From the NCBI GenBank assembly GCA_002070215.1, contig MWCV01000007.1, positions 1,660 to 65,659 of the forward strand: a stretch of 64,000 bases of DNA, given 5' to 3'. Below the pieces are notes generated by a model. That model was not told the origin of the DNA and did not search any database. It saw nothing but the letters and a program-made list of their open reading frames with translations. Positions within the stretch are counted from its first letter, which is position 1; every line of letters begins with the position of its first letter. The translations under genes and the position numbers were made by a program. This document shows positions 1-64,000 of the stretch, piece after piece. The stretch is from Chloroflexi bacterium ADurb.Bin180 (GTDB taxonomy: Bacteria; Chloroflexota; Anaerolineae; UBA2200).

Positions 1-111
1 GATTGCCAGAATGCAACCAAGCCGATGGTTCTGGATGTACTTGATCAGCATAGCGATGAAGGTGGTTTTGCCCACCCCGCCCTTGCCGGCTACGGCGATA
101 GTCATGGTCAT
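1..111 (-). CDS. cooC: CO dehydrogenase/ACS nickel-insertion ATPase CooC/AcsF, N-terminal fragment (continues beyond window start)
   Basis: Reverse complement of 1-111 reads MTMTIAVAGKGGVGKTTFIAMLIKYIQNHRLGCILAI with the deviant Walker A KGGVGKTT of the MinD/CooC family. ATG at 111 overlaps TGA of the upstream RACo gene (ATGA coupling). CODH/ACS context. Confidence 0.7.
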   Translation of the reverse strand, partial: MTMTIAVAGKGGVGKTTFIAMLIKYIQNHRLGCILAI

Positions 112-112
112 A

Positions 113-2095
113 TCAGGGTGCCTTTCCTGTGCTTTGCTTGTGTTCCAGCAGACGCATCACCGACGGAAAGACCATGGTATCGGTGTGAGGCAGGAACAGG
201 GCCGAAGTGAACTGCTCCATAAAACGGTTGTCGGCGGAGAGTTCGAGGTAGGTCATCTTGCGGGCAGCGTTCACCAACTCTTGCCTCATCTCCCGGCACA
301 GCAGGGCAGTGAAGGCCCCCAGCACCGAGGTGTTGCCCAGATAGCGGAATCTCTCCCAGGGCATGTCCGGCAGCAAGCCGATCTGGATCGCCTTCTCGAT
401 GTCGATGTGCTTGCCGAACCCTCCTCCGATGAGCACCTCCTCCACATCGGCCAGATCAATGCCCACGCTCGAGGTCAGCACAGAGAACCCGGCGTAGACT
501 GCTCCCTTGGCCCGGATGAGGTTGGCAATGTCCACTTCGGTCAATACGATGTCGCGCTGCCCCGTCGACGCGGTGCGGTCCGGCTGCCCTTCCGTTTCTT
601 TCGCCCAGGCCACCACATACTCCGGCCCGTGCTCCCCGAGGCGAACCCTGGGGGCCAGGGCGCGGTTGAGGTGGCCCGACTTGTCGACAACGCCAGTCAG
701 GAAGAGCTCGGCCAGCAGCGAGATCATGCCCGACCCGCAGATGCCCCTGGGCTTGACCTCACCGATCACGTGGTAGGTGGGCTCGTGGGTCGTGGCATTC
801 ACCCACACCTCGTCGATGGCGCCGACAGTGGCACGCATGCCACACTGGACACCGGCGCCCTCAAAAGCCGGGCCGGCGGAGCAGGCGCAGGAGATGAGCC
901 AATCCGAGTTGCCGAGCACCATCTCGCCGTTGGTGCCGACATCGATGAACAGGGTCAGCTTGTCCGTCTTGAACATGCCCGAGCTGAGCACGCCGGCGGT
1001 GATGTCCGCGCCGACATAGGCCCCCACGCCTGGCAGGCAATCGACAGTCGCTTCGGGGTTGATGGCGAGGCCCAGCTCCCTGGCCAGCACTGGCGGAGGA
1101 AAGTTGGCGGTGGGGATGTACGGTTCCAGGCGGATGAAGGCCGGGTCCAGACCGAGGAACAGGTGGATCATCGTCGGGTTGCCGGCCACGGTGGCGACGT
1201 AGATGTCGTTCAGGTCGAGCGAGTTGCGCTCGGCCAGTTGGCGCAGCAGACCATTGATGGTTTCCACCACCAGCCGCTGCAGATGCTCCAGCCCGCCTTC
1301 TTTGCGCGCATAGAGGATGCGCGAGATCACATCCTCACCGCAGGAAATCTGGCCATTGTACGTTGCCGCGCTGTCGATGAACTGACCGCTGGACAGGTCG
1401 GCCAGGTAGACCACATTGCTCGTGGTGCCAATATCGATGGCCACCCCGCAGGTGCGGCCGGTGCAGTCGCCGGCCCGCAGATCGACCAGTCTCGGCAGGG
1501 CGTCGTGGCCCGGCCGCTCCCAGGAACCCATCTCCAGAACGGCGGTTACCTGCCAGGGCTGGCCTTCCGCTGCCGATTGGCGCAGGGTCGCGGCCAGTCG
1601 GCGCAGCACGGGCAAGTTCGCCGTTAACTCGGAGAGGCCATGTTGCCGGGCCAGCTCCCGCTTGAGGCGTTCGAGGTCGGTGGTGTTGTCGGCGAGGCTG
1701 GGCGGTTCAATGGTGAGGGCGAACTGGCGCACCCAGGGCGTGCTCCTCCAGTCGCACTCCGCCGGCAACGTTGGCCTCTCGGCAGCGGTCTTGTCGCTCG
1801 GCAGGTGGCGCTCGATGGCCTCCTGAGGTGGCACGAACACCCGGATATCGCTGAGGACCGCCGTCTGGCAGGCCAGTACATAGCCCTCGGCCCGTTCCTC
1901 AGCAGACAAGCGGCCTTCGCCTTTGTGCTGGACCTGCCCGGCCTCCACCCTGACCTTGCAGCGCCCGCAGCGGCCCTGGCCGCCGCAGGGCAGGTTCATC
2001 TCTGTTCCGGCCTGTCGCACGGCCGAGCTGAGCAGCGTGCCTGCCGGGACAGCGACCTCCCGCCCGCCCGGATTCACAATCACGTGATGGGTCAT
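113..2095 (-). CDS. Reductive activator of corrinoid iron-sulfur protein (RACo): N-terminal 2Fe-2S ferredoxin plus ASKHA ATPase
   Basis: MTHHVIVNPGG...LPCGGQGRCGRCKV plant-type ferredoxin motif then a long ASKHA-like domain. ATG at 2095 overlaps TGA of the PAP2 gene (ATGA). Alternative upstream start at 2158 is possible. Sits beside acsC/acsD. Confidence 0.75.
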   Translation of the reverse strand: MTHHVIVNPGGREVAVPAGTLLSSAVRQAGTEMNLPCGGQGRCGRCKVRVEAGQVQHKGEGRLSAEERAEGYVLACQTAVLSDIRVFVPPQEAIERHLPSDKTAAERPTLPAECDWRSTPWVRQFALTIEPPSLADNTTDLERLKRELARQHGLSELTANLPVLRRLAATLRQSAAEGQPWQVTAVLEMGSWERPGHDALPRLVDLRAGDCTGRTCGVAIDIGTTSNVVYLADLSSGQFIDSAATYNGQISCGEDVISRILYARKEGGLEHLQRLVVETINGLLRQLAERNSLDLNDIYVATVAGNPTMIHLFLGLDPAFIRLEPYIPTANFPPPVLARELGLAINPEATVDCLPGVGAYVGADITAGVLSSGMFKTDKLTLFIDVGTNGEMVLGNSDWLISCACSAGPAFEGAGVQCGMRATVGAIDEVWVNATTHEPTYHVIGEVKPRGICGSGMISLLAELFLTGVVDKSGHLNRALAPRVRLGEHGPEYVVAWAKETEGQPDRTASTGQRDIVLTEVDIANLIRAKGAVYAGFSVLTSSVGIDLADVEEVLIGGGFGKHIDIEKAIQIGLLPDMPWERFRYLGNTSVLGAFTALLCREMRQELVNAARKMTYLELSADNRFMEQFTSALFLPHTDTMVFPSVMRLLEHKQSTGKAP

Positions 2096-2670
2096 GCCAG
2101 CACCAGCCGTCGCAGCCAGCGGAGCAACGGTGCCCACAGCCGGTCTGGCCACCGCCACTGGCGCTGGACAAGCCAGGCGGAGGCGCTGCCGATGATCAGC
2201 CCGCCAAGGATGTCGGTGGGGTAGTGGACGCCGCCCACAACGCGGCTAACGCTGAACAGGCAGGCAATGAGCAAAAGCACCAGTCCTGTTCGGCGGTTGA
2301 AAAGCAGGACCGAAGCGGCGATGCAAAAGCCCACTGTCGCGGCGTTGCTGGGGAAGGACGAGTCCGACGGATGGTAGAACAGCAGTGTCACGTCGTGGTG
2401 GGTAAAGGGCCGCCAGCGCCAGTAGAGCAGGTTGATGACCTTTACCACCAGGTTCGCCATCGCCAGGGCCATCACCGTGGAGAGCACTCCCTTCTGATTG
2501 CGCTCGCGCTCCGACTCGCTATTCCCGCTGAACCACAAACCAAAAGGCAGCAACACCAGCATGGTGGTGGCCCAGTAGTCGTTCATCACAAAGCGGACCA
2601 GGGTATCCAGCAGGTGCGACCTGCCGGCCAGCCCGTTGGCCATTCGAAACAGAGTCCAGTCCCAACCCAT
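2092..2670 (-). CDS. PAP2 family membrane phosphatase (undecaprenyl-diphosphatase-like)
   Basis: Polytopic membrane ORF with the SRVVGGVHYPTDILGG (SRx5Hx3D) PAP2 motif 3 and a degenerate PSGH region. Confidence 0.7.
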   Translation of the reverse strand: MGWDWTLFRMANGLAGRSHLLDTLVRFVMNDYWATTMLVLLPFGLWFSGNSESERERNQKGVLSTVMALAMANLVVKVINLLYWRWRPFTHHDVTLLFYHPSDSSFPSNAATVGFCIAASVLLFNRRTGLVLLLIACLFSVSRVVGGVHYPTDILGGLIIGSASAWLVQRQWRWPDRLWAPLLRWLRRLVLA

Positions 2671-2673
2671 AAT

Positions 2674-3777
2674 CTAGAGATGCTCCTTAAGCCAGTCGTT
2701 GATAATGGACATCACCGCCGGGTGACCGGCGAGATAGCGATGGCCGAGGCCGGCCACGGTGCGCAGCTCGAGGCCATCGCCAGAGGCAAGAGCGGTCCGG
2801 TCGGCCAGGCGGTCCTCGCTACCATAGATCACCAGTGCTGGTTTGGGTGGCACCTTGGCGGCATAGATGCCCGCGTCGAGCCACTTGACCAGCTCTGCTC
2901 TGACAGTGTCCCGCGCCCAGCGGATCGCCTGAGGAAAGGTCAACTCGTGCAGCAGGCCGAGGCCCACGGGCGGTTCATGCAGAATCGGCGCCACGGCCAC
3001 CATCGCGCGCACGTCCTTTGCGGTGCTGGCGGAACGGATGGCGAGGTCTCCGCCTGCGCCTTCGCCCAGAACAGCGATCCTGTTCGGATCCACCTCCGGC
3101 CTCCTGGCCAGCACCGACACGGCCGCCGGCAGGATGGCCAGGGCCGCCGGAAAGGTATAGACGTTGTCGTCGGGATGAATCAGCAGCGAGACTCGCCCCT
3201 CCTGCGCGAGCCGGCGACCGAGCACGGCCAGGACCACTTCGCTCTCCCTGTCAGCGGGCAGGAGGCAGAGGGCAGGGAGCGGCGCCTGGCTGTGAGCAGC
3301 GTCAGTCTGCTCTTCAGGCACAGGTTCGATCCAGCGTCCCTGGGCGTGACCCACCGGGATGAGTGGGCCGAGCTCGGCAAGCACCTTCTGCTTGACCGGT
3401 GGGTGGCGCAGGTTGCCGAGGAGTGCTGACCCGGCCAGAGTCAAGATCAGGGCAGCAATACCGCTGGCCCCAAACAACACCGCCAGCTCGCTGCCGGCGG
3501 GCCCCGGCGCAAAGATGGGCCCCCACTGCCAGAGAAAGAAGAATGCCGTGCCTCCCAGCACGAGGACCAGACCGAGCGGATATCCACGTCGGCGGTGCTG
3601 CCGTAGGTCAAACAGCGCCAGGCCGGCCAGGTGATAACGAGCAGCCACCCACTGTAGCGCTCCTACAGCGGAGAAAAAGGCAAAGAGCCAGTAGCCGATA
3701 GCCAGTTCAGCAGACACAAAGTACAACGGTCCGATCTTGTCCCCCCAGATTGATATCTGCTCCACGTCCGTCGACAC
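2674..3777 (-). CDS. Membrane-anchored alpha/beta-hydrolase fold protein
   Basis: N-terminal TM helices then a hydrolase-like core (VIYGSEDRLADRTA, GHRYLAGHP). The nucleophile elbow reads GEGAG rather than GxSxG, so it may be non-canonical or inactive. Confidence 0.5.
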   Translation of the reverse strand: MSTDVEQISIWGDKIGPLYFVSAELAIGYWLFAFFSAVGALQWVAARYHLAGLALFDLRQHRRRGYPLGLVLVLGGTAFFFLWQWGPIFAPGPAGSELAVLFGASGIAALILTLAGSALLGNLRHPPVKQKVLAELGPLIPVGHAQGRWIEPVPEEQTDAAHSQAPLPALCLLPADRESEVVLAVLGRRLAQEGRVSLLIHPDDNVYTFPAALAILPAAVSVLARRPEVDPNRIAVLGEGAGGDLAIRSASTAKDVRAMVAVAPILHEPPVGLGLLHELTFPQAIRWARDTVRAELVKWLDAGIYAAKVPPKPALVIYGSEDRLADRTALASGDGLELRTVAGLGHRYLAGHPAVMSIINDWLKEHL

Positions 3778-3855
3778 GCATCGCCTCCGGCGGAATGATA
3801 CGTGGCCGGAGGCGAGGCGCGTTCGGTAGTCAGTAGCGCGTGCGCAACCCGAGGC

Positions 3856-5223
3856 CTAGCTCCAGGTCTTGAGATAGGCCGGGATGTCAATTGCCTCGCG
3901 AGGCCCCACTCGAATCTCCCAACCCGGGAGTTCCTCTTCGAGTTCGCCAGAGAGGCCAGCCACCAGTCCGGGAAGGACCAGCTTTTTGTGGCTGACCTTG
4001 CCCGGAACGCCAAACTGGTTGACCGACTTGGCGATCTTGGCCGCATCGAACTTGCCGGCGGCCCAGCCGGTCAAGACCGACATGCCTTCCGAGTCGACGA
4101 TGAGCAGCCAGGTCGGCTTGCCGCTGCCTTCCACTTCGCCGGCCACGCTAAAGTAGGTCAGCGAGAAATTGGTCGTCACAAGCAGAGGCGACTCGGGCTT
4201 GGGGCCAGAGATCTCGTACAGCCCCGGGCTGACCTGGATTGGCTTCTGCGGATCGGTGTAGATGTTCTGGCTCAGCGTGAGCAGTGGATACACGTTGGCT
4301 GGTTCAAAGTGGTCCAGCACGATGATCCCGGCGTACTTGGCGATGTGCTCTGCCGCCCGCGTGACCTCCTCGTCGACGGAGGACGCGTTCTCGCCGGGAA
4401 AGGTCACGATGGGATAGCCCAAGGACCTCATTCCGCTCTTGAGGGCCAGCCGGCGCAACTGAGTCAGCGCAATCAGCGTGCCGTGCGAGGTACGCACTCC
4501 GGGATCGAGCACCATATCCTCGACGCCGGCAGCCTTGATCTGCTCGGTCAGCCCGGCGAGAGCACCCAGGTCACCCTGGCCGCTGGGGTCGCTTCGCTGA
4601 CCGCGTACAGCCAGAGGGGCCTTGTGCTTGGCGGCCAGGGCGGCCATTTCCTTCCAGTTCTCGGCCGTAGCGGCATAGATGAGAGGAGACACACCCGCCG
4701 CTTGCTCGAGGCCCGCTTCCATAGCCTGAGGGGTGGCAGCGATGAGCATCAAGGGCAGGTCCGTCTTGGCCTTGACCGCGGCCACTCTGGCCGCAAACGC
4801 CGCCGCATCGCCCGAGGCATTCTCGATGGCCACACCATGCACGCGCAGCTTGATTCCGACTCGTTCAACACTAAAAGAGGTAATCTGGTTGAGCAGGGCA
4901 TCGGCTTCCGCCTGCGGCAGCGTGTCCTTGATGCGCACGAACAGCCCCGGTGGGTGGAAGAAGGTCTTTTCGTGACGGAAGAGAACGGTTTCATTGCCGA
5001 CTTCCACCTTCGACTCGCCTGTACCCACGGTGACCAGCCGGATGGGTGGGGCACTGGCCGCCGCGAGTGCGGCCTTGGACTGCTCCGAAACATAGGGGCA
5101 GGCCGACAGCTCGGCCTGCTTCTGGGCCAGCTTCATGGCAAAGGCCAGACAGGTCGGCTGGCCGCATTCCTTGCAGTTGGTCTTGGGCAAAAGCTTGTAG
5201 ATGTCTAGGCCGCTCAGTCCCAT
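3856..5223 (-). CDS. acsC: Corrinoid iron-sulfur protein large subunit (acetyl-CoA decarbonylase/synthase gamma)
   Basis: N-terminal KTNCKECGQPTCLAFAMKLA 4Fe-4S motif typical of CFeSP large subunit, ~455 aa, followed by acsD. Confidence 0.9.
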   Translation of the reverse strand: MGLSGLDIYKLLPKTNCKECGQPTCLAFAMKLAQKQAELSACPYVSEQSKAALAAASAPPIRLVTVGTGESKVEVGNETVLFRHEKTFFHPPGLFVRIKDTLPQAEADALLNQITSFSVERVGIKLRVHGVAIENASGDAAAFAARVAAVKAKTDLPLMLIAATPQAMEAGLEQAAGVSPLIYAATAENWKEMAALAAKHKAPLAVRGQRSDPSGQGDLGALAGLTEQIKAAGVEDMVLDPGVRTSHGTLIALTQLRRLALKSGMRSLGYPIVTFPGENASSVDEEVTRAAEHIAKYAGIIVLDHFEPANVYPLLTLSQNIYTDPQKPIQVSPGLYEISGPKPESPLLVTTNFSLTYFSVAGEVEGSGKPTWLLIVDSEGMSVLTGWAAGKFDAAKIAKSVNQFGVPGKVSHKKLVLPGLVAGLSGELEEELPGWEIRVGPREAIDIPAYLKTWS

Positions 5224-5241
5224 GGTGTTCTCTCCTTTGCC

Positions 5242-6210
5242 CTAGTCTGCCATCAGACCGGCGATGGTCTGCTTGATGCGCGCGACGCTGTCGGGGTGGC
5301 GCAGCACCACGATGTTGGCGCCCGCCAGGAGCAGGCTGCTTGCGGTGAGGACCTCCCAGTGAATGGCGCGCTTTATCCAGTCGCCCCAGGCCGCGGGCAC
5401 TCCCTGATTGACCTTGCTTTCCTTGGCTCGCCAGGTCTCTTCACCCACGGTGCAGATCATTGGCTGCTGCACCATACCGTCACCGGTGAGCGCGGCCAGA
5501 CGCAGTCGCTCCATCACCGAGTAAGAGTACTCCAGGCCATAGCCCAGAGCACCGGTGGTGGGGTCCATCAGCACACGGTCAAGGTCGAGTCTCATATCCG
5601 TGATCAGAATGTTGAGCTGCTTGGCCAGGTTTACGTCGATGGGCGTCTTGGCCACAACCAGATGGCCGTGAGCCAGAGCGGCAGCGACAACGGTGCGATA
5701 GTTCTTGTCCTCGCAGTTGCCCAGGACCAGGCGTTCGCCCTTGGCCGCCTCGGCCACTGCCACCAGCACTTCATTGTCCTTGTCGGCCTGGCCGGGGCCA
5801 AGGACCACCAGCGGCAGCCCCGTGGCCGCCAGCACTGCCTTGACGGTGGCCGCGGCATGGGCGGCGTCGGTGTTGTCTCCTTCGGGGTGAGCGCTGATCA
5901 GTTTGAACACAATGAGGTCGGCTCCGACCGCTTCGGCCTTCTTGGCCCAGGCGGCCGGGTCGTGCAGCACGTCGCCCCAGGATTCTTTGAGCAGCGGTGA
6001 CCATTCGTTGGGGTAGTGGTCCTGAACCTCCAGCGCGACGACAGGGGCATGGGGCATGGTGCCTTCAAAGCTCAGAAACGGGAGGGTGTTCTCGCCGCCG
6101 ACGGTCACGGTCCTGGTGCGAGTTCCCCCCTCGGCTGCGGTAGCACCGAGGGTGATCTCGCGGATCTTGCCCGTCCATTTCTCGATAGGTACTTGAACCG
6201 CTGGGGTCAT
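5242..6210 (-). CDS. acsD: Corrinoid iron-sulfur protein small subunit (acetyl-CoA decarbonylase/synthase delta)
   Basis: TIM-barrel CdhD-like sequence starting MTPAVQVPIEKWTGKIREITLG. Internal ATG at 6210 is preceded by AAGGAG 10 nt upstream; the longer ORF to 6405 has no RBS. Confidence 0.85.
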   Translation of the reverse strand: MTPAVQVPIEKWTGKIREITLGATAAEGGTRTRTVTVGGENTLPFLSFEGTMPHAPVVALEVQDHYPNEWSPLLKESWGDVLHDPAAWAKKAEAVGADLIVFKLISAHPEGDNTDAAHAAATVKAVLAATGLPLVVLGPGQADKDNEVLVAVAEAAKGERLVLGNCEDKNYRTVVAAALAHGHLVVAKTPIDVNLAKQLNILITDMRLDLDRVLMDPTTGALGYGLEYSYSVMERLRLAALTGDGMVQQPMICTVGEETWRAKESKVNQGVPAAWGDWIKRAIHWEVLTASSLLLAGANIVVLRHPDSVARIKQTIAGLMAD

Positions 6211-6423
6211 GATCAGGCGTCTCCTTTCCGATTCCCGGTTCATTATACCACGTTGCGCGGCGCCGGCCGATGTGTCCGGGCACGAGTTGGCGCCGCTGTG
6301 GTTGGTGTGTGCGCGATGCAGGGTCCTCGTGCTGCCTGCCCGCGCCTGGTCTTGCCGGCAAAACGCGGCAAGCTGCGGGCAGGCGGCACGAGAGCGCCAC
6401 CCCATCGGCGCGGGGCGGTGCTG

Positions 6424-8706
6424 CTAGAACAAGGGCGGCAGGGTGAGGGCCGGGTGCCCCTTTTCCTCAAGGAAGGGCAGGAGCTGCTCCACCGAGGTGG
6501 CGACTCGCTCATCGGCAATCTTGTCGATCAGCGCCGCGTCGCCCTCGCGCTCCGCCACAGCCTTGAACTCTTCCTTCATGCTTTCCTTCAGGAAGGAGGA
6601 CATCCACACGACACGCTTAAAGCCGCCGTCAGATGACAGGAACTTGCGGCTGGTCAGATAGTACTTGCCGTGGCCCATTACGCCGGCGGTCTGTAGCCCA
6701 CCACCGGCCACGCCGGCGAGGGTGGAGAAGGTCATGCCGGCCGGTGTCATACTGGGATCCTCACGCGAGACAACCATAACTCCGTTGGCCTCGGGAATGA
6801 CCATTGCGATGCACTCAAAGCACCCGCAGGCAGTCATTGGGTTGTTCATGATGGAGTACATCGATACTTCCTGAACGGTCTGGTGTGAGGCCTGGCGCAC
6901 AAAGGCGTTGACCCCTTCAAACACCCCAAAGTTGGCGTCGATGCAGGCGCCCTTCTTGATCGGCTGATTGGGTCCGGTAGGGTTGATGTGGTTGGACGCT
7001 TTGCAGTCCAGCCAGTTGTAAGCGCCGCACAGGCCGAGCCGCTCGGGCGAGATCACGCAGACGTGATTGGGGGCAAAGCTCTGACACAGCGTGCAGCTAA
7101 AGAACTCGTCCACCGACTCATCGGTCATTCCAGCCAGGCGTTCATTGCGGAGATGGTAGGCCTGACGGGCCTTGGCCAACCACTCTTCCATCTTGGCCTT
7201 GTCCGTAAAGATGGTCACCTGCACCTTGTCCACGATGGCCCCAAAGTCGGCATGGAAGCGCGCATAAAGGATCTTGCCAAAGTGCTCCAGCTTGAAGCCT
7301 TTCTCGGCCGCCGCCTTGCTGACCCGGATCCAGGTGATGTCGCGCTGGCCGATGTGCTGGATGCCTGAAGCACCGTTGACAAAGTAGTGAATCTGCCTCT
7401 CCAGTACCGGCTCAAAGTCCTCCTGCATCTTGTGCCCGGCCACCTCAACCACGATGCCCATATCCATCGAGCCCTCTGCCGGCACGCTGTCGAACTCTGG
7501 TCCGACCACCGTGATCTTGCCGTCCTCCACCGACTCGAAGGGGGACATCTTGAGGTATTCAAAGCAGCGGCTGTTCTTGCCGCCGAACTCGACACGCATG
7601 TCGGCCTTGCGCACCCTTTCGCCTTCAAAGGCCGAACCGTAGGGCACCGGGATCGGCACCTCGGTGACCTTGATCTTGACTCCGCGGACCTCGATGGCGC
7701 GCTGTACCAGCTTTCGCGCGCGCTCGATGTCGTCCTTGCCCTCGATGTCATCAAAGGGCATGCTGATGACGTGCTCGTAGGGGGTGATGCCCGTGGGCAG
7801 GATTTGCGGGATGACCGTATCGGCGATGACGGGGAAGCCATAGTTGATCGCTCCGGCTGCCGTGGCATACTTCAGGTCGTCGACCTCGCCGAGAGCGATG
7901 GCAAAGGCAAACACGCGGGCCCGGTTGTACTGCAGTATCTCGCGCGGCATTCCTGGCTTCAGGCCGCCAAAGGTGAGTGCGCTGCGAGCGGCAAAACCGA
8001 GGGGATAGATGGTGGCGAGGGTGTCAGTGCCAAAGGGGATGATATAGGTGTCGTAACCCATCTCCACCCCGGCCTCCATCAACTGGTGAATGATGCTCCG
8101 CCCGTTGACGCTGCCGCTGAGGAACACCAGAATGCTGCGCTGCTGCAGTTCGCGCACCAACTGCACCGCCACTTCGGTGCTCTTGGCGCAGCCCAGCAGA
8201 GCGGCAAAGCCCGGCATGCGGCCGTCCACCAGTTGGATGCCCCAGGCCCGGAGCTGGATATCATCGATGGGGCCGTTCAGCCTCTTGCCGGCTTTTGCCA
8301 GCGGGTCGTTGCTGACAAAGTTGGCGGTGGGCACGTAGGTCCCGTCCCAGGTGATCTGCTGGGGTTCCACCCCGCGGGCGAAGCGAATGCCTTCGATGAT
8401 CTCCTCCGCCAGCAGTGTGGCCATACCGCAGTCCAGCGTCTCGCCAAGGTAAGGCACCCACATATTCTCCGGCGGAATGGGGTGCAGCAGACGCTTGGCG
8501 TCTTCCAGAGCCGGCACCATATCGGCCAGTTTCGCAATCTGGCGGCCCATAAAGGCCAGGTTGACCGGCAGGAAGTAGGCCGTGTTGGTGAACGCGACCG
8601 GGGTGTCAGGGCCCAGCTCGGCGATGGCCGCCTTGAGCATCGATTCGGCCTCGGCGACGACGGTATTGGCACCACGGATGGCTCGGGTTGCGATGAACCT
8701 CGACAT
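6424..8706 (-). CDS. acsB: Acetyl-CoA synthase (CODH/ACS beta subunit)
   Basis: ~760 aa with the A-cluster CGCFEC motif and the Cys cluster FSCTLCQSF...CVISPERLGLCG. Start MSRFIAT at 8706 is preceded by AAGGAG. Confidence 0.92.
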   Translation of the reverse strand: MSRFIATRAIRGANTVVAEAESMLKAAIAELGPDTPVAFTNTAYFLPVNLAFMGRQIAKLADMVPALEDAKRLLHPIPPENMWVPYLGETLDCGMATLLAEEIIEGIRFARGVEPQQITWDGTYVPTANFVSNDPLAKAGKRLNGPIDDIQLRAWGIQLVDGRMPGFAALLGCAKSTEVAVQLVRELQQRSILVFLSGSVNGRSIIHQLMEAGVEMGYDTYIIPFGTDTLATIYPLGFAARSALTFGGLKPGMPREILQYNRARVFAFAIALGEVDDLKYATAAGAINYGFPVIADTVIPQILPTGITPYEHVISMPFDDIEGKDDIERARKLVQRAIEVRGVKIKVTEVPIPVPYGSAFEGERVRKADMRVEFGGKNSRCFEYLKMSPFESVEDGKITVVGPEFDSVPAEGSMDMGIVVEVAGHKMQEDFEPVLERQIHYFVNGASGIQHIGQRDITWIRVSKAAAEKGFKLEHFGKILYARFHADFGAIVDKVQVTIFTDKAKMEEWLAKARQAYHLRNERLAGMTDESVDEFFSCTLCQSFAPNHVCVISPERLGLCGAYNWLDCKASNHINPTGPNQPIKKGACIDANFGVFEGVNAFVRQASHQTVQEVSMYSIMNNPMTACGCFECIAMVIPEANGVMVVSREDPSMTPAGMTFSTLAGVAGGGLQTAGVMGHGKYYLTSRKFLSSDGGFKRVVWMSSFLKESMKEEFKAVAEREGDAALIDKIADERVATSVEQLLPFLEEKGHPALTLPPLF

Positions 8707-8769
8707 AGTCTGTTTCTCCTTTGTCCGCACCGTCTTGGTGCGGCACGAGATATCGCAATGGTGCCCGGG

Positions 8770-10755
8770 CTAGACCCTGGCACTGTAGACGTTCAGTACC
8801 TCATCGTCGGCTTTCTCGAGCACCTTCAGGGTCACGGCGTCGCCGCTCTGTCCGTGGCGCTTGGCGTCATAGACCGGCAGGCCCAGTGCGGCACGCTTCT
8901 TGTCAATGTGCCTGAGGGCCCGGTCCACTGCCTCCTGTGCATCGGGCAGGAACTCGAGCCTCCCGCCCAGCCTGGCCTCCAGGCCGTCGCCCAGGAACTC
9001 GGTCACCTTCTTGCTGCCGGCGATGGGAGAGCGGCCGCCCATGATGGTGTAGACGCCAGAGCCGGCAAAGTAGCAGCCGATGGAAATGGCCTTCTCGCTC
9101 ATCCACTCTGGTGCAAAGCCAGCGCCCGGGAGGTCCGAGATGTCCTCGCCCAGGCCGCCTTCGCTGGCCATCTGGCTGAGCACGGTGAGAATGCGCGTAT
9201 TGTCGACGCAGCTTCCCAGATGGAGGACGGGCGGAATGCCGACCGTTTCGCAGATCTCGCGCAGGCCCGGTCCAGCGAACCTGGCTGCGTCAGGCGAGAG
9301 CAGCCCGTACTTGGCGCAGGCGATGGCGCCGCAGCCGGTCATCACCACCAGCACGTCGTTCTTGATCAGCTCCCGCACTGTGTACAGGTGGGTCTCGTCC
9401 TGGCACGTTCCGGCGTGGTTGCAGCCGACGACTCCCGCTGCTCCGCGCAGGCGGCCGCTGGCGACGGCGTCATTTAGGGGTCTGAACGAGCCGCGATACA
9501 TCCCGCCGAGGGCATAGTTGATGTACTCGTGCGAAAAGCCCGCTACCATTTGATCGATGTCGGTGGGGATGTGCGTCTGTTTGCGGTTCTTGTAATTATC
9601 GATGCCCATGCGCACCACCTGCTTGGCGATGTCGAGGGCACGGAGTTCGTCGAACTCGACGTGCGTCACGCCTTCGATGTGCGCTTTGGGCGAGGTTGTG
9701 ACTAGCTTGGTGTGGTAGTGCTGGGTTAGCGGTCCAAGGGCCTGCATGATGCACTGAATATCGACGACCATCAGGTCTACTGCCCCGGTGACAATGGCCA
9801 GCTCCTGGCTCAGGAAGTTGCCCAGCGAGGCGACACCCTGGCGCATCAACGTCTCATTCGAGGTACAGCACAGGCCACCGAGGTTGATGCCGGCAGCGCC
9901 CTTGGACTTGGCGTACTCAATGAGCTCTGGATCGTTGACCGCCACCAGGATCATCTCAGAGAGAATGGGCTCGTGACCGTGCACCACGACGTTGACCATG
10001 GTCTCGTCCAACGCTCCCAGGTTGGCCTTGGCTACCAGCGGGACGGGCGAGCCAAACAGGATATCGGTGATATCGGTGGACAGCATCGAGCCGCCCCAAC
10101 CGTCACCGAGCGAGACCCGGATCGCTGACATCAGCAGGGTCTCGTAGAATTGGTCGTTCCCGATGTGGGTCCGGTGCATGACGTCAACAATCTCGCGGTC
10201 GATGCCGCGCGGCATGATGCCGAGGTGACGCCAAATCTCCTGTCGCTTCTTCGGCGCGCGCTGCACATAGGCCAGCTCGCCAGTCTGCTGGCCGAACTGT
10301 GCCAGTGCTTTGGTGGCGACGTCCTTGGCTATCTCTATGGGCTCACGATCCTTGGTGGGCACATCCAGGTACTCGGCTACGGAGAGCAATTTGCGCACGT
10401 CGCGCAGCTCATAGTTTGGCGCGTGCCCTTCGGCCGCTGCCAGCAGGGTCAAGGCCATATCTCGGCCATGATCCGAGTGAGCGGCTGCTCCGGCGGCCGA
10501 CATGCGGGCGAAATTGCGGGCGATGATGGTCTCTGCGTCCGCTCCGCACACGCCCCGCTGTGGGCCCTCGCCGAACGGATCTACTCGGCACGGACCCTGG
10601 TGGCACACGCGGCAGCACAGGCCAAGCTTGCCGAACCCGCACTGTGGCTGCTGGGCTTCCAGGCGGTCCCAGGCGAGTTCGACTCCATCTTCGGCTGCAA
10701 TGGACAGCAGCTTTTGGATGGCGGGATCTTTCGACAGCCTACATGCATCGGTCAT
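8770..10755 (-). CDS. cooS: Anaerobic carbon monoxide dehydrogenase catalytic subunit
   Basis: 661 aa, N-terminal CGFGKLGLCCRVCHQGPCR B/D-cluster cysteine pattern of Ni-CODH. AGGAGG RBS 8 nt upstream of ATG at 10755. Confidence 0.92.
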   Translation of the reverse strand: MTDACRLSKDPAIQKLLSIAAEDGVELAWDRLEAQQPQCGFGKLGLCCRVCHQGPCRVDPFGEGPQRGVCGADAETIIARNFARMSAAGAAAHSDHGRDMALTLLAAAEGHAPNYELRDVRKLLSVAEYLDVPTKDREPIEIAKDVATKALAQFGQQTGELAYVQRAPKKRQEIWRHLGIMPRGIDREIVDVMHRTHIGNDQFYETLLMSAIRVSLGDGWGGSMLSTDITDILFGSPVPLVAKANLGALDETMVNVVVHGHEPILSEMILVAVNDPELIEYAKSKGAAGINLGGLCCTSNETLMRQGVASLGNFLSQELAIVTGAVDLMVVDIQCIMQALGPLTQHYHTKLVTTSPKAHIEGVTHVEFDELRALDIAKQVVRMGIDNYKNRKQTHIPTDIDQMVAGFSHEYINYALGGMYRGSFRPLNDAVASGRLRGAAGVVGCNHAGTCQDETHLYTVRELIKNDVLVVMTGCGAIACAKYGLLSPDAARFAGPGLREICETVGIPPVLHLGSCVDNTRILTVLSQMASEGGLGEDISDLPGAGFAPEWMSEKAISIGCYFAGSGVYTIMGGRSPIAGSKKVTEFLGDGLEARLGGRLEFLPDAQEAVDRALRHIDKKRAALGLPVYDAKRHGQSGDAVTLKVLEKADDEVLNVYSARV

Positions 10756-10853
10756 CTTCCAGTCCCTCCTGTAGAGATCCGGCGGGGTCGACCGCCTTCA
10801 GCCCCGGCGTTACGACCGCCGTTGAGTTCCGTTTCTTGCTTCATTTGGTTGCC

Positions 10854-11654
10854 CTACTTTCCCCGCTGGAAAGGAGAGGGCGTGGCCTTGAGCCCAACGA
10901 TCCAATCCGACGCCGCGATTTCGCGGCGGCAGTCCGGGCAGACTTCCAGCCAGGTCTTGATTAGCTCGAGCTTGTCAGCCAGTTTGTCCAGTTCAGCCTG
11001 CGGTGCAAAGTACTGGCCGCAGCGGACGCACTGACGTCTCGGCAGCGATGCGTTCCACTTGTCGAGCTTGCGTAGCTGCAGCACGTCCTGCACGTCGATG
11101 GCATGAGTGGGGCAGACAAAGGCGCAGGCTCCGCAGCCGATGCAGGCCTCTGATGGCTCGAGAAACGGCGTGGCCACCTCGCGTCCTGGCCCGCGCCCGA
11201 CAAAGCTGATGGCGCTCTCGCCGATCAGCTCCTCGCACACCCGCACGCATAGCCCGCAGAGGATGCAGTTCTCCTCTGGTTTGCGGGCTGCAAAGCGCGG
11301 CTGGCGCACTCCGAGTTCCTCGCCCAGCTCCTGGAGGAGCCTGACACCGGGGCACCTGGCCAGCAAGAGCTCGACCACGATGCGCCTGTTGCGCAGCACC
11401 CGGTCCGAGTGCGTTAATACCTCCAGTCCGTCTTCCCGCAGGTGGAACGTGCAGGAGGTGACAATTCGGCTGCGGTTGCCCCTCCTGATCTCCGCCAGGC
11501 ACAGGCGGCATGCGCCGTAGGGTGCCAGGGCCGGGTGGTAGCAGAGGGTAGGAATGTGAACCCCGATGGACCTGGCCGCTTCGAGCACAGTGGTGTCGAC
11601 GGGAACTCTGGCTTCATGACCATCGATGGTGGTGGTGACCAGCGTTTCGCCCAT
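10854..11654 (-). CDS. NuoG/HndD N-terminal-like iron-sulfur protein (2Fe-2S plus two 4Fe-4S, no catalytic domain)
   Basis: MGETLV start at 11654 overlaps TGA of the nuoF-like gene (ATGA). CYHPALAPYGACRLC 2Fe-2S pattern plus CILCGLCVRVC and CIGCGACAFVCP ferredoxin motifs. Confidence 0.75.
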   Translation of the reverse strand: MGETLVTTTIDGHEARVPVDTTVLEAARSIGVHIPTLCYHPALAPYGACRLCLAEIRRGNRSRIVTSCTFHLREDGLEVLTHSDRVLRNRRIVVELLLARCPGVRLLQELGEELGVRQPRFAARKPEENCILCGLCVRVCEELIGESAISFVGRGPGREVATPFLEPSEACIGCGACAFVCPTHAIDVQDVLQLRKLDKWNASLPRRQCVRCGQYFAPQAELDKLADKLELIKTWLEVCPDCRREIAASDWIVGLKATPSPFQRGK

Positions 11655-13507
11655 CACTCGACTCCTATGGCGCCGAACTTGCACACATCGGCGCAGAGTC
11701 CGCAACGGATGCATTTGGCCGGGTCAATGGCGTGGGGCTGCTTCTTCTCGCCGGCAATGGCTGACTCGGGACAGTTCCGGCGGCACACTCCGCAGCCGGT
11801 GCACTTGTCGGTAATCACAAAGTAGTGGATGAGGGCCCGGCAGACTCCGGCGGGGCACCTCTTTTCCTTGATATGCGCCTCGTACTCGCTGCGGAAATAG
11901 CGAATGGTCGACAGCACCGGGTTGGGGGCGGTCTTGCCCAGTTGACACAGGGCCGACTCTTGAGCCACGTGCCCCAGCTCCTCCAGCAGCTCGATATCCC
12001 CCTCTTGTCCTTGGCCCGCGCAGATGTCGGTGAGCGTCTCGAACATGCGCTGCACTCCCTCGCGGCAGGGAGTGCACTTGCCGCAGGACTCGTCGCGCGT
12101 AAAGTCCAGGAAATAGCGTGCCACGTCGACCATGCAGGTCCGGTCGTCCATCACGATCATTCCGCCGGAGCCCATCATCGAGCCGGCCTCGGTGAGCGCC
12201 TCATAGTCGACCGGCAGGTCGAGCAGCTCTTCGGGTATGCAGCCTCCAGAGGGCCCGCCGGTCTGTACGGCCTTGAACTTGCGGCCGCCCGGCACACCAC
12301 CACCGATGTCATTGATCAACTCACGCAGCCTGGTGCCCATCGGCACCTCAACCAGCCCGGTGTTGTTGATCTTGCCCACCAGCGAAAAGACCATGGTGCC
12401 TTTGCTCTTCTCCGTACCGATGGACGAGTACCATTCAGCACCGTGGTTGATGATGTGCGGCACGCTGGCCCAGGTCTTGACGTTGTTCAGGACCGTTGGC
12501 TTGTCCCACAGGCCACTCTCGGTGGCGTGGATGTCCTTGTCTCTGGGCTCGCCGACGCGACCCTCGACCGACCGCATCAGCGCGCTCGACTCGCCGCAGA
12601 CAAAGGCTCCACCGCCGCGGCTGATCTTGATCTCCAGGTCGAAACCAGAGCCGAGAATGTTCTTGCCCAGCAGACCCGCTTCTCTGGCCTGCTGCAGGGC
12701 GAGGCCGATATGCTTGACCGCCAAGGGGTATTCGTTGCGGACGTAGATATAGCCCGTGGAAGCGCCCACAGCGTAGGCGCCGATGATGATGCCTTCGAGA
12801 ACGCTGTGCGGGTTGGCCTCCAACAGGCTGCGGTCCATGAACGCGCCGGGATCGCCCTCGTCGGCATTGCAGATGACGTACTTGGGCTCTCCGTGGGCAG
12901 CGTGGGCCGACTCCCACTTGCGTCCGGTGGGAAAGCCTGCCCCGCCTCTGCCGCGCAATCCCGAGCGCTTGACGATGTCAATGACCGTATCGGGTGACAA
13001 ACCGGTGAGCACCTTGCTCAGGGCCGAGTACCCGCCCAGGGCGACATAATCTTCGATCGAGGTCGGGTCGATCCTGCCGTTATTGGCGTACAGGATGCGC
13101 TGCTGGCGCTTGTAGAACGGGATGTCGTCCTCGTGAGCGATGGCCTCGCCGCTATTCGGGTCGGTGTACAGGAGCCGGGAGACGATCTCCCCTTTGCGCA
13201 GGGTGGTAGCGATGATCTCCTGGACGTCCTCTGCCTTCACCCGCTGGTAAAAGACCTTTTGCGGGTAGATGACGACGATGGGACCGCGCTCGCAAAAGCC
13301 GTGGCATCCGGTGGCCTTGAGAGCGACAGTGTGGTCCAAACCGGCGGCGGCCATCTCACTCTGAAACGCATCCAGGACCGCTCTGGCGCCGGAGGCAGCG
13401 CAGCCTGTCGTGCTGCACACTGCTACCAGGGGCCGTGCCGGGTCGCGCTCCTTCAGCAGCGATTGTCGCCATTGGTCCAGTTCGGAGGCGGTGAGTAGCT
13501 TGTTCAC
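11654..13507 (-). CDS. NuoF/HndC/HoxF-like NAD(P)H-binding flavoprotein with thioredoxin-like 2Fe-2S N-domain and C-terminal 2x[4Fe-4S]
   Basis: GGAGFPTG and NADEGDPGAF FMN/NADH motifs, ESCGKCTPCREG N3-cluster motif, and C-terminal CTGCGVCRRNCP / CIRCGLCADVC ferredoxins. Confidence 0.9.
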   Translation of the reverse strand: MNKLLTASELDQWRQSLLKERDPARPLVAVCSTTGCAASGARAVLDAFQSEMAAAGLDHTVALKATGCHGFCERGPIVVIYPQKVFYQRVKAEDVQEIIATTLRKGEIVSRLLYTDPNSGEAIAHEDDIPFYKRQQRILYANNGRIDPTSIEDYVALGGYSALSKVLTGLSPDTVIDIVKRSGLRGRGGAGFPTGRKWESAHAAHGEPKYVICNADEGDPGAFMDRSLLEANPHSVLEGIIIGAYAVGASTGYIYVRNEYPLAVKHIGLALQQAREAGLLGKNILGSGFDLEIKISRGGGAFVCGESSALMRSVEGRVGEPRDKDIHATESGLWDKPTVLNNVKTWASVPHIINHGAEWYSSIGTEKSKGTMVFSLVGKINNTGLVEVPMGTRLRELINDIGGGVPGGRKFKAVQTGGPSGGCIPEELLDLPVDYEALTEAGSMMGSGGMIVMDDRTCMVDVARYFLDFTRDESCGKCTPCREGVQRMFETLTDICAGQGQEGDIELLEELGHVAQESALCQLGKTAPNPVLSTIRYFRSEYEAHIKEKRCPAGVCRALIHYFVITDKCTGCGVCRRNCPESAIAGEKKQPHAIDPAKCIRCGLCADVCKFGAIGVE

Positions 13508-14022
13508 GTTGCTGCCTCCCGCTCGGCCGCTGCTTTGGCTTCCGAACCTGACGCGGCGCTCGTTTCGCCGCTCCGATAGGCTTTGAGCACCCCGTCCACC
13601 TTGCTCACGGTCATCCGGCCGTGATATTCGCCATCCACCACGACCACGGGGCCGAGCGCACAGGCGCCGAGGCAGTTCACTGTTTCCAGACTGAACTGCT
13701 GGTCAGTGGTAGTTCCGCCGGGGTTCACACTGAGGGTTCGCTCCAGTTGCTCGAGGATCCGGTCGGCGCCGCGAACGTGGCACGCCGTCCCCAGGCAGAC
13801 CTGGATCAGGTGCTTGCCTCTGGGTACCAGACTAAAGGCACGATAAAAGTTGGCCACGCTGTAGACACGGCTGGGAGGAATATCGAGCAGGCAGGCCACA
13901 CGGCGAAGGGCGTCTTTCGGCAGATAGTTGTAGGCTACCTGCACTTCCTGGAGAACGGCGATGAGCATGGAAGGGTCAGCGCCATTGCGCTGCACTGCCT
14001 CGTCTACCTTGGTCAGGTCCAT
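13504..14022 (-). CDS. NuoE/HndA-like 2Fe-2S thioredoxin-fold subunit
   Basis: CLGTACHVRG...CLGACALGPVVVV 24-kDa subunit cysteine pattern; overlaps nuoF-like start by 4 nt. Confidence 0.85.
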   Translation of the reverse strand: MDLTKVDEAVQRNGADPSMLIAVLQEVQVAYNYLPKDALRRVACLLDIPPSRVYSVANFYRAFSLVPRGKHLIQVCLGTACHVRGADRILEQLERTLSVNPGGTTTDQQFSLETVNCLGACALGPVVVVDGEYHGRMTVSKVDGVLKAYRSGETSAASGSEAKAAAEREAAT

Positions 14023-14025
14023 GGC

Positions 14026-14553
14026 CTACCCCTGGCCGCTGGAGACCGGCAACTTGCCGGCCAGAACCTCGCGGGCTGTGCTGAGGCGCTTGTCGCGGGC
14101 GATGTCCTCCACGGTCTTGAAACGCAGGCAGTGAGTGGGGCAGGCAGCGACGCAGGCCGGCTCTAGGCCCTGACTCTGCCGGTCCACGCAGAGGTCGCAC
14201 TTGAGCACGACCTTGTCCGACTTGCGCATGCGCGCCGCCCCAAAGGGACACACCATGACGCACCACATACAACCGATGCACTTGTCGCGGTCGGCCAGCA
14301 CCCAGCCCTCGTCGCCCTCCTTGGTCAGGCAGTGAGTGGGGCAAACGCGCACGCAGGGGGCGTCATCGCAGTGCCGGCACTGGAGCGGGATGGGCATCTG
14401 TTCCACGTACTCGACCATAACGCGGTAACCGGGCCGGGGAACTTCGGTGATGGCTTGCACCAGGTCCTTCGAGGCCGAGTGCTCGACCGCGCAGGCGATC
14501 TGGCAAGCCTTGCAGCCCAGGCACTTTTCTACCTCGCAGATGATCCTCTTCAT
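14026..14553 (-). CDS. cooF: CooF-like 4Fe-4S ferredoxin (CODH electron-transfer subunit)
   Basis: Four CxxCxxCxxxCP-type motifs (CLGCKACQIAC, CRHCDDAPCVRVCP, CIGCMWCVMVCP, CDLC...CVAACP). Start MKRIICEV at 14553 with GGAGGA RBS; the ORF extension to 14646 is unsupported. Confidence 0.8.
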   Translation of the reverse strand: MKRIICEVEKCLGCKACQIACAVEHSASKDLVQAITEVPRPGYRVMVEYVEQMPIPLQCRHCDDAPCVRVCPTHCLTKEGDEGWVLADRDKCIGCMWCVMVCPFGAARMRKSDKVVLKCDLCVDRQSQGLEPACVAACPTHCLRFKTVEDIARDKRLSTAREVLAGKLPVSSGQG

Positions 14554-14681
14554 GATTAGCGCTTCCTCCGATTCTGGCTTTCTCAGCCGCGGCTCTGTCG
14601 TGCTACGGAAGGAGCCGGGCCCGCTGAGCGCTCTGGAGCGCAACATGGTGTGATCGGGTGTGTACTGCTCGCCCGTGACCG

Positions 14682-15020
14682 CTAGTACTTGCGAAAGTCA
14701 CCGGACATCTCCAGGTCTTTGATGTTGGTGCGCGTGGTGCGCGGGCCACCCTGGAACCACAGGGACGCGTCATCCTTGCCTTCAACCGTGTCCGGGAGCT
14801 GCCACTCCTGGTCCGGGCCGTAGCCGGCGCTGGCCAGGGCAGCCTGGAGCTGCTTTGAGGTTACCTGCTTGGGGTTGTAGTGCACAACAACACGCCGAAA
14901 GGCGCCGCTGGCGATTACCTGCTCTACTCCCTTGAGCGCGAGCAGGGTCTCGCGAACCAGGAGCACGTGGTGATCGGCGTACATCTTGGGAACCTGGAAG
15001 ACCTTCTTTTCCGTTGCCAC
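14682..15020 (-). CDS. Hypothetical small protein, HMA/ferredoxin-like fold with MYADHH in place of the MxCxxC metal site
   Basis: 112 aa and cysteine-free. KVFQVPKMYADHHVLLVRETLLALKGVEQV...YNPKQVTSKQLQAALASAGYG resembles a heavy-metal-associated domain with His substitutions. Confidence 0.45.
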   Translation of the reverse strand: MATEKKVFQVPKMYADHHVLLVRETLLALKGVEQVIASGAFRRVVVHYNPKQVTSKQLQAALASAGYGPDQEWQLPDTVEGKDDASLWFQGGPRTTRTNIKDLEMSGDFRKY

Positions 15021-15064
15021 CGTGATCCTCCTGTGAAGCTGAGTTGTTGCGGTTGTTCTTGTGC

Positions 15065-15094
15065 CGCAAGCGGGGGAGTTGTCTCCCCCGCTTG
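15065..15094 (-). terminator. GC-rich hairpin 10 nt downstream of the fhs stop (possible attenuator/partial terminator)
   Basis: gcaagcgggggag-ttgt-ctcccccgcttgc gives a 13-bp perfect stem with a 4-nt loop. No U-tract follows, so it is at most a weak terminator. Confidence 0.4.
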
Positions 15095-15103
15095 CGCCAT
15101 GCT

Positions 15104-16972
15104 CTACATTAGGCCTGTGATCCGGCCGGTCTCGAGGTCTACGTCGATGTCCATAAACACGGGTCGGGATGGCAGGCCAGGCATAGTGCGCATCGTGCCG
15201 CAGAGCGGGTAAAGGAATCCCGCACCAACGGAGGCGCGGATATCGCGCACCGGCAGCATATAGCCCTTGGGCACGCCCTTCCAGTCCTGGTTGTGCGACA
15301 GTGACAGATGGGTCTTGGCCATGCAGATGGGCAGCTTGTCATAGCCGAGCTCGGTGTACAGCTTGAGCTTGGCCTGCGCAGCAGCCTCAAAGAGGACTCC
15401 ATCCGCGCCATAGACCTCCTTGGCGATGATCTCGATCTTGTCCTTGATCGGGATATCCAGCGGGTAGAGGTACTTGAAGTCGACCGGTTTCTCGCAGGCT
15501 TCGATGACGGCATTGGCCAGATCGATGGTGCCGAGCTCGCCCTGCGCCCAGTTCGTACAGGCGTAGGCACCCTCGGCTCCCGCCTCCACGGCGGCCTTGC
15601 GGACCACCTCGATTTCCTTGTCCGTATCGGCGGAGAAGCGGTTGACGGCCACCACTACCGGCACGCCGAACTTTTTGGCCGTGCGGATGTGAGCCACCAG
15701 ATTGCCGGTGCCCGCTTCGAGCAGTGGGATGTTCTCTTCCTTGTAGGCTGCGGCCAGCGGCACGCCAGCCACTACGCGTGGTCCACCGCCGTGCATCTTG
15801 AGCGCGCGCACTGTGGCGACAATCACCACGCAGTTGGGAATCAGGCCACTGGCGCGGCACTTGATGTCCATGAACTTTTCCATGCCGATGTCGGCGCCAA
15901 AACCGGACTCGGTGACCACGTAGCCGCCCGAGGCCATCTTGACTGCCAGCCGGTCGGCGATGATCGAGGAGTTGCCGGGAGCGATGTTGGCGAAAGGCCC
16001 CGCATGCACAAAGGCCGGCCCGCCCGACAGCGTCTGCATCAGGTTGGGCATCAGCGCGTCCTTCATCAGGACGGTCATGGCCCCGGCTACTCCCAAATCC
16101 TCGGCAGTGACCGGGTTGCGGTTCTTGTCCGTGCCGATGACCATGCGGCCGATGCGAGCGCGCAGATCCTTGAGGTCGGAGGACATCATCAGGATGGCCA
16201 TTACCTCGCTGGCAACCGAGATATCGTAGCCGCTCTGGCGCGGGCGGCCGTCGTCCTTGGTGCCCAGGCCGAGAACGATGTTGCGGATGGCCCGGTCGCT
16301 GATGTCTACTACGCGGTTGAGCGTAATCCCGTAGGGGTCAATGTCCAGGCGGAAGAAGCGGCCGCGCTCTTCGGGGGTCAGCTCGGCCGGCGTCTTGGCG
16401 TTGATGCCCAGCTTTTTCAGGCGAACGAACATCCAGGGGGCGAACTTGCCATCGGGGCAGAGGGCCTTGGCCAGCTTATCGTCGGACTCGTCGTCTTCGT
16501 GCATGATGCGCGCGTCGACGGCTGCGGCCAGAAGGTTGTGCGCTGCGCTGACGGCGTGGATGTCGCCCGTGAGGTGGAGGTTGAAATCCTCCATGGGAAC
16601 AATCTGAGAATAGCCGCCACCGGCGGCACCGCCTTTGATGCCAAACGTGGGGCCCTGCGAGGGCTGGCGAATGCAGGTGATGACCTTCTTACCCAGATAG
16701 TAGAGCGACTCGCTGAGGCCGCAGGTGGTAGTGGTCTTGCCTTCGCCGAGGGGAGTAGGAGTGATGGCCGTGACGTCGATGTACTTGGCGTTGGGGCGGT
16801 CTTTGAAACGTTGAAGCACATCCAGGTGGACCTTGGCCTTGTACTTGCCATAATAGTCAAGGTCGTCTTCGGTCAGGCCCACTTCGGCTGCGACGTCGCG
16901 AATCGGTCGCAGCCTAGCCGCCTGAGCGATTTCGAGGTCGCTCGGGGTAGGCGACTTGATGTCAACAATCAT
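15104..16972 (-). CDS. fhs: Formate--tetrahydrofolate ligase
   Basis: 622 aa with the hallmark PTPLGEGKTTTT motif; GGAGGCA RBS upstream of ATG at 16972. Confidence 0.95.
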   Translation of the reverse strand: MIVDIKSPTPSDLEIAQAARLRPIRDVAAEVGLTEDDLDYYGKYKAKVHLDVLQRFKDRPNAKYIDVTAITPTPLGEGKTTTTCGLSESLYYLGKKVITCIRQPSQGPTFGIKGGAAGGGYSQIVPMEDFNLHLTGDIHAVSAAHNLLAAAVDARIMHEDDESDDKLAKALCPDGKFAPWMFVRLKKLGINAKTPAELTPEERGRFFRLDIDPYGITLNRVVDISDRAIRNIVLGLGTKDDGRPRQSGYDISVASEVMAILMMSSDLKDLRARIGRMVIGTDKNRNPVTAEDLGVAGAMTVLMKDALMPNLMQTLSGGPAFVHAGPFANIAPGNSSIIADRLAVKMASGGYVVTESGFGADIGMEKFMDIKCRASGLIPNCVVIVATVRALKMHGGGPRVVAGVPLAAAYKEENIPLLEAGTGNLVAHIRTAKKFGVPVVVAVNRFSADTDKEIEVVRKAAVEAGAEGAYACTNWAQGELGTIDLANAVIEACEKPVDFKYLYPLDIPIKDKIEIIAKEVYGADGVLFEAAAQAKLKLYTELGYDKLPICMAKTHLSLSHNQDWKGVPKGYMLPVRDIRASVGAGFLYPLCGTMRTMPGLPSRPVFMDIDVDLETGRITGLM

Positions 16973-17116
16973 CGTTGCCTCCTTGTCGTATGCAGTTTTC
17001 GGTCCTCAACCGAGCGTGGTTGTGATTAGGCACACGCCGGGCTAATTCTGGACGAGCAAGACGCAAAAGAGGCTGGCAGAACTTGTGATTTATTTCACTT
17101 CCCCGCCGCTTGAGCC

Positions 17117-17145
17117 ACTATATCATAGGTTGCCAAGCTTGTCAA
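17117..17145 (-). promoter_or_regulatory. Sigma-70-like promoter for fhs (TTGACA-N17-TATAGT on minus strand)
   Basis: Minus-strand TTGACA at 17145-17140, 17-nt spacer, TATAGT at 17122-17117. Lies in the 210-nt folD-fhs intergenic region. Confidence 0.55.
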
Positions 17146-17182
17146 GCAACCTTACACCAGAGGTCGCACGTGGCAGACCGCG

Positions 17183-18061
17183 TTAGCGAACCTGCCTGGT
17201 CGCCGCTTCGAGTACGTTGCGCAGGAGCATCACGTTGGTCATTGGCCCCGTGCCGCCCGGCACAGGCGTGATCATGCCGGCAACGTCCTGGGCGGCGGCG
17301 AAATCGACGTCACCGACCATCTGCTCGCCGACAAAGTTCACCCCAAAATCGATCACCACGGCACCGGGCTTGATCCAGTCGCCCTTGATCATCTGCGCTC
17401 GGCCGACCGCCGCGCACAGGATATCACCGCTGCGGCAAACAGCCGGCAGGTCGGCGGTGAGCGAGTGGCAGAGGGTCACTGTGGCGTTCTCGCGCAGCAG
17501 CAGCATGGCCATGGGTTTGCCGACAATGTTCGAGCGTCCCACGATGACGGCGTGCTTGCCTTTGAGCTCGACCTTGAACCGCTTGAGGATCTCCAGCCCT
17601 CCGGCGGGGGTAGCTGGAACAAAGAATGGCCCGACCATTGGGGGCCGGCCGACCGGTGCAACCTGGGAGAGTCGGCCGGCGTTGACCGGGTGCACTCCGT
17701 CAACGTCCTTCTGCGGGGAGAGGGCTTCCTTGACCACTGCCTCATCGATGCCCCTGGGCAGCGGCTCCTGCACCATAATGCCGTGGACAGAGGGGTCCGC
17801 ATTCATCCTGGCGACGAGGTCAACGATCTCAGCCTGTGAGGCCGACTCGGGGAGGGCGTGCAGGGCAAAGCCCATTCCGCGCGCCCCAAAGGCCTTTTCG
17901 ATCGCCTTGGCATAGCTGACCGAGGCCGGGTCTTCGCCGGCGCGCAGCACAGCGATGGTAGGCACCACGCCGTGAGCGGCCTTGAAAGAGGCCACCTCGG
18001 CGTTGATCTCTTCTTGCATCGTCTTGGCCAATTCGCGTCCGTTCAGCAGAATCGCGGTCAT
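17183..18061 (-). CDS. folD: Bifunctional methylene-THF dehydrogenase / methenyl-THF cyclohydrolase
   Basis: 292 aa, typical FolD sequence (HALPESASQAEI, GRSNIVGKPMAMLL, PVPGGTGPMT); AAGGAG RBS. Confidence 0.93.
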   Translation of the reverse strand: MTAILLNGRELAKTMQEEINAEVASFKAAHGVVPTIAVLRAGEDPASVSYAKAIEKAFGARGMGFALHALPESASQAEIVDLVARMNADPSVHGIMVQEPLPRGIDEAVVKEALSPQKDVDGVHPVNAGRLSQVAPVGRPPMVGPFFVPATPAGGLEILKRFKVELKGKHAVIVGRSNIVGKPMAMLLLRENATVTLCHSLTADLPAVCRSGDILCAAVGRAQMIKGDWIKPGAVVIDFGVNFVGEQMVGDVDFAAAQDVAGMITPVPGGTGPMTNVMLLRNVLEAATRQVR

Positions 18062-18179
18062 CTCTGTCTCCTTTTGTTCGGGCAGATTGCTGCCGCAGGA
18101 GGCCGCCTGAGCCCCTGTTCCCTCTCAGGGGCCGCGGTTTGAACGGGTCCGCGAGGCGCCGCCCGCGGCAGGAAAACAG

Positions 18180-18803
18180 CTAGAGTTTGGTTTCGACTTC
18201 CTTGAGCACACGCTCCTTGAGTTCCGGCTTGCCGGAAAGCAGCGCCATGAGCTTGAGCCGTTCCTGACCGACAAAAACCTCGTCTTTGATGCTGCCGAGG
18301 TTGATCAGCACGTTTAACGCAGCGGCGCGCAGCCCGGCCTCGGCCATCAATGCCGCCACGCCCACATCACTCACCGCGCGCACGTTGCCTTTGGCCGTTG
18401 CCTCGGGACAAAGACGCAGAACGTCGACGCAGACCTGGGCCAGCTCCATCGGCACGGCGGTGGCGTTCTTGAGGGCCGCCTGCATGGCCGCACTGCGGGT
18501 CGCCTTCTGCTCATCCGTGTCGCGTGGCATCTTGGAGACTTGGGATACTTCGCTGTAGGCCGCGACGTCGGCATCGAGCAGTTCCTGGCACTTGCAGCGC
18601 AGCGCCTCCGACTCTTTGAGCAGGCGCTGGATGTCGTCCTGGACGTTGACATAGTCTTTCTTGCCCAGGGTGAGATTGGCCACCATGCTCACCAGGGCGG
18701 CTCCGACCGCGCCAGCCAGTGCGGCGGCGCTGCCCCCACCCGGGGCAGGGGCAGAGCTGGCCAGTTCATCGAGGAAAGCGTTGAGGGGTTTGTCAATCAG
18801 CAT
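18180..18803 (-). CDS. fchA: Methenyltetrahydrofolate cyclohydrolase (cyclodeaminase/cyclohydrolase family)
   Basis: 207 aa FtcD-cyclodeaminase-like domain with the GGGSAAALAGAVGAAL motif; AAGGAG RBS. Confidence 0.8.
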   Translation of the reverse strand: MLIDKPLNAFLDELASSAPAPGGGSAAALAGAVGAALVSMVANLTLGKKDYVNVQDDIQRLLKESEALRCKCQELLDADVAAYSEVSQVSKMPRDTDEQKATRSAAMQAALKNATAVPMELAQVCVDVLRLCPEATAKGNVRAVSDVGVAALMAEAGLRAAALNVLINLGSIKDEVFVGQERLKLMALLSGKPELKERVLKEVETKL

Positions 18804-18846
18804 CTGACGTCTCCTTTGATCGTGATGTTGGCGCGCGACAACGCGG

Positions 18847-20073
18847 CTATTCAGTGATCAGGCTGATCTCGGACACCAGGCTCTCATAGTTCCAGCCGGA
18901 AGCGGAGACACGTACCCAGAGGATGCGGTAGGGCTTGGGGTCGAGCGCTTCGGCGAGGTTCTCTGACTCGTAAAAGTACCAGCTCCCCTGGGCGATCTGC
19001 TGGCCGTGCATGGTGGGGTTGTTGTTCAGGTTGTGGTAGTAAAAGCCGTGAATCCACTCGCTTTCGCTGCCATAGATGTCACGGTAACGCACCCGGATCA
19101 TCAGGGGGTACTCGGAACTGAGGTAGCCCCCGCCCGACAACGACTGCTCCACCAGCTTGACTGTGGCTCGCACACGGAGAGTGGTCAAAGGGTCAGGGAG
19201 GTCACGGTTCAGCGTCTGCTCGATGATGGTTTCGCAGTGATTGAACTCGCCTCCCTCGCGACGGAAACGGACGGCGCGCCGGGACTCATCCACCACCAGC
19301 CCAGCAGTGCCATCGACGGAGCCGCCATCGCCGCCCTGATCATTGAACACGGTCCAGGCGGTCCCCAGCGTGGCGGCAAAGTCGCCGTTGGTGATCAGAT
19401 CTCGCTCGGCCTTCAGAGGGGCCAGCGGAGCCTTCCCCAGCTCGACTACCGTGCGCTGCCTGGCAGAGAGGGCTACCTGACCCGGCGGCACACCGGCCGT
19501 GATCGGCAGAGCCGTCACGTCGGCCGAGCCGCGCTGCACAATTACCTCACTGCGCTCGTTGCTGACCTCCAGCGTGTAGGCTCCATCTCCACCGAGAAGG
19601 GCGGCTGCTTGAAGGCTCTCCACTCGGAACTCGAGGGGCGAAGCACCGCGAAGAACTGTGTTGACGTAAAGTCGACCGCCGCGCAGGTAGACGCTGATAT
19701 GAGCTGACCGCGGGCTGGCACCAAAGCGCGGAGCAACCATGCGCTGCAACACGACCGATGTGCCGGGGAAGAGCCTGAGCTGCGACTGGTCAAAGAAGGT
19801 GACCTGCGCCTGGGCGGTCTGGTCCACACTGAGCACTACGCCCTCGGGTACGGAGATGGTCTCGCCTTTGAGGATGGGCCGCGCCCCTCCCTGCTGGGGA
19901 TCCTCGACTACGACGGTGCCTTCCAGACAGGTAACCTGCGCCTCGTGGTTGCGAGTGGCATTGATCAGCAGCCAGCGTCCTCCAAGAGGAATGGAGATGG
20001 CCAGAGTGCAGAAAACGACGAATGAAGCGAGGAGGACTGTCCAGGCCAGGCGGGCCGGGTTTTTCCGCATCAA
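18847..20073 (-). CDS. Membrane-anchored hypothetical protein with FecR-like and CBM4/9-like domains
   Basis: N-terminal TM helix, central beta-rich FecR-like region, C-terminal [12 protein letters not shown]...W.F segment resembling carbohydrate-binding module 4/9. Confidence 0.5.
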
Positions 20074-20360
20074 GAGGTTACCTCGAATTGTCCGAACTCA
20101 CCGCTGGGTTGCTCCCACAGCACCTTGACTTGCTCGACCTGTGCGCCCGGCGGGCCCTGGTGGAGCCAGGATAACAACTGCTCCAGGGACTGCCGTTGGC
20201 CCTCGGCTACAACCTCGACACTGCCATCCCACAGGTTGCGCACATACCCGCACAGCCCCATCTCACGCGCCCTGTGCAGCGTGTAGTAGCGAAAGCTCAC
20301 GCCCTGAACATAGCCACGCACCGAGGCATGGAGTCGCGCCTCGGCGGGCTTGCGTTTCAT
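20070..20360 (-). CDS. acyP: Acylphosphatase
   Basis: [13 protein letters not shown] matches the acylphosphatase VxGxVQGVxFR signature at ~96 aa. The ORF may extend to 20432. Confidence 0.8.
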
Positions 20361-20459
20361 CGAGCGGCCCCACGAACCACGGCCAACCTCCAGCGTCCGA
20401 TTATACCGTGCCCCGCTGACCCTGACAAGCACTCCCGGCAGTCACCCTGGACAGGAAGG

Positions 20460-21023
20460 TCACCAGTTTACCGCCACCATCTGCCGCTGGTACTGCTTGT
20501 CCCAGTAATAGACCATTTTGAACTGCTGACCATATTCGTGGACTCGCCTGGTAATGTCCACGTCTTGCTGGCAATAGCTGAGAATCTTGTCGAGCTGACC
20601 CTGTCGGTACCAGCGGATCGCCTGCAGCCCGTCGCTGGTTTTGCCCACGCGCAGCGTGGCTGTGGCCACCGAATCGAGGGACACGCGGAAACCGAGGCGG
20701 TGCGCCAGATGGTCCATCAAGTCCAGCGTCGGCAGGCGTTCAAAGGGGAACTCGCCGTAGCCCCGCAGGACCTCATAATCGAACTCGACCACGTTAAAGC
20801 CAACGATGAGCTCGGCAGAACGCAGCTCGTCGACCAGAGCCCTCACCCTCTTCTCGGTGTAGCGGTGGAAGGAGTTGGTGGCCGTGCTGTAAGTGACGGC
20901 TACCGACATGCCCAGCTTGCGCACGTTGGCCTTGCCGCCGACTTCTTCCAGGGAGCGCTGCGTTTCGAGGTCAAAGTAGATGAGGTTGATGTCAGCTCCC
21001 CCGATGCTGGAGATGCTTGGCAT
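20460..21023 (-). CDS. DEDD-family (DnaQ-like) 3'-5' exonuclease / RNase H-like fold protein
   Basis: LIYFDLETQRS (Exo I motif) and a YCQQDVDITRRV (Exo III YxxxD-like) motif in 187 aa. Confidence 0.55.
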   Translation of the reverse strand: MPSISSIGGADINLIYFDLETQRSLEEVGGKANVRKLGMSVAVTYSTATNSFHRYTEKRVRALVDELRSAELIVGFNVVEFDYEVLRGYGEFPFERLPTLDLMDHLAHRLGFRVSLDSVATATLRVGKTSDGLQAIRWYRQGQLDKILSYCQQDVDITRRVHEYGQQFKMVYYWDKQYQRQMVAVNW

Positions 21024-21504
21024 AGATCCAGAGGTCGTCGCCGTCGCGGTAGTAGTCGCGTGCCGCTAGGTGCCCCTCGTAGCCCACCCGTTCGTAAAAG
21101 GCCCGGGTGGGATCATAGGGGGCTGTGCCGCTGGTCTCGAGCACGATCACGCGAACCCCCTGACTGCGGAGATAGTCCTCGGTGTAGCTCAGCAGTTGGC
21201 GGCCGACGCCCTTGTTGTGCTGTTGCTTGTTGACCGCGATCCAGTACAGATCATAGGTTCGGTCCGTGAGCGCTGTGGGCCCGACGCAGATAAAGCCCAG
21301 CACCTGGCCATCATCCCCACCGGCGCGGTGAGGTTCGGCACAGGCCACAAAAAAGAGATAGTCTTCCTGGTCTGGTTTGTGCAGAAAGCAGTCGAGCAGC
21401 TCATCGACCGTCTCCACTTCCTCCTCAGTGAACACATCCACTCCAGCACTGATGTCGAGAATGGCCTGACGGTCTCTCTCCTCAGCACGACGAAAAGTCA
21501 GCAC
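20992..21504 (-). CDS. GNAT family N-acetyltransferase
   Basis: 170 aa with the acetyl-CoA binding core QQHNKGVGRQLL...VIVLET. Overlaps the downstream exonuclease gene by 32 nt and the upstream ATP-grasp gene by 23 nt. Confidence 0.8.
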   Translation of the reverse strand: MLTFRRAEERDRQAILDISAGVDVFTEEEVETVDELLDCFLHKPDQEDYLFFVACAEPHRAGGDDGQVLGFICVGPTALTDRTYDLYWIAVNKQQHNKGVGRQLLSYTEDYLRSQGVRVIVLETSGTAPYDPTRAFYERVGYEGHLAARDYYRDGDDLWIYAKHLQHRGS

Positions 21505-22654
21505 GCCTGTCCTCCAACGCGAATGAAAGGATCTTGAGAATCATTTGCTCATAGGTCAGCCCCGCTGCTCTGGCCGAGCGGGCAAAGCCAGCGTCCGAGG
21601 CGATAGAAGGATTGGGATTCACTTCGAGGACGTAGGCGGTCTCCCCTTTCAGGCGCAGGTCCACGCGGCCATAGCCCCAACAGCGGGTGACGATGGACCA
21701 CGCCCGCAACGCCGTCTCTCTGACGATGCGCGCCGGCTCCTCTGCAAGCTGAGCGGGGCACACGGCCGGGGTATGGCTGTACTCCCACGTCTCTTCGTTC
21801 CACTTGGCGGCATAGCCCACGATCCTCTTGTTTGGCTCGCTGATCGCGCTCAGGTCAATTTCCGCCAGCGGGAGCGCTTCAGGCGGGTTGCCCCAGATGG
21901 CGACATTGATTTCTCTCCCGTCGATGAATGCCTCGGCGAGCGCCTGCTGGCGGCACTGCTCCGTAACGAAACCAACCCTGGCCTTCAGTTCGGCGAGGTC
22001 GGCCACCACGGCCCCGTCGTCGATGGCTACGCTGCTGTCCTCCGCTACTGGCTTGACGATCAGGGGAAACGGCAAGTTCCTCACGTGGCCCGGTGTAACC
22101 TGGCTGGCGGAACGAAACACGGCCCACGGCGGGGTCGATACGCCTGCTTTGGCCAGCAGCCGTTTCGTCCTTGCTTTGTTGAGCGCCAGAGCCAGCGCAT
22201 GTCCGTCAGCACCGGTGAAACGGTAGCCAAGCGACTCGATCATGAGCGCAGCAGGGGACTCGTCGTCGATGCTGCGGCCGTCCGGCCCGACGCGGCCGTC
22301 CAGCCCCTCAAACAGGTTGAACACCACCCAATCACGCGGAGGGTAGGGGGCCAGTTTGGGCCCGACCTCGCTCTCGGCGGACACCAGCGCTACCTGGTAG
22401 AGCGACTTCTCGCGCAGCACCCTGGCCACATCCCTGGCAACGGCAGCGGTTTCCCGGTCGGCGGGGGAAATGGAGCCAGGGTCGGCTCCCTCCGGAGCAC
22501 TGAAGAGCACAACCACCCCCGACGGCTCGTTGCGAGCCGGCTTGCCAGTTCGTGCTCTCGCCGTGGCGGCACACGTTCGGCGGGCACTCGCGGGTTTCGG
22601 GGCTACCTGCTCCTTCATGGCACTCAGTATACAAGGCGCAGGCCTATGAAGCAA
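21482..22654 (-). CDS. ATP-grasp enzyme of the D-alanine--D-alanine ligase family with ~90-aa N-terminal extension
   Basis: Ddl-like ATP-grasp signatures (PLIVKPVAEDSSVAI, GREINVAIWG, GYGRVDLRL...YVLEVNPNPS). Confidence 0.75.
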   Translation of the reverse strand: MLHRPAPCILSAMKEQVAPKPASARRTCAATARARTGKPARNEPSGVVVLFSAPEGADPGSISPADRETAAVARDVARVLREKSLYQVALVSAESEVGPKLAPYPPRDWVVFNLFEGLDGRVGPDGRSIDDESPAALMIESLGYRFTGADGHALALALNKARTKRLLAKAGVSTPPWAVFRSASQVTPGHVRNLPFPLIVKPVAEDSSVAIDDGAVVADLAELKARVGFVTEQCRQQALAEAFIDGREINVAIWGNPPEALPLAEIDLSAISEPNKRIVGYAAKWNEETWEYSHTPAVCPAQLAEEPARIVRETALRAWSIVTRCWGYGRVDLRLKGETAYVLEVNPNPSIASDAGFARSARAAGLTYEQMILKILSFALEDRRADFSSC

Positions 22655-22731
22655 GCAACAACCCGGAAATCGTCCCAGACTGGCCGGTGAGTCATTGACG
22701 CCAGCACATGGGGCCGCTATAATCGGCAGCC

Positions 22732-23268
22732 GTGGGCAAAGCCAGAGAGCCAGCTCCGGTCAAACTGATCGTCAGTGTGTTCACGCGTGACGTGACCATG
22801 CTGGCTGTTGCGCGGGGGGCTCTGGGCGGGTTGTTCGGGCCAGTGGACTATCGCAGTGAGACCCTGCCCTTTGACAACACATCCTACTATGAGCGCGAAT
22901 TTGGGCCCAACCTGGTGCGGGAGATCCTGGCTTTTTCGACCCTGATCGCGCCACAAGAGCTGGCCAGCGTCAAGCTCAAGACCAACGAGCTGGAGCGAAC
23001 CTGGAGGGTGGACAGCAAGCGGGTGGTGAACCTCGACCCGGGCTATGTCACTCTGGGCAAGCTGGTGCTGGCCACCACCAAGGACTATTCTCACCGCATC
23101 TATCTCGGCGAGGGCATCTACGGCGAGGTGACGCTCAAGTACGAGCACGGCGCCTTCCGTGCCTGGGAGTGGACTTATCCGGACTATGCCAGTGCGGAGT
23201 ACCGGGCCATCTTTGCCGCCATTCGCCAGCTCTATGCCGAGCAGCTACGGCAGGAGAGCGCAGGCTAG
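22732..23268 (+). CDS. DUF4416 family protein
   Basis: LIVSVF...NLDPGYVTLGKLVLATTKDYSHRIYLGEGIY matches the conserved core of DUF4416 proteins as I recall it. Confidence 0.6.
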   Translation: MGKAREPAPVKLIVSVFTRDVTMLAVARGALGGLFGPVDYRSETLPFDNTSYYEREFGPNLVREILAFSTLIAPQELASVKLKTNELERTWRVDSKRVVNLDPGYVTLGKLVLATTKDYSHRIYLGEGIYGEVTLKYEHGAFRAWEWTYPDYASAEYRAIFAAIRQLYAEQLRQESAG

Positions 23269-23290
23269 GCCGGCTCGTTCGGCGCCAACC

Positions 23291-23330
23291 AGAGAGGGCC
23301 CGTGCCGCCGATATGGCACGGGCCCTCTCT
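23291..23330. terminator. Bidirectional hairpin terminator between convergent DUF4416 gene and metF
   Basis: agagagggcccgtgcc-gccgatat-ggcacgggccctctct gives a perfect 16-bp stem. Confidence 0.6.
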
Positions 23331-23352
23331 CTATGTGCAGCGATGGGCGAGT

Positions 23353-24279
23353 CTACAGCCTGGGCCGGGGCAAGAGCCCCGCTAGCTCGAGGATCTCCTG
23401 AACGGCCTCTTCCCATTCGATGGCCATGACGTGCACTCCGCGTACTCCGGGGATCTCGCGCATCTCCTGGATGATGTCGGCGCACTGCTTGATGCCTTCT
23501 TTGCGCACCTGCTCCTTGGGCACGCCCTTGAGCCGGGCGATGACGTCCTCCGGCACGTCCATACCAGGCACACTGTTCTGCATATACCGTGCCATGCCGA
23601 TGCTCTTGATTGGCCCGACGCCAGCCAGGATGAAGCACTTTTCGTGGATGCCCAGATCAACTACCCGTTTCATGAACTCTTTGAACTTGGGCACGTTGTA
23701 GATGAGCTGCGTCTGAATAAAGTCCGCCCCGGCGGCCACTTTCTTGGCCAGCCGATAGGGCCGGTAGTCGAACGGGTCGGCAAAGGGGTTCTCCGCTGCG
23801 CCGATGAAAAAGCGCGGTTCCACCGTCTCGATGGCCTCTCCATTGGCGAACTTTTTCTCATCGCGCAGGGCCTTGACCAGCGCCACCAGTTGAATCGAGT
23901 CCAGATCATAGACGCCGCGCGCCGTGGGGTGATTGCCGAACTTTTGATGGTCTCCGGTGAGGCAGAGCAAGTTCTTGATGCCCAGAGCCGAGGCGCCCAG
24001 CAAGTCGGCCTGAATGGCCAGCCGATTGCGGTCGCGGCAGGTCATCTGGATGGTCGGCTCGATGCCTTCCTGCAGCAGCATAATGCCGACCGCGATGCTC
24101 GACATACGCACGATGGCGGTCTGGTTGTCGGTGATGTTGACCGCATCCACCAACCCTTTGAGGAGGGCAGCCTTGCGCTTGATTGCCTCCGCCTCGGCGC
24201 TCTTGGGAGGACCCAGCTCGCCGGTCGCGGCAAACTGGCCCGAAGCCAGGATCTTTTCGAGGTTGCTGGAGACCTTCAT
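23353..24279 (-). CDS. metF: 5,10-methylenetetrahydrofolate reductase
   Basis: 308 aa MetF TIM-barrel sequence (ATGELGPPKS..., NITDNQTA), adjacent to metV. Confidence 0.9.
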   Translation of the reverse strand: MKVSSNLEKILASGQFAATGELGPPKSAEAEAIKRKAALLKGLVDAVNITDNQTAIVRMSSIAVGIMLLQEGIEPTIQMTCRDRNRLAIQADLLGASALGIKNLLCLTGDHQKFGNHPTARGVYDLDSIQLVALVKALRDEKKFANGEAIETVEPRFFIGAAENPFADPFDYRPYRLAKKVAAGADFIQTQLIYNVPKFKEFMKRVVDLGIHEKCFILAGVGPIKSIGMARYMQNSVPGMDVPEDVIARLKGVPKEQVRKEGIKQCADIIQEMREIPGVRGVHVMAIEWEEAVQEILELAGLLPRPRL

Positions 24280-24947
24280 AGTTTGATATCCTCCCTGACG
24301 ATCTTGCGCGGGCCGCCATCATAGTCCTTGGACCAGTCCTTGTACGTCATCAGCGACGACAGACGGTCGAGCTGGCCGAGCTTGCCGAGCCGGTCGTAGA
24401 TGAGCTGCCAGGCGCAATCGGTTTCGGGGTTCACCTCGCATTTGCCCCGCTGTGAACCTCCGCAGGGGCCGTTGAGCAGGTTCTTGGCGCACCGGGCGAT
24501 GGGGCAGACGCCGCCCGTCAGGCCCAGAATGCAGTCGCCGCAGGCCCGGCAGCGCTCCACCAGCACTCCGTGCTCCACGGCCATACCCAGGAAGGTGGTG
24601 TTGACGCCCGGCAGGATCACTTTGTCCGGGTAGCGCTCGGCCAGGGCCTGCACTCCGATGCCGCAGGCCAGTGAAAGCACCGCGTCGGCCTGATTGATCT
24701 GCTCTGCCACGGCATCGATGAACTCCCACTCGCACTGGCGCTGCACCGTCTGCTCACTAAAGATCTTTTGGCCGCCGGGATCCATAGCCGAGGCGATGCG
24801 CAGGCTGGAGGCCAGCAGACCGACTTCTTTCTCTCCACCGGCAAAGCTGATCGTGACGCAAGTGCCGCAGCCCAGGATCAGGATGTTGCGGTACGGCGCG
24901 AGCAGGGCCTTGATTTCAGCGATGGGCTTTTGCTTGGCTTTGATCAT
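24276..24947 (-). CDS. metV: Methylene-THF reductase accessory Zn/Fe-S subunit MetV
   Basis: ILILGCGTCVTISFAGGE...CRACGDCILGLTGGVCPIARCAKNLLNGPCGGS cysteine-rich domain typical of acetogen MetV; 4-nt overlap with metF. Confidence 0.8.
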   Translation of the reverse strand: MIKAKQKPIAEIKALLAPYRNILILGCGTCVTISFAGGEKEVGLLASSLRIASAMDPGGQKIFSEQTVQRQCEWEFIDAVAEQINQADAVLSLACGIGVQALAERYPDKVILPGVNTTFLGMAVEHGVLVERCRACGDCILGLTGGVCPIARCAKNLLNGPCGGSQRGKCEVNPETDCAWQLIYDRLGKLGQLDRLSSLMTYKDWSKDYDGGPRKIVREDIKL

Positions 24948-24948
24948 C

Positions 24949-27057
24949 TCAGTTGCTCCTCCCTGGCTGGACGGGACTCGCACCCAGCTCCTTGACTTTG
25001 CTGGCCAGCCTGGTCACGTCTTCGACCAGACTCGCGCACTCGCCCGGCGGAGTATTGAACATCTCCAGGCGTGCGCCGTTGAGGCCCAGGTCATCGAGCA
25101 TCTTCTTGACATAGGCCACCCGTTGACCGGCGTGGACGTTGCCCTTGTCGTTGTGGCATTCGCCGACGATGCAGCCGGCCACAAAGACCCCGTCGGCCCC
25201 GTACTCGAACGCTTTGAGCAGATACAGCGCGTCGACCTTGCCCGAGCAAAGAACGTCGATGACTTGAACGTTGGCTGGCAGGGCTGCCTTGACCACTTCG
25301 GGGCTCTCCCCCGAGTAGGCACAGTAGCGGCAGGCAAAGCCAACGATGCCCGGCTCGCCGCCGCTCCTGGCGCGCATAATGGCCAGTTTGACCTGCCGCA
25401 GCACCCCTTCATCGGATTGCAGCGTCATGGTGATGGCCTTGGCCGGGCATTCCGTCGCACACAGCCCGCAGGCCTGGCAGTAGTCAACGGGCACCTCCGC
25501 TGTGCCGCGGTCGACCCCCGGCACTTCAAAGGGGCAGACGCGCACGCAGGTGAGGCAGGCAATGCACTTGTCGGGATCCACCCTGGCCCCGGCGCCGCAG
25601 GTGAGGCAGCGCAGGGCCGCACGCACGGCCTGCGCCTCAGAGTAGCCATGCTCGACTTCATCGAACGTAGAGCGTCGCAAGGCGGCATCGGTCTTGGGCA
25701 GCGGCTCCCGGTCCAGCTTGCGGATGTGGTCCAGCGTCTTTTGCTGGATGGTGCCGAGTTTGGCGGGATCTGGCGGCTGGACGGTCTGCGGGTCGACGCC
25801 GCGCAGATAGGCATCGATCGAGCGGGCTGCCCGGTGCCCCGCGGCCACGGCATCGATGATGAACCCGACACGCGTGACCGCGTCGCCGCCGGCAAAGACA
25901 CCTGCTTTGGTGGTGGCCAGAGTCACCGGGTCGACCTGGATGGCGCGGCGCTTGGTCTGGGCAATGGAGCCGTCCTTGGGCAAAAAGCTCAGGTCGGGTC
26001 CCTGACCGATGGAAAAGATGATCAGGTCGGCCGCAAGGATATGCTCCGTGTCGACGAACTCTTCCATGTCGATGGCGCCATCGGGCTTGAAGCCGTGAAA
26101 GTCGACCTTGACGCACTTGATTCCGGCCACCTTGCCTTCATCGAGTACGCACTCCTTGAAGGTTCGGCCGGGGAACATCTCGATGCCCTCTTCCTTGGCT
26201 TCCTCGATCTCCCAGGGATGAGCGGGCATGGTCTCATCGCTCTCCAGGAAGGCCATCGACACCCTGTCAGCGCCGAGGCGGACCGCCGTACGCGCCACAT
26301 CGATGGCCACGTTGCCCCCGCCCAGCACCAGCACCTTGCGATGTCGCAGGTCGATCCGTTCGCCCAGAGCGACGCGGCGCAGGAATTCGGTATTCAGCCA
26401 CACGTCCGGGAGGTCGGCGTTGGGCAGGCGCAGCCTGGCACCCACGTGCGAGCCGACAGCCAGAAAGACGGCCTTGAAGCTATCGGCGAACAGCCCGTCG
26501 ACGTCGGCCACACGCATGTTGGTGACAAACTCAATGCCCAGCTCCTTGAGCGGGGCGATCTCCAGGTCGATGGTTTCGCGCGGCAGGCGGTAGAGGGGAA
26601 TCCCGACCTGCATTGTGCCGCCCAGCCTGGGATAAGCCTCAAACACGGTGACCCGGTAGCCCAGGCGCGCCAGGTCGTGTGCGGCGGTCAGGCCGCCCGG
26701 CCCGGAGCCGACGACAGCTACCTTGGCGTCCTTTGGCGGCGCGCAGCTGAGCCCCGGGGCGTGCCCGAGGCCGAGGTCATGGCGCTCGGTGACAAAGCGC
26801 TTGAGGGCACAGATGGCCACCGGTTCGTCCACGTCCTTGCGTCGACACTGGTCTTCACAGGGGTGCGCGCACACCTTGCCACAAATGTAGGGGATGGGGT
26901 TCGGCTCGCGGGCGATTCGGTAGGCCTCTTCGAAATTGCCGCGGGCGATGGCGTGAACATAGCCACGCACATCGGTGTGCGCAGGGCAAGTGGCTGCGCA
27001 AGGAGGAAGGGGCTCCACCGGCGGTGGCGCCCGCAGGTCCCGCTTCTCACTCGTCAT
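24949..27057 (-). CDS. Fused GltD/HdrA-like NAD(P)H FAD oxidoreductase - 2x[4Fe-4S] ferredoxin - MvhD/FlpD domain protein
   Basis: N-terminal CAATCPAHTDVRGY...CGKVCAHPCEDQC (GltD-type Fe-S), VAVVGSGPGGLTAAHDL dinucleotide fold, CIACLTCVRVCP and CQACGLCATECP ferredoxins, C-terminal FACRYCAYSG...VLCSGKVD...GADGVFVAGC MvhD signature. Confidence 0.85.
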   Translation of the reverse strand: MTSEKRDLRAPPPVEPLPPCAATCPAHTDVRGYVHAIARGNFEEAYRIAREPNPIPYICGKVCAHPCEDQCRRKDVDEPVAICALKRFVTERHDLGLGHAPGLSCAPPKDAKVAVVGSGPGGLTAAHDLARLGYRVTVFEAYPRLGGTMQVGIPLYRLPRETIDLEIAPLKELGIEFVTNMRVADVDGLFADSFKAVFLAVGSHVGARLRLPNADLPDVWLNTEFLRRVALGERIDLRHRKVLVLGGGNVAIDVARTAVRLGADRVSMAFLESDETMPAHPWEIEEAKEEGIEMFPGRTFKECVLDEGKVAGIKCVKVDFHGFKPDGAIDMEEFVDTEHILAADLIIFSIGQGPDLSFLPKDGSIAQTKRRAIQVDPVTLATTKAGVFAGGDAVTRVGFIIDAVAAGHRAARSIDAYLRGVDPQTVQPPDPAKLGTIQQKTLDHIRKLDREPLPKTDAALRRSTFDEVEHGYSEAQAVRAALRCLTCGAGARVDPDKCIACLTCVRVCPFEVPGVDRGTAEVPVDYCQACGLCATECPAKAITMTLQSDEGVLRQVKLAIMRARSGGEPGIVGFACRYCAYSGESPEVVKAALPANVQVIDVLCSGKVDALYLLKAFEYGADGVFVAGCIVGECHNDKGNVHAGQRVAYVKKMLDDLGLNGARLEMFNTPPGECASLVEDVTRLASKVKELGASPVQPGRSN

Positions 27058-27220
27058 CGACTCGTCCTTTCTACCCTTGGGGCAACGCCCTCGTCACGCT
27101 CCAGGCCACGCTGGTGTCATCAGCGTGTAGGACCAGTCTCCCAGGGCCCAGCCCCGCGGGAAATGTGGGATGTGCCTGCCATTCTAGACTGTCTGCGTCA
27201 ATTGCGCAACAAAGCAAAGC

Positions 27221-27243
27221 GATATCTGTCAATTACAGATATC
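27221..27243. promoter_or_regulatory. Perfect 9-bp inverted repeat GATATCTGT-N5-ACAGATATC (candidate operator) in divergent promoter region
   Basis: Seen directly between the hdrA-like gene (minus) and hsp20 (plus). Confidence 0.4.
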
Positions 27244-27300
27244 GACGGCATGCTCTGAACAGCGCAAACGAAGCGGGCGGACAAAGCTTCGCCGGTCCGC

Positions 27301-27329
27301 TTGCCTCGCCCGCGGTTCGGCGCTATAAT
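27301..27329 (+). promoter_or_regulatory. Sigma-70-like promoter for hsp20 (TTGCCT-N17-TATAAT)
   Basis: TTGCCT at 27301-27306, 17-nt spacer, TATAAT at 27324-27329, ~35 nt upstream of the hsp20 ATG. Confidence 0.5.
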
Positions 27330-27363
27330 AGCAAAACATCTATAGTGCAAGAAGGGACCGAGT

Positions 27364-27825
27364 ATGTGGCACAAAGACCGCGTGCTGGTGCGCAATGTCG
27401 GGCTGGACCAACCGTGGTTCCGCCGGTTCCACGTGACTTTCGACCCTCGCCGTGAGCGCATCTACCCCAACGAGCCTCGTGTGTGGCATCCCCCCACGGA
27501 CGTGTATGAGACGGACAACGACCTCACGGTGAGAATCGAGATCGCTGGCGTGGCAGAGGACGATTTTGAGGTGTACCTGCAGGGCAAGGTGATGACCGTG
27601 CACGGCTTTCGTCACGACCCGGCATCCAAGCTGTCCTATCAACAGATGGAGATCAGCTACGGCGAGTTCCTCAGCCAGGTCTACCTGCCGATGGAGGTCG
27701 ATGAGGACGATGTGCAGGCCAGCTACGAGGACGGCTTCCTGAGCGTCGTGATGCCCAAGGCGCGACGGGAGCACAAGGTCGCGGTGGTCGTGGTGGAACA
27801 CGACCCCACTGTAGATATCCAATGA
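27364..27825 (+). CDS. Hsp20/alpha-crystallin family small heat shock protein
   Basis: 153 aa with the alpha-crystallin domain (DVYETDNDLTVRIEIAGV..., GFLSVVMPKA). Confidence 0.9.
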   Translation: MWHKDRVLVRNVGLDQPWFRRFHVTFDPRRERIYPNEPRVWHPPTDVYETDNDLTVRIEIAGVAEDDFEVYLQGKVMTVHGFRHDPASKLSYQQMEISYGEFLSQVYLPMEVDEDDVQASYEDGFLSVVMPKARREHKVAVVVVEHDPTVDIQ

Positions 27826-27842
27826 CCATAGTGGAGTGAGAT

Positions 27843-30533
27843 GTGATGAGTGAAGAGAACAAGCCAGAGCAGACGCCCCCGGTGCCCCCTCTAGAACCGG
27901 AGAAGGCGGGCGGGCCCCCGGTCATCCCGGAGATACTGCCGATTTTGCCGTTAAAGAATACCGTTGTCTATCCGATCCCGATCCTGCTGCCGCTGATCGT
28001 CGGGCAGCCGCGCTCGATCAAGCTGGTCGATGATGTGGTAGTTGGCAATCGAATGGTGGCACTGGTCGCCCTCAAGGATCCCGGCGTAGAAGAGCCAGGG
28101 CCGGACGATGTCTATCGCGTTGGCTCGGCGGCGGTGATCGCGCGCTTTGCCAAGGCTCCCGATTCAACGATCCGCCTGTTTGTACAGGGCATGGAGCGGA
28201 TCAAAATCGTCGAGTTCACCCAGACCGAGCCGTACATGATGGCCAGGGTCCAGGTCGCGCCGGAAAAGGTCGAGGACACGGTCGAGATCAAGGCGCTGAT
28301 GCACAACACCAGCGAGTTGTTCCGCCGCATGGCTTCGCTGATGCCCTACATCCCGGAAGAGCTGATCATGGCCACCCTGAGCGTGGAGGATCCACGCCAG
28401 TTGGCCTATCTGGTAGCCTCCTACGTGCGTATGGATATGTCCGACGCGCAGACGATCCTCGAGGCCGAGACCATCAGCGACAAGCTGCAAAAGCTCAATA
28501 CCGTGCTGGGCAAGGAACTCGAGGTGCTCGAACTGGGCAAAAAGATCCAGGACCAGGCCCAGGGCGAGATGGAAAAGATGCAGCGTGAGTACTATCTGCG
28601 CGAGCAGCTCAAGGCGATCAAGAAAGAGCTCGGTGAAGAGGATGAGCAGCAGCTCGAAATCAAAGAGCTGACCGACAAGGTGGCCAAGGCGGGCATGCCG
28701 CCCGAAGCAGAGAAGGAAGCCAAACGTGAGCTCGACCGACTGGTCAAAATGCCCTCCGCCGCGGCGGAGTACTCGGTCATCAAGACCTATCTGGACTGGC
28801 TGGTCAGCCTGCCCTGGCAGGTGGCCACCACGGACAATCTGGACATCAGGCGGGTCAGGCAGGTGCTCGACGAGGACCACTATGATTTGGAAAAGCTGAA
28901 GGAGCGCATTCTCGAATACCTGGCTGTGCGCAAACTGCGTCAGGAGCGCAAGCAGGTGCTGGAGCAGCAGGCGACAGAAAAAGATGAGGCGCAGCCCGAA
29001 AACGCCGAGGTCGTCTCGCCGCAGCCAGAGCCAGCGCCGGCAGGGGCCGCCGAGCCCGAGTCAGGCCCTGACGCCGAGACGCCGGTGGACCATATCCGGA
29101 TGGAGCGGGAAGGGGTCATCCTCTGCTTTGTCGGACCGCCTGGCACTGGCAAGACCTCGCTGGGCCAGAGCATCGCCCGGGCTATGGGCCGCAAGTTCAC
29201 CCGTATGTCGCTGGGCGGCATGCGTGACGAGGCCGAGATCCGTGGCCACAGGCGAACCTACATCGGCGCCATGCCGGGACGAATCATCCAGGCTATCAAG
29301 CGAGTTGGCTCCAAGAACCCCGTCTTTATGCTCGACGAAGTGGACAAGATCGGCATGGACTGGCGTGGTGACCCATCGTCGGCCTTGCTCGAGGTGCTAG
29401 ACCCGGAACAAAACCGCGACTTTCGCGATCATTACCTGGATGTCCCCTTCGACCTGTCGCAGGTGATGTTCATCACCACCGCCAATCTGCTGGACCCGAT
29501 CCCGGAGCCACTCAAGGACCGCATGGAAATCCTGCAGCTATCCGGCTACACGGAAGAGGAAAAAGTCCGCATTGCCTATGGCTACCTGATTCCCCGCGAG
29601 ATCCGCGAGAGCGGCCTCAAGCCTGACGAGATCGAGTTCAGTGAAGCGGCCCTGCAAAAGATCATCCGCGACTATACGCGTGAGGCGGGCCTGCGCAACC
29701 TGGAGCGGGAGATTGGCTCGGTGTGTCGCAAGGTGGCCACCAAGATCGCCGAGGGAGAGGCCACGGGCAAGGCGCTGATCACTCCAGAAGTGGTCCAAGA
29801 GATGCTGGGCAAACCCAAGTACTTTTTTGAGGCCGCTGAACGGACGATGATCCCTGGCGTCGCCACCGGCCTAGCCTGGACCGTCACCGGGGGAGACATC
29901 CTCTTCATCGAAGCGACGCGCATGCCAGGCGGCAAGGGCTTTATGGTGACAGGGCAGCTCGGTGAGGTGATGAAAGAATCGGCTCAGGCAGCGCTCAGCT
30001 ATGTGCGTTCCAAGGCAAAAGACCTGGGCATTCCCGACGACGCCTTTGCCAAAAGCGACATCCATCTGCACGTGCCGTCCGGAGCGATCCCCAAGGACGG
30101 CCCGTCCGCCGGCGTAACCATGGCCACGGCTCTGGTATCGCTGCTAACGGGAAAGCCAGTGAATCCCAAAGTGGGCATGACCGGAGAGATCACCCTGCGC
30201 GGTCAGGTGCTGCCCATTGGCGGGATCAAAGAAAAGACGCTGGCTGCCAGGCGGGCCGGTCTGAGCACGGTGGTTCTGCCACGGCGCAACGAGGCGGACC
30301 TGGATGAGCTGCCAGAGGACGTGCGCAAGGAGATGAAATTCGTTCTCGCTGATCGGGTAGAGGACGTACTCGCGGCCGCTCTGGTCGGCGGGCTGCCGGG
30401 GCCAGGCAGCAAAAAAACGAGACAGACCAAGAGACTCGCGGAGAGTGGCGAAGCGGTCAAGCCGAACGCCGAACAACCAGCAACAAAGAGGAGGAAGAAA
30501 TCAAACCAAAGTGGCCAGACGAAGAAGGAGTAG
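27843..30533 (+). CDS. lon: ATP-dependent Lon protease (LonA) with Lys-rich C-terminal tail
   Basis: N-terminal LON substrate-binding domain ([14 protein letters not shown]), AAA+ GPPGTGKTS Walker A, S16 protease domain with PKDGPSAG catalytic Ser; extra [12 protein letters not shown]...[15 protein letters not shown] tail. Confidence 0.95.
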
Positions 30534-30540
30534 TCAGCAG

Positions 30541-32271
30541 ATGACCTGGCGACGTGTCGACCTGCATATACACACACTTGCGTCGCAAATGTGTTACCAA
30601 CAACCGAATACCACCTATCTCAAGATCCTGCAAAAGGCCGAGGAAAAAGGGCTGGATATCATTGCCCTGACCGACCACAATACTGTGGCCGGTATCGATG
30701 CCATTCGCAGCCGCATTGAGGAGCTGGAGCTCCTTGAGCGACTAAAGCGGCTGCGCGACGATGAGCGGCGCGAGCTGGAAGACTATCGCCGTTTGGGCCG
30801 CAAAATGCTGATCCTGCCCGGATTCGAATTCACCGCCACGCTGGGGTTCCATATTCTGGGCATTTTCCCGCCCGAGACCCCGGTGCGCGAACTCGAGCAC
30901 CTGCTGCTCAACCTGCGCATTCCCGCTGACCGGCTCGATCAAGGCTCCAGCGAGGTGGGCGCTACAGTCGATGTGATCACTGCTTATCGAACCATTGCCG
31001 AAGCAGGGGGGCTGGTCATTGCCGCCCATGCCGATTCTACCCATGGCGTTGCCATGCGCGGGTTTGACTTTGGTGGCCAGACCAAGATTGCCTACACGCA
31101 GGATCCCAACCTGCACGCGCTCGAGGTTACCGACCTGATGGAATCGGGCCGGCGCACAACGGCGTCTTTCTACGACGGTTCCAAGCCAGAGTACCCACGT
31201 CGTATGCACTGTATTCAGGGCTCTGATGCGCATCGTCTGGACCGCGACCCGCGTGACAAGCACTCCCTGGGCATTGGCGACCGGGTGACCGAGATCGACC
31301 TGCCGGAAGTGAGCTTTGAGGCGCTCAAGGCGGTGTTCCTGGGCAAGGATTTCACGCGCACACGCCCTTACCAGCCCGCCCTGGCAGTGGACTATGTGCG
31401 CGCCGCTCAGGAGCGCGGGCCGACTATCGTCCAGTCGTTCCACGACGGGTTCTCGCGTCAGGGCGGCCGGCTGCAGGCGATCCTGCGCGATGTGGTGGCT
31501 TTTGCCAACACCAATGGCGGCACCCTCTATGTCGGGGCCAGCGCCAAGAAGGGCTCGCAGGTGAGCGGTGTGGATCGCCCGGATGAGGCGAGCCGCGTGG
31601 TGGCTGATGCCGTGGGCCGCGCCGTTGCCCCGCCGCTGGACGTGGACATCGACCAGCTCAAGTCGCAGGGCAAGACGGTCCTGCGGGTGACCGTGCCCAA
31701 GGGCGATAACCCGCCCTATGCGCTGGATGGAGTCGAAGTCTACATCCGCCAGGAAGCCGAGACCAGCAGGGCCATGCGCGACGAGATCGTGCAACTGGTG
31801 CGCAAGTCCATTGTTGGTGCGCCATCAGCACAGGCAGCCCCGGCGGCTCAGGCGGCCGCGGCGCCTGCTACCGTTGCAAAGCCACCCGCTGTTGCCGCGG
31901 CGCCGGCCGACGAGCACCTGATCCCCCCGCCGCGAACTGGAGTGGAGATTGTCGAGGTCACCGAGCGCGAAGGCACCAAGTACTACACGGTGCGTGACCT
32001 GCGCAATCGCAACGTGGTCCAGAATGTAACCCGCATGTCTGCCCGTCGGCTGTGGCGCTATGCCATCACCGAGAACGAGAGTGCGCCGGTGCAGGAGGAC
32101 AAGGTGACCTGGCGGGGAAGCATCGGCCTGGTCAAGGCCTATCGCCGCGCCGGACGCAAGTTCTACGACATGGCTCAACGGGGCAGTGACGGTCACCTCC
32201 ATCTCTACTACGGGGTTACGGACGACGGCATCCACGGCGACTGGAAACAGTTCGTCGCGCAGCCACAGTAG
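30541..32271 (+). CDS. PHP-domain phosphoesterase fused to AlbA_2 (Schlafen-like) DNA-binding domain and an uncharacterized C-terminal domain
   Basis: [10 protein letters not shown] and LTDHNT PHP metal-binding motifs; mid region [16 protein letters not shown] (AlbA_2); Ala/Pro linker; ~120-aa unknown C-terminal domain. GAAGGAG RBS 10 nt before ATG at 30541, 8 nt after the lon stop. Confidence 0.7.
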
Positions 32272-32286
32272 GCAGTGAGAACGACG

Positions 32287-32328
32287 CCCCGCGGGTCGGG
32301 TCGAAACGACTGACCCGCGGGGTTCTGG
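32287..32328 (+). terminator. Intrinsic terminator after the PHP-AlbA_2 gene
   Basis: ccccgcgggtc-(14 nt)-gacccgcgggg gives an 11-bp stem followed by TTCTGG. Confidence 0.55.
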
Positions 32329-32373
32329 CCTGCTGTCACGCCGTTGCTCGCACCTTGAGAAAGGCGCTAGCCA

Positions 32374-33333
32374 ATGATCGAGTTCGTCTTCCTCGGGACC
32401 TCCGCCTCCGCGCCATCCGTCGAACGAGGGCTCTCTGCGGCGATGGTGATGCACGATGACCAGCGCTTTCTGGTGGACTGCGGAGAAGGCACCCAGAGGC
32501 AGATCCTGCGCAGCGGCCTGGGCTTTAAACGCCTGGACAAGGTCCTGCTGACCCACGGCCACCTGGACCATATCCTGGGGCTGGGAGGTCTGGTTTCGAC
32601 GTTCGCCCGCTGGGAGGCAGGTACGGATCTGTCTATCTATGCCGGGGGCTGGGCTCTCGAGCGCGTGCGCGACCTGATGAACGTAGTGCTGCGCGGCGGA
32701 GAGGTACAACTGAGGATCGACTACCAGGAGCTCAAGCCCGGCGTCATCTGGAAGCGCCGCGGCCTGACCGTGCGCGCCTTCCCTGTGGTGCACCGGGGGC
32801 CGGGCTGTTTTGGATTTGTCTTTGAAGAGGACAGCCACCGGCCGTTCCTGGCCGAAGAGGCCGAGCGGCTCGGCGTGCCCTCTGGCCCGGAGCGCCGGCT
32901 GCTGGTCAGCGGACAGGCAATCGCCCTGGCCGACGGCCGCGTTATTCAGGCCGAACAGGTGCTGGGTCCGCTCATCCCTGGCGTCAAGCTGGCCTGGGTG
33001 GGCGATGCGGCAGAGACGGACAGCCTGGTCGAGCACGTCGCCGGCGCGGATGCCCTGGTCATCGAGGCCACCTACCTGGACGTAGAAGCGGATATGGCCC
33101 AGCGCTTTGGTCACCTTACCGCGTCGCAGGCGGCCACCCTGGCCTATGAGGCCGGCGTGAAAAAGCTCTATCTCACGCACATCTCGCGGCGCTATTCTGC
33201 CAGCCAGGCCAAAGCTGAGGCCGAGCCGATCTTTCCCAACGTGGTCGTGGCCAGAGATCTGGATTCGTTCCGCGTGTGCCGCACGGATGAAGCAGGGCTG
33301 GAAGCACCCGCTGCCAGCCAGGAGAAACAATAG
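32374..33333 (+). CDS. rnz: Ribonuclease Z (tRNA 3' endonuclease, MBL fold)
   Basis: LGTSASAPS...LLTHGHLDH metallo-beta-lactamase motif, ~319 aa, RNase Z-like C-terminal HxSxRY. Confidence 0.85.
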   Translation: MIEFVFLGTSASAPSVERGLSAAMVMHDDQRFLVDCGEGTQRQILRSGLGFKRLDKVLLTHGHLDHILGLGGLVSTFARWEAGTDLSIYAGGWALERVRDLMNVVLRGGEVQLRIDYQELKPGVIWKRRGLTVRAFPVVHRGPGCFGFVFEEDSHRPFLAEEAERLGVPSGPERRLLVSGQAIALADGRVIQAEQVLGPLIPGVKLAWVGDAAETDSLVEHVAGADALVIEATYLDVEADMAQRFGHLTASQAATLAYEAGVKKLYLTHISRRYSASQAKAEAEPIFPNVVVARDLDSFRVCRTDEAGLEAPAASQEKQ

Positions 33334-33335
33334 CG

Positions 33336-34679
33336 GTGAGCCTGCGTTCTTGCCTCGCGACCCTGGAACAAACCGGTGAGCTGCAGACCGTCCAGCAGGA
33401 GGTCGACCCGACACTGGAGATGGCCCGTGTTATCTCTGCGCTGGACGAGCGGCCGGTGCTCTTCCCTTGGGTCAAGGGATCACGCTTCGCTGTCGTCGCC
33501 GGGTTCAATGCGCGTCGCGAGCACGTGGGCCAGTGCCTGGGCGTGCCGCGGCAGCAGCTCATCGCCGCTATGCGTTCGGCATTGCAGCACCCTGTGCCTC
33601 CGCCGATGGTGACCTCAGCGCCGTGCCAGGAGGTGGTAGAGGACCAGGTCAACCTGTTCGACCTGCCGGTGCTGCTTCACCTGCCAATGGACGGCGGGCA
33701 CTACATCTCGGCCGGAGTGGTCATCGTCCGCGACCGCGACCTGGGGCGCAATATGAGCTTTCATCGCCTGCTGCGCCTGGATGAGCGGCGGCTGGGCGCG
33801 CGCCTGGTGGAGGGCAGGGGTACGCACGCGGCACTCGCCAAAGCGGGCGGCAAGCTGGAGTTGGCCATTTGCATCGGCAACTCGCCGGCTGTGCTGCTCG
33901 CCGCTGCCACCAGCCCGGCGCCGGGAGTCGACGAGCTGGCTATTGCCAATGCCCTGCAGCCGACGCCGCTGGTCAAGTGCCGCACGGTCGACCTGGAGGT
34001 GCCCGCAGAGGCCGAGTTTGTGCTGGAGGGCCGCTTCACGGGCGAGCTGGTGACCGAGGGGCCCTTCCTGGACCTGACGGAAACGATGGACCGGGTGCGG
34101 CAGCAGCCGGTGCTCGAAGTGACCTGCCTCACGCACCGGCGCGAGGCCATCTATCAGGCCCTGCTGCCGGGCGGGCTGGAGCACAAGCTGCTGATGGGCA
34201 TGCCCCGCGAACCCACGATCTTTGACGAGGTGAGCCGGGTCTGCGAGTGCAAGGACGTGCTGCTCACGCCTGGCGGGGGTGCCTGGCTTCACGCCGTGGT
34301 CCAGATTCACAAGCGAGGCCCCGACGACGGGCGCCTGGCTCTGGAGGCGGCGTTCCGCGGGCACGGCTCACTCAAGCACGCCTGCGTAGTGGATGATGAT
34401 GTCGACATCTCTGACCCGCGCCAGGTCGAATGGGCCATCGCCACGAGGGTGCAGGCGGACACGAGCATCGTCATTTGGCCGGATCAGCCAGGCAGCTCGC
34501 TGGATCCCTCGGCGCACCACGAACCAGGTGTCAGGTCGCGGACGGCCAAGATGGGCGTTGACGCCACCATTCCCTGGCGCAAACCAGACGGCGAGCTGCG
34601 CACCGCAAAAGAGCGGGCCCAGTTCCGCCGCAGCGGCTATGAGCCAGTCTCACTGGACCAGTACAGGCTGCACTGGTAA
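33336..34679 (+). CDS. UbiD-family prFMN-dependent decarboxylase (candidate trans-anhydromevalonate 5-phosphate decarboxylase)
   Basis: 447 aa UbiD-like; clustered with aconitase-X subunits and isopentenyl phosphate kinase, as in the archaeal alternative mevalonate pathway. Confidence 0.7.
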   Translation: MSLRSCLATLEQTGELQTVQQEVDPTLEMARVISALDERPVLFPWVKGSRFAVVAGFNARREHVGQCLGVPRQQLIAAMRSALQHPVPPPMVTSAPCQEVVEDQVNLFDLPVLLHLPMDGGHYISAGVVIVRDRDLGRNMSFHRLLRLDERRLGARLVEGRGTHAALAKAGGKLELAICIGNSPAVLLAAATSPAPGVDELAIANALQPTPLVKCRTVDLEVPAEAEFVLEGRFTGELVTEGPFLDLTETMDRVRQQPVLEVTCLTHRREAIYQALLPGGLEHKLLMGMPREPTIFDEVSRVCECKDVLLTPGGGAWLHAVVQIHKRGPDDGRLALEAAFRGHGSLKHACVVDDDVDISDPRQVEWAIATRVQADTSIVIWPDQPGSSLDPSAHHEPGVRSRTAKMGVDATIPWRKPDGELRTAKERAQFRRSGYEPVSLDQYRLHW

Positions 34680-34739
34680 CACTTGTGGGGGTTTGCGCCG
34701 GCCAGTTGACTATCGCCACGCTTTGCATAGAGTACAGCC

Positions 34740-34961
34740 ATGCGCAAACTGACCAAACGTCTGTTGTGGGGCCTGGCCCTGATCTTTGCCTTTGTCATCA
34801 TCTGGCAGAAGGTGCACTTTGTGGTGGTCATTCACGCCACCTTCTGGCAGCTCCTGCTCCTGTTTTTGGGGCTGGCCGCGGGCATTTACCTCGTTTTTGA
34901 GGTCCTCTTCGGCGATTCGGACCCCGGTCCGCGGGGCGGTGCGGCCCGCGACGAGTCATGA
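34740..34961 (+). CDS. Small hydrophobic membrane protein (hypothetical)
   Basis: 73 aa with two predicted TM helices; stop overlaps start of acnX-large (ATGA). Confidence 0.4.
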   Translation: MRKLTKRLLWGLALIFAFVIIWQKVHFVVVIHATFWQLLLLFLGLAAGIYLVFEVLFGDSDPGPRGGAARDES

Positions 34962-36214
34962 ACCTGACTCAGGCCGACCAGGCAATGCTTGATGGCTCCT
35001 TCGGCCCGGCGGTGCAAAAGGCCATGCGTATGGTGGCGGCGCTGGGCAAGATCTTCGGGGCCAACGAGCTGGTGCCTGTTGGCAGCGCTCAGGTCTCGGG
35101 AGTGAGCTACAAGAACCTCGGCGACGCTGGCCTCGAGTTCCTCGAAGACTGGGCAGCGCAGGGGGCGCGGGTTCGTGTGCCCGCACTGATGAATCCGGCC
35201 GGCATGGATCTGGAGCGCTGGCGCGAGATGGGCATTTCGGCCGAGTTCGCGGCCAGACAGCAGCGGGTGGTGGCTGCGCTCACGACGATGGGTGTCACCG
35301 CGACCTGCACATGCACCCCCTATCTGGTCGGCTATGAGCCTGGAGCCGGTGAACATCTGGCCTGGAGCGAGTCCTCTGCCGTCAGCTACGCGAACTCGGT
35401 GCTGGGCGCGCGCACCAACCGGGAGGGCGGGCCTGGCGCGCTGGCTGCGGCCATCGTTGGTCGCACGGCGGCCTATGGCCTGCATCTGCCCGAACGCAGA
35501 AAAGCCACGCATCTCATCGATGTCTCCTGTGCCCTGGCCGGTCCCGCCGACTATGGTGCCCTGGGCTACTGGGTGGGTGGACAGGTTGCGGACGGAGTGC
35601 CCTACTTTCGCTTGCACGCGCCGGGGCGTAGGCCAGAGCAGGAAGAGTTGATGGCTCTGGGTGCGGCGATGGGAGCGAGCGGCGCAGTAGCCCTCTATCA
35701 CATCGAGGGCGTAACGCCCGAAGCCGAGTTCGCCCGGTCGGCGCTGAAGGATTGCGCTCCAACCAGGCTGGTGGTGAGGGACCTGGCTGCGGCCTTTGCG
35801 GCCCTCAACTCGCCGCTGGAGCACATTGATTTCGTGAGCCTCGGCTGCCCACACAGCACCCTGGCCGACATAGAGCGAGTGGCGGCGCTGGTCAAAGGGC
35901 GTCGCGTGCGGGCCACCCTGTGGGTTACTACCTCGAGAGGCGTCGCGGCCCGGGCCAGAGAGAGCGGAGCCGTGGATACGATTGAGGCGTCTGGCGCGCG
36001 CGTGTTCGCGGATACCTGCCTGGTGGTTGCACCAGTTGAGGAGTTGGGCTTTCGCGCGATGGCCACCAACTCGGCCAAAGCGGCGTTCTACGCGCCGACT
36101 CACTCGAGAATCGAGAGGCGCTTTGGCACGCTTGAGCAGTGCGTAGCTGCCGCGCTGAGCGGTGAGTGGCCGCCACAGGACGCGGTCGCTGGAAGTGGCT
36201 CATGCTGCGCCTGA
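34958..36214 (+). CDS. Aconitase X catalytic (large) subunit; candidate phosphomevalonate dehydratase large subunit
   Basis: 418 aa AcnX/DUF521-like; followed by the AcnX swivel-domain small subunit and IPK. Confidence 0.7.
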   Translation: MNLTQADQAMLDGSFGPAVQKAMRMVAALGKIFGANELVPVGSAQVSGVSYKNLGDAGLEFLEDWAAQGARVRVPALMNPAGMDLERWREMGISAEFAARQQRVVAALTTMGVTATCTCTPYLVGYEPGAGEHLAWSESSAVSYANSVLGARTNREGGPGALAAAIVGRTAAYGLHLPERRKATHLIDVSCALAGPADYGALGYWVGGQVADGVPYFRLHAPGRRPEQEELMALGAAMGASGAVALYHIEGVTPEAEFARSALKDCAPTRLVVRDLAAAFAALNSPLEHIDFVSLGCPHSTLADIERVAALVKGRRVRATLWVTTSRGVAARARESGAVDTIEASGARVFADTCLVVAPVEELGFRAMATNSAKAAFYAPTHSRIERRFGTLEQCVAAALSGEWPPQDAVAGSGSCCA

Positions 36215-36588
36215 TTGGACGCGTGATCCAGCCAGGCGAGGCGGAAGGAGAGGCGCTGGTCTCCTCTGCTCCCGTTGGTTTCCTGGGCGGGGTGGACCCG
36301 GACACGGGTATCGTTATCGAGGCGGGACATCCGTTGGTCGGGCAGTGCGTGGCCGGCAAGGTGCTGGTGTTCCCCACGGGCAAAGGCAGTACCGTTGGCT
36401 CCTACACACTCTACCGCCTGGCCACGCGCGGGCTGGCCCCCTGCGCTCTGATCAATGCCCGCAGCGAGGCCATTGTAGCGGTGGGAGCCATTATGGCCGA
36501 GATCCCGATGCTTGACCAGGTCGATATCTCGTTATTCCACAGCGGCGATCACGTGCGCATCAACGGCGAGGAGATTCTCGTTGGATGA
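36202..36588 (+). CDS. Aconitase X swivel-domain (small) subunit; candidate phosphomevalonate dehydratase small subunit
   Basis: ~128 aa DUF126-like (MLRLIGRVIQPGEAEGEALVS...VLVFPTGKGSTVGSY). ATG at 36202 overlaps the large-subunit end by 13 nt. Confidence 0.65.
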   Translation: MLRLIGRVIQPGEAEGEALVSSAPVGFLGGVDPDTGIVIEAGHPLVGQCVAGKVLVFPTGKGSTVGSYTLYRLATRGLAPCALINARSEAIVAVGAIMAEIPMLDQVDISLFHSGDHVRINGEEILVG

Positions 36589-37390
36589 GCTGCTGTTTGT
36601 CAAACTGGGCGGATCTCTGATCACGCGCAAGTCCGCCGCCAGTGCAGCCAGGCCGCGGGTCATCCGCCGGCTGGCGCACGAGATCCGCGGCGCGCTCGAT
36701 GAGGCGCCTGGCCTCAGGCTGGTGCTGGGGCATGGCAGCGGCTCGTTCGGGCATGTGGTGGCGCACCGCTATGCGGTGCAAAGCGGCTGCCACGACTGGC
36801 TGGGCTATGCCCTCACCAGCGCGGCGGCAGCCCGGCTCAATCGCATCGTCGTCGACGCGTTTCTGGAAGAGGGGGTGCCAGTGGTGGCGTTGCAGCCCTC
36901 GGCCTCCGCGCGCTGCCGGGAAGGCAAGCTGGTGGACCTGGCCTGGCAGCCGGTGGCCGAGCTGCTCCAGCATCAGCTCGTGCCCTTGGTCTATGGCGAT
37001 GTCGCCCTGGATGAGGTATGGGGCTCGACGATCATCTCTACGGAGACGATCTTTGCCTGTCTGGCGCATCACCTCCAGCCGACGCGTGTGCTGCTGGTGG
37101 GCGAGGTGCGCGGGGTCTACACGTCCGACCCCCATCTCGACGCGCGGGCGAGGCTGATCACGTACATCGCTGCCGGGCGACAGATGCCCGAATCTGTCGA
37201 CATCGCCGGCTCCAACGCGGTGGACGTGACCGGCGGCATGCACAGCAAGGTCGATATTATGGCCGCGTTGGTTCGTGAACTACCAGGACTGCTGGTTCAG
37301 TTCTTGTCCGGATCTCGCCCGGGGTTGCTGCGCCGCTCGCTGCTCGACCGCGAGTTGAACCCCGGCACTTGTCTCACTGGCCGTCAGTGA
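36581..37390 (+). CDS. Isopentenyl phosphate kinase (amino-acid kinase family)
   Basis: LFVKLGGSLIT and LGHGSGSFGH motifs of IPK. Proposed TTG start at 36581 has GAGGAG 9 nt upstream and overlaps the acnX-small stop; the ORF frame opens at 36512. Confidence 0.7.
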   Translation: MDELLFVKLGGSLITRKSAASAARPRVIRRLAHEIRGALDEAPGLRLVLGHGSGSFGHVVAHRYAVQSGCHDWLGYALTSAAAARLNRIVVDAFLEEGVPVVALQPSASARCREGKLVDLAWQPVAELLQHQLVPLVYGDVALDEVWGSTIISTETIFACLAHHLQPTRVLLVGEVRGVYTSDPHLDARARLITYIAAGRQMPESVDIAGSNAVDVTGGMHSKVDIMAALVRELPGLLVQFLSGSRPGLLRRSLLDRELNPGTCLTGRQ

Positions 37391-37476
37391 GGCTTCCGGA
37401 GTTGCCCCCTGACGGTGACCGCCCGGCTCGTAGTATAATGGCGGTTGGAATCTGGCAAGCGAAAGAATAGGAGCGA

Positions 37477-38541
37477 ATGCTGCTTACAACTGTGGCTTTT
37501 GTCTTTGTCTTTGGCCTGGTCATGCTGGTCCACGAGCTGGGTCACTTGATCACGGCTCGGCGGGCGGGCATTACGGTGCTCGAGTTCGGCTTTGGCTACC
37601 CGCCGCGGCTGCTCTCACTGGGAGTGCACAACGGGGTCGAGTACACCATCAACGCCATTCCTTTTGGCGCTTTTGTCAGGATGCTGGGCGAAGAGGATCC
37701 GACCGCCCCGGGCAGCTTTGCGAGCAAGGGGGCCGTGGCACGTATTGGCACTCTGGCGGCAGGGTCGTTGATGAACCTGCTGCTGGCCGTAGTCGCCTTT
37801 GTGGGTGTGTCGCTGGCCGGCGAGCAGGTGGCGGTGGGCCGGGTGATCGTCACCGGCGTGGCGAACGCATCGCCCGGCGCCGTGGCTGGAATGCAGACCA
37901 ACGACATCATCGTGTCCATCGGCGGTCAGCCCGTGCGCAGCACGGTGGAATTGGTCGAGCTGACTCGCCAGTATCTGGGTACAGAGGTGGAGCTGGGACT
38001 GGAGCGGGATGGCCAGTCTTTCACGGTGCGCCTGGTCCCGCGGGTCCAGCCGCCGGCCGGTGAGGGAGCCATCGGCATTGGCATCGCCATGGCCGAAGGC
38101 TGGCAGGTGGAGACCATCCATCATCCGGTACTGGAATCCGTCTGGCTGGGGCTCAAGGAGACATGGACGGTTCTGGCCATGACCGCCGGGGCCTTTGTGC
38201 AGCTCTTGCGTGGCGCGGTGTCACCCAGCGAGCTGACCGGCCCGGTGGGGTTGTTCCAGATGAGCGGGGTGGTGGCTCGTTCCGGCTGGGTTAATCTGCT
38301 GCGCTTTGTGGGCTTTATCAGTGTCAACCTGTTCTTGCTCAATCTGCTGCCGATTCCGGCCCTGGATGGAGGCCGCATTGCCTTCATCCTGCTGGAAAAG
38401 CTGCGCGGCGGCAAGCGCCTGGCCCCGCAGAAAGAGGGCCTGGTGCACTTGATTGGCCTGCTGGTACTGATCGGACTGATGCTGCTCGTCTCCTACTATG
38501 ATGTGCTGCGCATCTTTCACGGTCAGAACCCGCTGCCGTAG
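37477..38541 (+). CDS. rseP: RseP-like site-2 protease (M50 zinc metalloprotease with PDZ domain)
   Basis: HELGHLITAR HExxH motif in TM1, central PDZ region, C-terminal LNLLPIPALDGG motif. Confidence 0.9.
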   Translation: MLLTTVAFVFVFGLVMLVHELGHLITARRAGITVLEFGFGYPPRLLSLGVHNGVEYTINAIPFGAFVRMLGEEDPTAPGSFASKGAVARIGTLAAGSLMNLLLAVVAFVGVSLAGEQVAVGRVIVTGVANASPGAVAGMQTNDIIVSIGGQPVRSTVELVELTRQYLGTEVELGLERDGQSFTVRLVPRVQPPAGEGAIGIGIAMAEGWQVETIHHPVLESVWLGLKETWTVLAMTAGAFVQLLRGAVSPSELTGPVGLFQMSGVVARSGWVNLLRFVGFISVNLFLLNLLPIPALDGGRIAFILLEKLRGGKRLAPQKEGLVHLIGLLVLIGLMLLVSYYDVLRIFHGQNPLP

Positions 38542-38552
38542 GGTTTCCAGAG

Positions 38553-39380
38553 ATGCGTTGCAAGTCCTGCGGTGCACAAGTCAAGCCAGGATTGGGTGTG
38601 TGCTCTGAGTGCGGCGCTACCCTGGGGCACGTCCACGTGCTGGGCCACCGGGTGCGCTGCCGCTGCTGCCAGAAGCGGGTGCCTTCCGGGGTCAAGATCT
38701 GTCCCTATTGTGGCGCTCCGCTTCGCTCCACCCTGCGCAATGTCATTCGTTTCCTGGTGGTGCTGCTGATCCTGGAGGTTCTGGTCTATGTGGGCAAGTA
38801 CTATGTGCCCTGGACCTCGCTGCGAGCGCTGTTGGGATTGGTACGCAAGCCAGAGGTGACTTTCCTCGCAACGCCGACCTTCACCAGCACGCGCACGGCC
38901 ACCATCACTGTGACCAGCACGCCGACGCCCACCAGAACACCGACTGTCACGCCAGAACCGCCTACCGACACGCCAGTTCCGCCCACGGTCACCAACACCA
39001 GGCGGCCGGCGCCGACAGCTACCCCCAAACCCAAGTTCCCGGCGCCCCGGTTGAGGTCGCCTGACGATGGAACAGAGTTCCGGGGCAGCGATGCTCAGAT
39101 TGCACTGCAGTGGGAACCGGTCGGTGCGCTGGCCGAGGATGAGTGGTACGCGGTGTCCGTCACTTTTACGGCGGGTGGCGTCATCCAGTACGACGGCATC
39201 TGGACGAAGGACAGCTCGTGGCTCCTGCCCGCGGGGCTGTACATGAGGGCTGGTGAAAGCGAACGAGGCTTTAACTGGCAGGTGACAGTCATGAAGCAGA
39301 CCGGTGCAAAGGCAGATGGCGGCCGCGAAGGCACGGTGGTGAGCCCGGCCAGCACGCGACGCACCTTTTTCTGGTACTAG
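38553..39380 (+). CDS. Zinc-ribbon membrane protein with Pro/Thr-rich linker and uncharacterized extracytoplasmic domain
   Basis: Two CxxC...CxxC ribbons (CKSCGAQ...CSECG; CRCCQ...CPYCG), one TM helix, a TPTPT linker, and a ~100-aa C-terminal domain. Confidence 0.5.
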   Translation: MRCKSCGAQVKPGLGVCSECGATLGHVHVLGHRVRCRCCQKRVPSGVKICPYCGAPLRSTLRNVIRFLVVLLILEVLVYVGKYYVPWTSLRALLGLVRKPEVTFLATPTFTSTRTATITVTSTPTPTRTPTVTPEPPTDTPVPPTVTNTRRPAPTATPKPKFPAPRLRSPDDGTEFRGSDAQIALQWEPVGALAEDEWYAVSVTFTAGGVIQYDGIWTKDSSWLLPAGLYMRAGESERGFNWQVTVMKQTGAKADGGREGTVVSPASTRRTFFWY

Positions 39381-39391
39381 AGGAGAGAAGT

Positions 39392-40396
39392 ATGACCCTC
39401 GACAACGAATGTATGACCTTCTCTGAGGTGATGGCGCAGCTCAAAGCGGGAGCTGTGTCGCTCTCGAGCCCGATGCTGTACGCCCTGACCGCACCGGCGA
39501 GCAAGGACGTGAAACAGTTTGCTGTGGAGTGGCCTGGCCTGCCGGTCGAGCAGCGACTCAAGATCATCAGCATCCTGGCCGAACAGGCCGAGGCCAACTA
39601 TGAGCTGGATTTCAACGCCCTCTTCAGGGTGGCTATGGTCGATCCGGACGGCCAGGTGCGCACCGTGGCCATTGAAGGGCTGTGGGAAGACGAGGAACCG
39701 GCCCTGGTGCGCCCTCTAGTGCAGGTGCTCAAGAACGACCCGGTACTGTCTGCTCGAGCCGCGGCAGCCGCGTCGCTCGGACGGTTCGTGCTCCTGCTCG
39801 ACCTGGAGGAGCTGGACGAGCGCTACTCCGAGCTCGTCCACAGAGCCCTGGCGGAGGCGGCGGATGATCCAAAGGAAGATCTGGAGGTGCGGCGGAGGGC
39901 GGTGGAGTCAATCGCCTACTGGGACGACCCGTCTGTAGCCGACATTATCGGCGAGGCCTACCAGTCCGCCGATGAGCCGATGCGCCTCAGTGCCATCTTT
40001 GCCATGGGACGTAGCGCCGATCCCTCGTGGGCCGACACGATCTGTGCCGAGCTGGCCAGCCGGAATCCGGCGATGCGCTATGAAGCGGCACGCGCTGCGG
40101 GAGAGCTGGCGCTCAAGGCGGCGCTGCCGGAACTGATCAAGCTGACGGCAGACCGCGACCGAGAGGTTCAGCTCGCAGCAGTCGCTGCACTCGGCCAGGT
40201 CGGTGGACAGCGGGCCAGGCAGGTTCTGGAGCGCTGCCTCCGCAGCACCGACGAAGCGCTGAACCTGGCTGCAGAAGACGCACTGGCCGAGCTGGCCCTC
40301 GGACGCCAGCCGCTCGACCTGATGGTCGTCGACGGCGACGCGGACCTGGATGACGAGCAGCAGGAGCCAGACGACGAGGACGATGGGGACGACTAG
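39392..40396 (+). CDS. HEAT-repeat (PBS lyase-like) protein with acidic C-terminal tail
   Basis: Repeated helical AAxxLG modules (e.g. VRxxAIEGLWEDEE...AARAAAAASLGRF...LAAVAALGQVGG), ending DDEQQEPDDEDDGDD. Confidence 0.7.
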   Translation: MTLDNECMTFSEVMAQLKAGAVSLSSPMLYALTAPASKDVKQFAVEWPGLPVEQRLKIISILAEQAEANYELDFNALFRVAMVDPDGQVRTVAIEGLWEDEEPALVRPLVQVLKNDPVLSARAAAAASLGRFVLLLDLEELDERYSELVHRALAEAADDPKEDLEVRRRAVESIAYWDDPSVADIIGEAYQSADEPMRLSAIFAMGRSADPSWADTICAELASRNPAMRYEAARAAGELALKAALPELIKLTADRDREVQLAAVAALGQVGGQRARQVLERCLRSTDEALNLAAEDALAELALGRQPLDLMVVDGDADLDDEQQEPDDEDDGDD

Positions 40397-40423
40397 ACCA
40401 GCCCTGCAGCCCTCGAGAGCTTT

Positions 40424-40451
40424 TGCAATTTGACGGCCCGTTCTGTATAAT
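40424..40451 (+). promoter_or_regulatory. Sigma-70-like promoter for the moa operon (TTGCAA-N16-TATAAT)
   Basis: TTGCAA at 40424-40429 and TATAAT at 40446-40451, ~210 nt upstream of moaA. Confidence 0.55.
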
Positions 40452-40454
40452 CCA

Positions 40455-40640
40455 TACAAATAGACCTTGATTCTCCGACCCAGTTCTGCTGATGGCCAGA
40501 TTGGCCGATGAAGGCTGGGCGATAGGGTGCGGTTGGAAACGGCCGCACCTCCCATCATTGGAAAGGAGAATCGCCGCGGGAACAGTGATGACGCCGGCGC
40601 CTCCTTCCAAGTGAGGGCCGGCGTTTCTATTTCTCTGAGT
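40455..40640 (+). promoter_or_regulatory. Structured 5' leader of moaA: candidate Moco riboswitch with terminator-type expression platform
   Basis: ~190-nt GC-rich leader with several stems (ggtgcgg...ccgcacc; ctcc...ggag). It ends in a cgccggcg-(17 nt)-cgccggcg hairpin at 40592-40623 followed by tttctatttctct, 20 nt before the moaA start. Confidence 0.45.
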
Positions 40641-40659
40641 GGAAGGCTGAGCCAGCAAT

Positions 40660-41655
40660 ATGGCCCACTATGATGCTCACAGCCGTGCAATCAATTACTT
40701 GCGCGTGTCGGTCACCGACCGCTGCAACCTGCGCTGCGAATACTGCATGCCTCCCGAAGGCATCCCCTGGATTCCCCACGACACAGTGCTGCGCTTTGAG
40801 GAGATCGCGCTCATTGTGCGGGCAGCGGCCGAGCTCGGCATCAGCCGGGTGCGGCTCACGGGAGGTGAACCGCTGGTGCGCCTGGGTGTCTGCAGTTTGG
40901 TGCGCATGCTGGCCGAGATACCTGGCGTGCAGGACCTGTCTATGACTAGCAATGGCACCTTGCTGGCCCGCTATGCCGGCGAACTGGCGGCGGCGGGCCT
41001 CGACCGGGTCAATATCAGCCTCGACACCCTGCAGCCAGAGCGCTTTGCCGCGATGACCCGCGGCGGGCGAGTTGAGGATGTGCTGGCTGGCATTGAAGCA
41101 GCACACCAGGCCGGTTTGGAGCCGGTCAAGGTCAACAGCGTCGTCATTCGTGGCGAGAACGATGACGACATCGTCGACCTGGCACGCAAGACGCTGCTGT
41201 CGGGATGGCACGTGCGCTACATCGAATGGATGCCTGTTGGCGAGACGGCACCGGAGGATGAGGCCTGGCGTCACAAGGTGGTGACCGCCGAAGAGATGAA
41301 GCAGCGCATCTCGGCCGAACTGGGGCCGCTGACTGCGGACGGGAGCATCTTCGGCGGCGGCCCGGCGCGCTACTACCGCTTGCCGGGCGCTGAGGGCACT
41401 ATCGGCTTTATCACGCCAGTCAGCGAGCATTTTTGCTATCACTGCAACCGTCTGCGCCTGACCGCTGATGGCCAGCTGCGCCCCTGCCTGCTGTCGGACA
41501 GCGAGGTAGACCTGCGCACGCCCCTCAGGGAGGGGGCCGACCTGGAGCAGATCAAGTCGCTCATTCTGCAGGCCATCGACATCAAGCCGTTGCAGCACCA
41601 TCTGAGCGAGCACGGTTGGCCGGAGAACCGGGTGATGTCGCAAATCGGTGGATGA
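40660..41655 (+). CDS. moaA: GTP 3',8-cyclase (radical SAM)
   Basis: CNLRCEYCMP radical-SAM motif, 331 aa, C-terminal auxiliary cluster CYHCNRLRLTADGQLRPCL. Confidence 0.95.
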   Translation: MAHYDAHSRAINYLRVSVTDRCNLRCEYCMPPEGIPWIPHDTVLRFEEIALIVRAAAELGISRVRLTGGEPLVRLGVCSLVRMLAEIPGVQDLSMTSNGTLLARYAGELAAAGLDRVNISLDTLQPERFAAMTRGGRVEDVLAGIEAAHQAGLEPVKVNSVVIRGENDDDIVDLARKTLLSGWHVRYIEWMPVGETAPEDEAWRHKVVTAEEMKQRISAELGPLTADGSIFGGGPARYYRLPGAEGTIGFITPVSEHFCYHCNRLRLTADGQLRPCLLSDSEVDLRTPLREGADLEQIKSLILQAIDIKPLQHHLSEHGWPENRVMSQIGG

Positions 41656-41658
41656 GCC

Positions 41659-42156
41659 ATGAAGGACAAGCCTGAGCTAACCCACATCGGCCGAGACGGC
41701 CAACTGCAAATGGTGGACGTGGGCGGAAAAGCCGACACGGAAAGGGTGGCTACCGCCAGAGGCCACGTCAGCATGAAGCCTGAGACGCTGGGCCTCATCG
41801 TGGACAAGGCGCTGCCCAAAGGCGACGTGCTTACCGCAGCTCAAGTCGCGGGCATTCTCGCCGCCAAGCAAACCTGGCAGCTCATCCCTCTCTGCCATCC
41901 CTTGATGCTGACCAAGGTCGATGTCGACCTCACGGTGAACCAGGAGCTCTCGCGCATCGAAATCCGCGCGACTGTGCGCTGCCGGGGCAAGACCGGGGTG
42001 GAGATGGAAGCGCTGACTGCGGTCAGCGTGGCGGCACTGACGATCTACGACATGGCCAAAGCCGCAGAAAAGACCATGCGCATCGGCGACATTCGGCTGG
42101 TGAGCAAGAGCGGCGGCAAGAGCGGCGACATTGCCCTGGAGGATGACGCCAGTTGA
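41659..42156 (+). CDS. moaC: Cyclic pyranopterin monophosphate synthase
   Basis: 165 aa MoaC-like ([18 protein letters not shown]...[18 protein letters not shown]). Confidence 0.9.
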
Positions 42157-42404
42157 TGGTCAGAGTGCGTTTCTTCGCCTCCCTGCGCGAGGCAGTGGGA
42201 TTGGAACAAGAGGACGTCAAGCTGCCGCCCGGGGCCACAATCAAGACGCTTCTGCAGACCCTGGCCAGGGCGCATCCGGGGCTGGGCGCCCTCCTCGAGG
42301 GCAGGGGAGTGCGCTTTGCCGTCAACCGTTGCTACGTGCCGCCTGATGCTGGTCTGCAAGAGGGCGACGAAGTGGCTCTGGTCCCGCCGGTGGGTGGCGG
42401 CTAG
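42153..42404 (+). CDS. moaD: Molybdopterin synthase sulfur carrier subunit
   Basis: 83 aa ending in GG (PPVGGG); 4-nt overlap with moaC. Confidence 0.85.
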
Positions 42405-42430
42405 GCCGCTCAGTACGCGGGCGAAGGGAC

Positions 42431-42853
42431 ATGGCCTTGAAGCTGTTTGAGGTTACTACAAAACCCATCTCGGCCGATGAAGTGGTGGGCCGCCTCGCGG
42501 ACCCTGAGGTGGGAGCGTTCACGGTCTTTGTGGGCGTGGTGCGCAACAACACCGATGGCCGGCGCACGCTGCATCTGGACTATGAGGCCTATCCCGAGAT
42601 GGCCGAGCAGACGCTGGCCCAGATTGGCGCCGAGATTCAGGAGCGGTGGCCTACGGTGCGCCAGGTGGCCATTGTTCATCGCATTGGCCAGCAGGAGATC
42701 GGGGAGACCAGCGTGGTCATTGCTCTGTCAGCGGCTCACCGCGCCGAGCTCTTTGACTCCCTGCATTATGCCATCGACCGGTTGAAGGAAATCGTGCCCA
42801 TCTGGAAGAAGGAAGTATGGACAGATGGGTCGGTGTGGAGAAGCGAACAGTGA
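42431..42853 (+). CDS. moaE: Molybdopterin synthase catalytic subunit
   Basis: 140 aa MoaE-like (GAFTVFVGVVRN...LHLDYEAY). Confidence 0.88.
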   Translation: MALKLFEVTTKPISADEVVGRLADPEVGAFTVFVGVVRNNTDGRRTLHLDYEAYPEMAEQTLAQIGAEIQERWPTVRQVAIVHRIGQQEIGETSVVIALSAAHRAELFDSLHYAIDRLKEIVPIWKKEVWTDGSVWRSEQ

Positions 42854-42897
42854 GCGAACGCGGTCACAAGGGCCAGCCAGGGACTGACCTGTACCCG

Positions 42898-44115
42898 ATG
42901 CTGAGCGTAGAGGAAGCCACTGACCAGTTGCTGGCCTATTTCCAGACGCTGGAGCCGGAGACGGTTCCCCTGCTGGAGAGCCTGGGCAGGGTGCTGGCAG
43001 AAGATGTCTATGCGGATGTCGATATCCCGCCCCTGAGCAACACCGCAATGGACGGCTATGCCCTCCGGGCTGCCGACACAGCAGGTGCCAGCGGCGCAGC
43101 GCCAGTGGAGCTACGCATCGTCGCTGACCTCGCCGCCGGCTACGTGAGTGAGGTGCTGGTGGTGCCGGGAACGGCTATCCGCATCATGACCGGCGCTCCG
43201 ATACCGGGGGGTGCCGACGCGGTCTTGCCGTTTGAGGACGCCGAACGCAATGGCAAAGTGGTGCGCATTGTCAGGCCGGTTCAGCTCAAGGCCAATGTGC
43301 GCGACGCGGGCGAGGACGTGCAAAAGGGAGAGCTGGTTCTGCACCAGGGCCGCCGGATTCGGCCGCAGGACGTTGGCATGCTGGCCACCGTGGGCCGCAG
43401 ACAGGTGCAGGTTACTCGGCGCCCGCGAGTGGCCATCCTGGCCACGGGCGATGAGGTGGTCGAAGTCGATGCACCCCTCGGCCCGGGCAAGATCCGCAAT
43501 TCGAATAGCTACTCCAATGCAGCGCAAGTACTGGCGACTGGCGGGGTTCCGGTGTTGCTGGGTATCGCTCATGACCAGGTGGAGGACCTGACGGCCAAGA
43601 TCCGCCAGGGATTGGCGCAGAAGGTTGACCTGTTCCTCACCTCGGGCGGGGTATCGGTTGGTGACTTTGATGTGGTGAAGCAGGTGCTCGCCGCGGAAGG
43701 CGAGATGACCTTCTGGCGTGTCCGTATGAAACCGGGCAAGCCGCTCGCTTTCGGTCGTATCGGTGGCGTGCCTTTGCTGGGTCTACCGGGCAATCCGGTA
43801 TCAGCGATGGTCTCTTTCGAGCTGTTTGCCCGAGCGGCCATCCTGAAGATGCTGGGTCAGCGTAACGGGGAACGGCCGTCAGTTGAAGCGGCTCTGGTAG
43901 ACGGGATGAAGAGCAAGGACGGCCGCAGGCACTTTGTGCGGGTCAGGGTCGAGGAGAAGGACGGTGCCTACCAGGCCCGGCTCACGGGCGATCAGGGCTC
44001 TGGGCGGCTCAGTACGATGGTGGAGGCCAATGGCCTGGCCATCATCCCTGAGGAGTGGAGCAGTGCGCCCCCGGGCAGCAAGGTGCGCGTGATGATGCTG
44101 GAAGGCGACCTGTGA
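42898..44115 (+). CDS. moeA: Molybdopterin molybdotransferase
   Basis: MLSVEEATDQLL start typical of MoeA; PGNPVSA signature. The ORF frame opens at 42817 inside moaE. Confidence 0.88.
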   Translation: MLSVEEATDQLLAYFQTLEPETVPLLESLGRVLAEDVYADVDIPPLSNTAMDGYALRAADTAGASGAAPVELRIVADLAAGYVSEVLVVPGTAIRIMTGAPIPGGADAVLPFEDAERNGKVVRIVRPVQLKANVRDAGEDVQKGELVLHQGRRIRPQDVGMLATVGRRQVQVTRRPRVAILATGDEVVEVDAPLGPGKIRNSNSYSNAAQVLATGGVPVLLGIAHDQVEDLTAKIRQGLAQKVDLFLTSGGVSVGDFDVVKQVLAAEGEMTFWRVRMKPGKPLAFGRIGGVPLLGLPGNPVSAMVSFELFARAAILKMLGQRNGERPSVEAALVDGMKSKDGRRHFVRVRVEEKDGAYQARLTGDQGSGRLSTMVEANGLAIIPEEWSSAPPGSKVRVMMLEGDL

Positions 44116-44618
44116 TTACCGTAGGCGTTCTGACCATCAGCGACCGCTGCTCGCGCGGCGAGACGCAGGATCAGAGCGGGCCTCTGCTGCAGCAGATCGC
44201 GCGGGAGCGGCTGGTCGCCCAGGTGACGGTCACCGCGTGCGTGCCGGACGATCGGGAGCAGATTGCCTTCACGCTGCGCGATTGGTGCGACAATGCCAGG
44301 GCGGACCTCATCCTCACCACCGGCGGCACTGGCTTTTCGCCGCGTGACGTAACGCCGGAGGCAATGGCCGACGTAATTGAACGGGAGGCGCCAGGCCTGG
44401 CCGAGGCGATGCGGCGAGAAACAGCGCGGATCACGCCTCACGCCATGCTCTCGCGGGCTGTGGCCGGAATTCGCAGGAGCACGTTGATCGTCAACCTGCC
44501 TGGCAGCGCCAGGGCGGTGGCCGAGAACCTGGAGGCCATCCTGCCCGCCCTGCCACACGGCATCGAGATTCTGAAGGGTGGTCACGGTGCTAACGAGCAC
44601 CACGAATACAAGAAGTAA
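44112..44618 (+). CDS. mogA: Molybdopterin adenylyltransferase MogA/MoaB
   Basis: GTG at 44112 overlaps the moeA stop (GTGA). ITVGVLTISDRCSRGE and GGTGFSPRDVTPEA motifs. Confidence 0.85.
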   Translation: MITVGVLTISDRCSRGETQDQSGPLLQQIARERLVAQVTVTACVPDDREQIAFTLRDWCDNARADLILTTGGTGFSPRDVTPEAMADVIEREAPGLAEAMRRETARITPHAMLSRAVAGIRRSTLIVNLPGSARAVAENLEAILPALPHGIEILKGGHGANEHHEYKK

Positions 44619-44658
44619 TCATCTCCCGCGTTCATAGACGGAGATCCAAGGAGGTCAG

Positions 44659-45486
44659 GTGGGTCTGGTAAAGGACAAAACCGGCCGGCTGCACATCGAG
44701 ACGCAGTTGATGGCCGAATCGCTGATGGACAAGGCACTGCTCGAAAAGACAGAGACGGAGAATATCTTTCGCCCGCTGCCCGAACTGAACGTGATCAAGC
44801 TGGGCGGACAGAGCATCATCGACCGGGGCGCCCAGGTAGTGCTGCCGCTCATAGCAGAGATCGTCGCTGCCAGGGCCAAGCACCAGATGCTCATCGTGAC
44901 GGGCGGCGGAACTCGGAGCCGGCATGCCTATGCTATCGCGTTGGACCTGGGCATGTCCACCGGCATTCTGGCCAAACTGGGCCAGAGCATCAGCGAGCAG
45001 AACGCGCTGATGATCAGCACACTGCTCGCTCCGCACGGCGGGGTCAAGATCGGTCACGACGAAGTGGTGCAACTGCCGGCGTACCTGGCACTGGGCATCA
45101 TTCCGGTGATGCATGCCATGCCTCCCTACGGGCTGTGGGAAGAGCCGGCGGAGAAGGGCCGCATCCCGCCGCACCGCACCGATGCCGGGGCGTTTCTGAC
45201 GGCCGAGGTGCTCGGCGCCAGACGCTGCATCCTGGTCAAGGACGAAAAGGGCCTGTTCACGGCTGATCCCAAGAAGGATCCCCAAGCCAGGTTCATTCCT
45301 GAGATCGAAGTCAATGAGCTGCTGGCGATGGACCTGGCCGACCTGGCCGTTGAACGGACCATGCTTCAGGCACTGGCGAATGCCCGCACCGCCAAAGAGG
45401 TGCTGATCATCAACGGCCGCGAAAAGGGCAACCTGACCAAGGCGCTGCAGGGCAAGAATCCGGGGACGAGGATCTTCAAAGCGTAA
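44659..45486 (+). CDS. Molybdenum storage protein (MosA/MosB)-like amino-acid-kinase family protein
   Basis: LNVIKLGGQSIIDRGAQVVLPLIAEI, RIPPHRTDAGAFL and ARFIPEIE closely mirror motifs I recall from Azotobacter MosA/MosB. AAGGAGG RBS before GTG at 44659; directly follows mogA. Confidence 0.6.
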   Translation: MGLVKDKTGRLHIETQLMAESLMDKALLEKTETENIFRPLPELNVIKLGGQSIIDRGAQVVLPLIAEIVAARAKHQMLIVTGGGTRSRHAYAIALDLGMSTGILAKLGQSISEQNALMISTLLAPHGGVKIGHDEVVQLPAYLALGIIPVMHAMPPYGLWEEPAEKGRIPPHRTDAGAFLTAEVLGARRCILVKDEKGLFTADPKKDPQARFIPEIEVNELLAMDLADLAVERTMLQALANARTAKEVLIINGREKGNLTKALQGKNPGTRIFKA

Positions 45487-45495
45487 GGGCAAAGG

Positions 45496-45544
45496 CGTCT
45501 CTCGCAGGCTGTGGCCTGGGAGGGTTGCGAGCCTGCGAGAGACG
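45496..45544. terminator. Long inverted repeat between convergent genes (bidirectional terminator candidate)
   Basis: cgtctctcgcaggct-(19 nt)-agcctgcgagagacg gives 15-bp perfect arms. Confidence 0.5.
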
Positions 45545-45558
45545 ATTGGAAAGCGACG

Positions 45559-45942
45559 CTATCCTGGACGGTGCTGCTCTGTCCTGGCAGTGCCCTGGCG
45601 CCTGCTCAGGCGCGCAGCGCCGGGAACCAGGCGAGGAACGGGCGGCCTTGAGCGCGCTTCGCCTCTCTTGCCGACGATGTGCAGCGCCTGTCGATGCACC
45701 AGAGCCAGTGCTACCTGGCGGTGGGCACGTTCCAGGGTGCGCTGAAACGTCGAGCGGGAGATGCCCATGCGTTCGGCGGCCTGGGCCTGAGTAAGGCCTT
45801 CCAGGTCAGCCAGGCGCAGGGCCTCGAGCTCGTCGGGCAGCAGCCTCACCTGGGTGAGGCTGCTGAGGGCGCGCCCGGCAGGCTTGTAGATGGCCTGTGG
45901 CTGAGCGCGGGCCAGGACGCGTCGCTTTCGCGGGCGAGGCAT
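45559..45942 (-). CDS. DUF134 (UPF0251) family DNA-binding protein
   Basis: LRLADLEGLTQAQAAERMGISRSTFQRTL sigma-70 region-4-like HTH typical of DUF134. Confidence 0.65.
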   Translation of the reverse strand: MPRPRKRRVLARAQPQAIYKPAGRALSSLTQVRLLPDELEALRLADLEGLTQAQAAERMGISRSTFQRTLERAHRQVALALVHRQALHIVGKRGEARSRPPVPRLVPGAARLSRRQGTARTEQHRPG

Positions 45943-45948
45943 GGGGGT

Positions 45949-46200
45949 CTAGCCCTCTTTCCGCGCCCGTCGATGCTGACGGCCAGGACGGCCTTCTGCC
46001 TCTTCTTCGCTGGCGTGCTCGCCGCGGGGAAGGTAGACGACATCGGCGCCGACGTCCTTGGCGATGGCCTCGAGTTCAGCGCGGCGCAAGAACTCGCGGT
46101 AGAAATCGAGGTCCACGCCGGCAACGGCGACGATGGCGAAACGTGGCTGGCCGGCGCCTTCGGCGACGTGGCGGCGCTGACGAACGTAGATCTTGCTCAT
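45949..46200 (-). CDS. NifX/NifB-like dinitrogenase FeMo-cofactor-binding family small protein
   Basis: MSKIYV...RFAIVAVAGVDLDF...ADVVYLPRGEH fits the NifX_NifB domain. AAGGAG RBS before ATG at 46200; the usual partner of DUF134 genes. Confidence 0.5.
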   Translation of the reverse strand: MSKIYVRQRRHVAEGAGQPRFAIVAVAGVDLDFYREFLRRAELEAIAKDVGADVVYLPRGEHASEEEAEGRPGRQHRRARKEG

Positions 46201-46318
46201 ATAGAGCTCCTTTCCAGTTTGTGGTGGGGGCGCGTGATGGGATGAGGACATCACGCGCCTCTATGCGAAAGACGTTTTGGGCATATGCCCAAAACTACTA
46301 TACAGCATTTGCTGAGGT

Positions 46319-47014
46319 TTGTCAAGCGTGATCTACATTGGTATGGATGATACGGACAACGCTCAGTCGCGGGGCACGGGCCACATCGCGCGCGCCGTTG
46401 CCGGGATTCTGGCGGTGGACTTTGGCCTGGTGGGAGTGGTGCGGCATCAATTGCTCTTTGACCCGCGAATTCGCTATACGGCTCACAACAGCAGCAAGAG
46501 CGTCATTCTGGACGCAAACGGCAAGGTGGATCTGGCCGACCTGGCCAAACGCATCGGCCGGCTGATGTTGGACGATTTTCAGGAGGGCAGCGACCCGGGC
46601 GTGTGTGTTGCTCGCGACGTGCCGGAGGAGGTCGTGCAATATGGTCGCCGGGCGCAGCAGGAGCTGATCACTCAGGATGAGGCGCGGGCGCTGGCGGCCA
46701 AACACGACATCCCGTTGCTCGGGTTGGGCGGTGATGAAGGCGGAGTGATCGGCGCGCTGGCGGCAGTAGGGCTGGCCGCCAGTGGCAACGATGGGCGCTT
46801 TATGATGGTGGGGCGGCTGCGGGAGCTCAAGGGTCTGTTGCCCGTTCCAGCGGTGCTGGAAGCTGGCATTGCCGCGGTCGAGACGGCCGACGGCAGGCCG
46901 GTCACCGAGGGTTTGGTGGCCACGGACAAGATGCGCCCGGCGCGGCGGCGCGGGCTGCCCATTGCCATTGTCGAGTGGCAGGAGGATCACTGGCAGCCGC
47001 TAAAGCTGAACTAG
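46319..47014 (+). CDS. Hypothetical protein resembling the N-terminal kinase domain of tRNA(Ile2) agmatidine synthetase TiaS
   Basis: IYIGMDDTDNAQSRGTGHIA and GGVIGALAAVGLA resemble TiaS IGIDDTDS...G(L/V)IGALAA motifs. No OB fold or Zn ribbon. First gene of the ECF transporter operon. Confidence 0.35.
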   Translation: MSSVIYIGMDDTDNAQSRGTGHIARAVAGILAVDFGLVGVVRHQLLFDPRIRYTAHNSSKSVILDANGKVDLADLAKRIGRLMLDDFQEGSDPGVCVARDVPEEVVQYGRRAQQELITQDEARALAAKHDIPLLGLGGDEGGVIGALAAVGLAASGNDGRFMMVGRLRELKGLLPVPAVLEAGIAAVETADGRPVTEGLVATDKMRPARRRGLPIAIVEWQEDHWQPLKLN

Positions 47015-47024
47015 CTCTTCGTTC

Positions 47025-48488
47025 ATGGATAGGCAGGGTATGACCGGCAGTGGTGCTCTCGTAGCGGAGCAGGTTTCATATGGATACCTCGGCGCGGGCA
47101 AGGCGCTGGACGGAGTCTCGCTGGCCGTTGCGCCGGGAGAGGTCGTGTTGATTACGGGACCTTCTGGCTCCGGCAAGAGCACCCTGGCGCGATGCCTGAC
47201 TGGGCTCATCCCGCACCTCTACCACGGGGAGCTGCAGGGTGCCTGCCTGGTGGATGGGGTGTTAACGACGGACACGCCGCTGTGGCGTTTGGCCAAACGG
47301 GCGGGATTCGTCTTTCAGAATCCGGGCGAGCAGCTCCTGGCTACCTCGGTGGAAGAGGAAATCATCTTTGGCCTGGAGAACCTGGGGCTGCCGGCCGAAG
47401 AGATCGAGTCGCGTCTGGAAGAGGCTCTGGAGCGCTTTGGGCTGAAGGAGATGCGCCACCGCGCTCCGCAGACTCTGTCCGGCGGGGAGCAGCAGAAGCT
47501 GGCCCTGGCGGCGATTATGGCCCGCCATCCGGCAGCGCTGGTGCTCGACGAGCCGCTGTCGATGCTGGATACCACTGCGGCCAGCGCTCTGGTTGAGCAC
47601 TTGCTCGGTTTGGCCAGAGATGGGGTCACGGTGGTGCTGTGTGAGCACCGCGCCGAGTATCTGGAGGGCAGGCCCGACGTTCGGGTCGTGTCGATGGGCG
47701 CTGCGGCACCGCATCTGGCGCCGCCATCGTCCATCCCTTTGCCAGCCAGTGCTGAGGGTCAGGTGGTGCTCGAGGTTCAGGGGCTGGGCGTCACCCTGGG
47801 TGACAAACGCGTGCTGCAAGGCCTGAACCTGGGGCTTGCCGGCGGGCAGGTAGTGGTGATCGTGGGTCGCAACGGGGTGGGCAAGACCACCCTGCTGCGG
47901 GCCCTGTGCGGGCTGCAGAAACATGAAGGGACGGTGCTAGCCGACGGTGCCAGGCCGGAGCTGGGCCTGGTCTTTCAGAATGCCGACCTGCAGCTCTTCA
48001 ACGCATCGGTGCGGGACGAGATCCTGTACCGTATGCCGCAGCCAGACATGGCCCTGTACTCGTGGTTGCTGCAGGCTCTGGGCCTGGGCAGCTACGAGCA
48101 GGTGCCCCCGCTGCTGTTGAGCGAGGGCGAGAAGAAGCGGCTGGCCCTGGCGACGGTGATGATGCGCAATCCGAAACACGGCCTGCTGCTGGATGAGCCA
48201 GCCGTTGGACAGGACGCCGCGCACAAGCAGATGCTGATGAGCATCCTGCGCGCAGTGGCGCAGAGCGGCAAGGTCGTTCTGGTGACGACTCACGACCTGT
48301 CTCTGGCAGTGCAGGCGGACCGGCTGATCCTGCTGGGCGCAGATGGTTTTGTGGCCGATGGGCCGCCCCACCAGGTGCTGCAGAACGATGCGGCGTGGTC
48401 AGCGGTGGGGCTGGTGGTTCCGGATTGGGTGAGGAACCCGGAGCGCCGGGCCGAGGCAGAGGGCGCAACGGTCGGAGGGGGTGCTTGA
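47025..48488 (+). CDS. ecfA: ECF transporter fused double ATPase (EcfA1-EcfA2)
   Basis: Two ABC cassettes (GPSGSGKSTLARCL ... LSGGEQQKLALA; GRNGVGKTTLLRAL ... LSEGEKKRLALA) in 487 aa. Confidence 0.85.
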   Translation: MDRQGMTGSGALVAEQVSYGYLGAGKALDGVSLAVAPGEVVLITGPSGSGKSTLARCLTGLIPHLYHGELQGACLVDGVLTTDTPLWRLAKRAGFVFQNPGEQLLATSVEEEIIFGLENLGLPAEEIESRLEEALERFGLKEMRHRAPQTLSGGEQQKLALAAIMARHPAALVLDEPLSMLDTTAASALVEHLLGLARDGVTVVLCEHRAEYLEGRPDVRVVSMGAAAPHLAPPSSIPLPASAEGQVVLEVQGLGVTLGDKRVLQGLNLGLAGGQVVVIVGRNGVGKTTLLRALCGLQKHEGTVLADGARPELGLVFQNADLQLFNASVRDEILYRMPQPDMALYSWLLQALGLGSYEQVPPLLLSEGEKKRLALATVMMRNPKHGLLLDEPAVGQDAAHKQMLMSILRAVAQSGKVVLVTTHDLSLAVQADRLILLGADGFVADGPPHQVLQNDAAWSAVGLVVPDWVRNPERRAEAEGATVGGGA

Positions 48489-49249
48489 TTCGGCTGGGGC
48501 CCGCGCGCGGGGCTCGCGCCATCGTGCTGAGGGAGGATTCGCCGCTTCGACGGGTGGATCCGAGGGTCAAACTGGCACTGAGTCTGGGCGCATCGCTGGC
48601 GGTGATGCTGCCTCTGGAGCGGCTGATAGCCTTTATGGCGCTCTATGCGCTTTTCCTGTTGTGGGCGCGGCTAATGGATGAGGTCGCCAGGCAGGTCTGG
48701 CGGCTCAAGTGGATTCTGATTCTGCTCTTTCTGGTGGACTGGCTGATTATCTCGCTGGACCTGGCGGTGATCGTGACCCTGCGGCTGACGCTGCTGGCGG
48801 GAACGTTCACGGTGTTCTTTGCCACGACCAAACCGGAAGAACTGCGGCTCGCCCTGGAGTGGCTGAGGGTTCCGCACCGCTACGCTTTCAGCGTGAGCCT
48901 GGCTTTTCAGAGCGTGGGCTTGCTGGACGATCAGTGGCGGGCCATTCGTGAGGCGCAACAGTCACGCGGGGCCTGGTCGCCGCCGGAAGAAAAGCGCGGT
49001 CTGCGGTGGAACGACCTGCGAGCGCAGGTCAGCGCGGTGACCCTGGCGGTCAGGGATATGGTGGCTCTGAGCGTGCCGGCTATTGTGCTGGCAGTGAAGC
49101 ACGCCTGGGCGATGAACGAGGCGGCCTACGCCCGGGGATTTGATTCGCCCGAGCGCGTGCCCTACCACCGGCTCAAGATGACCGGGCTGGACTGGCTGCT
49201 GCTGACCGGAGCTCTCGCCACAGGGGTGATTCTGGTCTGGGTGAAGTAG
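48485..49249 (+). CDS. ecfT: ECF transporter transmembrane T component (CbiQ family)
   Basis: Polytopic CbiQ-like (VDPRVKLALSLGASLAVMLP...). TTG at 48485 overlaps the ecfA stop; the ORF frame opens at 48395. Confidence 0.7.
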   Translation: MIRLGPARGARAIVLREDSPLRRVDPRVKLALSLGASLAVMLPLERLIAFMALYALFLLWARLMDEVARQVWRLKWILILLFLVDWLIISLDLAVIVTLRLTLLAGTFTVFFATTKPEELRLALEWLRVPHRYAFSVSLAFQSVGLLDDQWRAIREAQQSRGAWSPPEEKRGLRWNDLRAQVSAVTLAVRDMVALSVPAIVLAVKHAWAMNEAAYARGFDSPERVPYHRLKMTGLDWLLLTGALATGVILVWVK

Positions 49250-49272
49250 CCGCACGTGGATGGGGGTAGAGC

Positions 49273-49776
49273 GTGAAGCAAAAGACACGTATCAACATCG
49301 GACTGCTGGTCCTGGTGGTGCTTGTTGGCAGCGTGCTGGGCATCGAGGCCTGGCGCAGGGCCAGGGCGGAGCGCCAGACCGTAGGTGAGGTGGTTCTGAC
49401 GCCTGGCAGCGTGCCCATCTACCTGGACGGCCAGCTCATCGCCGGCTTTCAGCCGACGGACCTGGAGCAGCTCAGCAAGGTGAGCTTTGTCGATGCCGAA
49501 CAAGGCAAGACGCAGGAAGGGTGGCTGCTGCGCGACGTCCTCCTGCTCCACCTGCAGCGCAAGCGGCTCAAAGCAGACTCGCTCATCACGGTGAGCAGCT
49601 CAAGCCGAAACAAGTCAGCTCGAGTCACCTGGGCCCAGGCCGATGAGGCGGCCAACTGGGTCATGTTCGACCTGTCGGGGCGTGGAACACTCAAACTGGT
49701 GTCTGTTCTCGAAGGGCTCAAGACGCGCGACCAATGGGTCCAGGACGTGGACAGGATCGAGATCACGAGCAAATGA
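49273..49776 (+). CDS. Membrane-anchored protein with one cysteine-less sulfite-oxidase-like (Oxidored_molyb-like) domain
   Basis: N-terminal TM helix, then VVLTPGSVPIYLDGQ...EGWLLRDVLLLHL...NWVMFDLSGRGTLKLVSVLE...DVDRIEI. Stop overlaps start of the ECF S component (ATGA). Confidence 0.55.
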   Translation: MKQKTRINIGLLVLVVLVGSVLGIEAWRRARAERQTVGEVVLTPGSVPIYLDGQLIAGFQPTDLEQLSKVSFVDAEQGKTQEGWLLRDVLLLHLQRKRLKADSLITVSSSSRNKSARVTWAQADEAANWVMFDLSGRGTLKLVSVLEGLKTRDQWVQDVDRIEITSK

Positions 49777-50318
49777 AGCCACGTTACTTCTCGACCTTTC
49801 AACTGATTCTGCTGGCGCAGTTCGCCGCGCTGATTGTGGTAGCCAAGATCGCACTGCGGCTGCCGCTGCAGCTCCCCGGTCACTCGGGGCTCTTCTGGAT
49901 GGCCATTGTGATGGTCGGCGCCGGGGTGGTGCCCAAGCGCGGCGCGGCTACACTGATCGGGCTGACTTCGGCCATTCTGGCCGCCTTTCTCGGCCTGGGT
50001 GACTTTGGTGCCCTGGACACGTTTCTCTCCTACCTGGCGGTGGGCGTGGCGACGGATCTGGCCCTGTGGCTGATGGGCAGCCCGGAGAACCTGGCGGTGG
50101 CACCGCTGGCGGGAGCTACAGGGCATTTCGGCAAGTTCCTGGTCAAGTGGGCGCTGGCGGGTGTTCTGGGGGCGCCGATGGGGTTCGTTGCCCTAGGTCT
50201 GCTCAAGTCCATCGTCAGCTATCTGGTGTTCGGTGCGTTGGGCGGGTTCCTGGGGGCACTCACCCTGGCTGCTCTGAGGCGTGCCGGTTTCTTTGCCTAT
50301 CTGGCAGAACGAAAGTGA
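49773..50318 (+). CDS. ECF transporter substrate-specific S component (unknown substrate)
   Basis: ~181 aa with 5-6 TM helices. Translationally coupled to the upstream domain protein and downstream of ecfA/ecfT. Confidence 0.55.
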   Translation: MKPRYFSTFQLILLAQFAALIVVAKIALRLPLQLPGHSGLFWMAIVMVGAGVVPKRGAATLIGLTSAILAAFLGLGDFGALDTFLSYLAVGVATDLALWLMGSPENLAVAPLAGATGHFGKFLVKWALAGVLGAPMGFVALGLLKSIVSYLVFGALGGFLGALTLAALRRAGFFAYLAERK

Positions 50319-50323
50319 GGTAG

Positions 50324-51040
50324 GTGGCAGTGGAGATACTGAGAGGCTTTGCTCAGGCAGTGCAATTGATCCTGCACCGGGATCCCGCCTTGGCTACGAT
50401 TGTGGCGCTCTCATTGAGGGTTACGGGTATCGCTCTCCTGTTCAGCACTGTGCTCGGCATACCGCTGGGCATCTTCCTGGGCTTTAGTCGGTTTGTCGGT
50501 CGGCGGTTGGTCATCGCCATGCTTTACACTGGAATGGGCTTTCCTCCGGTGGTGGTCGGGCTGTTTGTATACATGCTCATCTCGCGCAGCGGCCCGATTG
50601 GCAAGTTGGCTCTACCCTTTGTACCCAGCCTATTCACGCCGGGGGCGATGATCATCGCACAGACGATCATCTCCTTCCCGCTGATCGCCGGCTTTACCAT
50701 GGCCGCCGTAATGGGGGTCGACCCGCAATTGCGCCAGCAGGTGATGGCTCTCGGTGCTACCCGCTGGCAGGGAGCGTGGACGGTGCTCACCGAGGCACGG
50801 GTCGGGGTGCTGGTGTCCATCGTGGCCGGCTTTGGCAGCGTGATCTCTGAGGTCGGTGCGGTGATGATGGTTGGCGGCAACATCGAGAACTATACGCGGG
50901 TGCTCACTACAGCTATCGTGCTGGAGACCAACAAAGGTCGTTTCACTCTGGCCATGGCGCTGGGGGTCATTCTGCTGGCCCTGTCGTTTATCGCCAACGT
51001 GATCATGCTGCGGCTGCAGGGAAGGACTCTGGACGAATGA
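50324..51040 (+). CDS. tupB: Tungstate/molybdate ABC transporter permease
   Basis: 238 aa ABC permease with 5-6 TM helices and an EAA-like loop; coupled to the tupC ATPase. Confidence 0.7.
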   Translation: MAVEILRGFAQAVQLILHRDPALATIVALSLRVTGIALLFSTVLGIPLGIFLGFSRFVGRRLVIAMLYTGMGFPPVVVGLFVYMLISRSGPIGKLALPFVPSLFTPGAMIIAQTIISFPLIAGFTMAAVMGVDPQLRQQVMALGATRWQGAWTVLTEARVGVLVSIVAGFGSVISEVGAVMMVGGNIENYTRVLTTAIVLETNKGRFTLAMALGVILLALSFIANVIMLRLQGRTLDE

Positions 51041-51768
51041 GCGAATCGATTTTTCGGCTCGAAGGAGTGTCCAAAGGCTACAACGGACGTTGCGTGGTCG
51101 ACGTTCCCGGGCTAGAGATCCACAGAGGAGAGATCTTTTGCGTTGTTGGCCCGAGCGGCGCCGGCAAGAGCACCCTGCTGCGGCTGCTGAACTTTCTCGA
51201 GCCGCCGAGTACGGGCACCATTCATTTTGACGGCGGCAGGTATGGCCCGGCGGACGAAGTGCCTCTGGCGCAGCGCCGCAAGGTAACCACTGTCTTTCAG
51301 CGCTCGATCCTGCTGAATCGCTCGGTCTGGGCCAACGTCGATTATGGCCTGTGGCTGCGCGGCGACAGGACGGGCGGTGAGGCGGTCGACGCGGCGCTGG
51401 AACAGGTAGGGCTCAAGGATCTGGCCCGCCAGCAAGCGCGCACGCTTTCCGGCGGCGAGCTGCAGCGCGTGGCCCTGGCCCGCGCCATTGTGATCAAGCC
51501 GGAGGTGCTGCTGCTCGATGAACCAACGGCCAACCTCGATCCGTACAACGTCGGCCTGATCGAGGAGATCGTGAGGGAGCTCAATCACACTCGCGGCACG
51601 ACGGTGGTTCTGGTGACCCATAATGTGTTTCAGGCCAAGCGCCTGGCCGACCGGGTCGCGTTGCTGTTGGAGTGCAAGCTCGTCGAGATCGCGGAGGTAC
51701 ATCAGTTCTTCGAGTCCCCCAGCGACCCGCGCACCGGGGCTTTTGTGCGCGGCGACCTGGTCTACTAA
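51037..51768 (+). CDS. tupC: Tungstate/molybdate ABC transporter ATP-binding protein
   Basis: GPSGAGKSTLLRLL Walker A, LSGGELQRVALARA signature, 243 aa. Confidence 0.8.
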   Translation: MSESIFRLEGVSKGYNGRCVVDVPGLEIHRGEIFCVVGPSGAGKSTLLRLLNFLEPPSTGTIHFDGGRYGPADEVPLAQRRKVTTVFQRSILLNRSVWANVDYGLWLRGDRTGGEAVDAALEQVGLKDLARQQARTLSGGELQRVALARAIVIKPEVLLLDEPTANLDPYNVGLIEEIVRELNHTRGTTVVLVTHNVFQAKRLADRVALLLECKLVEIAEVHQFFESPSDPRTGAFVRGDLVY

Positions 51769-52032
51769 CAAGTTGTCCAAATGGCCTGGCAGAGAGGGAC
51801 GCGCGGTGCAGGATGCAAGATACGGTCCTCGGACAATAGGTCTTGCCCACCTTTTGCCCGCATCCTGCCTCCTGTATCTTGCATCCTGCTTTGCCACAAA
51901 CGGTCGGCAGCGTCGCACCGCGACGCTGCCCGACTGACCTGAGCAAGAAGGAGGGAGTGAGACAGAAATCATTCGCCGTTCGGTTTGGGATGAGCTATGG
52001 CTCAGAGTCACTATCTTTTGGAGGAGAGAACC

Positions 52033-53370
52033 ATGAAGCGTACGTTGTCCAATCTGTTGTTGATCGTGGTGGTGCTGGGGATGCTGGTGTCCTGCAAGGC
52101 GCCGGCGCCAACTCCCACCGCAGTGCCACCGACCAAGGTGCCGCCGACGGCTACACCAGTTCCGCCGACCCCGGTACCGCCCACGCCCGTGCCGCCCACG
52201 GCTGTGCCGCCGACGCCGGCGCCGACCGCCATTCCCATGGCTGCCGGCCGCCTGCTGTTGGCCACGACCACCAGCACGCGCGATTCGGGTCTGCTCGACT
52301 TTATCCTGCCGGACTTTGAGAAGCAGTACAACGTCAAGGTCGACGTAGTGGCTGTGGGCAGCGGTCAGGCGATGAAGATCGGCCAGGACGGTAATGCCGA
52401 AGTCCTGCTGGTTCACTCGCGCGCCGCCGAAGACAAGTTCATGGCCGAAGGCCACGGCATCCGGCGCGAGGACGTGATGTACAACGACTTTGTACTGGTC
52501 GGCCCTGCCGCTGACCCGGCCGGCATCAAGGGCATGAAGAAGGCCGCCAAAGTCTTTGCCCAGATGGCCGAGAAGAAGGTCGAGTTTATCTCCCGCGCCG
52601 ACGAATCCGGCACGCATGTCAAGGAAAAGGACCTCTGGAAGGCCGCTGGAATCACCCCGGAGGGCTCCTGGTACGTTGCGGCTGGTGCAGGGATGGGCGC
52701 CGTACTCACCATGGCCAATGAAAAGCAGGCCTACACGCTGAGCGACCGCGCTACCTATCTGGCCCGCAAGGCAGAAGGGCTGCAACTGGAGATCCTGGTC
52801 GAGGGTGATCCAGTGATGTTCAACCCCTACGGGGTCATCCAGGTCGATCCGAAGAAGAACACGCAGATCAAGGGCGAGTTGGCCAAAGAGTTCATCGACT
52901 GGATCGTCTCCGTGCCGGTGCAGGAAAAGATCGCCACCTTCGGTGTCGACAAGTGGGGTGCGCCGCTCTTCTTCCCCGACTCGACCCTGTACAAGGCCGC
53001 TCACGCCCCGGCCCCGGCCGCGGGACTCAAGATTACCGGACTGGTCAACAAGCCGGTAACGCTGTCTGAGGCCGAGGTCAAGGCCATGCCGACGATGGAA
53101 GCCGAGCGCGCCAACAAGGAAGGCGTCATGGAAAAGTACACCGGCGTGTCCATCGTCAAGCTGCTCGAGCTCGCCGGCCACAAGGCCGAGGCAACGACCC
53201 TTGTCTTTGTTGCCGAGGATGGCTACACCGCCGATGTCGTCCTGGCCGATGTGCTCAAGTGCGAAAAGTGCATCCTGTCTTTCCGCAGCCAGGGTGGCTT
53301 TAGCTCGGTCCTGCCCGATTTCTCGGGCAAGGCGCAGGTCAAGGGCGTCGTGGAGATGCAGCTAAAGTAG
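52033..53370 (+). CDS. tupA: Tungstate-binding lipoprotein TupA fused to a C-terminal sulfite-oxidase-like domain
   Basis: Lipobox LVSC, PT-rich linker, TupA signature LATTTSTRDSGLLD, then a ~125-aa domain (GLKITGLVNKPVTLSEAEVKAMP...YTGVSIVKLLELAG...DGYTADVV). GGAGGAGAG RBS before ATG at 52033. Confidence 0.8.
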   Translation: MKRTLSNLLLIVVVLGMLVSCKAPAPTPTAVPPTKVPPTATPVPPTPVPPTPVPPTAVPPTPAPTAIPMAAGRLLLATTTSTRDSGLLDFILPDFEKQYNVKVDVVAVGSGQAMKIGQDGNAEVLLVHSRAAEDKFMAEGHGIRREDVMYNDFVLVGPAADPAGIKGMKKAAKVFAQMAEKKVEFISRADESGTHVKEKDLWKAAGITPEGSWYVAAGAGMGAVLTMANEKQAYTLSDRATYLARKAEGLQLEILVEGDPVMFNPYGVIQVDPKKNTQIKGELAKEFIDWIVSVPVQEKIATFGVDKWGAPLFFPDSTLYKAAHAPAPAAGLKITGLVNKPVTLSEAEVKAMPTMEAERANKEGVMEKYTGVSIVKLLELAGHKAEATTLVFVAEDGYTADVVLADVLKCEKCILSFRSQGGFSSVLPDFSGKAQVKGVVEMQLK

Positions 53371-53684
53371 CCGACCGCCCAGGTCAACTACTTCAGTCGG
53401 CTTCTTGCCGATGCGGCAGTTGCACCGTCCGGTACCCGGTCACGCCTGTACAGCGATGAGGGCCGGCGGTGCAGCTGCCAGCAGACGAAGAGCTCAGCAG
53501 GAAACCCCTGCCCGCGGATGGCTCCAGTCTGGCCCGACCTGGCTCTGTCAGCGGCGGCGTTACGCCGCTGCTGCGGGGCTTGGCCGGGTCGTGCGGAAAA
53601 CTGCTGGCGCCTCAGCGTGCAGGGCGTACCCGACTGACAGGTTCGACGCAAATCCCATTCCGCTCTGGAACGAGGAGAGAAACC

Positions 53685-54614
53685 GTGTGGAAACGTAGGT
53701 TCTCGAGGCTGTTCGCTCTCTTGGCAATCCTTCTGGTGCTTGTTGTCGTCGCCGGCATCGCTGCCGCCATGGCCGGGGCCAAGGCCCTGGCTCCGCTCAA
53801 GACCGCCACGGTCTATCCTTGGGCCATGCTGGCCTCCGAAGCCGACACCGTCAATCGTTGCCTGACGTGCCACAAGGCAGACGAGATGCATACGTGCCAG
53901 ACCTGCCACGACGCCCACGGGGGACTGGAGATGCCCAACATCCCCTTTGACGCCGTGGTGCAATTGGTAGGCGATTTCCCGCAGCCCGCTGTGGTGCAGC
54001 TCAATCAGATCTTTCCTTACGTCGAACGGCCGAACACAGCCATCGTACTGACCCAGTTCCTGCGCGACAAGGGAGTCGAGCAGTTCGAGAGCGTGACCCT
54101 TGCCGCGCCTGATGGAGCGGCGGTGACTCTGGAACCGGCCAACCTGACCGACGACGCCGTGCTCATACCCCACAAAGACGGAATGCGCTTCAGGGCAGAG
54201 AACCTGCACATCTCGACCTGGCTCAAGGGGATCACGCGCATTATTGTGGTGGGAACGCACAAGCCGCTGACCATTGACGGCACGGCCACATCTATCGGCC
54301 GGCTGCTTCTCGGGCCGACCTCCAGCGTCACGGTTGAGCCGAGCGACGTAATGCTCAAGAGCCCGGAAGACGGCGAAATACGCCAGGGTCGGACCTTCTC
54401 GCGCGTTGAGGGGGCGGCGGTCGAACCGCTGCTCGCCAACAGCGCCTTTTCGCGGCTGTTGGTCCGCGACGGGTCTGGGCGTCAGTACGAGCTTTCCAGA
54501 GAAGACGCCCGCGGCGCGCTGCTCACCCAGATGTGGGGCAAGACAGTCCTGGTACTGCCGGAGCGAGGACGCGCCAGGTGGGTGGCGGACGTGATTGACC
54601 TTGTCAGCCAGTAG
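53685..54614 (+). CDS. Membrane-anchored diheme c-type cytochrome fused to two sulfite-oxidase-like domains
   Basis: GTG at 53685 with GGAGAG upstream; TM helix; CLTCH and CQTCH heme-binding motifs; then two domains (VVQLVGDFPQPAVV...STWLKGITRIIVVG; LTIDGTATSIGRLL...RARWVADVIDLV). Confidence 0.6.
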   Translation: MWKRRFSRLFALLAILLVLVVVAGIAAAMAGAKALAPLKTATVYPWAMLASEADTVNRCLTCHKADEMHTCQTCHDAHGGLEMPNIPFDAVVQLVGDFPQPAVVQLNQIFPYVERPNTAIVLTQFLRDKGVEQFESVTLAAPDGAAVTLEPANLTDDAVLIPHKDGMRFRAENLHISTWLKGITRIIVVGTHKPLTIDGTATSIGRLLLGPTSSVTVEPSDVMLKSPEDGEIRQGRTFSRVEGAAVEPLLANSAFSRLLVRDGSGRQYELSREDARGALLTQMWGKTVLVLPERGRARWVADVIDLVSQ

Positions 54615-54644
54615 GCGACATTCGACATCAGAGATGGAGGTTGA

Positions 54645-55130
54645 ATGATGCGCAGGAACGTTGTCATTGCTTTGCTGCTCGTTGCGGTGGTGTTGTGCAG
54701 TTGCGCTCCCAAGGGCAGCGCTGCCCCGACTGTGGACTGGAAGCTGGACATCAAGGGCGATGTGGGCAAGCCCGTCTCCCTGACCTATGCCGACCTGGCC
54801 AAGATGCCACAAATTACACTCAAAGACGTGATGATGCAAAAGGCTGCCGGTGAGCCCGAGCCGACGACCTGGACCGGTGTCGCTCTCTCCGAGATCCTGA
54901 AACAGGCAGAGGGTGATGCCAACCCATCGTCGATTACGGCCGTAGCCGCCGATGGCTATGCCGTGGCCATACCCCGCGACGAGCTGGAGGGAGCCATCGT
55001 TGCGCTGAAGGACGGCAAGGACTGGATTGTCAAATCAGATCCCGATAAGGGGCCGATTCGCCTGGTCTGCCCCAAGGCGCCAGCCAATCGCTGGCTGTTT
55101 TCGCTGACCGAGATCAAAGTCAAGAAGTAG
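54645..55130 (+). CDS. Lipoprotein with single cysteine-less sulfite-oxidase-like (Oxidored_molyb-like) domain
   Basis: Lipobox LCSCA, then WKLDIKGDVGKPVSLTYADLAKMP...TWTGVALSEILKQAEG...AADGYAVAI...GPIRLVCPKAPANRWLFSLTEIKV. No Mo-ligand Cys loop; GGAGG RBS. Confidence 0.6.
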   Translation: MMRRNVVIALLLVAVVLCSCAPKGSAAPTVDWKLDIKGDVGKPVSLTYADLAKMPQITLKDVMMQKAAGEPEPTTWTGVALSEILKQAEGDANPSSITAVAADGYAVAIPRDELEGAIVALKDGKDWIVKSDPDKGPIRLVCPKAPANRWLFSLTEIKVKK

Positions 55131-55160
55131 ATTATGCTTTCTGTGCCGGAGGGTGTGCTT

Positions 55161-56591
55161 ATGAGCAAGTTGCGGACTCTGATGCTGGCCGTACTGGTGC
55201 TGTGTCTGGCGGTTGGCTGTGGTCAGCCTGGCGACCATGGCGGTCAGACCAAACCGACTGCTGCACCTACGTCACCGGTGGTGCTGGAACTGGTGGGCCC
55301 GACCGGAACGAAAACACTGACCATGGACGAGCTGAAGGCGCTACCGGTGGAGGAGGGCTGGTCAGGTTACAAGAACAGCGTGGGGAGGATCACCCTTCCC
55401 GAGCGCTACAAGGGCGTATCAATGGAGTACCTGTGCAGCCTGGTTGGCGGCCTTACGCCAGAACGAGCGGTCGAGATGGTGGGTGCCGACGGCTACTTTA
55501 TGACCCTGTCGTACAAAGAGGCGATGGAAGGCAAGCTGGTGACCTACGACCCGGGCACAGGCAAGGAGATCCAGTTCAACGAGCCGCTCAAGACCATCAT
55601 CGCCTTCGAAAGGGAAGGCCAGCCGCTCCCCGCCGCCAGCGACGGAGCCCTGCGCTTTGCCGCCATCAGTGCCAGAAATAACCAGCTCATCGATGGCCAC
55701 TGGACCGTCAAGTGGCTGGCCAAGCTGGTGCTGAAGGAGGCCACGCGCGATTGGACGTTGCACCTGGAAGGCCAGATAGTCGAGGAGATGTCCAAGTCGA
55801 CATTCGAGTCCGGCGCCACTCCCTGCTGCCATCGCCGTATCTGGACCGATGAACAGGGTGGCATCTGGGCGGGCATACCGCTCTGGCACCTGATCGGGCG
55901 CATAGACGACGACATCACCCATCAGGCCGGCGGCTTTAACGACGGCATTGCCAAACTCGGCTACACCGTCGAGCTCGTCGCGGCTGACGGCTACTCCGTT
56001 ACCTTTGATAGCTCGCGAGTCAGGTACAACAACAACCTGATTGTGGTGAACACGCTGGACGAAAAGCCACTGGAAGACAAGTACTTCCCGCTGCGTCTCG
56101 TTGGCTCGGATGTGCAGAAGAAAGACGCCATTGCTCAGATTACCAGCATCATCCTGCATTTGCCCAAGGGAGTTCCGCTGCCCACGGCAGTGATCCCCGC
56201 ACCGGGAGCGCCGATGCCAACTCTGCCGCCCAGCAGTTCGGCCCCGACGCTGGTGATTCGGGGCAACGTGGAGAAAGAGCTGACCTTCTCGATGGCCGAG
56301 CTCAAGGCCATGGCTATCGACCTCGAGACTGAGCATCCCATCGAGGGCATGGGCAAGTACAGCGGCGCGCGAATCCACGAGCTGCTGCAGAAAGCCGGCG
56401 CCAAGCCAGGTATCAAGTTCGCGGTGCTGGTCTCTGGCGACGGCGCACGAACGTCGATGCCCTTTGGACTGTTGGATGGCTGTGCCGACTGCCTGGCCGG
56501 GTTCAGCTACGACGGCCGGCTCCTGTCCGTGATGCCGACGATGGACTGTTACTTCTGGATCAAAGACCTGGTGGCTATCGAACTCGACTAG
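55161..56591 (+). CDS. Lipoprotein with three tandem sulfite-oxidase-like domains
   Basis: Lipobox AVGCG. Domain 1 ends DGHWTVKWLAKLVLKE, domain 2 ends KYFPLRLVGSDVQKKDAIAQITSIIL, domain 3 begins PTLVIRGNVEKELTFSMAELKAMA and ends CYFWIKDLVAIELD. Confidence 0.6.
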   Translation: MSKLRTLMLAVLVLCLAVGCGQPGDHGGQTKPTAAPTSPVVLELVGPTGTKTLTMDELKALPVEEGWSGYKNSVGRITLPERYKGVSMEYLCSLVGGLTPERAVEMVGADGYFMTLSYKEAMEGKLVTYDPGTGKEIQFNEPLKTIIAFEREGQPLPAASDGALRFAAISARNNQLIDGHWTVKWLAKLVLKEATRDWTLHLEGQIVEEMSKSTFESGATPCCHRRIWTDEQGGIWAGIPLWHLIGRIDDDITHQAGGFNDGIAKLGYTVELVAADGYSVTFDSSRVRYNNNLIVVNTLDEKPLEDKYFPLRLVGSDVQKKDAIAQITSIILHLPKGVPLPTAVIPAPGAPMPTLPPSSSAPTLVIRGNVEKELTFSMAELKAMAIDLETEHPIEGMGKYSGARIHELLQKAGAKPGIKFAVLVSGDGARTSMPFGLLDGCADCLAGFSYDGRLLSVMPTMDCYFWIKDLVAIELD

Positions 56592-56608
56592 CCAGCTGAG
56601 GAACAAAC

Positions 56609-56634
56609 GGAGGGCGGCCGGCCGGCCGCCCTCC
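56609..56634 (+). terminator. GC-rich palindromic hairpin after the triple-domain lipoprotein gene
   Basis: ggagggcggcc-ggcc-ggccgccctcc gives an 11-bp perfect stem with no U-tract. Confidence 0.4.
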
Positions 56635-56655
56635 AACTGCCAACAGGGAGGTGCA

Positions 56656-57747
56656 GTGAGACGTCGGCTGCTTGTGGTTTGCCTGTGCTTTCTGCTGGTG
56701 TTGCCGGCCGGGTGCGCCCCAAAGAAGAGAACCGCGGTGCCCGTCTTTTTCGCGGGGAGTCTCATTATCCCTTTCCAGGAACTCGAGGCGGCTTACGAGG
56801 CGCAACATCCGGAGGTGGACCTGCTGCTGGAGGGCCATGGCAGCATCCAGGTTATCCGCCACGTGACCGAGATACACGAGCTCATCGATGTGGTGGTGAC
56901 GGCCGACCACGCGCTCATCCCGATGCTGATGTACTCGGCGCAGGTGCCGGAAACCAGGGCGCCCTATGCCGACTGGTACATCGAATTCGCCACGAACAAG
57001 CTCTCGCTGGCCTATCGATCCGACAGCCGCTACGCTAACGAGATCACCGCAGACAACTGGTACGAGGTCATCTCGCGCCCCGACGTCAGACTGGGTCTGG
57101 CCGACCCGCGCTTTGATGCCTGCGGCTACCGCGCGCTGATGGTGGTGCAGATGGCCGAAAAGCTCTACGGCCAGCCCACATTGTTCGAAGACCTGATCAC
57201 CGGCAGCTTCCGCACCGGGATCACCACGCGCCTGGAGAACGGACGCCTGGTCATTCACGTGCCAGAGATCCTCGAGGTCAAGGACAAGTCGCCTCTGGTG
57301 CTCCGCGCCTACAGCATTCAACTGATAGCGCTGCTCGAATCGGGCGACCTGGACTATGCTTTCGAGTATGAGAGCGTCATCAAGCAGCACCAGCTCCAGT
57401 CGGTGGCGCTTCCCGACGAACTGAACCTGGGTGCTGAGGCGCTGGCCGATCACTATGGCCAGGTAGAAGTGCGTATGGACTATCAGCGCTTCGCTTCGGT
57501 GCAGCCGGTGTTTCGCGGCGAGCCCATCGCCTACGGGGTGACCATTCCCACCAATGCTCCTCATCCCGCAGAAGCGGCGAGGTTCGTGGCCTTTTTGCTG
57601 GGGCCAGAGGGACAAAAGATCCTGCTGAACAACCATCAGCCCCTGATCATCCCCGGACGAGCCAGCAACTATGAGCGTGTGCCTGCGGCACTGCAGTCAC
57701 TGTGCGTGCCGGCGCCCGAGCTATCGGGCACCGGCCTGTTAAGGTGA
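56656..57747 (+). CDS. wtpA: Molybdate/tungstate-binding lipoprotein of the WtpA/ModA family
   Basis: Lipobox LPAGCA, VFFAGSLIIPFQELEAAYEAQHP start, and 363 aa length fit WtpA better than ModA. Confidence 0.6.
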   Translation: MRRRLLVVCLCFLLVLPAGCAPKKRTAVPVFFAGSLIIPFQELEAAYEAQHPEVDLLLEGHGSIQVIRHVTEIHELIDVVVTADHALIPMLMYSAQVPETRAPYADWYIEFATNKLSLAYRSDSRYANEITADNWYEVISRPDVRLGLADPRFDACGYRALMVVQMAEKLYGQPTLFEDLITGSFRTGITTRLENGRLVIHVPEILEVKDKSPLVLRAYSIQLIALLESGDLDYAFEYESVIKQHQLQSVALPDELNLGAEALADHYGQVEVRMDYQRFASVQPVFRGEPIAYGVTIPTNAPHPAEAARFVAFLLGPEGQKILLNNHQPLIIPGRASNYERVPAALQSLCVPAPELSGTGLLR

Positions 57748-57751
57748 TGCG

Positions 57752-58588
57752 GTGAGCAGCCCCAGGGCGGCGCCTTCCGGTACGGGGCGATTTCGCCGAC
57801 CCGACGGGCTGGCCAAAGCATTTGCCCTGTTGAGCGCGCTGCTGTTACTCTTTGTGCTGCTGCCGCTGCTGGACACTCTGCTGGGAACCAGCTTCAGGGC
57901 GCTGCTGGCCACGCTGACTGATTCGCAGGTTATGAACGCACTGGCACTGACCTTTCTTGCCGCTGCCGTGGCCACTTTGCTCACCCTTCTGACTGGAGTT
58001 CCTCTGGCCTACCTTCTGGCGCGCTATGACTTTGGCGGCAAGAGGTGGGTAGAGGGGGTGGTGAACCTGCCGGTGGTGGTTCCCCATACGGCTGCCGGCA
58101 TCGCCCTGCTGATGGTCTTTGGCCGGCAGGGGGTGCTGGGCAAGCCGCTGGGAACGGTGGGGCTCAGCTTTACCGATACCTTTGCCGGGGTAGTGGTGGG
58201 GATGCTCTTTGTGAGCCTGCCGTTCCTGGTGAACGCGGCCAGAGAGTCCTTCGAGATGGTGGATCCCGAGCTGGAGAGAATGGCCGAGACGCAGGGTGCC
58301 ACGAGCTGGCAGGCTTTCTGGTTGGTGGCCTTGCCTCTGGCCCTGCGGGGCATCCTGGCGGGGGCGCTCTTGATGTGGGGCCGGGCCATCAGCGAGTTCG
58401 GCGCGGTGGTGATCCTGGCGTATCACCCCAAGACCGTGCCGGTGCTCGTTTTTGAGCGCTTTGAAGGTTTCGGTCTGGCGGCGGCTCAGCCGGTGGCGGT
58501 GCTGCTCATCATCGCTTCGCTGGCGGTGTTCGTACTCCTCCAGACGCTGGTCGTCCCCCCTCGCGACGGACGGCACTCGAACCTCTAG
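57752..58588 (+). CDS. wtpB: Molybdate/tungstate ABC transporter permease (WtpB/ModB family)
   Basis: CysT/ModB-like permease (MVDPELERMAETQGATSWQAFWLVALP EAA loop). No cognate ATPase follows. Confidence 0.7.
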   Translation: MSSPRAAPSGTGRFRRPDGLAKAFALLSALLLLFVLLPLLDTLLGTSFRALLATLTDSQVMNALALTFLAAAVATLLTLLTGVPLAYLLARYDFGGKRWVEGVVNLPVVVPHTAAGIALLMVFGRQGVLGKPLGTVGLSFTDTFAGVVVGMLFVSLPFLVNAARESFEMVDPELERMAETQGATSWQAFWLVALPLALRGILAGALLMWGRAISEFGAVVILAYHPKTVPVLVFERFEGFGLAAAQPVAVLLIIASLAVFVLLQTLVVPPRDGRHSNL

Positions 58589-58612
58589 CCACCGAGCGGG
58601 GGCCCTTCTGGC

Positions 58613-59275
58613 TCAGGAGTTCGTGCCGGGTTTGCGCCGCTGCTCGGGTGGCAGGGGCTGGTACAGGCCCACCGGATCCGAGCCCAGCAGCCCGGCCTGG
58701 TACAGGAGCGGATCCACTGGCTGAAAGTTGCTCACCGTCTCTGCGTCGGCGATCTCATAGTGTGGCAGAGCGTTCAGCCGGTCGCCCACCCACTCTAGAT
58801 CTTCCTCGGTAGTCATCCACTGGCGCGAATCGTAGCGGCTGAGGTCGAGCGGACGCGAGTAGGAGCGCAGCGTGCGCTCGGCCAGCATGTTGTAGTAGGG
58901 CTCAAAGTAGGATAGGGCCAGCTCGCGGTAGGTCAGGTAGACCGGCTCGCGAAAGCGCAGCAACGAAAAGTTGGATTTGGCCACAGCTCCCACCCGTCCG
59001 TGGAAGCGGTACACGGCGATGACGTGGTCGTCGTCGTCCACAGCGCGCAGGTCGAGGATCAGTGGCCGGTGGCCGTGGTAGCGCAGCGCGGCGGCAGCGA
59101 AAATGGCCCCCTCAGCGCAGTGGGCGCAGCGGTCACGCATCACCCGCCGCGGGGAGCGGGTCTGCTGGTCGGTAGTGTAGGGGGTGTCATCGAGATACTG
59201 CTGCACCTTCCAGGGCTGATCCAGGCTCTGCAAGATGGCCTGCTCTTCGCTGGTCCACGTCGAGCTTGCTATCAC
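58613..59275 (-). CDS. Hypothetical protein (possible transglutaminase-like Cys/His/Asp fold)
   Basis: RDRCAHCAEGAIFAAAALRYHGHRP...DDDHVIAVY suggests a papain/transglutaminase-like catalytic arrangement; weak. Confidence 0.35.
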   Translation of the reverse strand: MIASSTWTSEEQAILQSLDQPWKVQQYLDDTPYTTDQQTRSPRRVMRDRCAHCAEGAIFAAAALRYHGHRPLILDLRAVDDDDHVIAVYRFHGRVGAVAKSNFSLLRFREPVYLTYRELALSYFEPYYNMLAERTLRSYSRPLDLSRYDSRQWMTTEEDLEWVGDRLNALPHYEIADAETVSNFQPVDPLLYQAGLLGSDPVGLYQPLPPEQRRKPGTNS

Positions 59276-59421
59276 CGTTGCCCTCCGCCAGTGTGGTTCG
59301 CCAATGGCCGCCGATTATACCACAACGGCCGGTCCGAAAGAGAGAGCCGCAGCCCCTGGAGAGGAGTGCGGCTCTGCCCTATCTTGTTGTGCTGTGTCTG
59401 ATCAACCTGCCGCGTGAGCGG

Positions 59422-60729
59422 CTACATTCCTCCCTTGCCAAACGGGTCGACCCAGGTCTCGAGCGCGGCCTTGAGCTCCGGGTGCTCTTTGGCTGCGTCC
59501 TCGAGGGGCCTCCCGCTCATCGTCGCGTCGATGGCCTGGCGGAAGGCCTTGGCGCCAGCCACCGGCCCCTGCGGATGAGCATGGATGCCGCCTCCGGAGC
59601 CAATGACAATGTCCGGTCCAAGGTCCTTCATCACTGACGGCACCATCGCCGGAGTGATGCCGCCGCTGGGCATGGGGAAGGTGGGGCGCAGGTTGTAGAG
59701 AGGGAAGCTCAGGTTGCGCGCCACGCTGACGAACTTGTCCGGGATCACCGGAGCCTTGCCATAGGGCGCGGGGAACACGATGATGTCGGCGCCGGCCAGG
59801 CGCGGCAGCTTGCCGAGCACAATGTGCGAGCTCATCCCGTGCCACTCTGACTCGTAGAGCGCCCCCGCCAGGTCCATATGGGCCAGGATGGGCACGTTGA
59901 GCGACTTGTCCTCGGCCAGGGCCCGCAGCACCGGAAAGCCAGCCACCAGATAGTTGATCATGAGCGCGTTGGCGCCCAGCTCCACCGCGCGGTGGGCGTT
60001 CTCGAATACCTTGGGGATCTCGTCGGTCACATTGACCGTGTACAGCGTGTGCTCGCCCGTTTCCTCAAAGACCTCTTTCTCAGCCTGCATATACAACTTG
60101 ACGCGCGATTCGATGTCGCAGAAGCAGGCGTTGGCCAGCAGTTCGTCATCTTTGATGATGTCGCAGCCGCCAAGAGCAGCCGCTTTGAAGAGCTTGCCCC
60201 CCAGCTCGGGCGGGTAGCCGGTGCACGGCTTGATCATGTTATTGAGCAGCGGACGCTTCGGAACGCCCAGTGCCTTGCGAATGCCGGGGACGCCAAAACG
60301 CGGCCCCTGAAAGCCGTCGACATACTGCTTCGGAAAACGCACGTCAACCAGCTTTAATCGGCCGGCCATCGAGATGTTGCCGATCACCGTGGTCAGCATC
60401 ATCGGGATCTGCGGACCAAAGTTGACCACCGGAAAGGCGAGCTGGATCAGGTACTGCCGGTCGGTCACCGAGGTCGGAACAGACCACTCATAGTCGGGGA
60501 TCTCGTAGACGCCAATGACCTTAGCTACGTGCTTCCGGCGCACCTCTGGCGTCTCCCCGGGCACCGGCACCCAGGTTCCCGTGGACTGCTCGATGGCCAG
60601 AGCGGGTGCCATCTTGGCCACCGGAAAGCCGTTGGGGAAGGAAACAGCAAAGGTGCCGATTACGTAATCCTCATAGTCGATTCCGTCGGGCAAAGCGATA
60701 GGCAGTGACTCGACATCCATCTTGGGCAT
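59422..60729 (-). CDS. RuBisCO large-subunit family protein (RuBisCO-like protein / form III-like)
   Basis: GGCDIIKDDE matches GGLDFTKDDE (K201/D203/E204), and STGTWVPV and GGGIHAHP are conserved. KPKLG is KPCTG, so K177 is replaced by Cys. 435 aa. Confidence 0.75.
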   Translation of the reverse strand: MPKMDVESLPIALPDGIDYEDYVIGTFAVSFPNGFPVAKMAPALAIEQSTGTWVPVPGETPEVRRKHVAKVIGVYEIPDYEWSVPTSVTDRQYLIQLAFPVVNFGPQIPMMLTTVIGNISMAGRLKLVDVRFPKQYVDGFQGPRFGVPGIRKALGVPKRPLLNNMIKPCTGYPPELGGKLFKAAALGGCDIIKDDELLANACFCDIESRVKLYMQAEKEVFEETGEHTLYTVNVTDEIPKVFENAHRAVELGANALMINYLVAGFPVLRALAEDKSLNVPILAHMDLAGALYESEWHGMSSHIVLGKLPRLAGADIIVFPAPYGKAPVIPDKFVSVARNLSFPLYNLRPTFPMPSGGITPAMVPSVMKDLGPDIVIGSGGGIHAHPQGPVAGAKAFRQAIDATMSGRPLEDAAKEHPELKAALETWVDPFGKGGM

Positions 60730-60799
60730 TGTCTCCTCCTGTTGTATTGTAGGGCAAACGATGAGTTTGCCCTACGCTGCTGCAAACGGGCAGCCTGCC

Positions 60800-62350
60800 T
60801 TACTCCTTGGCGCAGACTCCAAAGCGTACCTGGTTCACATCGCGATACAGGCTTTTCAGTGAGTAGTACAGTCGCTGATAGGCGCCAAAGAGCAGGTCAT
60901 AGGTCTTGGCGTTGCGCGGCTCCGGTTCAAAGCTCTTTTCGAGCGGCACGACCTGCTTCAGCGCGCCAAAGTCGGGATAGATCCCCAGGCCAATAGCGGC
61001 AGTCAGCGCTGCGCCCACGGCACCGACCTCCTGCGTGTTGGCGACCGTCTCGACGCGGCGGCCGGTCACGTCGGCGATGATCTGCATCCACGGAGCGCCT
61101 CGAGCGCCGCCACCCACGACCCGCAGCACGGGCAGCGGAAAGCCGTACTTTTTCTCGATGATATCGATCATCCAGCGGATGTTGTAGGCTACGCCCTCAT
61201 AGACCGCTCGCAGCATGTGCTCTCGTGTATGGTCGGCGCTGATGTTAAAGAAGGTGGTGCGCACAAAGGTGTCCGAGACGGGAGAACGCTCACCGTAAAG
61301 CCACGGTGTGCAGACTACATAGTTGGAGCCCGGGGGGATGGTGCTGACCTTTCGGTCCATCAGTGCAAAGACGTTGGGCACGCTGGGATCGGCCTGCTCG
61401 GCCTTGTAGAACTGGTCCGCAATCCACCTCAGGCAGGCACCAGCGGTCTCCATCTCGGCGATGAGCAGCGACTTGCCGGGGTCCGCAGCCTGCAGGGTGG
61501 CGATGCCACCGCTGCCAGTGGGGGTCCTGGCGGTGGTGACGGCAACCCAGCCCGATGTGCCGAGATAGACGTGACCCTCTCCTTCGCCCACCGCGCCGGC
61601 GCCTACCGCCGCGCCAATCACATCTCCGCCACCGCCATAGACCGGCGTCCCCGCCAGCAGCCCGCACTCGGCAGCGGCGGCCGCGGTCATTGGCCCGACC
61701 TGGTCTATTGAGCGAATCAGGGGGGGAAACTTGTCGGTGTCGACACCCAGGTAGCGAATGACCCCCTTTAGCCAGTCCTTCTTCTTCAGGTCAAAGCCGA
61801 TAGCCGAAGCACAGGACCACTCACAAACCATCTTGCCGGTGGCTCGATAGGTCAGGTAGCCGTTGACATCCAGGAAACAGTCCATGTTGCGGTAGAGCTC
61901 CGGCTCGTTCTCCTTGAGCCAGAGCAGCTTGGGCAGAGCGTCCTTGCCGGAGAGCTCGGCGCCGGCGACCGCGGCAAACACCCGTGGTCCGAGGAACCTG
62001 GCCATCATACGCTTGGCCTGGTCTGGTGCGCGCGAATCGAGCCAGATGATGGCCTCTCGCAGGTGCGAGCCGTCCTTGCTCATCGGTACCACGCCCAGCA
62101 TCTGCGTGGTGTGCACCATTGCCGCTACGTCAGCCGGGTTCACCCTGGCCTGCTCCACGACTTGCTTGGTGGTGCTGGACACGGCGCGCCACCAATCAGC
62201 GGGGTCCTGCTCAGCACGGTCAGCGCAGGGGTAGTGGACTGGATAAGCAGCAAGGGCAGTCGCACAGACACGGCCGGAGGTGTCAACGAGTACGGCCTTG
62301 TTGCCACTGGTTCCCACGTCATGAGCGACGATGTACTGAGTCATTCGCAC
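60800..62350 (-). CDS. FGGY-family carbohydrate kinase (xylulokinase-like)
   Basis: YIVAHDVGTSGNKAVLVD N-terminal motif and GGGARGAPWMQIIADV C-terminal motif of FGGY kinases; 516 aa. Confidence 0.85.
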   Translation of the reverse strand: MRMTQYIVAHDVGTSGNKAVLVDTSGRVCATALAAYPVHYPCADRAEQDPADWWRAVSSTTKQVVEQARVNPADVAAMVHTTQMLGVVPMSKDGSHLREAIIWLDSRAPDQAKRMMARFLGPRVFAAVAGAELSGKDALPKLLWLKENEPELYRNMDCFLDVNGYLTYRATGKMVCEWSCASAIGFDLKKKDWLKGVIRYLGVDTDKFPPLIRSIDQVGPMTAAAAAECGLLAGTPVYGGGGDVIGAAVGAGAVGEGEGHVYLGTSGWVAVTTARTPTGSGGIATLQAADPGKSLLIAEMETAGACLRWIADQFYKAEQADPSVPNVFALMDRKVSTIPPGSNYVVCTPWLYGERSPVSDTFVRTTFFNISADHTREHMLRAVYEGVAYNIRWMIDIIEKKYGFPLPVLRVVGGGARGAPWMQIIADVTGRRVETVANTQEVGAVGAALTAAIGLGIYPDFGALKQVVPLEKSFEPEPRNAKTYDLLFGAYQRLYYSLKSLYRDVNQVRFGVCAKE

Positions 62351-62373
62351 CTCGCTTCCAGATGGCTCAACGC

Positions 62374-63804
62374 TCAGCGCGACGAGGCCTCTTGTGCCAG
62401 TTGCTCGCGGACCATGGCCAGTGCATCCTGGTCCATCTGCTCCACCTGAACCAGCAGCTCTTCAAAGACCTGGAGCGCCCGGTCGAGCTGCTCTTCGGGG
62501 ATGGTCAGCGGCGGCTTGATCTTGATGGTGTTGCGACAGGTGGGGCAGCCGGCGTGAACCTCGGGCATATCCACGTCAAAGATCACGCCGCTCATCATCC
62601 CCAGCTCCACCAGTGCCGCGGCACGCTCCGTGGCCGGAGTCCTGGTCTTGGGGTCCTCGACCAGCTCTACGCCGATGAACAGGCCCGGACCGCGCACCTC
62701 GCCGATGAGCGGGTGCTCTTCCTGCAGGTGCAGCAGGCGCGCCGTGGCGCGCTCGCCGAGCTGGCGCGAGCGCTCACACAGCCCGAGTCGCTCCATTACC
62801 TCGATGGTGGCCAGTGCCGCGGCGAAAGCGACCGGACTGGAGCCAAAGGTGGTGTGCTCTTCGGCCGCGTTCAAGTTCTTCAGGTCCTCCCTGGCCAGCA
62901 GGGCGCCGACGGCGAACCCGCCGCCCAGCCCCTTGGTCAGGGCCATCATATCCGGAGCCACACCGTAATACTCGGCGGCACTCATTGCCCCGCAGCGGCC
63001 GAACGCGGTCTGCGACTCGTCGTAGATCAGGTATATGCCGTGGCGCTGGCAGATCTCCTTGAGGCCGGCGAGATAGCCGGGCGGTGTGGGCACTTGGCCT
63101 CCCGCGCCCTGCATCGGCTCGATGATCAGGCCGGCGATCGGAGCGTTGACCCCGTGATAGATCACGTCCTCTACGCACTGCAGGCAGGCCAGGCCGCAGT
63201 GCTGTGGCTCGAGCTGGAGCGGGCAGCGATAGCAGTAGGGGTAGGGGAACTTGGCAAAGTGGTCCATTCCAAAGCCAGAGAAGCGAGAGATCCCGCCAAA
63301 GTACTGGCTGGCGGCATAGGTCCCCAGTGAGCAGCCGTGGTAGGCGCGGTAGGCGGTGAGGAACACCGTCGCCCCCGGCTTGTTGATCATGGCCAGCTTC
63401 ATCGCCGCTTCGATGGCCGAGCCGCCGCCCTGGTTGTTCAGCACGACCTTGTTGAGGTTGCCCGGAAAGAGCTTGGGCAGCTTGTTCAACAGCTTGATGC
63501 GCGGAATGGTGGGGTAGGCGTAGCGCACGTGGGTCAGATGGCGCATCTGCTCGGTCACCGCGGCGATGACATCGGGGTGATTGTAGCCCACGTTGAGCGA
63601 CCAGGCCTGAGAGGTGCAGTCGATGTACTCGTTGCCCTGTATGTCGCGTACCGTGGCGCCGCCGGGAGTGCCTTCGAAGAGGATCTGGCGCTTGAGCTTG
63701 GTCAGAGAGTGGGTCTTGGCCTCGGCAAACTCTACGTCTGTCACCTCGGTCAACAGGGTGCGAATTTCGTCCTGCGAGAGGACACGGGGCTGCTGCGTTG
63801 CCAT
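62374..63804 (-). CDS. Class III (omega/GABA-type) PLP-dependent aminotransferase
   Basis: AT-III fold with IYDESQTAFGRCG (Lys region) motif. AAGGAGG RBS before ATG at 63804; the ORF extends to 63822. Confidence 0.8.
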   Translation of the reverse strand: MATQQPRVLSQDEIRTLLTEVTDVEFAEAKTHSLTKLKRQILFEGTPGGATVRDIQGNEYIDCTSQAWSLNVGYNHPDVIAAVTEQMRHLTHVRYAYPTIPRIKLLNKLPKLFPGNLNKVVLNNQGGGSAIEAAMKLAMINKPGATVFLTAYRAYHGCSLGTYAASQYFGGISRFSGFGMDHFAKFPYPYCYRCPLQLEPQHCGLACLQCVEDVIYHGVNAPIAGLIIEPMQGAGGQVPTPPGYLAGLKEICQRHGIYLIYDESQTAFGRCGAMSAAEYYGVAPDMMALTKGLGGGFAVGALLAREDLKNLNAAEEHTTFGSSPVAFAAALATIEVMERLGLCERSRQLGERATARLLHLQEEHPLIGEVRGPGLFIGVELVEDPKTRTPATERAAALVELGMMSGVIFDVDMPEVHAGCPTCRNTIKIKPPLTIPEEQLDRALQVFEELLVQVEQMDQDALAMVREQLAQEASSR

Positions 63805-63859
63805 CTTCTCCTCCTTGAGCAAGAGCGGATCCCGCTAGGGTGCCTGTTGGTTTGGTCCG

Positions 63860-63887
63860 ATTATAGGCCCTGCACGAGACCTGTCAA
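63860..63887 (-). promoter_or_regulatory. Consensus sigma-70-like promoter (TTGACA-N16-TATAAT) for the aminotransferase/FGGY/RLP operon
   Basis: Minus-strand TTGACA at 63887-63882 and TATAAT at 63865-63860. Confidence 0.55.
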
Positions 63888-64000
63888 AGCATCCCATAGT
63901 GAGCTAGTAGTACACGGAACGGGTCCTGTGGCGCGGCCGCGCTTTGTAATGAGGCTCCTGGCCGCGGTTCCAGAGCAGATAGTCCAGTCCCCTTGCAGTG

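What the first reader, a model, noticed from the sequence alone, without database searches (positions are those of the whole stretch)
10854..14553. NuoE-NuoF-truncated NuoG-CooF module fused onto the CODH operon: candidate CO:NAD(P)+ (possibly bifurcating) oxidoreductase
cooF, nuoE-like, nuoF-like (with thioredoxin-like 2Fe-2S N-domain and two C-terminal ferredoxin domains) and a NuoG-N-terminal-only Fe-S protein are linked by 4-nt overlaps. They sit immediately upstream of cooS. The trio is the diaphorase core of HydABC/HytA-E-type bifurcating complexes but has no hydrogenase or FDH catalytic subunit. This suggests it wires CODH electrons to NAD(P)H and/or ferredoxin.
Basis: inference. Interest (0 to 1): 0.55.

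Follow-up and report, generated by a model that had tools for sequence, protein, structure and literature searches.

The report
Electron-bifurcating module wired to CODH/ACS
Four small iron-sulfur/flavin genes sitting inside the CO2-fixing acetyl-CoA (Wood-Ljungdahl) operon of an uncultured Chloroflexi bacterium look like an electron-splitting adaptor. It would let the CO dehydrogenase exchange electrons with NADH and ferredoxin at once, which has been proposed on paper for stand-alone CO dehydrogenases but never tested and never described for the acetyl-CoA synthase complex.

Summary
On the minus strand, cooF-like (14553-14026), nuoE-like (14022-13504), nuoF-like (13507-11654) and a 266-aa NuoG-N-terminal-like gene (11654-10854) lie directly upstream of cooS (10755-8770).

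Corrections: the junctions are a 3-nt gap, a 4-nt overlap and a 1-nt overlap. The CODH is the AcsA subunit of a full CODH/ACS operon (fhs-HMA-cooF-bfuCBA-cooS-acsB-acsD-acsC-...-RACo-cooC-acsE).

The trio is a complete Bfu (HydABC-family) bifurcation core. BfuB has the ligands of all five cluster sites B1-B5, including the diagnostic His. BfuA is a short WorA-type subunit with a 4-Cys zinc-finger tail and terminal helix (best match PDB 9MQX chain A). CooF matches WorS.

Linkage to CODH/ACS holds in every relative with at least 57% BfuA identity. It recurs, in other gene orders, in Clostridia, Aerophobetes, Firestonebacteria, Planctomycetota, Myxococcales, Terriglobia, Anaerolineales and Bathyarchaeia.

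"Codh-Bfu/CodhABCSF" is already a published but unpurified hypothesis, limited to Firmicutes and stand-alone CODH. I found no description of the ACS-embedded, multi-phylum version.

The parts
17117..17145 (-). sigma-70-like promoter (TTGACA-17-TATAGT, TG extension) upstream of fhs. It is a candidate start of the fhs-...-acs transcription unit.
   Evidence: 11 of 12 matches. This is a consensus match only.
15104..16972 (-). fhs, formate-tetrahydrofolate ligase. It is the gene upstream of the module and is not cooS.
   Evidence: Pfam FTHFS E 1e-248
15062..15097 (-). strong GC-rich stem-loop just after the fhs stop codon, with no U tract. It may be an mRNA processing, stabilising or attenuation element.
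   Evidence: sequence; dG -34.4 kcal/mol, z -7.7
14682..15020 (-). 112-aa HMA-like protein with no cysteines, conserved between fhs and cooF in close relatives. Function unknown.
   Evidence: PF00403 HMA, weak or unmarked, in relatives; 57-99% identical copies at the same position; no Cys; no NCBIfam hit
14026..14553 (-). CooF/WorS-like polyferredoxin, 175 aa. It has four CxxCxxCxxxC-type motifs (16 Cys plus 3 extra) and is the predicted wire between the CODH D-cluster and BfuA cluster A4.
   Evidence: Fer4_11; 9mqx_E WorS E 2e-20, HycB3/4, FdnH; Cys positions
13504..14022 (-). BfuC (NuoE/HydC-like), 172 aa. [2Fe-2S] cluster C1 ligands are C76, C81, C117, C121.
   Evidence: PF01257 E 4e-50; (below the NuoE and HoxE equivalog cut-offs)
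11654..13507 (-). BfuB (NuoF/HydB-like), 617 aa. Site ligands: B5 [2Fe-2S] C31/C36/C68/C72; FMN/NAD(H) domain; B1 C475/C478/C481/C521; B2 C458/C496/H545/C551/C556; B3/B4 C569-C579 and C599-C609.
   Evidence: (ungapped alignment to A. mobile NiFe-HydB 7t2r_B, E 2.4e-248, offset +20)
10854..11654 (-). Short Type-2 BfuA (WorA-like), 266 aa. A1 [2Fe-2S] C38/C49/C52/C68; two [4Fe-4S] (A2, A4) C130-C140 and C171-C181; no His-ligated A3 and no A5 domain. The C-terminal 4-Cys finger is C209/C212/C239/C242, followed by helix 240-256.
   Evidence: 9mqx_A E 2e-49, residues 8-249; AF2, pLDDT 80.5; Foldseek 9mqx_A, TM 0.77/0.82
8770..10755 (-). CooS/AcsA, the Ni-CODH catalytic subunit of CODH/ACS, 661 aa. 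Its RBS AGGAGG lies 98 nt downstream of bfuA.
   Evidence: best PDB hits 6t7j, then 6ytt and 9fzy, the last two CODH/ACS CODH subunits; TIGR01702, 625 bits against a cut-off of 478
6424..8706 (-). AcsB, acetyl-CoA synthase subunit, 760 aa from the ATG with an RBS.
   Evidence: (NF040764, 970 bits against a cut-off of 800)
3856..6210 (-). acsD (5242-6210) and acsC (3856-5223), the corrinoid iron-sulfur protein subunits.
   Evidence: CdhD, FeS Pfam domains on identical or near-identical products
113..2095 (-). RACo, the reductive activator of the corrinoid protein. In the parent contig the operon continues beyond the window with cooC and acsE.
   Evidence: (L088)

Best explanation
cooF-bfuC-bfuB-bfuA encode a Type-2 member of the Bfu (HydABC-type) flavin/iron-sulfur electron-bifurcating family, built like the tungsten aldehyde oxidoreductase complex WorABCSL. 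BfuBC is the NAD(H)- and ferredoxin-reactive bifurcation core. The short BfuA (A1-A2-A4 clusters plus a Zn-finger/helix tail) is the adaptor, and the four-cluster CooF plays the role of WorS.

The 'third-substrate' enzyme is the CODH (CooS/AcsA) of the CODH/ACS encoded immediately downstream.

Predicted wire: C-cluster -> B -> D (CooS dimer) -> CooF (4 x [4Fe-4S]) -> A4 -> A2 -> A1 (BfuA) -> B1/FMN (BfuB). From there electrons split to NAD+ (hydride at FMN) and, via C1/B2/B3/B4, to ferredoxin.

Net reaction: 2 CO + 2 H2O + NAD+ + 2 Fd(ox) <-> 2 CO2 + NADH + 2 Fd(red) + 3 H+.

[quoted passage not shown] In the oxidative direction (acetyl-CoA cleavage), low-activity CO would still reduce ferredoxin because NAD+ reduction pays for it.

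Shown: gene content, cofactor ligands, fold, conserved linkage.
Inferred: physical complex, bifurcation, stoichiometry, direction, NAD rather than NADP.
For: 1. Family features.
- BfuB has the 51K FMN domain, SLBB, the Nuo51 4Fe-4S domain and a C-terminal 2x[4Fe-4S] domain.
- It has the N-terminal B5 cysteines and all five B2 ligands, including His545. These map without gaps onto C438/C476/H525/C531/C536 of A. mobile HydB.
- PMC9304861 states that B2-B5 are present in all bifurcating members and absent from non-bifurcating homologs.

2. BfuA.
- It lacks the His-ligated A3 cluster and the A5 domain, which is the Type-2 definition.
- Its best PDB sequence hit (E 2e-49) and fold hit (TM 0.77/0.82, full length) is WorA (9MQX).
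- The four tail Cys align to the WorA zinc finger. A terminal helix is predicted, as in the WorA adaptor that recruits WorS.

3. CooF has four cluster motifs and hits WorS. PMC12318220 states that CooF is the WorS homolog in the hypothetical CodhABCSF.

4. Linkage.
- All relatives with 57-99% BfuA identity keep fhs-HMA-cooF-bfuCBA-cooS-acsB (L001-L005, L090-L092, L096).
- bfuA overlaps cooS by 4 nt in L004 and L005.
- In L006, L007, L008 and L087 the module is inserted between cooS and acsB. In L015 it lies between acsB and acsC. In L029, L051 and L069 it is upstream of cooS-acsB. In the Bathyarchaeia locus L033 it lies between a CdhA-type CODH and cdhC.

5. No FDH or hydrogenase catalytic gene in the 64-kb window or in L088.

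6. Thermodynamics, using the potentials tabulated in PMC9304861: CO2/CO is -520 mV, and the mean of physiological NAD (-280 mV) and Fd (-500 mV) is -390 mV. Reversal therefore needs CO2/CO of about 10^4, which is plausible only if ACS consumes CO. That fits the ACS-embedded context (inference).
Against: - No biochemical or expression data exist for any Codh-Bfu. The published class is explicitly hypothetical.
- CO at standard potential can reduce both NAD+ and ferredoxin without coupling, so the need for bifurcation is not obvious. The authors of the family raise this themselves.
- Relatives of the short BfuA serve many partners: POR, AOR, GltS/GltD-like, Hdr/MvhD, NiFe hydrogenase. The module is therefore promiscuous.
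- In a crude NJ tree of BfuB the ACS-linked sequences are not monophyletic.
- In the window itself a 98-nt spacer separates bfuA from cooS.
- The rest of the genome was not available. Moco biosynthesis genes and a Moco riboswitch in the window imply a Mo/W enzyme, possibly FDH, somewhere in the genome.
- Whether the B2 site holds [2Fe-2S] or Zn, and whether the tail binds Zn or Fe-S, cannot be told from sequence.
Confidence: 0.6

Rival explanations
1. The module is the HylABC/HytBCD-like diaphorase of a formate dehydrogenase or hydrogenase encoded elsewhere in the genome. It sits in the Wood-Ljungdahl cluster only for co-regulation, for example to supply the first step of the methyl branch just before fhs.
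For: - Bfu cores with short BfuA subunits are known partners of FDH and hydrogenases (PMC9304861).
- The window carries moaA, moeA, Mo/W-type transport genes and a Moco riboswitch, so a pterin enzyme exists somewhere.
- The module lies next to fhs, the formate-consuming enzyme.
Against: - No FDH or hydrogenase gene in the 64-kb window plus ~4 kb beyond its start.
- In distant lineages the module is inserted between cooS and acsB, or between cdhA and cdhC, with no fhs or fdh nearby.
- bfuA overlaps cooS by 4 nt in L004 and L005.
- A CooF-type subunit, the classical CODH partner, always accompanies the module in the ACS-linked loci where the upstream region is present.
Confidence: 0.13
2. It is a simple, non-bifurcating CO:NAD(P)+ oxidoreductase. 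CooF and BfuA pass CODH electrons to FMN, only NAD(P)+ is reduced, and the extra BfuB clusters are structural or vestigial.
For: - CO (-520 mV) can reduce NAD+ exergonically without coupling.
- CODH-linked NAD(P) reduction through other flavoproteins (CooF-FNOR clusters) has been proposed in the literature.
Against: - Characterised non-bifurcating homologs (Nqo1, HoxF, FdsB, S. wolfei HydB) lack B2-B5. Here every ligand of B2-B5 is conserved, in the window and in most ACS-linked relatives. The L007 and L008 sequences show two non-Cys residues at the B5 positions.
- All characterised members with this full cofactor set bifurcate.
Confidence: 0.1
3. CooF-BfuABC is a free-standing redox-balancing enzyme that forms no stable complex with CODH. 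CooF, or a soluble ferredoxin-like carrier, is its third substrate, and the enzyme equilibrates NADH, ferredoxin and the CooF pool used by CODH/ACS.
For: - The 98-nt spacer before cooS in the window.
- The modular promiscuity of short-BfuA systems.
- The non-monophyly of ACS-linked BfuB in the NJ tree.
Against: - WorA uses exactly this tail (Zn finger plus helix) to bind its polyferredoxin partner in a stable complex. The tail is conserved here.
- Gene orders that interleave the module with cooS, acsB and acsC are typical of subunits of one complex. Schut et al. use the same argument.
Confidence: 0.1

Closest known systems
WorABCSL of Acetomicrobium mobile (PDB 9MQX; PMC12318220), an electron-bifurcating tungsten aldehyde oxidoreductase
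   Same: - The BfuBC core is the same.
- BfuA is the same short type: A1, A2 and A4 only, with a C-terminal 4-Cys finger and a terminal helix. It is the best sequence and fold match to the window protein.
- The partner is a four-cluster CooF/WorS-type polyferredoxin.
- BfuB is also a top PDB hit (9mqx_B, E 2e-241).
   Different: - The catalytic partner is a Ni-CODH within CODH/ACS rather than a tungstopterin AOR.
- Whether CooF forms a multi-copy 'nanowire' is unknown.
- The window BfuA tail is about 17 residues longer.
Hypothetical Codh-Bfu (Schut et al. 2022, PMC9304861) / CodhABCSF (PMC12318220)
   Same: BfuABC plus CooS plus CooF-type subunits in one gene cluster. The predicted reaction is CO + NAD+ + Fd. 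BfuB resembles clade-49 NiFe-HydB, the clade said to hold Codh-Bfu.
   Different: - The published class has 4 sequences, all from Firmicutes. Its CODH genes lie between bfuB and bfuA, and it is interpreted as free-CO oxidation or detoxification. ACS and the Wood-Ljungdahl pathway are not mentioned.
- Here the host is a Chloroflexi (Anaerolineae) MAG. The module is embedded in a complete CODH/ACS operon, and equivalents occur in at least 8 further lineages including Bathyarchaeia.
- Neither version has been purified.
NiFe-HydABCSL of A. mobile (PDB 7T2R/7T30) and FeFe-HydABC (7P5H, 8A6T, 7Q4V)
   Same: BfuB aligns without gaps over 590 residues to 7t2r_B (E 2.4e-248), with all B1-B5 ligands, including Cys rather than Thr at the second B2 position. 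BfuC is homologous.
   Different: - Their HydA subunits are 570-690 aa, with A3 and an A5 or H-cluster domain.
- There is no hydrogenase gene here.
HytA-E/FdhA of Clostridium autoethanogenum and HylABC-FdhF2 of Gottschalkia acidurici
   Same: A Type-2 logic: a short BfuA-like subunit (HytD/HylA) with the A1, A2 and A4 clusters, linked through extra Fe-S subunits to a separate catalytic subunit.
   Different: Their catalytic partners are FDH and/or an H-cluster subunit. None is present here.
Complex I N-module (NuoEFG) and HoxEFU diaphorase
   Same: Homologous folds. Public annotations name the window proteins HndA/HndC/NuoF.
   Different: - Scores fall below every NuoE, NuoF, NuoG, HoxE and HoxU equivalog cut-off.
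- NuoF and HoxF lack B2-B5.
- There are no nuoA-N or hoxYH neighbours.
CooS-CooF-FNOR clusters of Clostridia (cited in PMC6344411)
   Same: A CODH plus CooF coupled to a pyridine-nucleotide-reactive flavoprotein.
   Different: FNOR is an unrelated FAD-dependent oxidoreductase, not a NuoEF-type FMN/Fe-S core.

Membership tests
Bfu (HydABC-type) electron-bifurcating family (definition: PMC9304861) | BfuB with the Nuo51 FMN domain, SLBB, the Nuo51 [4Fe-4S] (B1) and a C-terminal 4Fe-4S ferredoxin-type domain (B3, B4) | tested here: met
   Pfam Complex1_51K, SLBB, NADH_4Fe-4S and 2 x Fer4. Cys 475/478/481/521 and 569-609.
Bfu (HydABC-type) electron-bifurcating family (definition: PMC9304861) | B2 site: four Cys (or Cys/Thr) plus a His that is absent from non-bifurcating homologs | tested here: met
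   C458, C496, H545, C551 and C556 align without gaps to C438/C476/H525/C531/C536 of 7t2r_B. The His is conserved in all ACS-linked relatives.
Bfu (HydABC-type) electron-bifurcating family (definition: PMC9304861) | N-terminal thioredoxin-like [2Fe-2S] (B5) in BfuB | tested here: met
   PF01257 hit at residues 22-101. C31/C36/C68/C72.
Bfu (HydABC-type) electron-bifurcating family (definition: PMC9304861) | BfuC: NuoE-like [2Fe-2S] subunit encoded next to BfuB | tested here: met
   PF01257 E 4e-50, 4-nt overlap with bfuB, C76/C81/C117/C121.
Bfu (HydABC-type) electron-bifurcating family (definition: PMC9304861) | BfuA with at least a 2Fe-2S ferredoxin-type domain and a 4Fe-4S ferredoxin-type domain | tested here: met
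   Fer2_4 plus Fer4_7/Fer4_21.
Bfu (HydABC-type) electron-bifurcating family (definition: PMC9304861) | Tightly coupled reduction of NAD+ and ferredoxin by the third substrate | not testable with these tools
   Needs an enzyme assay.
Type-2 Bfu / WorABCSL-like architecture (PMC9304861, PMC12318220) | BfuA lacks the A3 (His-ligated) and A5 clusters and keeps A1, A2 and A4 | tested here: met
   No PF10588 hit. There is no H-x3-C-x2-C-x5-C motif: the corresponding region reads 'ELLLARCPGV', and its single Cys is not conserved. The protein is 266 aa long.
Type-2 Bfu / WorABCSL-like architecture (PMC9304861, PMC12318220) | C-terminal four-Cys zinc finger plus terminal alpha-helix adaptor in BfuA | tested here: met
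   C209/C212/C239/C242 are invariant in 16 homologs and align to the WorA finger. The AF2 model has helix 240-256. Foldseek to 9mqx_A covers all 247 residues, TM 0.77/0.82. Metal identity is not testable.
Type-2 Bfu / WorABCSL-like architecture (PMC9304861, PMC12318220) | WorS/CooF-type subunit with four [4Fe-4S] clusters encoded with the core | tested here: met
   Four Cys motifs. 9mqx_E E 2e-20. Separated from bfuC by a 3-nt gap.
Type-2 Bfu / WorABCSL-like architecture (PMC9304861, PMC12318220) | C-terminal helix of the S subunit that drives nanowire oligomerisation | not tested
   The CooF tail (residues 157-175) was not modelled.
Codh-Bfu / CodhABCSF (hypothetical class) | bfuABC, cooS and cooF-type genes in one cluster | tested here: met
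   Conserved in relatives.
Codh-Bfu / CodhABCSF (hypothetical class) | BfuB belongs to clade 49 of Schut et al. | tested here: inconclusive
   The best PDB hit is the clade-49 NiFe-HydB, but no tree was built with their reference set. My NJ tree is crude.
Codh-Bfu / CodhABCSF (hypothetical class) | Reported distribution and context: Firmicutes only, stand-alone CODH | tested here: not met
   The host is Chloroflexi bacterium ADurb.Bin180. The CODH is followed by acsB, acsD, acsC, RACo, cooC and acsE. This is a difference of context, not of architecture.
Bacterial CODH/ACS (AcsA-AcsB with CFeSP) | Ni-CODH catalytic subunit and AcsB above curated cut-offs, with acsC, acsD, RACo, cooC and acsE adjacent | tested here: met
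   TIGR01702: 625 bits against a cut-off of 478. NF040764: 970 bits against 800. Neighbours. Best PDB relatives include the CODH/ACS CODH subunits 6ytt and 9fzy.
Respiratory complex I N-module (NuoEFG) | NuoE, NuoF and NuoG equivalog scores, and nuoA-N neighbours | tested here: not met
   NuoE 138.3 against a cut-off of 141; NuoF 486.5 against 558.65; NuoG 90.6 against 470. No nuo membrane genes in the window.
HoxEFU diaphorase of bidirectional [NiFe] hydrogenase | HoxE and HoxU equivalog scores, and hoxYH neighbours | tested here: not met
   HoxE 161.8 against a cut-off of 224; HoxU 109 against 333. No NiFe hydrogenase genes.
HylABC-FdhF2 / HytA-E-FdhA bifurcating formate dehydrogenase | Molybdo/tungstopterin FDH catalytic subunit encoded with the core | tested here: not met
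   None found in the 64-kb window among the larger ORFs scanned or in L088. The rest of the genome was not seen.

The most novel reading that the evidence does not exclude
CODH/ACS in many uncultured anaerobes forms a supercomplex with a CooF-BfuABC module. The lineages include Chloroflexota, Aerophobetes, Firestonebacteria, Planctomycetota, Myxococcota, Acidobacteriota, some Clostridia and Bathyarchaeia.

In this supercomplex the carbonyl branch of the Wood-Ljungdahl pathway would run on NADH plus ferredoxin by confurcation: 2 CO2 + NADH + 2 Fd(red) -> 2 enzyme-channelled CO. ACS pulls the reaction by keeping CO about 10^4-fold below CO2. In reverse, acetyl-CoA cleavage would regenerate reduced ferredoxin by bifurcation.

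This would halve the reduced-ferredoxin cost of acetyl-CoA synthesis. It would change ATP-yield bookkeeping for acetogenesis and syntrophic acetate oxidation in these lineages.
Probability: 0.35. Interest if true: 0.8.

Novelty: new variant of a known kind. Interest (0 to 1): 0.58.

Why it matters
[quoted passage not shown] A bifurcating or confurcating adaptor on CODH/ACS would let NADH carry half of that load. In the reverse direction it would let acetate oxidisers recover low-potential electrons. That alters the energy budgets assumed for uncultured acetogens, syntrophs and Bathyarchaeia in digesters and sediments.

It would also be the first CODH member of the Bfu family with a defined physiological context, and it gives a concrete target for purification or cryo-EM. 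On the practical side, public records currently name these genes 'NADP-reducing hydrogenase HndA/HndC'. That label can create false hydrogenase calls in metabolic reconstructions.

Tried and rejected
- **Complex I N-module or HoxEFU:** rejected. All equivalog scores are below cut-off and there are no partner genes.
- **FDH or hydrogenase partner nearby:** I scanned ORFs of 220 aa or more across the window with Pfam and extended past the window start via L088. None was found. A look-up with the long RACo ORF failed because the start codon was wrong. The RuBisCO-like look-up returned only a short contig that adds nothing beyond the window.
- **Monophyly of ACS-linked BfuB:** the NJ tree did not recover one clade. 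No ML tool was available, so this stays unresolved and is not used as support.
- **Genome-collection scan:** The metagenome scan was used to recover the close relatives.
- **Literature searches:** I looked for an explicit description of a Bfu/NuoEF module inside acs operons. I found a COG-level co-occurrence note (PMC6344411), a remark that nuo genes are 'often associated with Wood-Ljungdahl genes' (PMC8671834), and the Codh-Bfu/CodhABCSF hypotheses. Subscription-only literature was not searchable.
- **Terminator scan inside the cluster:** at chance level and uninformative.
- **CooF tail:** I did not model CooF or any multimer. The structure tool takes single window sequences only.

Full report
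**1. What is in the sequence**

All relevant genes are on the minus strand of a 63% G+C window. In the direction of transcription the order is:

- a promoter-like site (17145-17117)
- fhs (16972-15104)
- a very stable stem-loop right after the fhs stop (dG -34.4 kcal/mol, z -7.7)
- a 112-aa Cys-free HMA-like ORF (15020-14682)
- cooF-like (14553-14026)
- nuoE-like (14022-13504)
- nuoF-like (13507-11654)
- a 266-aa NuoG-N-terminal-like gene (11654-10854)
- cooS (10755-8770), acsB (8706-6424), acsD, acsC
- a hydrolase, a PAP2 protein and RACo

On a contig carrying identical or near-identical genes the operon continues just beyond the window with cooC and acsE (L088). Further upstream lie folD, an FTCD_C/fchA-like gene, metF, metV and an HdrA/GltD-MvhD fusion. 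The 'CODH operon' is therefore a complete Wood-Ljungdahl cluster, and the CODH is the AcsA subunit of CODH/ACS:

- CooS scores 625 bits on TIGR01702 (cut-off 478).
- AcsB scores 970 bits on NF040764 (cut-off 800).
- The best PDB relatives of CooS include the CODH subunits of the C. autoethanogenum and C. hydrogenoformans CODH/ACS.

The junctions are a 3-nt gap (cooF/nuoE), a 4-nt overlap (nuoE/nuoF), a 1-nt overlap (nuoF/nuoG-N) and a 98-nt spacer with a good RBS before cooS.

**2. Origin**

The exact proteins are on record as OQB28155-OQB28158 of 'Chloroflexi bacterium ADurb.Bin180', an anaerobic-digester MAG. Near-identical copies occur in several Anaerolineae MAGs. Public names are 'NADP-reducing hydrogenase subunit HndC/HndA' and 'Carbon monoxide dehydrogenase 1'.

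**3. Anatomy of the module**

*NuoF-like protein (BfuB).*
- It aligns without a single gap over 590 residues to HydB of the structurally solved bifurcating NiFe-HydABCSL of Acetomicrobium mobile (7t2r_B, E 2.4e-248). The next hits are all bifurcating Bfu enzymes (WorB 9mqx_B, FeFe-HydB, NfnB). Complex I NuoF and FDH beta subunits follow more than 100 orders of magnitude lower and cover only the central part.
- With the +20 offset, the five ligands of the unusual B2 site (C438, C476, H525, C531, C536) correspond to C458, C496, H545, C551 and C556 of the window protein. All are present.
- Also present are B5 (C31/C36/C68/C72), B1 (C475/C478/C481/C521) and B3/B4 (C569-C579 and C599-C609).
- Schut et al. 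state that B2-B5 are conserved in all bifurcating members and missing from the characterised non-bifurcating homologs Nqo1, HoxF, FdsB and S. wolfei HydB.

*NuoE-like protein (BfuC).* It has the canonical four Cys.

*NuoG-like protein (BfuA).*
- It keeps the [2Fe-2S] A1 site and one 2x[4Fe-4S] domain.
- It has no His-ligated cluster: there is no PF10588 hit, and the region reads ELLLARCPGV with a non-conserved Cys.
- It has no C-terminal catalytic domain. This is the 'Type 2' BfuA (A1, A2 and A4 only).
- It ends in an invariant CxxC...CxxC pair followed by a predicted helix.
- Its best PDB match by sequence (E 2e-49, residues 8-249) and by fold (Foldseek E 1.8e-23, TM 0.77/0.82 over the whole 247-residue chain) is WorA of the bifurcating tungsten aldehyde oxidoreductase WorABCSL (9MQX).
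- In WorA these four Cys form a zinc finger that buttresses a C-terminal helix. That helix recruits the polyferredoxin WorS and brings cluster S4 within 10.7 A of A4.

*CooF-like protein.* It has four cluster motifs and hits WorS (E 2e-20) as well as HycB3/4 and FdnH.

None of the four proteins reaches any NuoE, NuoF, NuoG, HoxE or HoxU equivalog cut-off in NCBIfam.

**4. Is the CODH really the partner?**

*Close relatives.* Every relative with 57-99% BfuA identity that I could inspect has the same order, fhs-HMA-cooF-bfuC-bfuB-bfuA-cooS-acsB. These are L001/L002, L003/L004, L005, L090, L091, L092 and L096. In L004 and L005 bfuA overlaps cooS by 4 nt.

*Distant relatives* (40-54% BfuA identity) are more telling, because the order changes while the contact persists:

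| Gene order | Loci |
|---|---|
| cooC-cooS-cooF-bfuCBA-acsB-acsC-RACo | L006, L007 (Aerophobetes), L008 (Clostridia MAG), L087 (Planctomycetota) |
| cooS...acsB-cooF-bfuCBA-acsC | L015 (Firestonebacteria) |
| (acsD-cooF-)bfuCBA-cooS-acsB | L051 and L029 (Myxococcales MAGs), L069 (Anaerolineales) |
| bfuA-acsB | L009 (Terriglobia), L013 |
| cooC-cooC-cdhA(784 aa)-bfuA-bfuC-bfuB-cdhC-cdhD | L033 (Bathyarchaeia) |

One Chloroflexia locus (L022) has cooF-cooS-bfuCBA without ACS.

Interleaving with subunits of one enzyme is the argument Schut et al. used for their Codh-Bfu. It applies here with more force.

*Other partners.* The short-BfuA module is not exclusive to CODH. Other relatives sit next to POR, AOR (the Wor-Bfu arrangement in L050), GltS/GltD-like genes, Hdr/MvhD (with or without MetFV) or NiFe hydrogenase genes. 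In a crude NJ tree of BfuB the window groups with L001, L003, L005, L006 and L015, while other ACS-linked sequences fall elsewhere. The association may therefore have arisen or been shuffled several times. I do not lean on that tree.

*Absence of alternatives in the window.* No FDH or hydrogenase catalytic gene is present in the 64-kb window (Pfam scans of ORFs of 220 aa or more) or just beyond its start. However, moaA, moeA, Mo/W-type transporters and a Moco riboswitch (40464-40584) show that the organism makes a pterin enzyme somewhere.

**5. Mechanism proposed**

By analogy with WorABCSL, CooF docks on the CODH dimer at the D-cluster and on the BfuA tail. Electrons travel C -> B -> D -> CooF(4 clusters) -> A4 -> A2 -> A1 -> B1/FMN. 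They are then split between NAD+ and ferredoxin by the BfuBC core.

Net reaction: 2 CO + 2 H2O + NAD+ + 2 Fd(ox) <-> 2 CO2 + NADH + 2 Fd(red) + 3 H+.

Using the potentials tabulated in PMC9304861 (CO2/CO -520 mV; physiological NAD -280 mV; Fd -500 mV), the acceptor mean is -390 mV. With a 2-electron Nernst slope of about 31 mV per decade, the reaction is at equilibrium at a CO2/CO ratio of about 10^4. This is my calculation, and an inference.

Free-CO oxidation is therefore strongly downhill and would not need coupling, a puzzle the family's authors note themselves. Inside CODH/ACS the picture differs. CO is a channelled intermediate kept at very low activity by ACS, so both directions come within reach:

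- Confurcation (NADH + Fd(red) -> CO2 reduction) would halve the ferredoxin cost of the carbonyl branch.
- Bifurcation during acetyl-CoA cleavage would still yield reduced ferredoxin.

Which direction this Anaerolineae population uses cannot be told from the window. The complex, the coupling and the NAD-versus-NADP preference are inferred and not shown.

**6. Comparison with what is known**

- The Bfu family paper lists 'Codh-Bfu' (4 sequences, Firmicutes only, clade 49, CODH genes between bfuB and bfuA) as an uncharacterised Type-2 member. [quoted passage not shown] The paper does not mention acetyl-CoA synthase or the Wood-Ljungdahl pathway.
- The 2025 WorABCSL structure paper predicts a 'CodhABCSF' configured like WorABCSL and notes that it 'has yet to be purified'.
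- Inoue et al. 2019 recorded that COG1034, COG1894 and COG1905 proteins co-occur with CODHs of the Wood-Ljungdahl context group, without interpretation.
- Another MAG paper remarks that nuo genes are often near Wood-Ljungdahl genes.

I found no paper that describes a Bfu module embedded in acs/cdh operons or draws the energetic consequence. Subscription-only literature could not be searched.

**7. Verdict**

The thing is a new variant (ACS-embedded, non-Firmicute, multi-phylum) of a known but still hypothetical kind (Codh-Bfu/CodhABCSF). It rests on a structurally characterised architecture (WorABCSL).

- Confidence that it is a Bfu-type module: about 0.9.
- Confidence that it works on the CODH of CODH/ACS as a coupled NAD/Fd enzyme: about 0.6.
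- Interest is moderate to high. [quoted passage not shown]

Noticed in passing
window 40464-40584 (+): Moco/Tuco riboswitch (RF01055, 63 bits, E 7e-13) immediately upstream of moaA (40660-41655). moeA (42817-44115) and Mo/W-type ABC transporter genes lie further on. This implies a regulated molybdo/tungstopterin enzyme elsewhere in the genome.
   Followed up: partly
window 14682-15020 (-): 112-aa ORF with weak HMA (heavy-metal-associated) similarity but no cysteine at all. It is conserved between fhs and cooF in all close relatives (57-99% identity) and has no NCBIfam hit. Its role is unknown; it could be a chaperone or assembly factor.
   Followed up: partly
window 15062-15097 (-): 14-bp perfect GC-rich hairpin directly after the fhs stop codon (dG -34.4 kcal/mol, z -7.7), with no U tract. 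It may be a processing or stabilising element that separates fhs from the cooF-bfu-acs genes.
   Followed up: partly
L006 8821-12660: The AcsB of this metagenomic relative is 1279 aa and carries an intein (Intein_splicing plus a LAGLIDADG_3 homing endonuclease) inserted in the ACS C-terminal domain.
   Followed up: no
L033 5104-~14500 (Bathyarchaeia MAG): Archaeal Cdh-type CODH/ACS cluster with bfuA-bfuC-bfuB inserted between cdhA (784 aa, Prismane with a Fer4 insert) and cdhC. Two cooC genes precede it. The Bfu-CODH/ACS link is therefore not confined to bacteria.
   Followed up: partly
L111 122-9455; L039, L075, L125, L137: Other Bfu modules are embedded in methyl-branch contexts. One order is bfuB-bfuA-folD-cooS-hdrA/mvhD-metV-metF (L111). 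Others have metV-metF next to bfuCBA (L039, L075) or a bfuA followed by hdrA/mvhD-metV-metF (L125, L137). This suggests Bfu coupling to methylene-THF reductase in some lineages.
   Followed up: no
window 24949-27057, 24276-24983, 23353-24279 (-): A 702-aa fusion of a GltD/HdrA-like flavoprotein, a 2x[4Fe-4S] domain and MvhD (FlpD), directly upstream of metV and metF. This is a compact variant of the Hdr/MvhD-MetFV type methylene-THF reductase.
   Followed up: no
window 59422-60729 (-): RuBisCO large-subunit-like gene (435 aa; RuBisCO_large E 3e-48) next to an FGGY-family sugar kinase and an aminotransferase. It is probably a form III/IV RuBisCO-like protein rather than part of a Calvin cycle.
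   Followed up: no
window 10854-14022 (public records OQB28156-OQB28158): Public annotation names the BfuA, BfuB and BfuC proteins 'NADP-reducing hydrogenase subunit HndC/HndC/HndA' although no hydrogenase subunit is nearby. This could create false hydrogenase calls in metabolic reconstructions.
   Followed up: yes
L007, L008 BfuB: In the Aerophobetes and Clostridia ACS-linked BfuB, two of the four B5 cysteine positions are Gly in my alignment, and L007 shows no PF01257 hit. These lineages may therefore lack the N-terminal [2Fe-2S] cluster.
   Followed up: no

Follow-up and report, generated by a model that had tools for sequence, protein, structure and literature searches.

A gene cluster predicted to encode the lower half of an archaeal-type mevalonate pathway in a Chloroflexota bacterium

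The enzymes of the archaeal mevalonate (MVA) pathway have been described from Aeropyrum pernix, Methanosarcina mazei and Thermococcus kodakarensis (Hayakawa et al. 2018; structures 7CNR and 7CNS). An archaeal MVA pathway has also been described in a member of the Chloroflexota, Ca. Promineifilum breve (Kanno et al. 2024, AEM 90:e0110624, as cited in PMC13001223 and PMC12547664). As far as the citing papers convey it, this pathway comprises a phosphomevalonate dehydratase (PMDh, AcnX type IIb), a trans-anhydromevalonate 5-phosphate decarboxylase (AMPD, UbiD family) and isopentenyl phosphate kinase (IPK), and horizontal transfer is invoked for this "archaeal" pathway in a bacterium. In the same phylum, Roseiflexus castenholzii and Anaerolinea thermophila have a haloarchaeal-type MVA pathway, consisting of phosphomevalonate decarboxylase (PMD) and IPK, in which one ATP-dependent GHMP-fold decarboxylase converts mevalonate 5-phosphate (MVA5P) to isopentenyl phosphate.

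In the window, by which we mean the whole 64-kb stretch of DNA that was analysed, there is a cluster of genes that very probably represents the lower half of an archaeal-type MVA pathway in an anaerobic, Anaerolineae-like Chloroflexota bacterium. Because the archaeal-type pathway of the Chloroflexota was already published in 2024, this cluster is one more example of it; the less-charted aspects are a conserved small membrane protein and the existence of loci with both PMD and PMDh/AMPD.

The earlier note on this DNA had read the gene set as a route from MVA5P through trans-anhydromevalonate 5-phosphate and isopentenyl phosphate to IPP, and evidence from families, residues, trees and synteny supports that fit. 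In the proposed scheme, a mevalonate kinase (MVK) encoded elsewhere in the genome would make MVA5P, which an AcnX type IIb heterodimer of PMDh-L and PMDh-S would dehydrate to trans-anhydromevalonate 5-phosphate. AMPD would decarboxylate this alpha,beta-unsaturated compound to isopentenyl phosphate, using prenylated FMN from a UbiX encoded outside the window, and IPK would phosphorylate the product to IPP. Compared with the classical pathway, the archaeal-type route saves one ATP.

Layout and neighbors of the cluster

All five genes that had been claimed for positions 33336-37390 are present, on the + strand. They encode a UbiD-family decarboxylase (33336..34679, 447 aa), a small two-helix membrane protein (34740..34961, 73 aa), the AcnX large subunit (AcnX-L, 34958..36214, 418 aa), the AcnX swivel (small, domain 4) subunit (AcnX-S, 36202..36588, 128 aa) and IPK (36581..37390, 269 aa). 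The claim that these genes are linked by start/stop overlaps holds for the small ORF and AcnX-L (4 nt, ATGA), for AcnX-L and AcnX-S (13 nt) and for AcnX-S and IPK (8 nt), but not for UbiD and the small ORF, which are separated by a 60-nt gap. Since the stop of the small ORF overlaps the start of AcnX-L, we consider these two genes to be translationally coupled. The genes from UbiD to IPK are probably co-transcribed, with translational coupling extending from the small ORF to IPK. Downstream of IPK, RseP follows after 86 nt, and no PMD is present.

The gene for RNase Z (tRNA 3' endonuclease; 32374..33333, + strand) ends 2 nt before the start of UbiD. Its product matches Pfam Lactamase_B_2, as well as the RNase Z equivalog models TIGR02651 (261.9 bits, cutoff 292.95) and NF000801 (250.1 bits, cutoff 252), the first below its cutoff and the second just below. 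An RNase Z gene is also immediately 5' of UbiD in related loci L005, L013, L016, L019, L024 and L048; it is a conserved neighbor outside the pathway's enzymes. It probably shares the UbiD transcription unit, which may possibly begin already at RNase Z.

The small membrane protein has two hydrophobic helices and matches no family. We collected 20 homologues, 59-81 aa in length and all lacking Pfam domains; their alignment (A2) has nine invariant positions. The gene is directly 5' of AcnX-L in nine loci (L001-L006, L022, L026, L043) and was found by tblastn in two more (L018, L046), with none in the archaeal loci examined. Our guess is that the protein could be a lineage-specific partner or anchor of PMDh-L.

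As the earlier note had stated, the window has no UbiX: no Flavoprotein/UbiX match was found in the approximately 56 ORFs, and tblastn with two UbiX queries yielded no match with an E value under 0.1. Mevalonate kinase, HMG-CoA reductase, thiolase, type-2 IDI and PMD were likewise not found within the 64 kb, and there was no Pfam match for HMG-CoA synthase or type-1 IDI. The same window contains a Wood-Ljungdahl cluster, which fits an anaerobic life in which an oxygen-sensitive Fe-S dehydratase could be used.

Assignment of the enzymes

AcnX-L matches PF04412 with 502 bits, covering positions 1-399 of the 400-position profile, and its best PDB match is 7cnr_A of T. kodakarensis (E = 4e-100); archaeal AcnX-L homologues are 45-55% identical to it. 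All three Fe-S cysteines of the T. kodakarensis enzyme are kept, making C119, C297 and C354 the predicted Fe-S ligands. We inspected the large-subunit residues contacting MVA5P, as drawn from PMC8184944 and PMC10040528. Ten of the 11 T. kodakarensis residues are identical (G48, V49, S50, N53, N79, E129, S130, S131, K361 and Y365), with serine in place of A47, and the contact columns are likewise conserved across AcnX-L homologues, 43 from Chloroflexota and 34 from archaea. For AcnX-S the ATG at 36202 is the likely start, in line with the 128-aa gene annotated on identical contigs. The protein matches PF01989 (114 bits) and NF003046 (163.5 bits, a margin of only 0.5 bit over the cutoff of 163), and its best PDB matches are 7cnr_B (TK1248, 128.8 bits) and AF0055 (114), with 69 bits for type I AcnX. 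Its GKGSTVGSY stretch equals the T. kodakarensis sequence, and carries the carboxylate-binding threonine and the valine at "site C".

The pair is accordingly named here as the predicted large and small subunits of a phosphomevalonate dehydratase of AcnX type IIb. In such an enzyme, C119, C297 and C354 would hold a [4Fe-4S] cluster whose free iron binds the C3 hydroxyl of the substrate. G48-V49-S50, N53 and N79 would form the phosphate site, and S139, K374 and the threonine of the GKGSTVGSY loop the carboxylate site.

The UbiD-family protein is full-length, matching Pfam UbiD_N, UbiD and UbiD_C and passing TIGR00148 (345.9 bits, cutoff 244.85), and is 36-58% identical to archaeal UbiDs adjoining AcnX-L/S. 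In a neighbor-joining tree it falls with the archaeal PMDh-linked UbiDs in an AMPD-like clade that excludes HmfF (95 of 100 bootstrap replicates). The window protein and this clade have in common the motifs EGPF[LIV]D[LIV]TxTxDxxRxQ, SWLHAVV and GSSLDPS. The closest solved UbiD (6H6V/6H6X, from Pelotomaculum thermopropionicum; 283 bits, 42% identity) has the same three-domain architecture, but branches outside the clade and has EGPFGE and GNRLDPS at the first and last of these motifs. We take it to be HmfF, a 2,5-furandicarboxylate decarboxylase; this identification is our own, the PDB record saying UbiD-type decarboxylase. HmfF and most archaeal members have an R-x-x-P-R-H segment, whose histidine we suspect, given UbiD structures, to be a Mn ligand, whereas the Chloroflexota UbiDs have R-x-V-E-x-R-G-T-[H/D/E]. 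We predict that the window protein is a prenylated-FMN-dependent AMPD; as HmfF equals some archaeal AMPD-like proteins in closeness, this substrate assignment is made on context, tree position and motifs.

IPK, of the amino-acid-kinase fold, passes the NF040647 (IPPK_Arch) equivalog model with 161.1 bits (cutoff 120). Its top seven PDB matches are all IPKs (71-126 bits), the next being FomA (44 bits), and the motifs KLGGS, HG(S/A)GSFGH and DVTGG are conserved. A GAGGAG lies 7 nt upstream of the TTG at 36581, the likely start.

Relatives, origin and alternative readings

At least 12 other Chloroflexota genomes have the order UbiD-AcnXL-AcnXS-IPK, and at least eight archaeal genomes the order UbiD-AcnXL-AcnXS. 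Other pathway genes adjoin the same string in some relatives: UbiX in L007, L008 and L021, MVK in L014, and IDI2-HMGR-MVK-UbiX in L063. UbiX lies directly upstream of UbiD in L007, L008, L021 and L063, and also in many archaeal loci. An identical AcnX-L is found in MAG GCA_029547125.1 and in JGI and ENA metagenomes, and the nearest species representatives found are Anaerolineales MAGs (63-65% identity). The bacterial host assumed in the earlier note is thus borne out, the closest relatives being Anaerolineae/Chloroflexota MAGs. Its suggestion of horizontal acquisition or ancient sharing also stands, without a direction. The cluster is not a recent import: Chloroflexota relatives with only 50-65% identity keep the gene order, and the GC content of the cluster is similar to that of its surroundings. 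In unrooted bootstrap trees the bacterial AcnX-L proteins form their own cluster, an archaeon intruding in at most three of 80 replicates.

We considered the possibility that the cluster is catabolic and has no isoprenoid role, with AcnX of the hydroxyproline dehydratase type. [quoted passage not shown] The match, however, reaches only 322 bits where the cutoff is 700, and AcnX scores about 100 bits better against T. kodakarensis 7cnr (339 bits) than against the Agrobacterium tumefaciens hydroxyproline dehydratase (242 bits). The cysteine pattern is that of PMDh: site 1 has Cys and site C has Val. Where type I has residues that contact hydroxyproline, the PMDh set is found here: T. kodakarensis positions 47, 49, 50, 53 and 131 are S, V, S, N and S here, but D, C, I, S and N in A. 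tumefaciens. Grouping with the hydroxyproline dehydratases, which had been raised in advance as the outcome speaking against an MVA role, was thus checked, and by bit scores, NF051439, cysteines and contacts the pair sides with archaeal PMDh. With IPK adjoining, MVK, HMGR, IDI2 and UbiX added in relatives, and no proline-catabolism genes near the cluster, we find a catabolic role very improbable.

The genes might instead be a redundant or conditional second route. Most IPP would then come from PMD or from MEP genes elsewhere, and the ATP-saving Fe-S route would be reserved for anoxia or energy limitation. Chloroflexota such as Roseiflexus and A. thermophila are known to have PMD-based pathways (PMC9254496), and in both L007 and L008 a DMD/PMD homologue comes directly after IPK, in a UbiX-UbiD-AcnXL-AcnXS string. 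As some relatives also carry PMD, a partly redundant route is possible in part of the lineage. For this organism a second route of this kind is nevertheless unlikely, as within the 64 kb IPK is followed by RseP and no PMD is present, and there is no adjacent PMD in the closest relatives (L005, L006) or in L013, L016, L024 and L048. Nor do we give much credence, indeed hardly any, to a non-functional or repurposed remnant, in which UbiD would lack its cofactor supply and the pathway would be idle. The absence from the 64 kb of UbiX, which is next to UbiD in several relatives and many archaeal loci, would suit such a remnant, but UbiX is often unlinked from UbiD genes, and the close relative L005 has none within 21 kb. 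Furthermore, each of the four enzymes matches its profile over the full length and retains its catalytic and ligand residues, independent metagenomes contain the cluster proteins at 98-100% identity, and the synteny kept over 50-65% protein divergence argues for purifying selection.

Comparison with known systems

The cluster shares its three enzyme families with the archaeal systems, and its UbiD-AcnXL-AcnXS order with loci of Bathyarchaeia, Nitrososphaerales, Methanomethyliaceae, Micrarchaeota and Methanosalsum. It differs from them in its bacterial host, in the extra small membrane-protein gene between UbiD and AcnX-L, and in the altered R-x-V-E-x-R-G-T segment of the Chloroflexota UbiDs. 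P. breve is another organism with the same pathway concept; its pathway enzymes have reportedly been shown to be active, whereas the pathway in the window is predicted from genes.

Type I AcnX has the same fold and the same Pfam families, AcnX and AcnX_swivel, but is one fused polypeptide whose [2Fe-2S] cluster sits on the cysteines of sites A, B and C (PMC10040528, PMC8184944). In the window the subunits are separate proteins, cysteine occupies sites A, 1 and B and valine site C, and the residue set is the phosphate-binding rather than the pyrrolidine-binding one. The haloarchaeal-type pathway shares with the window the phylum, the substrate MVA5P and the end steps through isopentenyl phosphate and IPK. 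In place of its single decarboxylase, two ATP-independent enzymes are predicted here, an Fe-S dehydratase and a prenylated-FMN decarboxylase, and in L007 and L008 the two systems lie side by side.

Gene order and genomic surroundings

ORF calling and family profiles place five genes, all on the + strand, at 33336-37390, where the earlier note had put them. The first (33336-34679, +) encodes a UbiD-family protein of 447 residues with three UbiD Pfam domains and a TIGR00148 score of 345.9 bits (cutoff 244.85), and the second (34740-34961, +) a small membrane protein of 73 residues with two hydrophobic helices and no family match. They are followed by the gene for the large subunit of an AcnX enzyme, AcnX-L (34958-36214, +; 418 residues), whose catalytic domain is full length (PF04412, 502 bits, profile positions 1-399 of 400). 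The swivel subunit, AcnX-S, is encoded apart, in a 128-residue gene (+, ATG at 36202) that overlaps the 3' end of AcnX-L and matches PF01989 at 114 bits and NF003046 at 163.5 bits (cutoff 163). The last gene (+, TTG at 36581, preceded by GAGGAG) encodes an isopentenyl phosphate kinase (IPK) of 269 residues with an amino-acid-kinase fold. Lengths and starts of AcnX-S and IPK follow the annotation of contigs whose proteins are identical.

The linkage of these genes by start/stop overlaps, as previously described, is limited to the final four: the small ORF and AcnX-L share 4 nt (ATGA), AcnX-L and AcnX-S 13 nt, and AcnX-S and IPK 8 nt, whereas the UbiD stop codon is separated from the small ORF by a 60-nt gap. 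Upstream, only 2 nt lie between the stop of an RNase Z gene and the UbiD start, and downstream IPK is spaced 86 nt from rseP. A scan for promoters and terminators gave nothing above chance, with one weak promoter-like site (34706-34733) inside the 60-nt gap, and Rfam and tRNA scans of the cluster gave no matches. GC content runs at 0.65-0.66 in the cluster and at about 0.63 in the window as a whole, a comparison that carries no compositional sign of recent import. An identical AcnX-L, always with the same neighbours, occurs on an NCBI MAG (GCA_029547125.1), in two JGI metagenomes and in one ENA assembly; its nearest protein relatives come from MAGs named as Anaerolineae or Chloroflexota.

Outside the cluster, the window has the content of an ordinary bacterial chromosome. 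Genes for HSP20, Lon and RNase Z lie 5' of the cluster, RseP and then a molybdenum cofactor (Moco) riboswitch with moa, moe and mog genes lie 3' of it, and ABC transporters and a RuBisCO-like protein are encoded elsewhere. The riboswitch (RF01055, 40464-40584, +; 63 bits, gathering score 36) is placed upstream of moaA (40660) and of moaC-moaD-moaE-moeA-mog. Directly after the molybdopterin genes comes a second gene of the amino-acid-kinase fold (44659-45486, +), kept in L001-L004 (handles of this kind denote relatives' loci from a genome scan with AcnX-L); its score on the archaeal UMP kinase model is 65 bits (cutoff 158), by score it is not an IPK paralogue, and it might be tied to the storage of Mo/W or to cofactor metabolism. 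The gene at 59422-60729 (-) encodes a 435-residue homologue of the RuBisCO large subunit, has no small-subunit gene nearby and adjoins those of an FGGY sugar kinase and of a class III aminotransferase; its product is probably a RuBisCO-like protein of form III/IV. At the other end of the window, a Wood-Ljungdahl/carbonyl-branch cluster (113-24279, -) encodes RACo, two CdhD-family corrinoid Fe-S subunits, ACS and CODH, together with NuoF-like and ferredoxin subunits, formate-THF ligase (FTHFS), FolD, an FTCD_C cyclodeaminase-like protein and MTHFR. This cluster points to an anaerobic member of the Chloroflexota, possibly acetogenic or acetate-oxidising.

Predicted activities of the encoded enzymes

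The AcnX family includes type I enzymes, such as that of Agrobacterium tumefaciens, which are cis-3-hydroxy-L-proline (C3LHyp) dehydratases, and the earlier note had recognized that grouping of the window's pair with these would speak against a role in the mevalonate pathway. When compared with solved structures, AcnX-L matches the type IIb enzyme of Thermococcus kodakarensis (7cnr_A; E = 4e-100, 339 bits) ahead of type I (242 bits), and AcnX-S likewise matches 7cnr_B (TK1248, 128.8 bits) and AF0055 (114 bits) ahead of type I (69 bits). On the C3LHyp-dehydratase equivalog NF051439 the subunits do score, at 322 bits for AcnX-L and 86 bits for AcnX-S, but the cutoff is 700. A neighbor-joining tree sets AcnX-L beside archaeal sequences, in a sampling without types IIa and IIc-f and with an unstable root position.

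The residues that discriminate between these activities are known from papers on the family (PMC10040528, PMC8184944). Phosphomevalonate dehydratase (PMDh) holds its [4Fe-4S] cluster with cysteines at sites A, 1 and B (C122, C297 and C356 in the ApPMDh numbering; C110, C283 and C342 in T. kodakarensis) and has no cysteine at site C, while the type I cluster uses sites A, B and C (PMC10040528). The window's aligned counterparts of the three T. kodakarensis ligands are C119, C297 and C354, and site C is occupied by V356; the cysteine ligand columns and site C are invariant among 43 Chloroflexota and 34 archaeal homologues. The large-subunit contacts to mevalonate 5-phosphate (MVA5P) in the T. 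kodakarensis structure 7CNS are G48, V49, S50, N53, N79, E129, S130, S131, K361 and Y365; A47 is a non-polar residue at the same site, and a threonine of the small subunit also contacts MVA5P (PMC8184944). All 10 listed contacts are identical in the window's AcnX-L, and A47 is replaced by serine, the commoner archaeal residue (22 of 34). The A. tumefaciens enzyme departs at five of the MVA5P-contact positions. The GKGSTVGSY loop of AcnX-S, which bears the substrate-carboxylate threonine and the adjacent valine (Thr63 and Val64 in T. kodakarensis), is the same as in T. kodakarensis. We regard a C3LHyp dehydratase assignment as very improbable, with the pair below the NF051439 cutoff and both the type I binding residues and site C (part of a Cys-x-Cys motif) replaced. 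It is on the strength of the structure matches, the NF051439 result, the cysteine pattern, the substrate contacts and the GKGSTVGSY loop that we assign the AcnX pair to the PMDh type, with a predicted conversion of MVA5P to trans-anhydromevalonate 5-phosphate (tAHMP).

For the UbiD protein, the corresponding candidate activity is tAHMP decarboxylase (AMPD), for which we know of no structure or curated model. The UbiD fold is complete, and the motifs RNMSFHR (N-x-x-x-x-R) and EGPFLD (E-G-P-F-x-(D/E)) are present, which we take to be the catalytic motifs by analogy with Fdc1 and UbiD. The nearest solved structure is 6H6V/6H6X (283 bits, 42% identity), presumably the furandicarboxylate decarboxylase HmfF, and thus similarity alone does not decide for AMPD. 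We used as comparators the archaeal UbiD proteins found adjacent to PMDh genes in the genome scan. With 11 archaeal UbiD proteins adjoining AcnX-L/S the window's protein shares 36-58% identity, and in a neighbor-joining tree rooted with AnInD the PMDh-linked UbiD proteins form one clade that does not include HmfF (95 of 100 bootstrap replicates), with the Chloroflexota sequences nested inside it (84 of 100) next to a Bathyarchaeota sequence. Three motifs mark this clade, EGPF[LIV]D[LIV]TxTxDxxRxQ, SWLHAVV and GSSLDPS, and all three occur in the window; HmfF and AnInD carry EGPF[GA]E and otherwise different residues at the corresponding sites. The PMDh-linked synteny, the clade without HmfF and the clade-specific motifs together point to the UbiD protein being an AMPD, which would convert tAHMP to isopentenyl phosphate.

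One segment of the UbiD protein deserves separate mention. At residues ~156-167 the Chloroflexota proteins, one Bathyarchaeota protein and that of L063 (a locus labelled Elusimicrobiota) read R-x-V-E-x-R-G-T-[H/D/E], and the other archaeal homologues and HmfF read R-x-x-P-R-H, in which we suspect the histidine of being a metal ligand. The former segment may represent an altered ligand for the metal or for the phosphate of prenylated FMN (prFMN).

The IPK assignment is supported by NF040647 (161.1 bits, cutoff 120), with FomA as the next model at 37.9 bits. The seven top PDB matches are all IPKs (71-126 bits), followed by the fosfomycin kinase FomA at 44 bits, and the motifs KLGGS, HGSGSFGH (pattern HGxGSFGH) and DVTGG are present.

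We also looked in the 64-kb window for the prFMN synthase UbiX, mevalonate kinase (MVK), phosphomevalonate decarboxylase (PMD), IDI2, HMG-CoA reductase (HMGR) and thiolase. The tblastn searches gave no match better than E = 0.02, and Pfam scans of about 56 window ORFs likewise found none of the six, in agreement with the previous placement of UbiX outside the window. HMG-CoA synthase and type-1 IDI likewise gave no Pfam match in the 64 kb. The proposal that this bacterium carries an archaeal-type alternative mevalonate gene set is supported by the PMDh-type AcnX pair, the AMPD-like UbiD protein, the IPK model match and the linkage seen in relatives (discussed below), and we consider the cluster very likely to code for the lower half of an archaeal-type mevalonate pathway.

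The cluster and the small membrane protein in relatives

A scan with an AcnX-L alignment, taking one genome per species, found at least 595 relatives, and the best 80 were studied, with synteny judged by tblastn. These comprise about 46 bacterial loci, almost all from Chloroflexota and 49-65% identical to the window's AcnX-L, and 34 archaeal loci (45-55%). The order UbiD-AcnXL-AcnXS-IPK is intact in at least 12 Chloroflexota loci (L005-L009, L013, L014, L016, L019, L021, L024 and L048), and UbiD-AcnXL-AcnXS is found in three more among the best 80 (L010, L029 and L033). An RNase Z gene lies ahead of UbiD in at least six loci, and RseP lies within a few kb downstream in at least 10. In the archaea, UbiD is directly 5' of AcnX-L/S in Bathyarchaeia, Nitrososphaerales, Methanomethyliaceae, Micrarchaeota, Altiarchaeales and Methanosalsum. 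An antisense ORF group ("c18") opposite AcnX-S in high-GC loci was dismissed as spurious ORF picking.

Several of these loci carry further pathway genes. UbiX is directly upstream of UbiD in L007, L008 and L021 (NF004685, 193 bits) and also in L063, MVK is upstream of UbiD in L014 (TIGR00549, 207 bits), and a homologue of diphosphomevalonate decarboxylase (DMD) or PMD directly follows IPK in L007 and L008 (TIGR01240, 252 and 219 bits). These last two loci, from Chloroflexota MAGs, share the string UbiX-UbiD-AcnXL-AcnXS-IPK-DMD/PMD homologue-NifU (L007, 7996-14217 of CAVOXA010000003.1; L008, ~8107-14194 of DAOUGI010000009.1), so that a single string encodes two ways of converting MVA5P to isopentenyl phosphate, one of the archaeal and one of the haloarchaeal type. 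In L063 (4802-12414 of JBDRPD010000054.1, a 144-kb contig), the string IDI2-HMGR-MVK-UbiX-UbiD-AcnXL-AcnXS-IPK makes up a nearly complete mevalonate operon with an archaeal-type lower half, in a MAG labelled outside the Chloroflexota, as Elusimicrobiota, a label that the neighbouring genes do not settle. Because other pathway genes are physically attached to the cluster in relatives, the linkage to UbiX, MVK, DMD/PMD and IDI2-HMGR argues strongly and independently for a function of the cluster in mevalonate metabolism. Two further loci have MAG labels outside the Chloroflexota, L044 (labelled Cytophagia, GC 41%) and L070 (labelled Pseudomonadota).

The small ORF is a genuine gene and is conserved, with 20 homologues of 59-81 residues, none carrying a Pfam domain, and with nine invariant positions in an alignment of 14 sequences down to 38% identity. 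In the subset of Chloroflexota loci that have it (among them L005 ~9799-9981, L006 ~1033-1224, L022 413-598, L026 9785-9970 and L043 488-688), the ORF always ends at or shortly before the AcnX-L start. A second, Caldilineales-like Chloroflexota group has AcnX-L with all ligand residues kept and no adjacent UbiD, AcnX-S or IPK, and here too the small protein, with a core of about 60 residues and two helices, is encoded 5' of the solitary AcnX-L. It was not found in the 34 archaeal loci among the best 80 of at least 595 relatives. The constant position before AcnX-L, including the solitary copies, suggests that the association of the small protein is with the large subunit of PMDh (PMDh-L), and our guess is that it serves as a partner or membrane anchor of that subunit.

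The window's small ORF lacks (at 34925-34961) an 8-residue repeat near its C-terminus, reading GGAA-RDES against GGAAPSSRGGADRDES in L001 (8497-8742); the contigs L001-L004 are otherwise 98-100% identical to the window. This difference is a strain-level indel in the non-membrane tail. An upstream extension had been considered as the source of an 81-residue call in relatives, but in the window such an extension contains a stop codon and the true difference is the C-terminal indel.

Evolution and comparison with known systems

When the AcnX-L tree is rooted with type I, monophyly of the Chloroflexota is recovered in only 6 of 100 replicates, a low value that we attribute to the long type I outgroup, which often attaches within the bacterial cluster. 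In unrooted trees without the outgroup, the top three archaeal intruders enter the bacterial cluster in 3, 2 and 2 of 80 replicates. The UbiD tree places the Chloroflexota within the archaea. Synteny retained down to 50-65% identity, together with a GC content that does not stand out, indicates that the cluster has long been resident in the bacterial lineage.

Taken together, the data allow a tentative joint reading, which we hold to be less likely than not, in which the lower-pathway operon is old and widely retained in Anaerolineae-type Chloroflexota, rather than being a one-off in Candidatus Promineifilum breve (P. breve), and possibly extends to other phyla (L063); the small protein would be a partner or anchor of the dehydratase; and L007 and L008, with PMD beside PMDh and AMPD, would be living intermediates between the archaeal and haloarchaeal types. 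If this is true, the conserved two-helix membrane protein of about 60 residues, translationally coupled to PMDh-L, and the strings combining PMD with PMDh/AMPD would be bacterial novelties. In the open-access literature searched, we found no discussion of the breadth of the cluster across Anaerolineae, of the small membrane protein, or of loci with both PMD and PMDh/AMPD.

A conserved operon in many Chloroflexota bears on the movement of isoprenoid pathways between domains and on the proposed order in which the mevalonate-pathway variants evolved. Each IPP made by the archaeal mevalonate pathway costs one ATP less, and the Chloroflexota loci are where mesophilic bacterial PMDh and AMPD might be sought for ATP-saving terpenoid engineering.

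To our knowledge, the archaeal mevalonate pathway was believed to be exclusive to the archaea until 2024, when Kanno and colleagues reportedly found the PMDh and AMPD of P. breve, a member of the Chloroflexota, to be active and proposed horizontal transfer. In 2023 the pathway was still termed "unique to archaea" (PMC10040528). The concept of an archaeal-type pathway in a Chloroflexota bacterium is thus already established with P. breve, and the value of the present window, which comes from another organism, is confirmatory and raises no fresh question of its own; it adds an anaerobic lineage with a Wood-Ljungdahl cluster and a conserved gene order.

Follow-up and report, generated by a model that had tools for sequence, protein, structure and literature searches.

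A single-gene molybdenum storage protein homolog linked to pterin cofactor synthesis and tungstate-type transport in an Anaerolineae bacterium

Analysis of the window, a stretch of 64,000 nucleotides from the Anaerolineae bacterium ADurb.Bin180, demonstrates that an open reading frame of 275 amino acids genuinely belongs to the molybdenum storage protein (MoSto) family of Azotobacter vinelandii, and that it is linked to Moco/Tuco synthesis, not to nitrogenase or the supply of FeMo-cofactor. The encoded protein probably stores or concentrates tungsten or molybdenum for pterin cofactor synthesis, as judged from its sequence and genetic setting. The form of this role that we prefer, with moderate confidence, is a homo-oligomeric, ATP-driven cage that would store or concentrate the metal. 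MoSto has been treated in the literature as an oddity found in Azotobacter and a handful of nitrogen-fixing organisms, being said to have “no known homologs” (PMC6448029) and to be confined to “some N2-fixing organisms” (PMC11980592). In Anaerolineae, which are a dominant part of the bacteria of sediments and anaerobic digesters, the family is abundant and takes the form of a single gene that serves the metabolism of pterin cofactors and not that of nitrogenase. Among the candidates scored, 5562 proteins were matched at E <= 1e-10, and 221 hits were obtained at the level of species genomes. A paper on such single-gene homologs was not found in the literature, while databases already name them. 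Features of the locus are listed in Table 1.

Table 1. Features of the MoSto locus and its surroundings (positions within the window).
Feature	Position	Strand	Basis
Sigma-70-like promoter candidate, 5' of riboswitch and moaA	40422..40451	+	TTTGCA-18-TATAAT, 10/12; consensus match only
Moco/Tuco riboswitch aptamer RF01055, P3-less, heading moaA...MoSto	40464..40584	+	covariance model
moaA, radical-SAM cPMP synthase	40660..41655	+	Radical_SAM and Mob_synth_C domains
moaC	41659..42156	+	MoaC 198.6 bits
moaD, ThiS-fold sulfur carrier	42153..42404	+	ThiS family 70.6 bits
moaE	42431..42853	+	MoaE 132 bits
moeA, metal insertase	42817..44115	+	MoeA_N, MoCF_biosynth and MoeA_C domains
mogA/moaB-type MPT adenylyltransferase	44055..44618	+	MoCF_biosynth 113.7 bits
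MoSto-family gene, beta-like catalytic type, single gene	44659..45486	+	PDB sequence matches, AF2 model, conserved motifs
DUF134 helix-turn-helix protein, candidate regulator, convergent with MoSto	45559..45942	-	PF02001 58 bits
Small conserved ORF, 83 aa, MSKIYVRQRR...	45949..46200	-	5' of DUF134; present in 34/52 loci
TiaS-TCKD-like protein, 231 aa	46319..47014	+	TiaS_TCKD 27.5 bits
Fused ECF-transporter ATPase, EcfA1A2-like	47025..48488	+	two ABC_tran domains; ECF_ATPase_1 289 bits
ECF T component, CbiQ family	48395..49249	+	CbiQ 55.8 bits; ORF bounds, true start probably later
PF09819-type ECF S-component-like membrane protein	49734..50318	+	ABC_cobalt 24.6 bits, about threshold
TupB-like ABC permease	50324..51040	+	ABC_perm1 249 bits; TupB 156 vs ModB 106 bits
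ABC ATPase, Tup-like transporter	51037..51768	+	ABC_tran 107 bits
TupA-like tungstate-binding protein with Oxidored_molyb-like C-terminal domain	51997..53370	+	PBP_like_2 167 bits; Oxidored_molyb weak
WtpA and WtpB, second tungstate-type ABC transporter	56656..58588	+	WtpA TIGR03730 and WtpB profiles

The reading frame had been described in an earlier note on this DNA as a MosA/MosB-like gene, the coordinates of which proved exact. Its GTG start codon follows 4 nt after a Shine-Dalgarno sequence, AAGGAGG, and is supported by the orthologs, because these vary little or not at all over residues 6-23, 11 positions being fully invariant. The MosA/MosB motifs that had been pointed out are present (VIKLGG, DRGA, LPL, RIPPHRTDAGAFL, ARFIPE and LTKALQG), although the first was given as VKIGG, which is the spelling in MosA. 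The likeness itself is well beyond chance: in a phmmer search of PDB chains, residues 12-272 matched MosB with 242 bits (E 8e-71), MosA was matched with 171 bits (E 3e-49), and the best UMP kinase reached 52 bits. Over the full length, identity is 49% to MosB and 40% to MosA.

The protein is named “molybdenum storage protein subunit beta” or “uridine kinase” in databases, the latter being the NCBI PGAP name of an identical protein (P0002). An ordinary pyrH gene (UMP kinase) that sits in an unusual place, or the uridine kinase of the PGAP annotation, would accord with this name, the AA_kinase fold and weak matches to pyrH models, yet those matches lie far under the cutoffs (65.3 bits against 158 for pyrH_arch, TIGR02076; 36.1 bits against 243.9 for pyrH_bact, TIGR02075). 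The comparison with PyrH, MosA and MosB that the earlier note had proposed places the protein inside the MoSto clade of a neighbour-joining tree with 100% bootstrap, apart from archaeal UMP kinases. Furthermore, the UMP-binding loop GGTHPGHTTD of P. furiosus is replaced by HAMPPYGLWEEPAEKGRIPPHRTD, a MoSto loop that is 13 residues longer and in which the T-D pair alone is kept, so that no UMP site is present, and a 40-residue N-terminal extension is foreign to UMP kinases. On the basis of the model cutoffs, the tree and the replaced loop, a UMP or uridine kinase identity is rejected, with next to no probability left to it, and the automatic name “uridine kinase” for these MoSto-like proteins is wrong. 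The nearest relative outside MoSto is nevertheless the archaeal-type UMP kinase (P. furiosus 2BRI/2JI5, A. fulgidus 2IJ9; 52 bits), which has in common with the window protein the fold, the GGG phosphate loop, the T-D motif and a VDG.Y.ADP-like adenine-binding segment. A pyrH gene was not found in the 64-kb window; MoSto genes themselves accounted for all matches in the searches. Within the MoSto clade the window lineage is separate (96-98% bootstrap) and belongs to neither alpha nor beta; the deep branching order is poorly supported (bootstraps 4-55%), so that the tree accommodates a single-gene form that is ancestral as well as one derived from beta.

The structural model agrees with this placement. 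In a Foldseek search of the PDB with the AF2 model (pLDDT 84.6, pTM 0.81), ranks 1-15 were all occupied by MoSto chains (E 2e-25 to 1e-22, TM up to 0.79), with UMP kinase at E 5e-13 and TM of about 0.6; the amino-acid-kinase fold is thus nearest to that of solved MoSto chains. Family, fold and N-terminal arm are shared with A. vinelandii MoSto (MosA/MosB; 2OGX, 4F6T, 6RIS, 7ZSE), as are the catalytic lysine, the nucleotide motifs and the gate loop around beta-M149. Residues 1-42 form the arm and align with the N-termini of MosA and MosB, with no counterpart in the UMP kinase of P. furiosus. In the alpha subunit this arm reportedly locks the neighbouring ATP site (Brunle et al. 2019), for which PDB titles give some support. 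Lys47, within VIKLGGQS, is the counterpart of beta-K42, as judged from the K-beta42S variant in PDB 6RIS, and is invariant in 81 orthologs, in which GGQS, TGGGTRSRH, the PPY of M154-PPY, RTD and KDE..DPK are likewise invariant or at least 98% kept. Met154 corresponds to beta-M149 and is retained in 80 of the 81, whereas MosA has Phe there; Met-beta149 reportedly acts as a “gate” (2019 PNAS abstract), again with some support from PDB titles. The MoSto-specific loop equals that of MosB in length.

The ligands that hold metal clusters in the alpha subunit are a different matter. His140, which we take to be the threefold-axis cluster ligand, is replaced by Tyr142 in the window protein, and His156 by Gly158. 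The counterpart of Glu129 is ambiguous in the alignment, being G132 or H133 inside a G-H-D-D/E loop that is conserved in the window clade; the corresponding stretch reads V-E129-H130-P in alpha and GGAG in beta. MosB likewise lacks Glu129, His156 and His140 of the alpha type. In A. vinelandii, Glu129 and His156 are among the alpha residues to which clusters are covalently bound (PMC4504029), and with such ligands missing the cluster chemistry of the window protein, if any, must differ from that of A. vinelandii. Their absence would suit an alternative in which the MoSto-derived ATPase acts within the Mo/W cofactor pathway as an enzyme or a chaperone, forms no polyoxometalate deposits and instead transiently activates the oxyanion, selects between tungsten and molybdenum, or passes the oxyanion to MoeA. 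We regard this as unlikely. In A. vinelandii MoSto the clusters are held mostly by non-covalent contacts (PMC4504029), and the loss of the histidine ligands is therefore compatible with storage. Moreover, 49% identity to MosB is retained together with the MoSto-specific loop, the Met gate and the N-terminal arm, a combination that is sensible for a cage pump.

In A. vinelandii, mosA and mosB are an adjacent pair whose products form an (alpha-beta)3 hexamer, whereas the window lineage has one gene. The single copy reported in the earlier note holds throughout: no second MoSto-like gene is present in the 64-kb window, and one MoSto gene was found within 10 kb in all 80 related Anaerolineae loci examined, the best 80 of the 221 genome hits. 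MoSto-family genes of other lineages are tandem pairs (L082, L083, L084), partners being visible on the contigs of 1.4-1.9 kb that carry P0122, P0123 and P0128, and partner-type subunits in such pairs often lack the catalytic Lys that is retained in the window clade. These pairs, and the (alpha-beta)3 form of the characterised protein, might suggest a hetero-oligomer of the conventional kind, in which the window protein is the beta-like, catalytic subunit and the partner is encoded elsewhere in a genome of which the window covers 64 kb. Among the listed hits, 2 of about 78 MAGs do have a second, unlinked paralog of about 70% identity at another locus (L045/L073 and L017/L077), so that a hetero-oligomer may exist in some genomes; with this paralog as the query, nothing from the ADurb.Bin180 MAG was recovered. 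As an alpha-equivalent partner this “type 2” paralog is an unlikely candidate, because all catalytic motifs are kept and Mo/W gene context is absent. Considering also the lack of a partner within 10 kb in those 80 loci, and that UMP kinases, the parent family, are homo-hexamers, a hetero-oligomer with a distant partner is quite improbable for the window protein, and a homo-oligomer is the assembly that we favour.

The gene lies at the end of a moa-moe-mog string, as the earlier note had stated (moaA-moaC-moaD-moaE-moeA-mogA), 40 nt after the end of the mogA/moaB-type gene, which falls just short of the NCBIfam molybdopterin adenylyltransferase model (155 bits, cutoff 158). The string stands, but direct adjacency to mogA is a minority arrangement, observed in 5 of 47 loci. 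What is more widely conserved is the association of MoSto with P3-less riboswitches, a Tup-like tungstate transporter, and TiaS-like, DUF134 and ECF genes. The RF01055 aptamer that heads the window unit was matched by cmscan over the full model with 63.3 bits (gathering 36, E 7e-13), and the P3 hairpin is deleted in it and in the 10 orthologous copies (11 of 11 aligned). In the window, RF01055 stands 5' of MoSto and shares its strand, as is the case for 20 of the 21 matches in other loci. The window moaA leader is thus a full-length P3-less member of the Moco/Tuco regulon (RF01055; Regulski et al. 2008), and like known cases it stands 5' of MPT-synthesis genes and tungstate transporters. P3-less Moco riboswitches correlate with tungsten-cofactor metabolism (PMC2408646). 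No terminator was predicted near the window gene, which carries little weight in a genome of 63% GC. In the window, MoSto is the last gene of the riboswitch-headed moaA unit; in L005, L010 and L023 the riboswitch directly precedes MoSto, which is there the first gene of the controlled unit. To our knowledge, a MoSto-family gene has never been listed among genes under RF01055 control. Regulation and predicted co-transcription of the biosynthetic kind are also what would be expected of a pathway enzyme that forms no deposits, which induction at low cofactor would suit. An OFF-type cofactor riboswitch would turn the gene on at low cofactor, and scavenging or concentrating the metal would fit this better than a surplus store.

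Downstream, the commonest MoSto neighbour is the TiaS-like gene, found in 40 of 52 loci and in the distant locus L081. Its product matches methanogenesis marker 11 with 43 bits, under the cutoff, and the PDB entries for TiaS and 3u02 at E ~1e-6. The tight link to this ATP-binding-type protein is unexplained by simple storage, and a non-storage ATPase of the cofactor pathway might act together with it and with the ECF module. The S-component-like membrane protein of that module shares 27% identity, across 132 aa, with the membrane portion of P0129 in L084, a fusion of CbiQ/S-component and MoSto sequences whose paired catalytic subunit is 53% identical to the window protein; the ECF module is therefore tied to MoSto. 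The TupA-like protein scores 218 bits with the TupA model, under its cutoff of 400, and an ortholog lies directly 5' of MoSto in 30 of 47 loci. WtpA exceeds its TIGR03730 cutoff (313.5 against 242.75 bits), and WtpB scores 291 bits. In this gene context, tungsten is indicated no less than molybdenum. P3-less riboswitches and transporters of the Tup-like and Wtp kinds correlate with tungsten use but do not prove it, and Oxidored_molyb-domain genes, some of which lie near MoSto here, typically encode molybdenum enzymes.

Regarding the host, the window carries the Wood-Ljungdahl genes RACo, AcsD, AcsB, CooS-type CODH, Fhs, FolD and MTHFR at ~0.1-24 kb, in agreement with the earlier description of a Wood-Ljungdahl organism. 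No nitrogenase-like ORF was present among the annotated window genes, and tblastn with a NifH query gave no NifH-like match in the window and the 80 loci. The host is an apparently non-diazotrophic Wood-Ljungdahl bacterium, unlike Azotobacter, and the associations of its MoSto gene are with pterin-cofactor synthesis, with a riboswitch of the Tuco type and with transporters for tungstate, whereas the gene of A. vinelandii is linked to nitrogenase. Tungsten is also stored by A. vinelandii MoSto (PMC4504029; titles of PDB 2OGX and 7ZSE).

In the storage or concentrating cage that we prefer, the protein would assemble with itself, most simply as a hexamer like that of UMP kinases. At the ATP site of each subunit (Lys47, GGQS, TGGGTRSRH), ATP/Mg would be bound together with tungstate or molybdate as the oxyanion, and hydrolysis would carry the latter into the cavity, past the Met154 loop, for possible condensation to polyoxometalate clusters. 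Stored metal would then pass to MoeA, encoded two genes upstream, and into the tungsten or molybdenum pterin cofactor. The metal would be supplied by the Tup-like and Wtp transporters and possibly by the adjacent ECF transporter, with expression coupled to cofactor demand by the P3-less riboswitch. A more specific version, which we hold tentatively and consider doubtful as a whole, is a tungsten-dedicated homo-oligomeric nanocage, induced through the Tuco riboswitch and fed by Tup, Wtp and an unrecognised ECF oxyanion importer; factors for loading or release would be the TiaS-like protein and the small ORF. If this holds, the nanocage would stand as the first polyoxotungstate store driven by ATP in tungsten-dependent anaerobes, possibly nearer to the ancestral one-subunit form, with the ECF oxyanion importer physically fused to a MoSto subunit in one lineage (P0129, L084).

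The role proposed here, that of an intracellular buffer or store of tungstate or molybdate for the pterin-cofactor enzymes of anaerobes, is shared by the molbindin/TOBE proteins Mop, ModG and E. limosum Tub, with TupABC as the feeding transporter (PMC11980592). Their fold and mechanism are unrelated to MoSto: TOBE proteins bind ~8 oxyanions per hexamer passively, whereas MoSto-type cages hold 70-100 or more metal atoms as polyoxometalates and consume ATP (PMC4504029, PMC6448029). A functional one-subunit cage would provide a simpler scaffold for polyoxometalate nanochemistry, a candidate answer to the buffering of scarce metal in tungsten-dependent anaerobes, and a new member of the Moco/Tuco riboswitch regulon.

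Two further genes complete the conserved surroundings. The DUF134 gene lies within 3 kb 3' of MoSto in 31 of 52 type-1 loci. The small ORF of 83 aa, which like orf167 matched no Pfam or NCBIfam family, has a promoter-like site at 46325-46297 on the minus strand (11 of 12 consensus matches), and in L081 its homolog is located between the TiaS-like gene and MoSto.

The open reading frame that the earlier note had likened to the molybdenum storage protein (MoSto) of Azotobacter vinelandii is present at the position listed in the table, 40 nt 3' of a MogA/MoaB-type gene and, as claimed, closing the series moaA-moaC-moaD-moaE-moeA-mogA. Its GTG start codon is preceded, at a distance of 4 nt, by an AAGGAGG ribosome-binding site and is supported by 11 ortholog-invariant positions among the first 23 residues. 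The motifs quoted previously (VIKLGG, DRGA, LPL, RIPPHRTDAGAFL, ARFIPE, and LTKALQG) can all be read in the product. The host had also been correctly described as a Wood-Ljungdahl organism, with genes for RACo, AcsD, AcsB, a CooS-type CODH, NuoF-like and ferredoxin subunits, Fhs, FolD, and MTHFR forming a complete-looking cluster in the window (113-24279, minus strand).

Membership of the MoSto family was established by several comparisons. Against all PDB chains, the protein matched the beta subunit MosB over residues 12-272 with 242 bits (E 8e-71), and the alpha subunit MosA with 171 bits, the top UMP kinase reaching 52 bits. For its AlphaFold2 model (pLDDT 84.6, pTM 0.81), PDB matches 1-15 were MoSto chains only (E 2e-25 to 1e-22, TM <=0.79), and UMP kinases followed at E about 5e-13. 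The family is compact: when 1.84 billion cluster representatives were searched exhaustively, 79 clusters matched at E <= 1e-30. In a neighbor-joining tree rooted with two archaeal UMP kinases it is monophyletic (100%); the protein falls inside it and outside the MosA and MosB clades, grouping with family representatives P0121 and P0122 (96-98%, deeper nodes being without resolution). Pairwise identities are 49% with MosB and 40% with MosA, compared with 43% between MosA and MosB. The possibility of a pyrH gene in an odd location, raised by the earlier note, was rejected: scores lie below both NCBIfam pyrH equivalog cutoffs (65 vs 158; 36 vs 244), and a longer MoSto loop replaces the UMP-binding loop, so that a UMP or "uridine" kinase is extremely improbable.

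Functional positions were taken from the PDB variant chains K-beta42S (6RIS), beta-L131H (6H74), and alpha-H156A (6H6W). It can be observed that the beta-type catalytic Lys (K47), GGQS, TGGGTRSRH, M154, RTD, and KDE..DPK are all present, and that they are invariant or nearly so across 81 orthologs; an N-terminal arm of ~40 residues was also found. M154 is the Met of the MoSto "gate" loop (Met-beta149 equivalent), where MosA carries Phe instead. Differences are seen among the cluster ligands: alpha-His156 is replaced by Gly, and alpha-His140, which we take to be the His of the threefold-axis W3 cluster, by Tyr, both His being absent from MosB too. In MoSto, alpha-His156 and Glu129 are covalent ligands of the Mo8 cluster, while three symmetry-related His hold the W3 cluster (PMC4504029). 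In place of V-E129-H130-P in alpha and GGAG in beta, the window clade conserves a G-H-D-D/E loop, which, speculatively, could provide polar ligands.

As the earlier note had stated, the gene is single, with no second one in the 64-kb window. Moreover, exactly one MoSto-family gene occurs within 10 kb in 80/80 related loci (the best 80 of 221 genome matches; all Chloroflexota, mostly Anaerolineae MAGs, 69-89% identity). Tandem pairs exist elsewhere: in L082, a paralog with 54% identity begins 9 nt after P0123; in L083, P0128 has a P0149-type gene directly 5' of it; and in L084 (2524-5553), P0129 is followed after 4 nt by a catalytic subunit that shares 53% identity with the window protein. The catalytic Lys, retained in the window clade, is gone in several partner-type lineages; among the deep lineages of the family, A, G, H, or Q stands at the beta-K42 position in P0124, P0129, P0134, P0146, P0149, P0153, P0162, and P0173. 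Wherever context is visible, Lys-less lineages are the partner in a tandem pair, suggesting that non-catalytic subunits evolved repeatedly. A ~70%-identical paralog subclade, type 2 (L072, L073, L075-L078), keeps every catalytic motif, has few close relatives, and lies in unrelated housekeeping contexts; among the best 80 of 221 matches it coexists with the window-like type 1 in two MAGs (L045/L073, L017/L077), and a type-2-seeded search gave no match from the MAG of the window. A hetero-oligomer whose partner gene lies elsewhere in the genome is a possibility to which we give little credence, and a homo-oligomer, as in the parent UMP kinases, appears the parsimonious reading.

The Moco/Tuco aptamer is the sole riboswitch that Rfam finds in the window, located between a promoter-like site and moaA. 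In an nhmmer census, RF01055-type riboswitches occurred in 20/80 loci (best 80 of 221 matches), 20 of the 21 matches lying 5' of MoSto on the same strand: directly ahead of the gene in L005, L010, and L023, heading moaA...MoSto in five matches and tup...MoSto in about ten. The characterised Moco-class riboswitch is an OFF switch, and the protein would therefore be made when cofactor is short. This suggests an ATP-driven intracellular sink that may aid scavenging rather than a surplus store. The P3 hairpin is absent from all 11 aligned copies (window and 10 related loci), and Regulski et al. (PMC2408646), with tupA/tupB as marker, showed an almost perfect correlation between such RNAs and tungsten-cofactor metabolism. 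In L053 (12388-12836, plus strand), a tRNA-Sec gene adjoins a second P3-less riboswitch just 3' of the TiaS-like gene, which fits selenocysteine-containing W/Mo formate dehydrogenases in such organisms.

Features around the MoSto gene. Neighbor frequencies were counted over type-1 loci with enough flank, among the best 80 of 221 matches.
Feature	Position	Strand	Details	Type-1 loci with feature near MoSto
Moco/Tuco aptamer RF01055	40464-40584	+	63 bits vs 36 (Rfam)	
MoSto-family ORF	44659-45486	+	275 aa, GTG start	
DUF134 HTH gene	45559-45942	-		31/52
Small unclassified ORF	45949-46200	-	83 aa, MSKIYVRQRR..., without family	34/52
TiaS-TCKD-like / "methanogenesis marker 11"-like protein	46319-47014	+	231 aa	40/52
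YkoEDC-like ECF transporter	47025-50318	+	Fused double ATPase, CbiQ T component, 167-aa ORF, PF09819-type S component	17/44 (ECF transporter)
Tup-like transporter	50324-53370		TupA 218 bits; TupB 156 bits vs ModB 106	30/47 (TupA-like binding protein, upstream)
WtpA/WtpB, second tungstate-type transporter	56656-58588	+	WtpA 313 bits vs cutoff 243	

The neighborhood is of tungstate type, and no ModA-type binding protein was found in the window; mogA adjoins MoSto in a minority of loci (5/47). The ECF transporter is conserved 3' of MoSto. P0129 (732 aa) joins a CbiQ/EcfT-like domain, a segment resembling the PF09819 S component of the window, and a Lys-less MoSto domain, which hints at a candidate ECF-type Mo/W importer; to our knowledge, none has been described. 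The TiaS-like gene is the most conserved neighbor of single-gene MoSto and recurs (L081, 1-372) beside the 55%-identical homolog P0122; among solved structures, the TiaS N-domain and P. furiosus 3U02 come closest to its product. That the MoSto-family protein is a cofactor-pathway ATPase or chaperone without storage function, partnered with the TiaS-like protein, is a rather unlikely alternative.

The analysis shows family membership, retained catalytic residues, a single gene, linkage to the riboswitch, and a neighborhood of tungstate type; regarding oligomer, loading, clusters, and metal choice, we infer a homo-oligomeric cage with all subunits catalytic. The kinase site would take up ATP/Mg and tungstate or molybdate, ATP hydrolysis would drive the oxyanion into the cavity past the Met154 loop, and polyoxometalates would form there, the metal being released later to MoeA for Tuco or Moco. 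Such an ATP-driven W/Mo cage serving cofactor synthesis is somewhat favored, and the chances that tungsten is its main cargo are about even.

The family assignment itself is not new, because databases already label such proteins: the one in the window, recorded identically in NCBI for Chloroflexi bacterium ADurb.Bin180, is "Molybdenum storage protein subunit beta" in Prokka-style records, and other labels are "molybdenum storage protein" (JGI) and "uridine kinase" (NCBI PGAP). The last, given to P0002, P0056, P0310, and others, is a misannotation, as these fall short of even the UMP kinase NCBIfam cutoffs. MoSto has been said to have no known homologs (PMC6448029), and among the 24 papers that name the protein in the literature searched, none treats homologs outside Azotobacter or makes a link to Chloroflexota. 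New together are the single-gene form, Tuco-type riboswitch control, linkage to tungstate and ECF transporters, and a non-diazotrophic host; a tblastn search with a NifH query found no NifH-like gene in the window or the 1.1 Mb of loci.

Several further features were observed. The 83-aa ORF and DUF134 gene form a minus-strand unit 3' of a strong promoter-like site (46325-46297). The TupA-like protein (51997-53370, plus strand) has a C-terminal domain weakly like Oxidored_molyb (sulfite-oxidase-type), as also in L011 (8559-9870), and more ORFs with this domain lie at 54645-56591. A RuBisCO-like gene (59422-60729, minus strand) adjoins an FGGY kinase gene, its best match being 2,3-diketo-5-methylthiopentyl-1-phosphate enolase with 379 bits, short of the cutoff of 409. 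Finally, genes for a UbiD-family decarboxylase, AcnX large subunit, DUF126 (AcnX small subunit-like), and isopentenyl phosphate kinase follow one another at 33336-37390 (plus strand), which looks like an archaeal-type (anhydromevalonate phosphate) mevalonate pathway in a member of the Chloroflexota.
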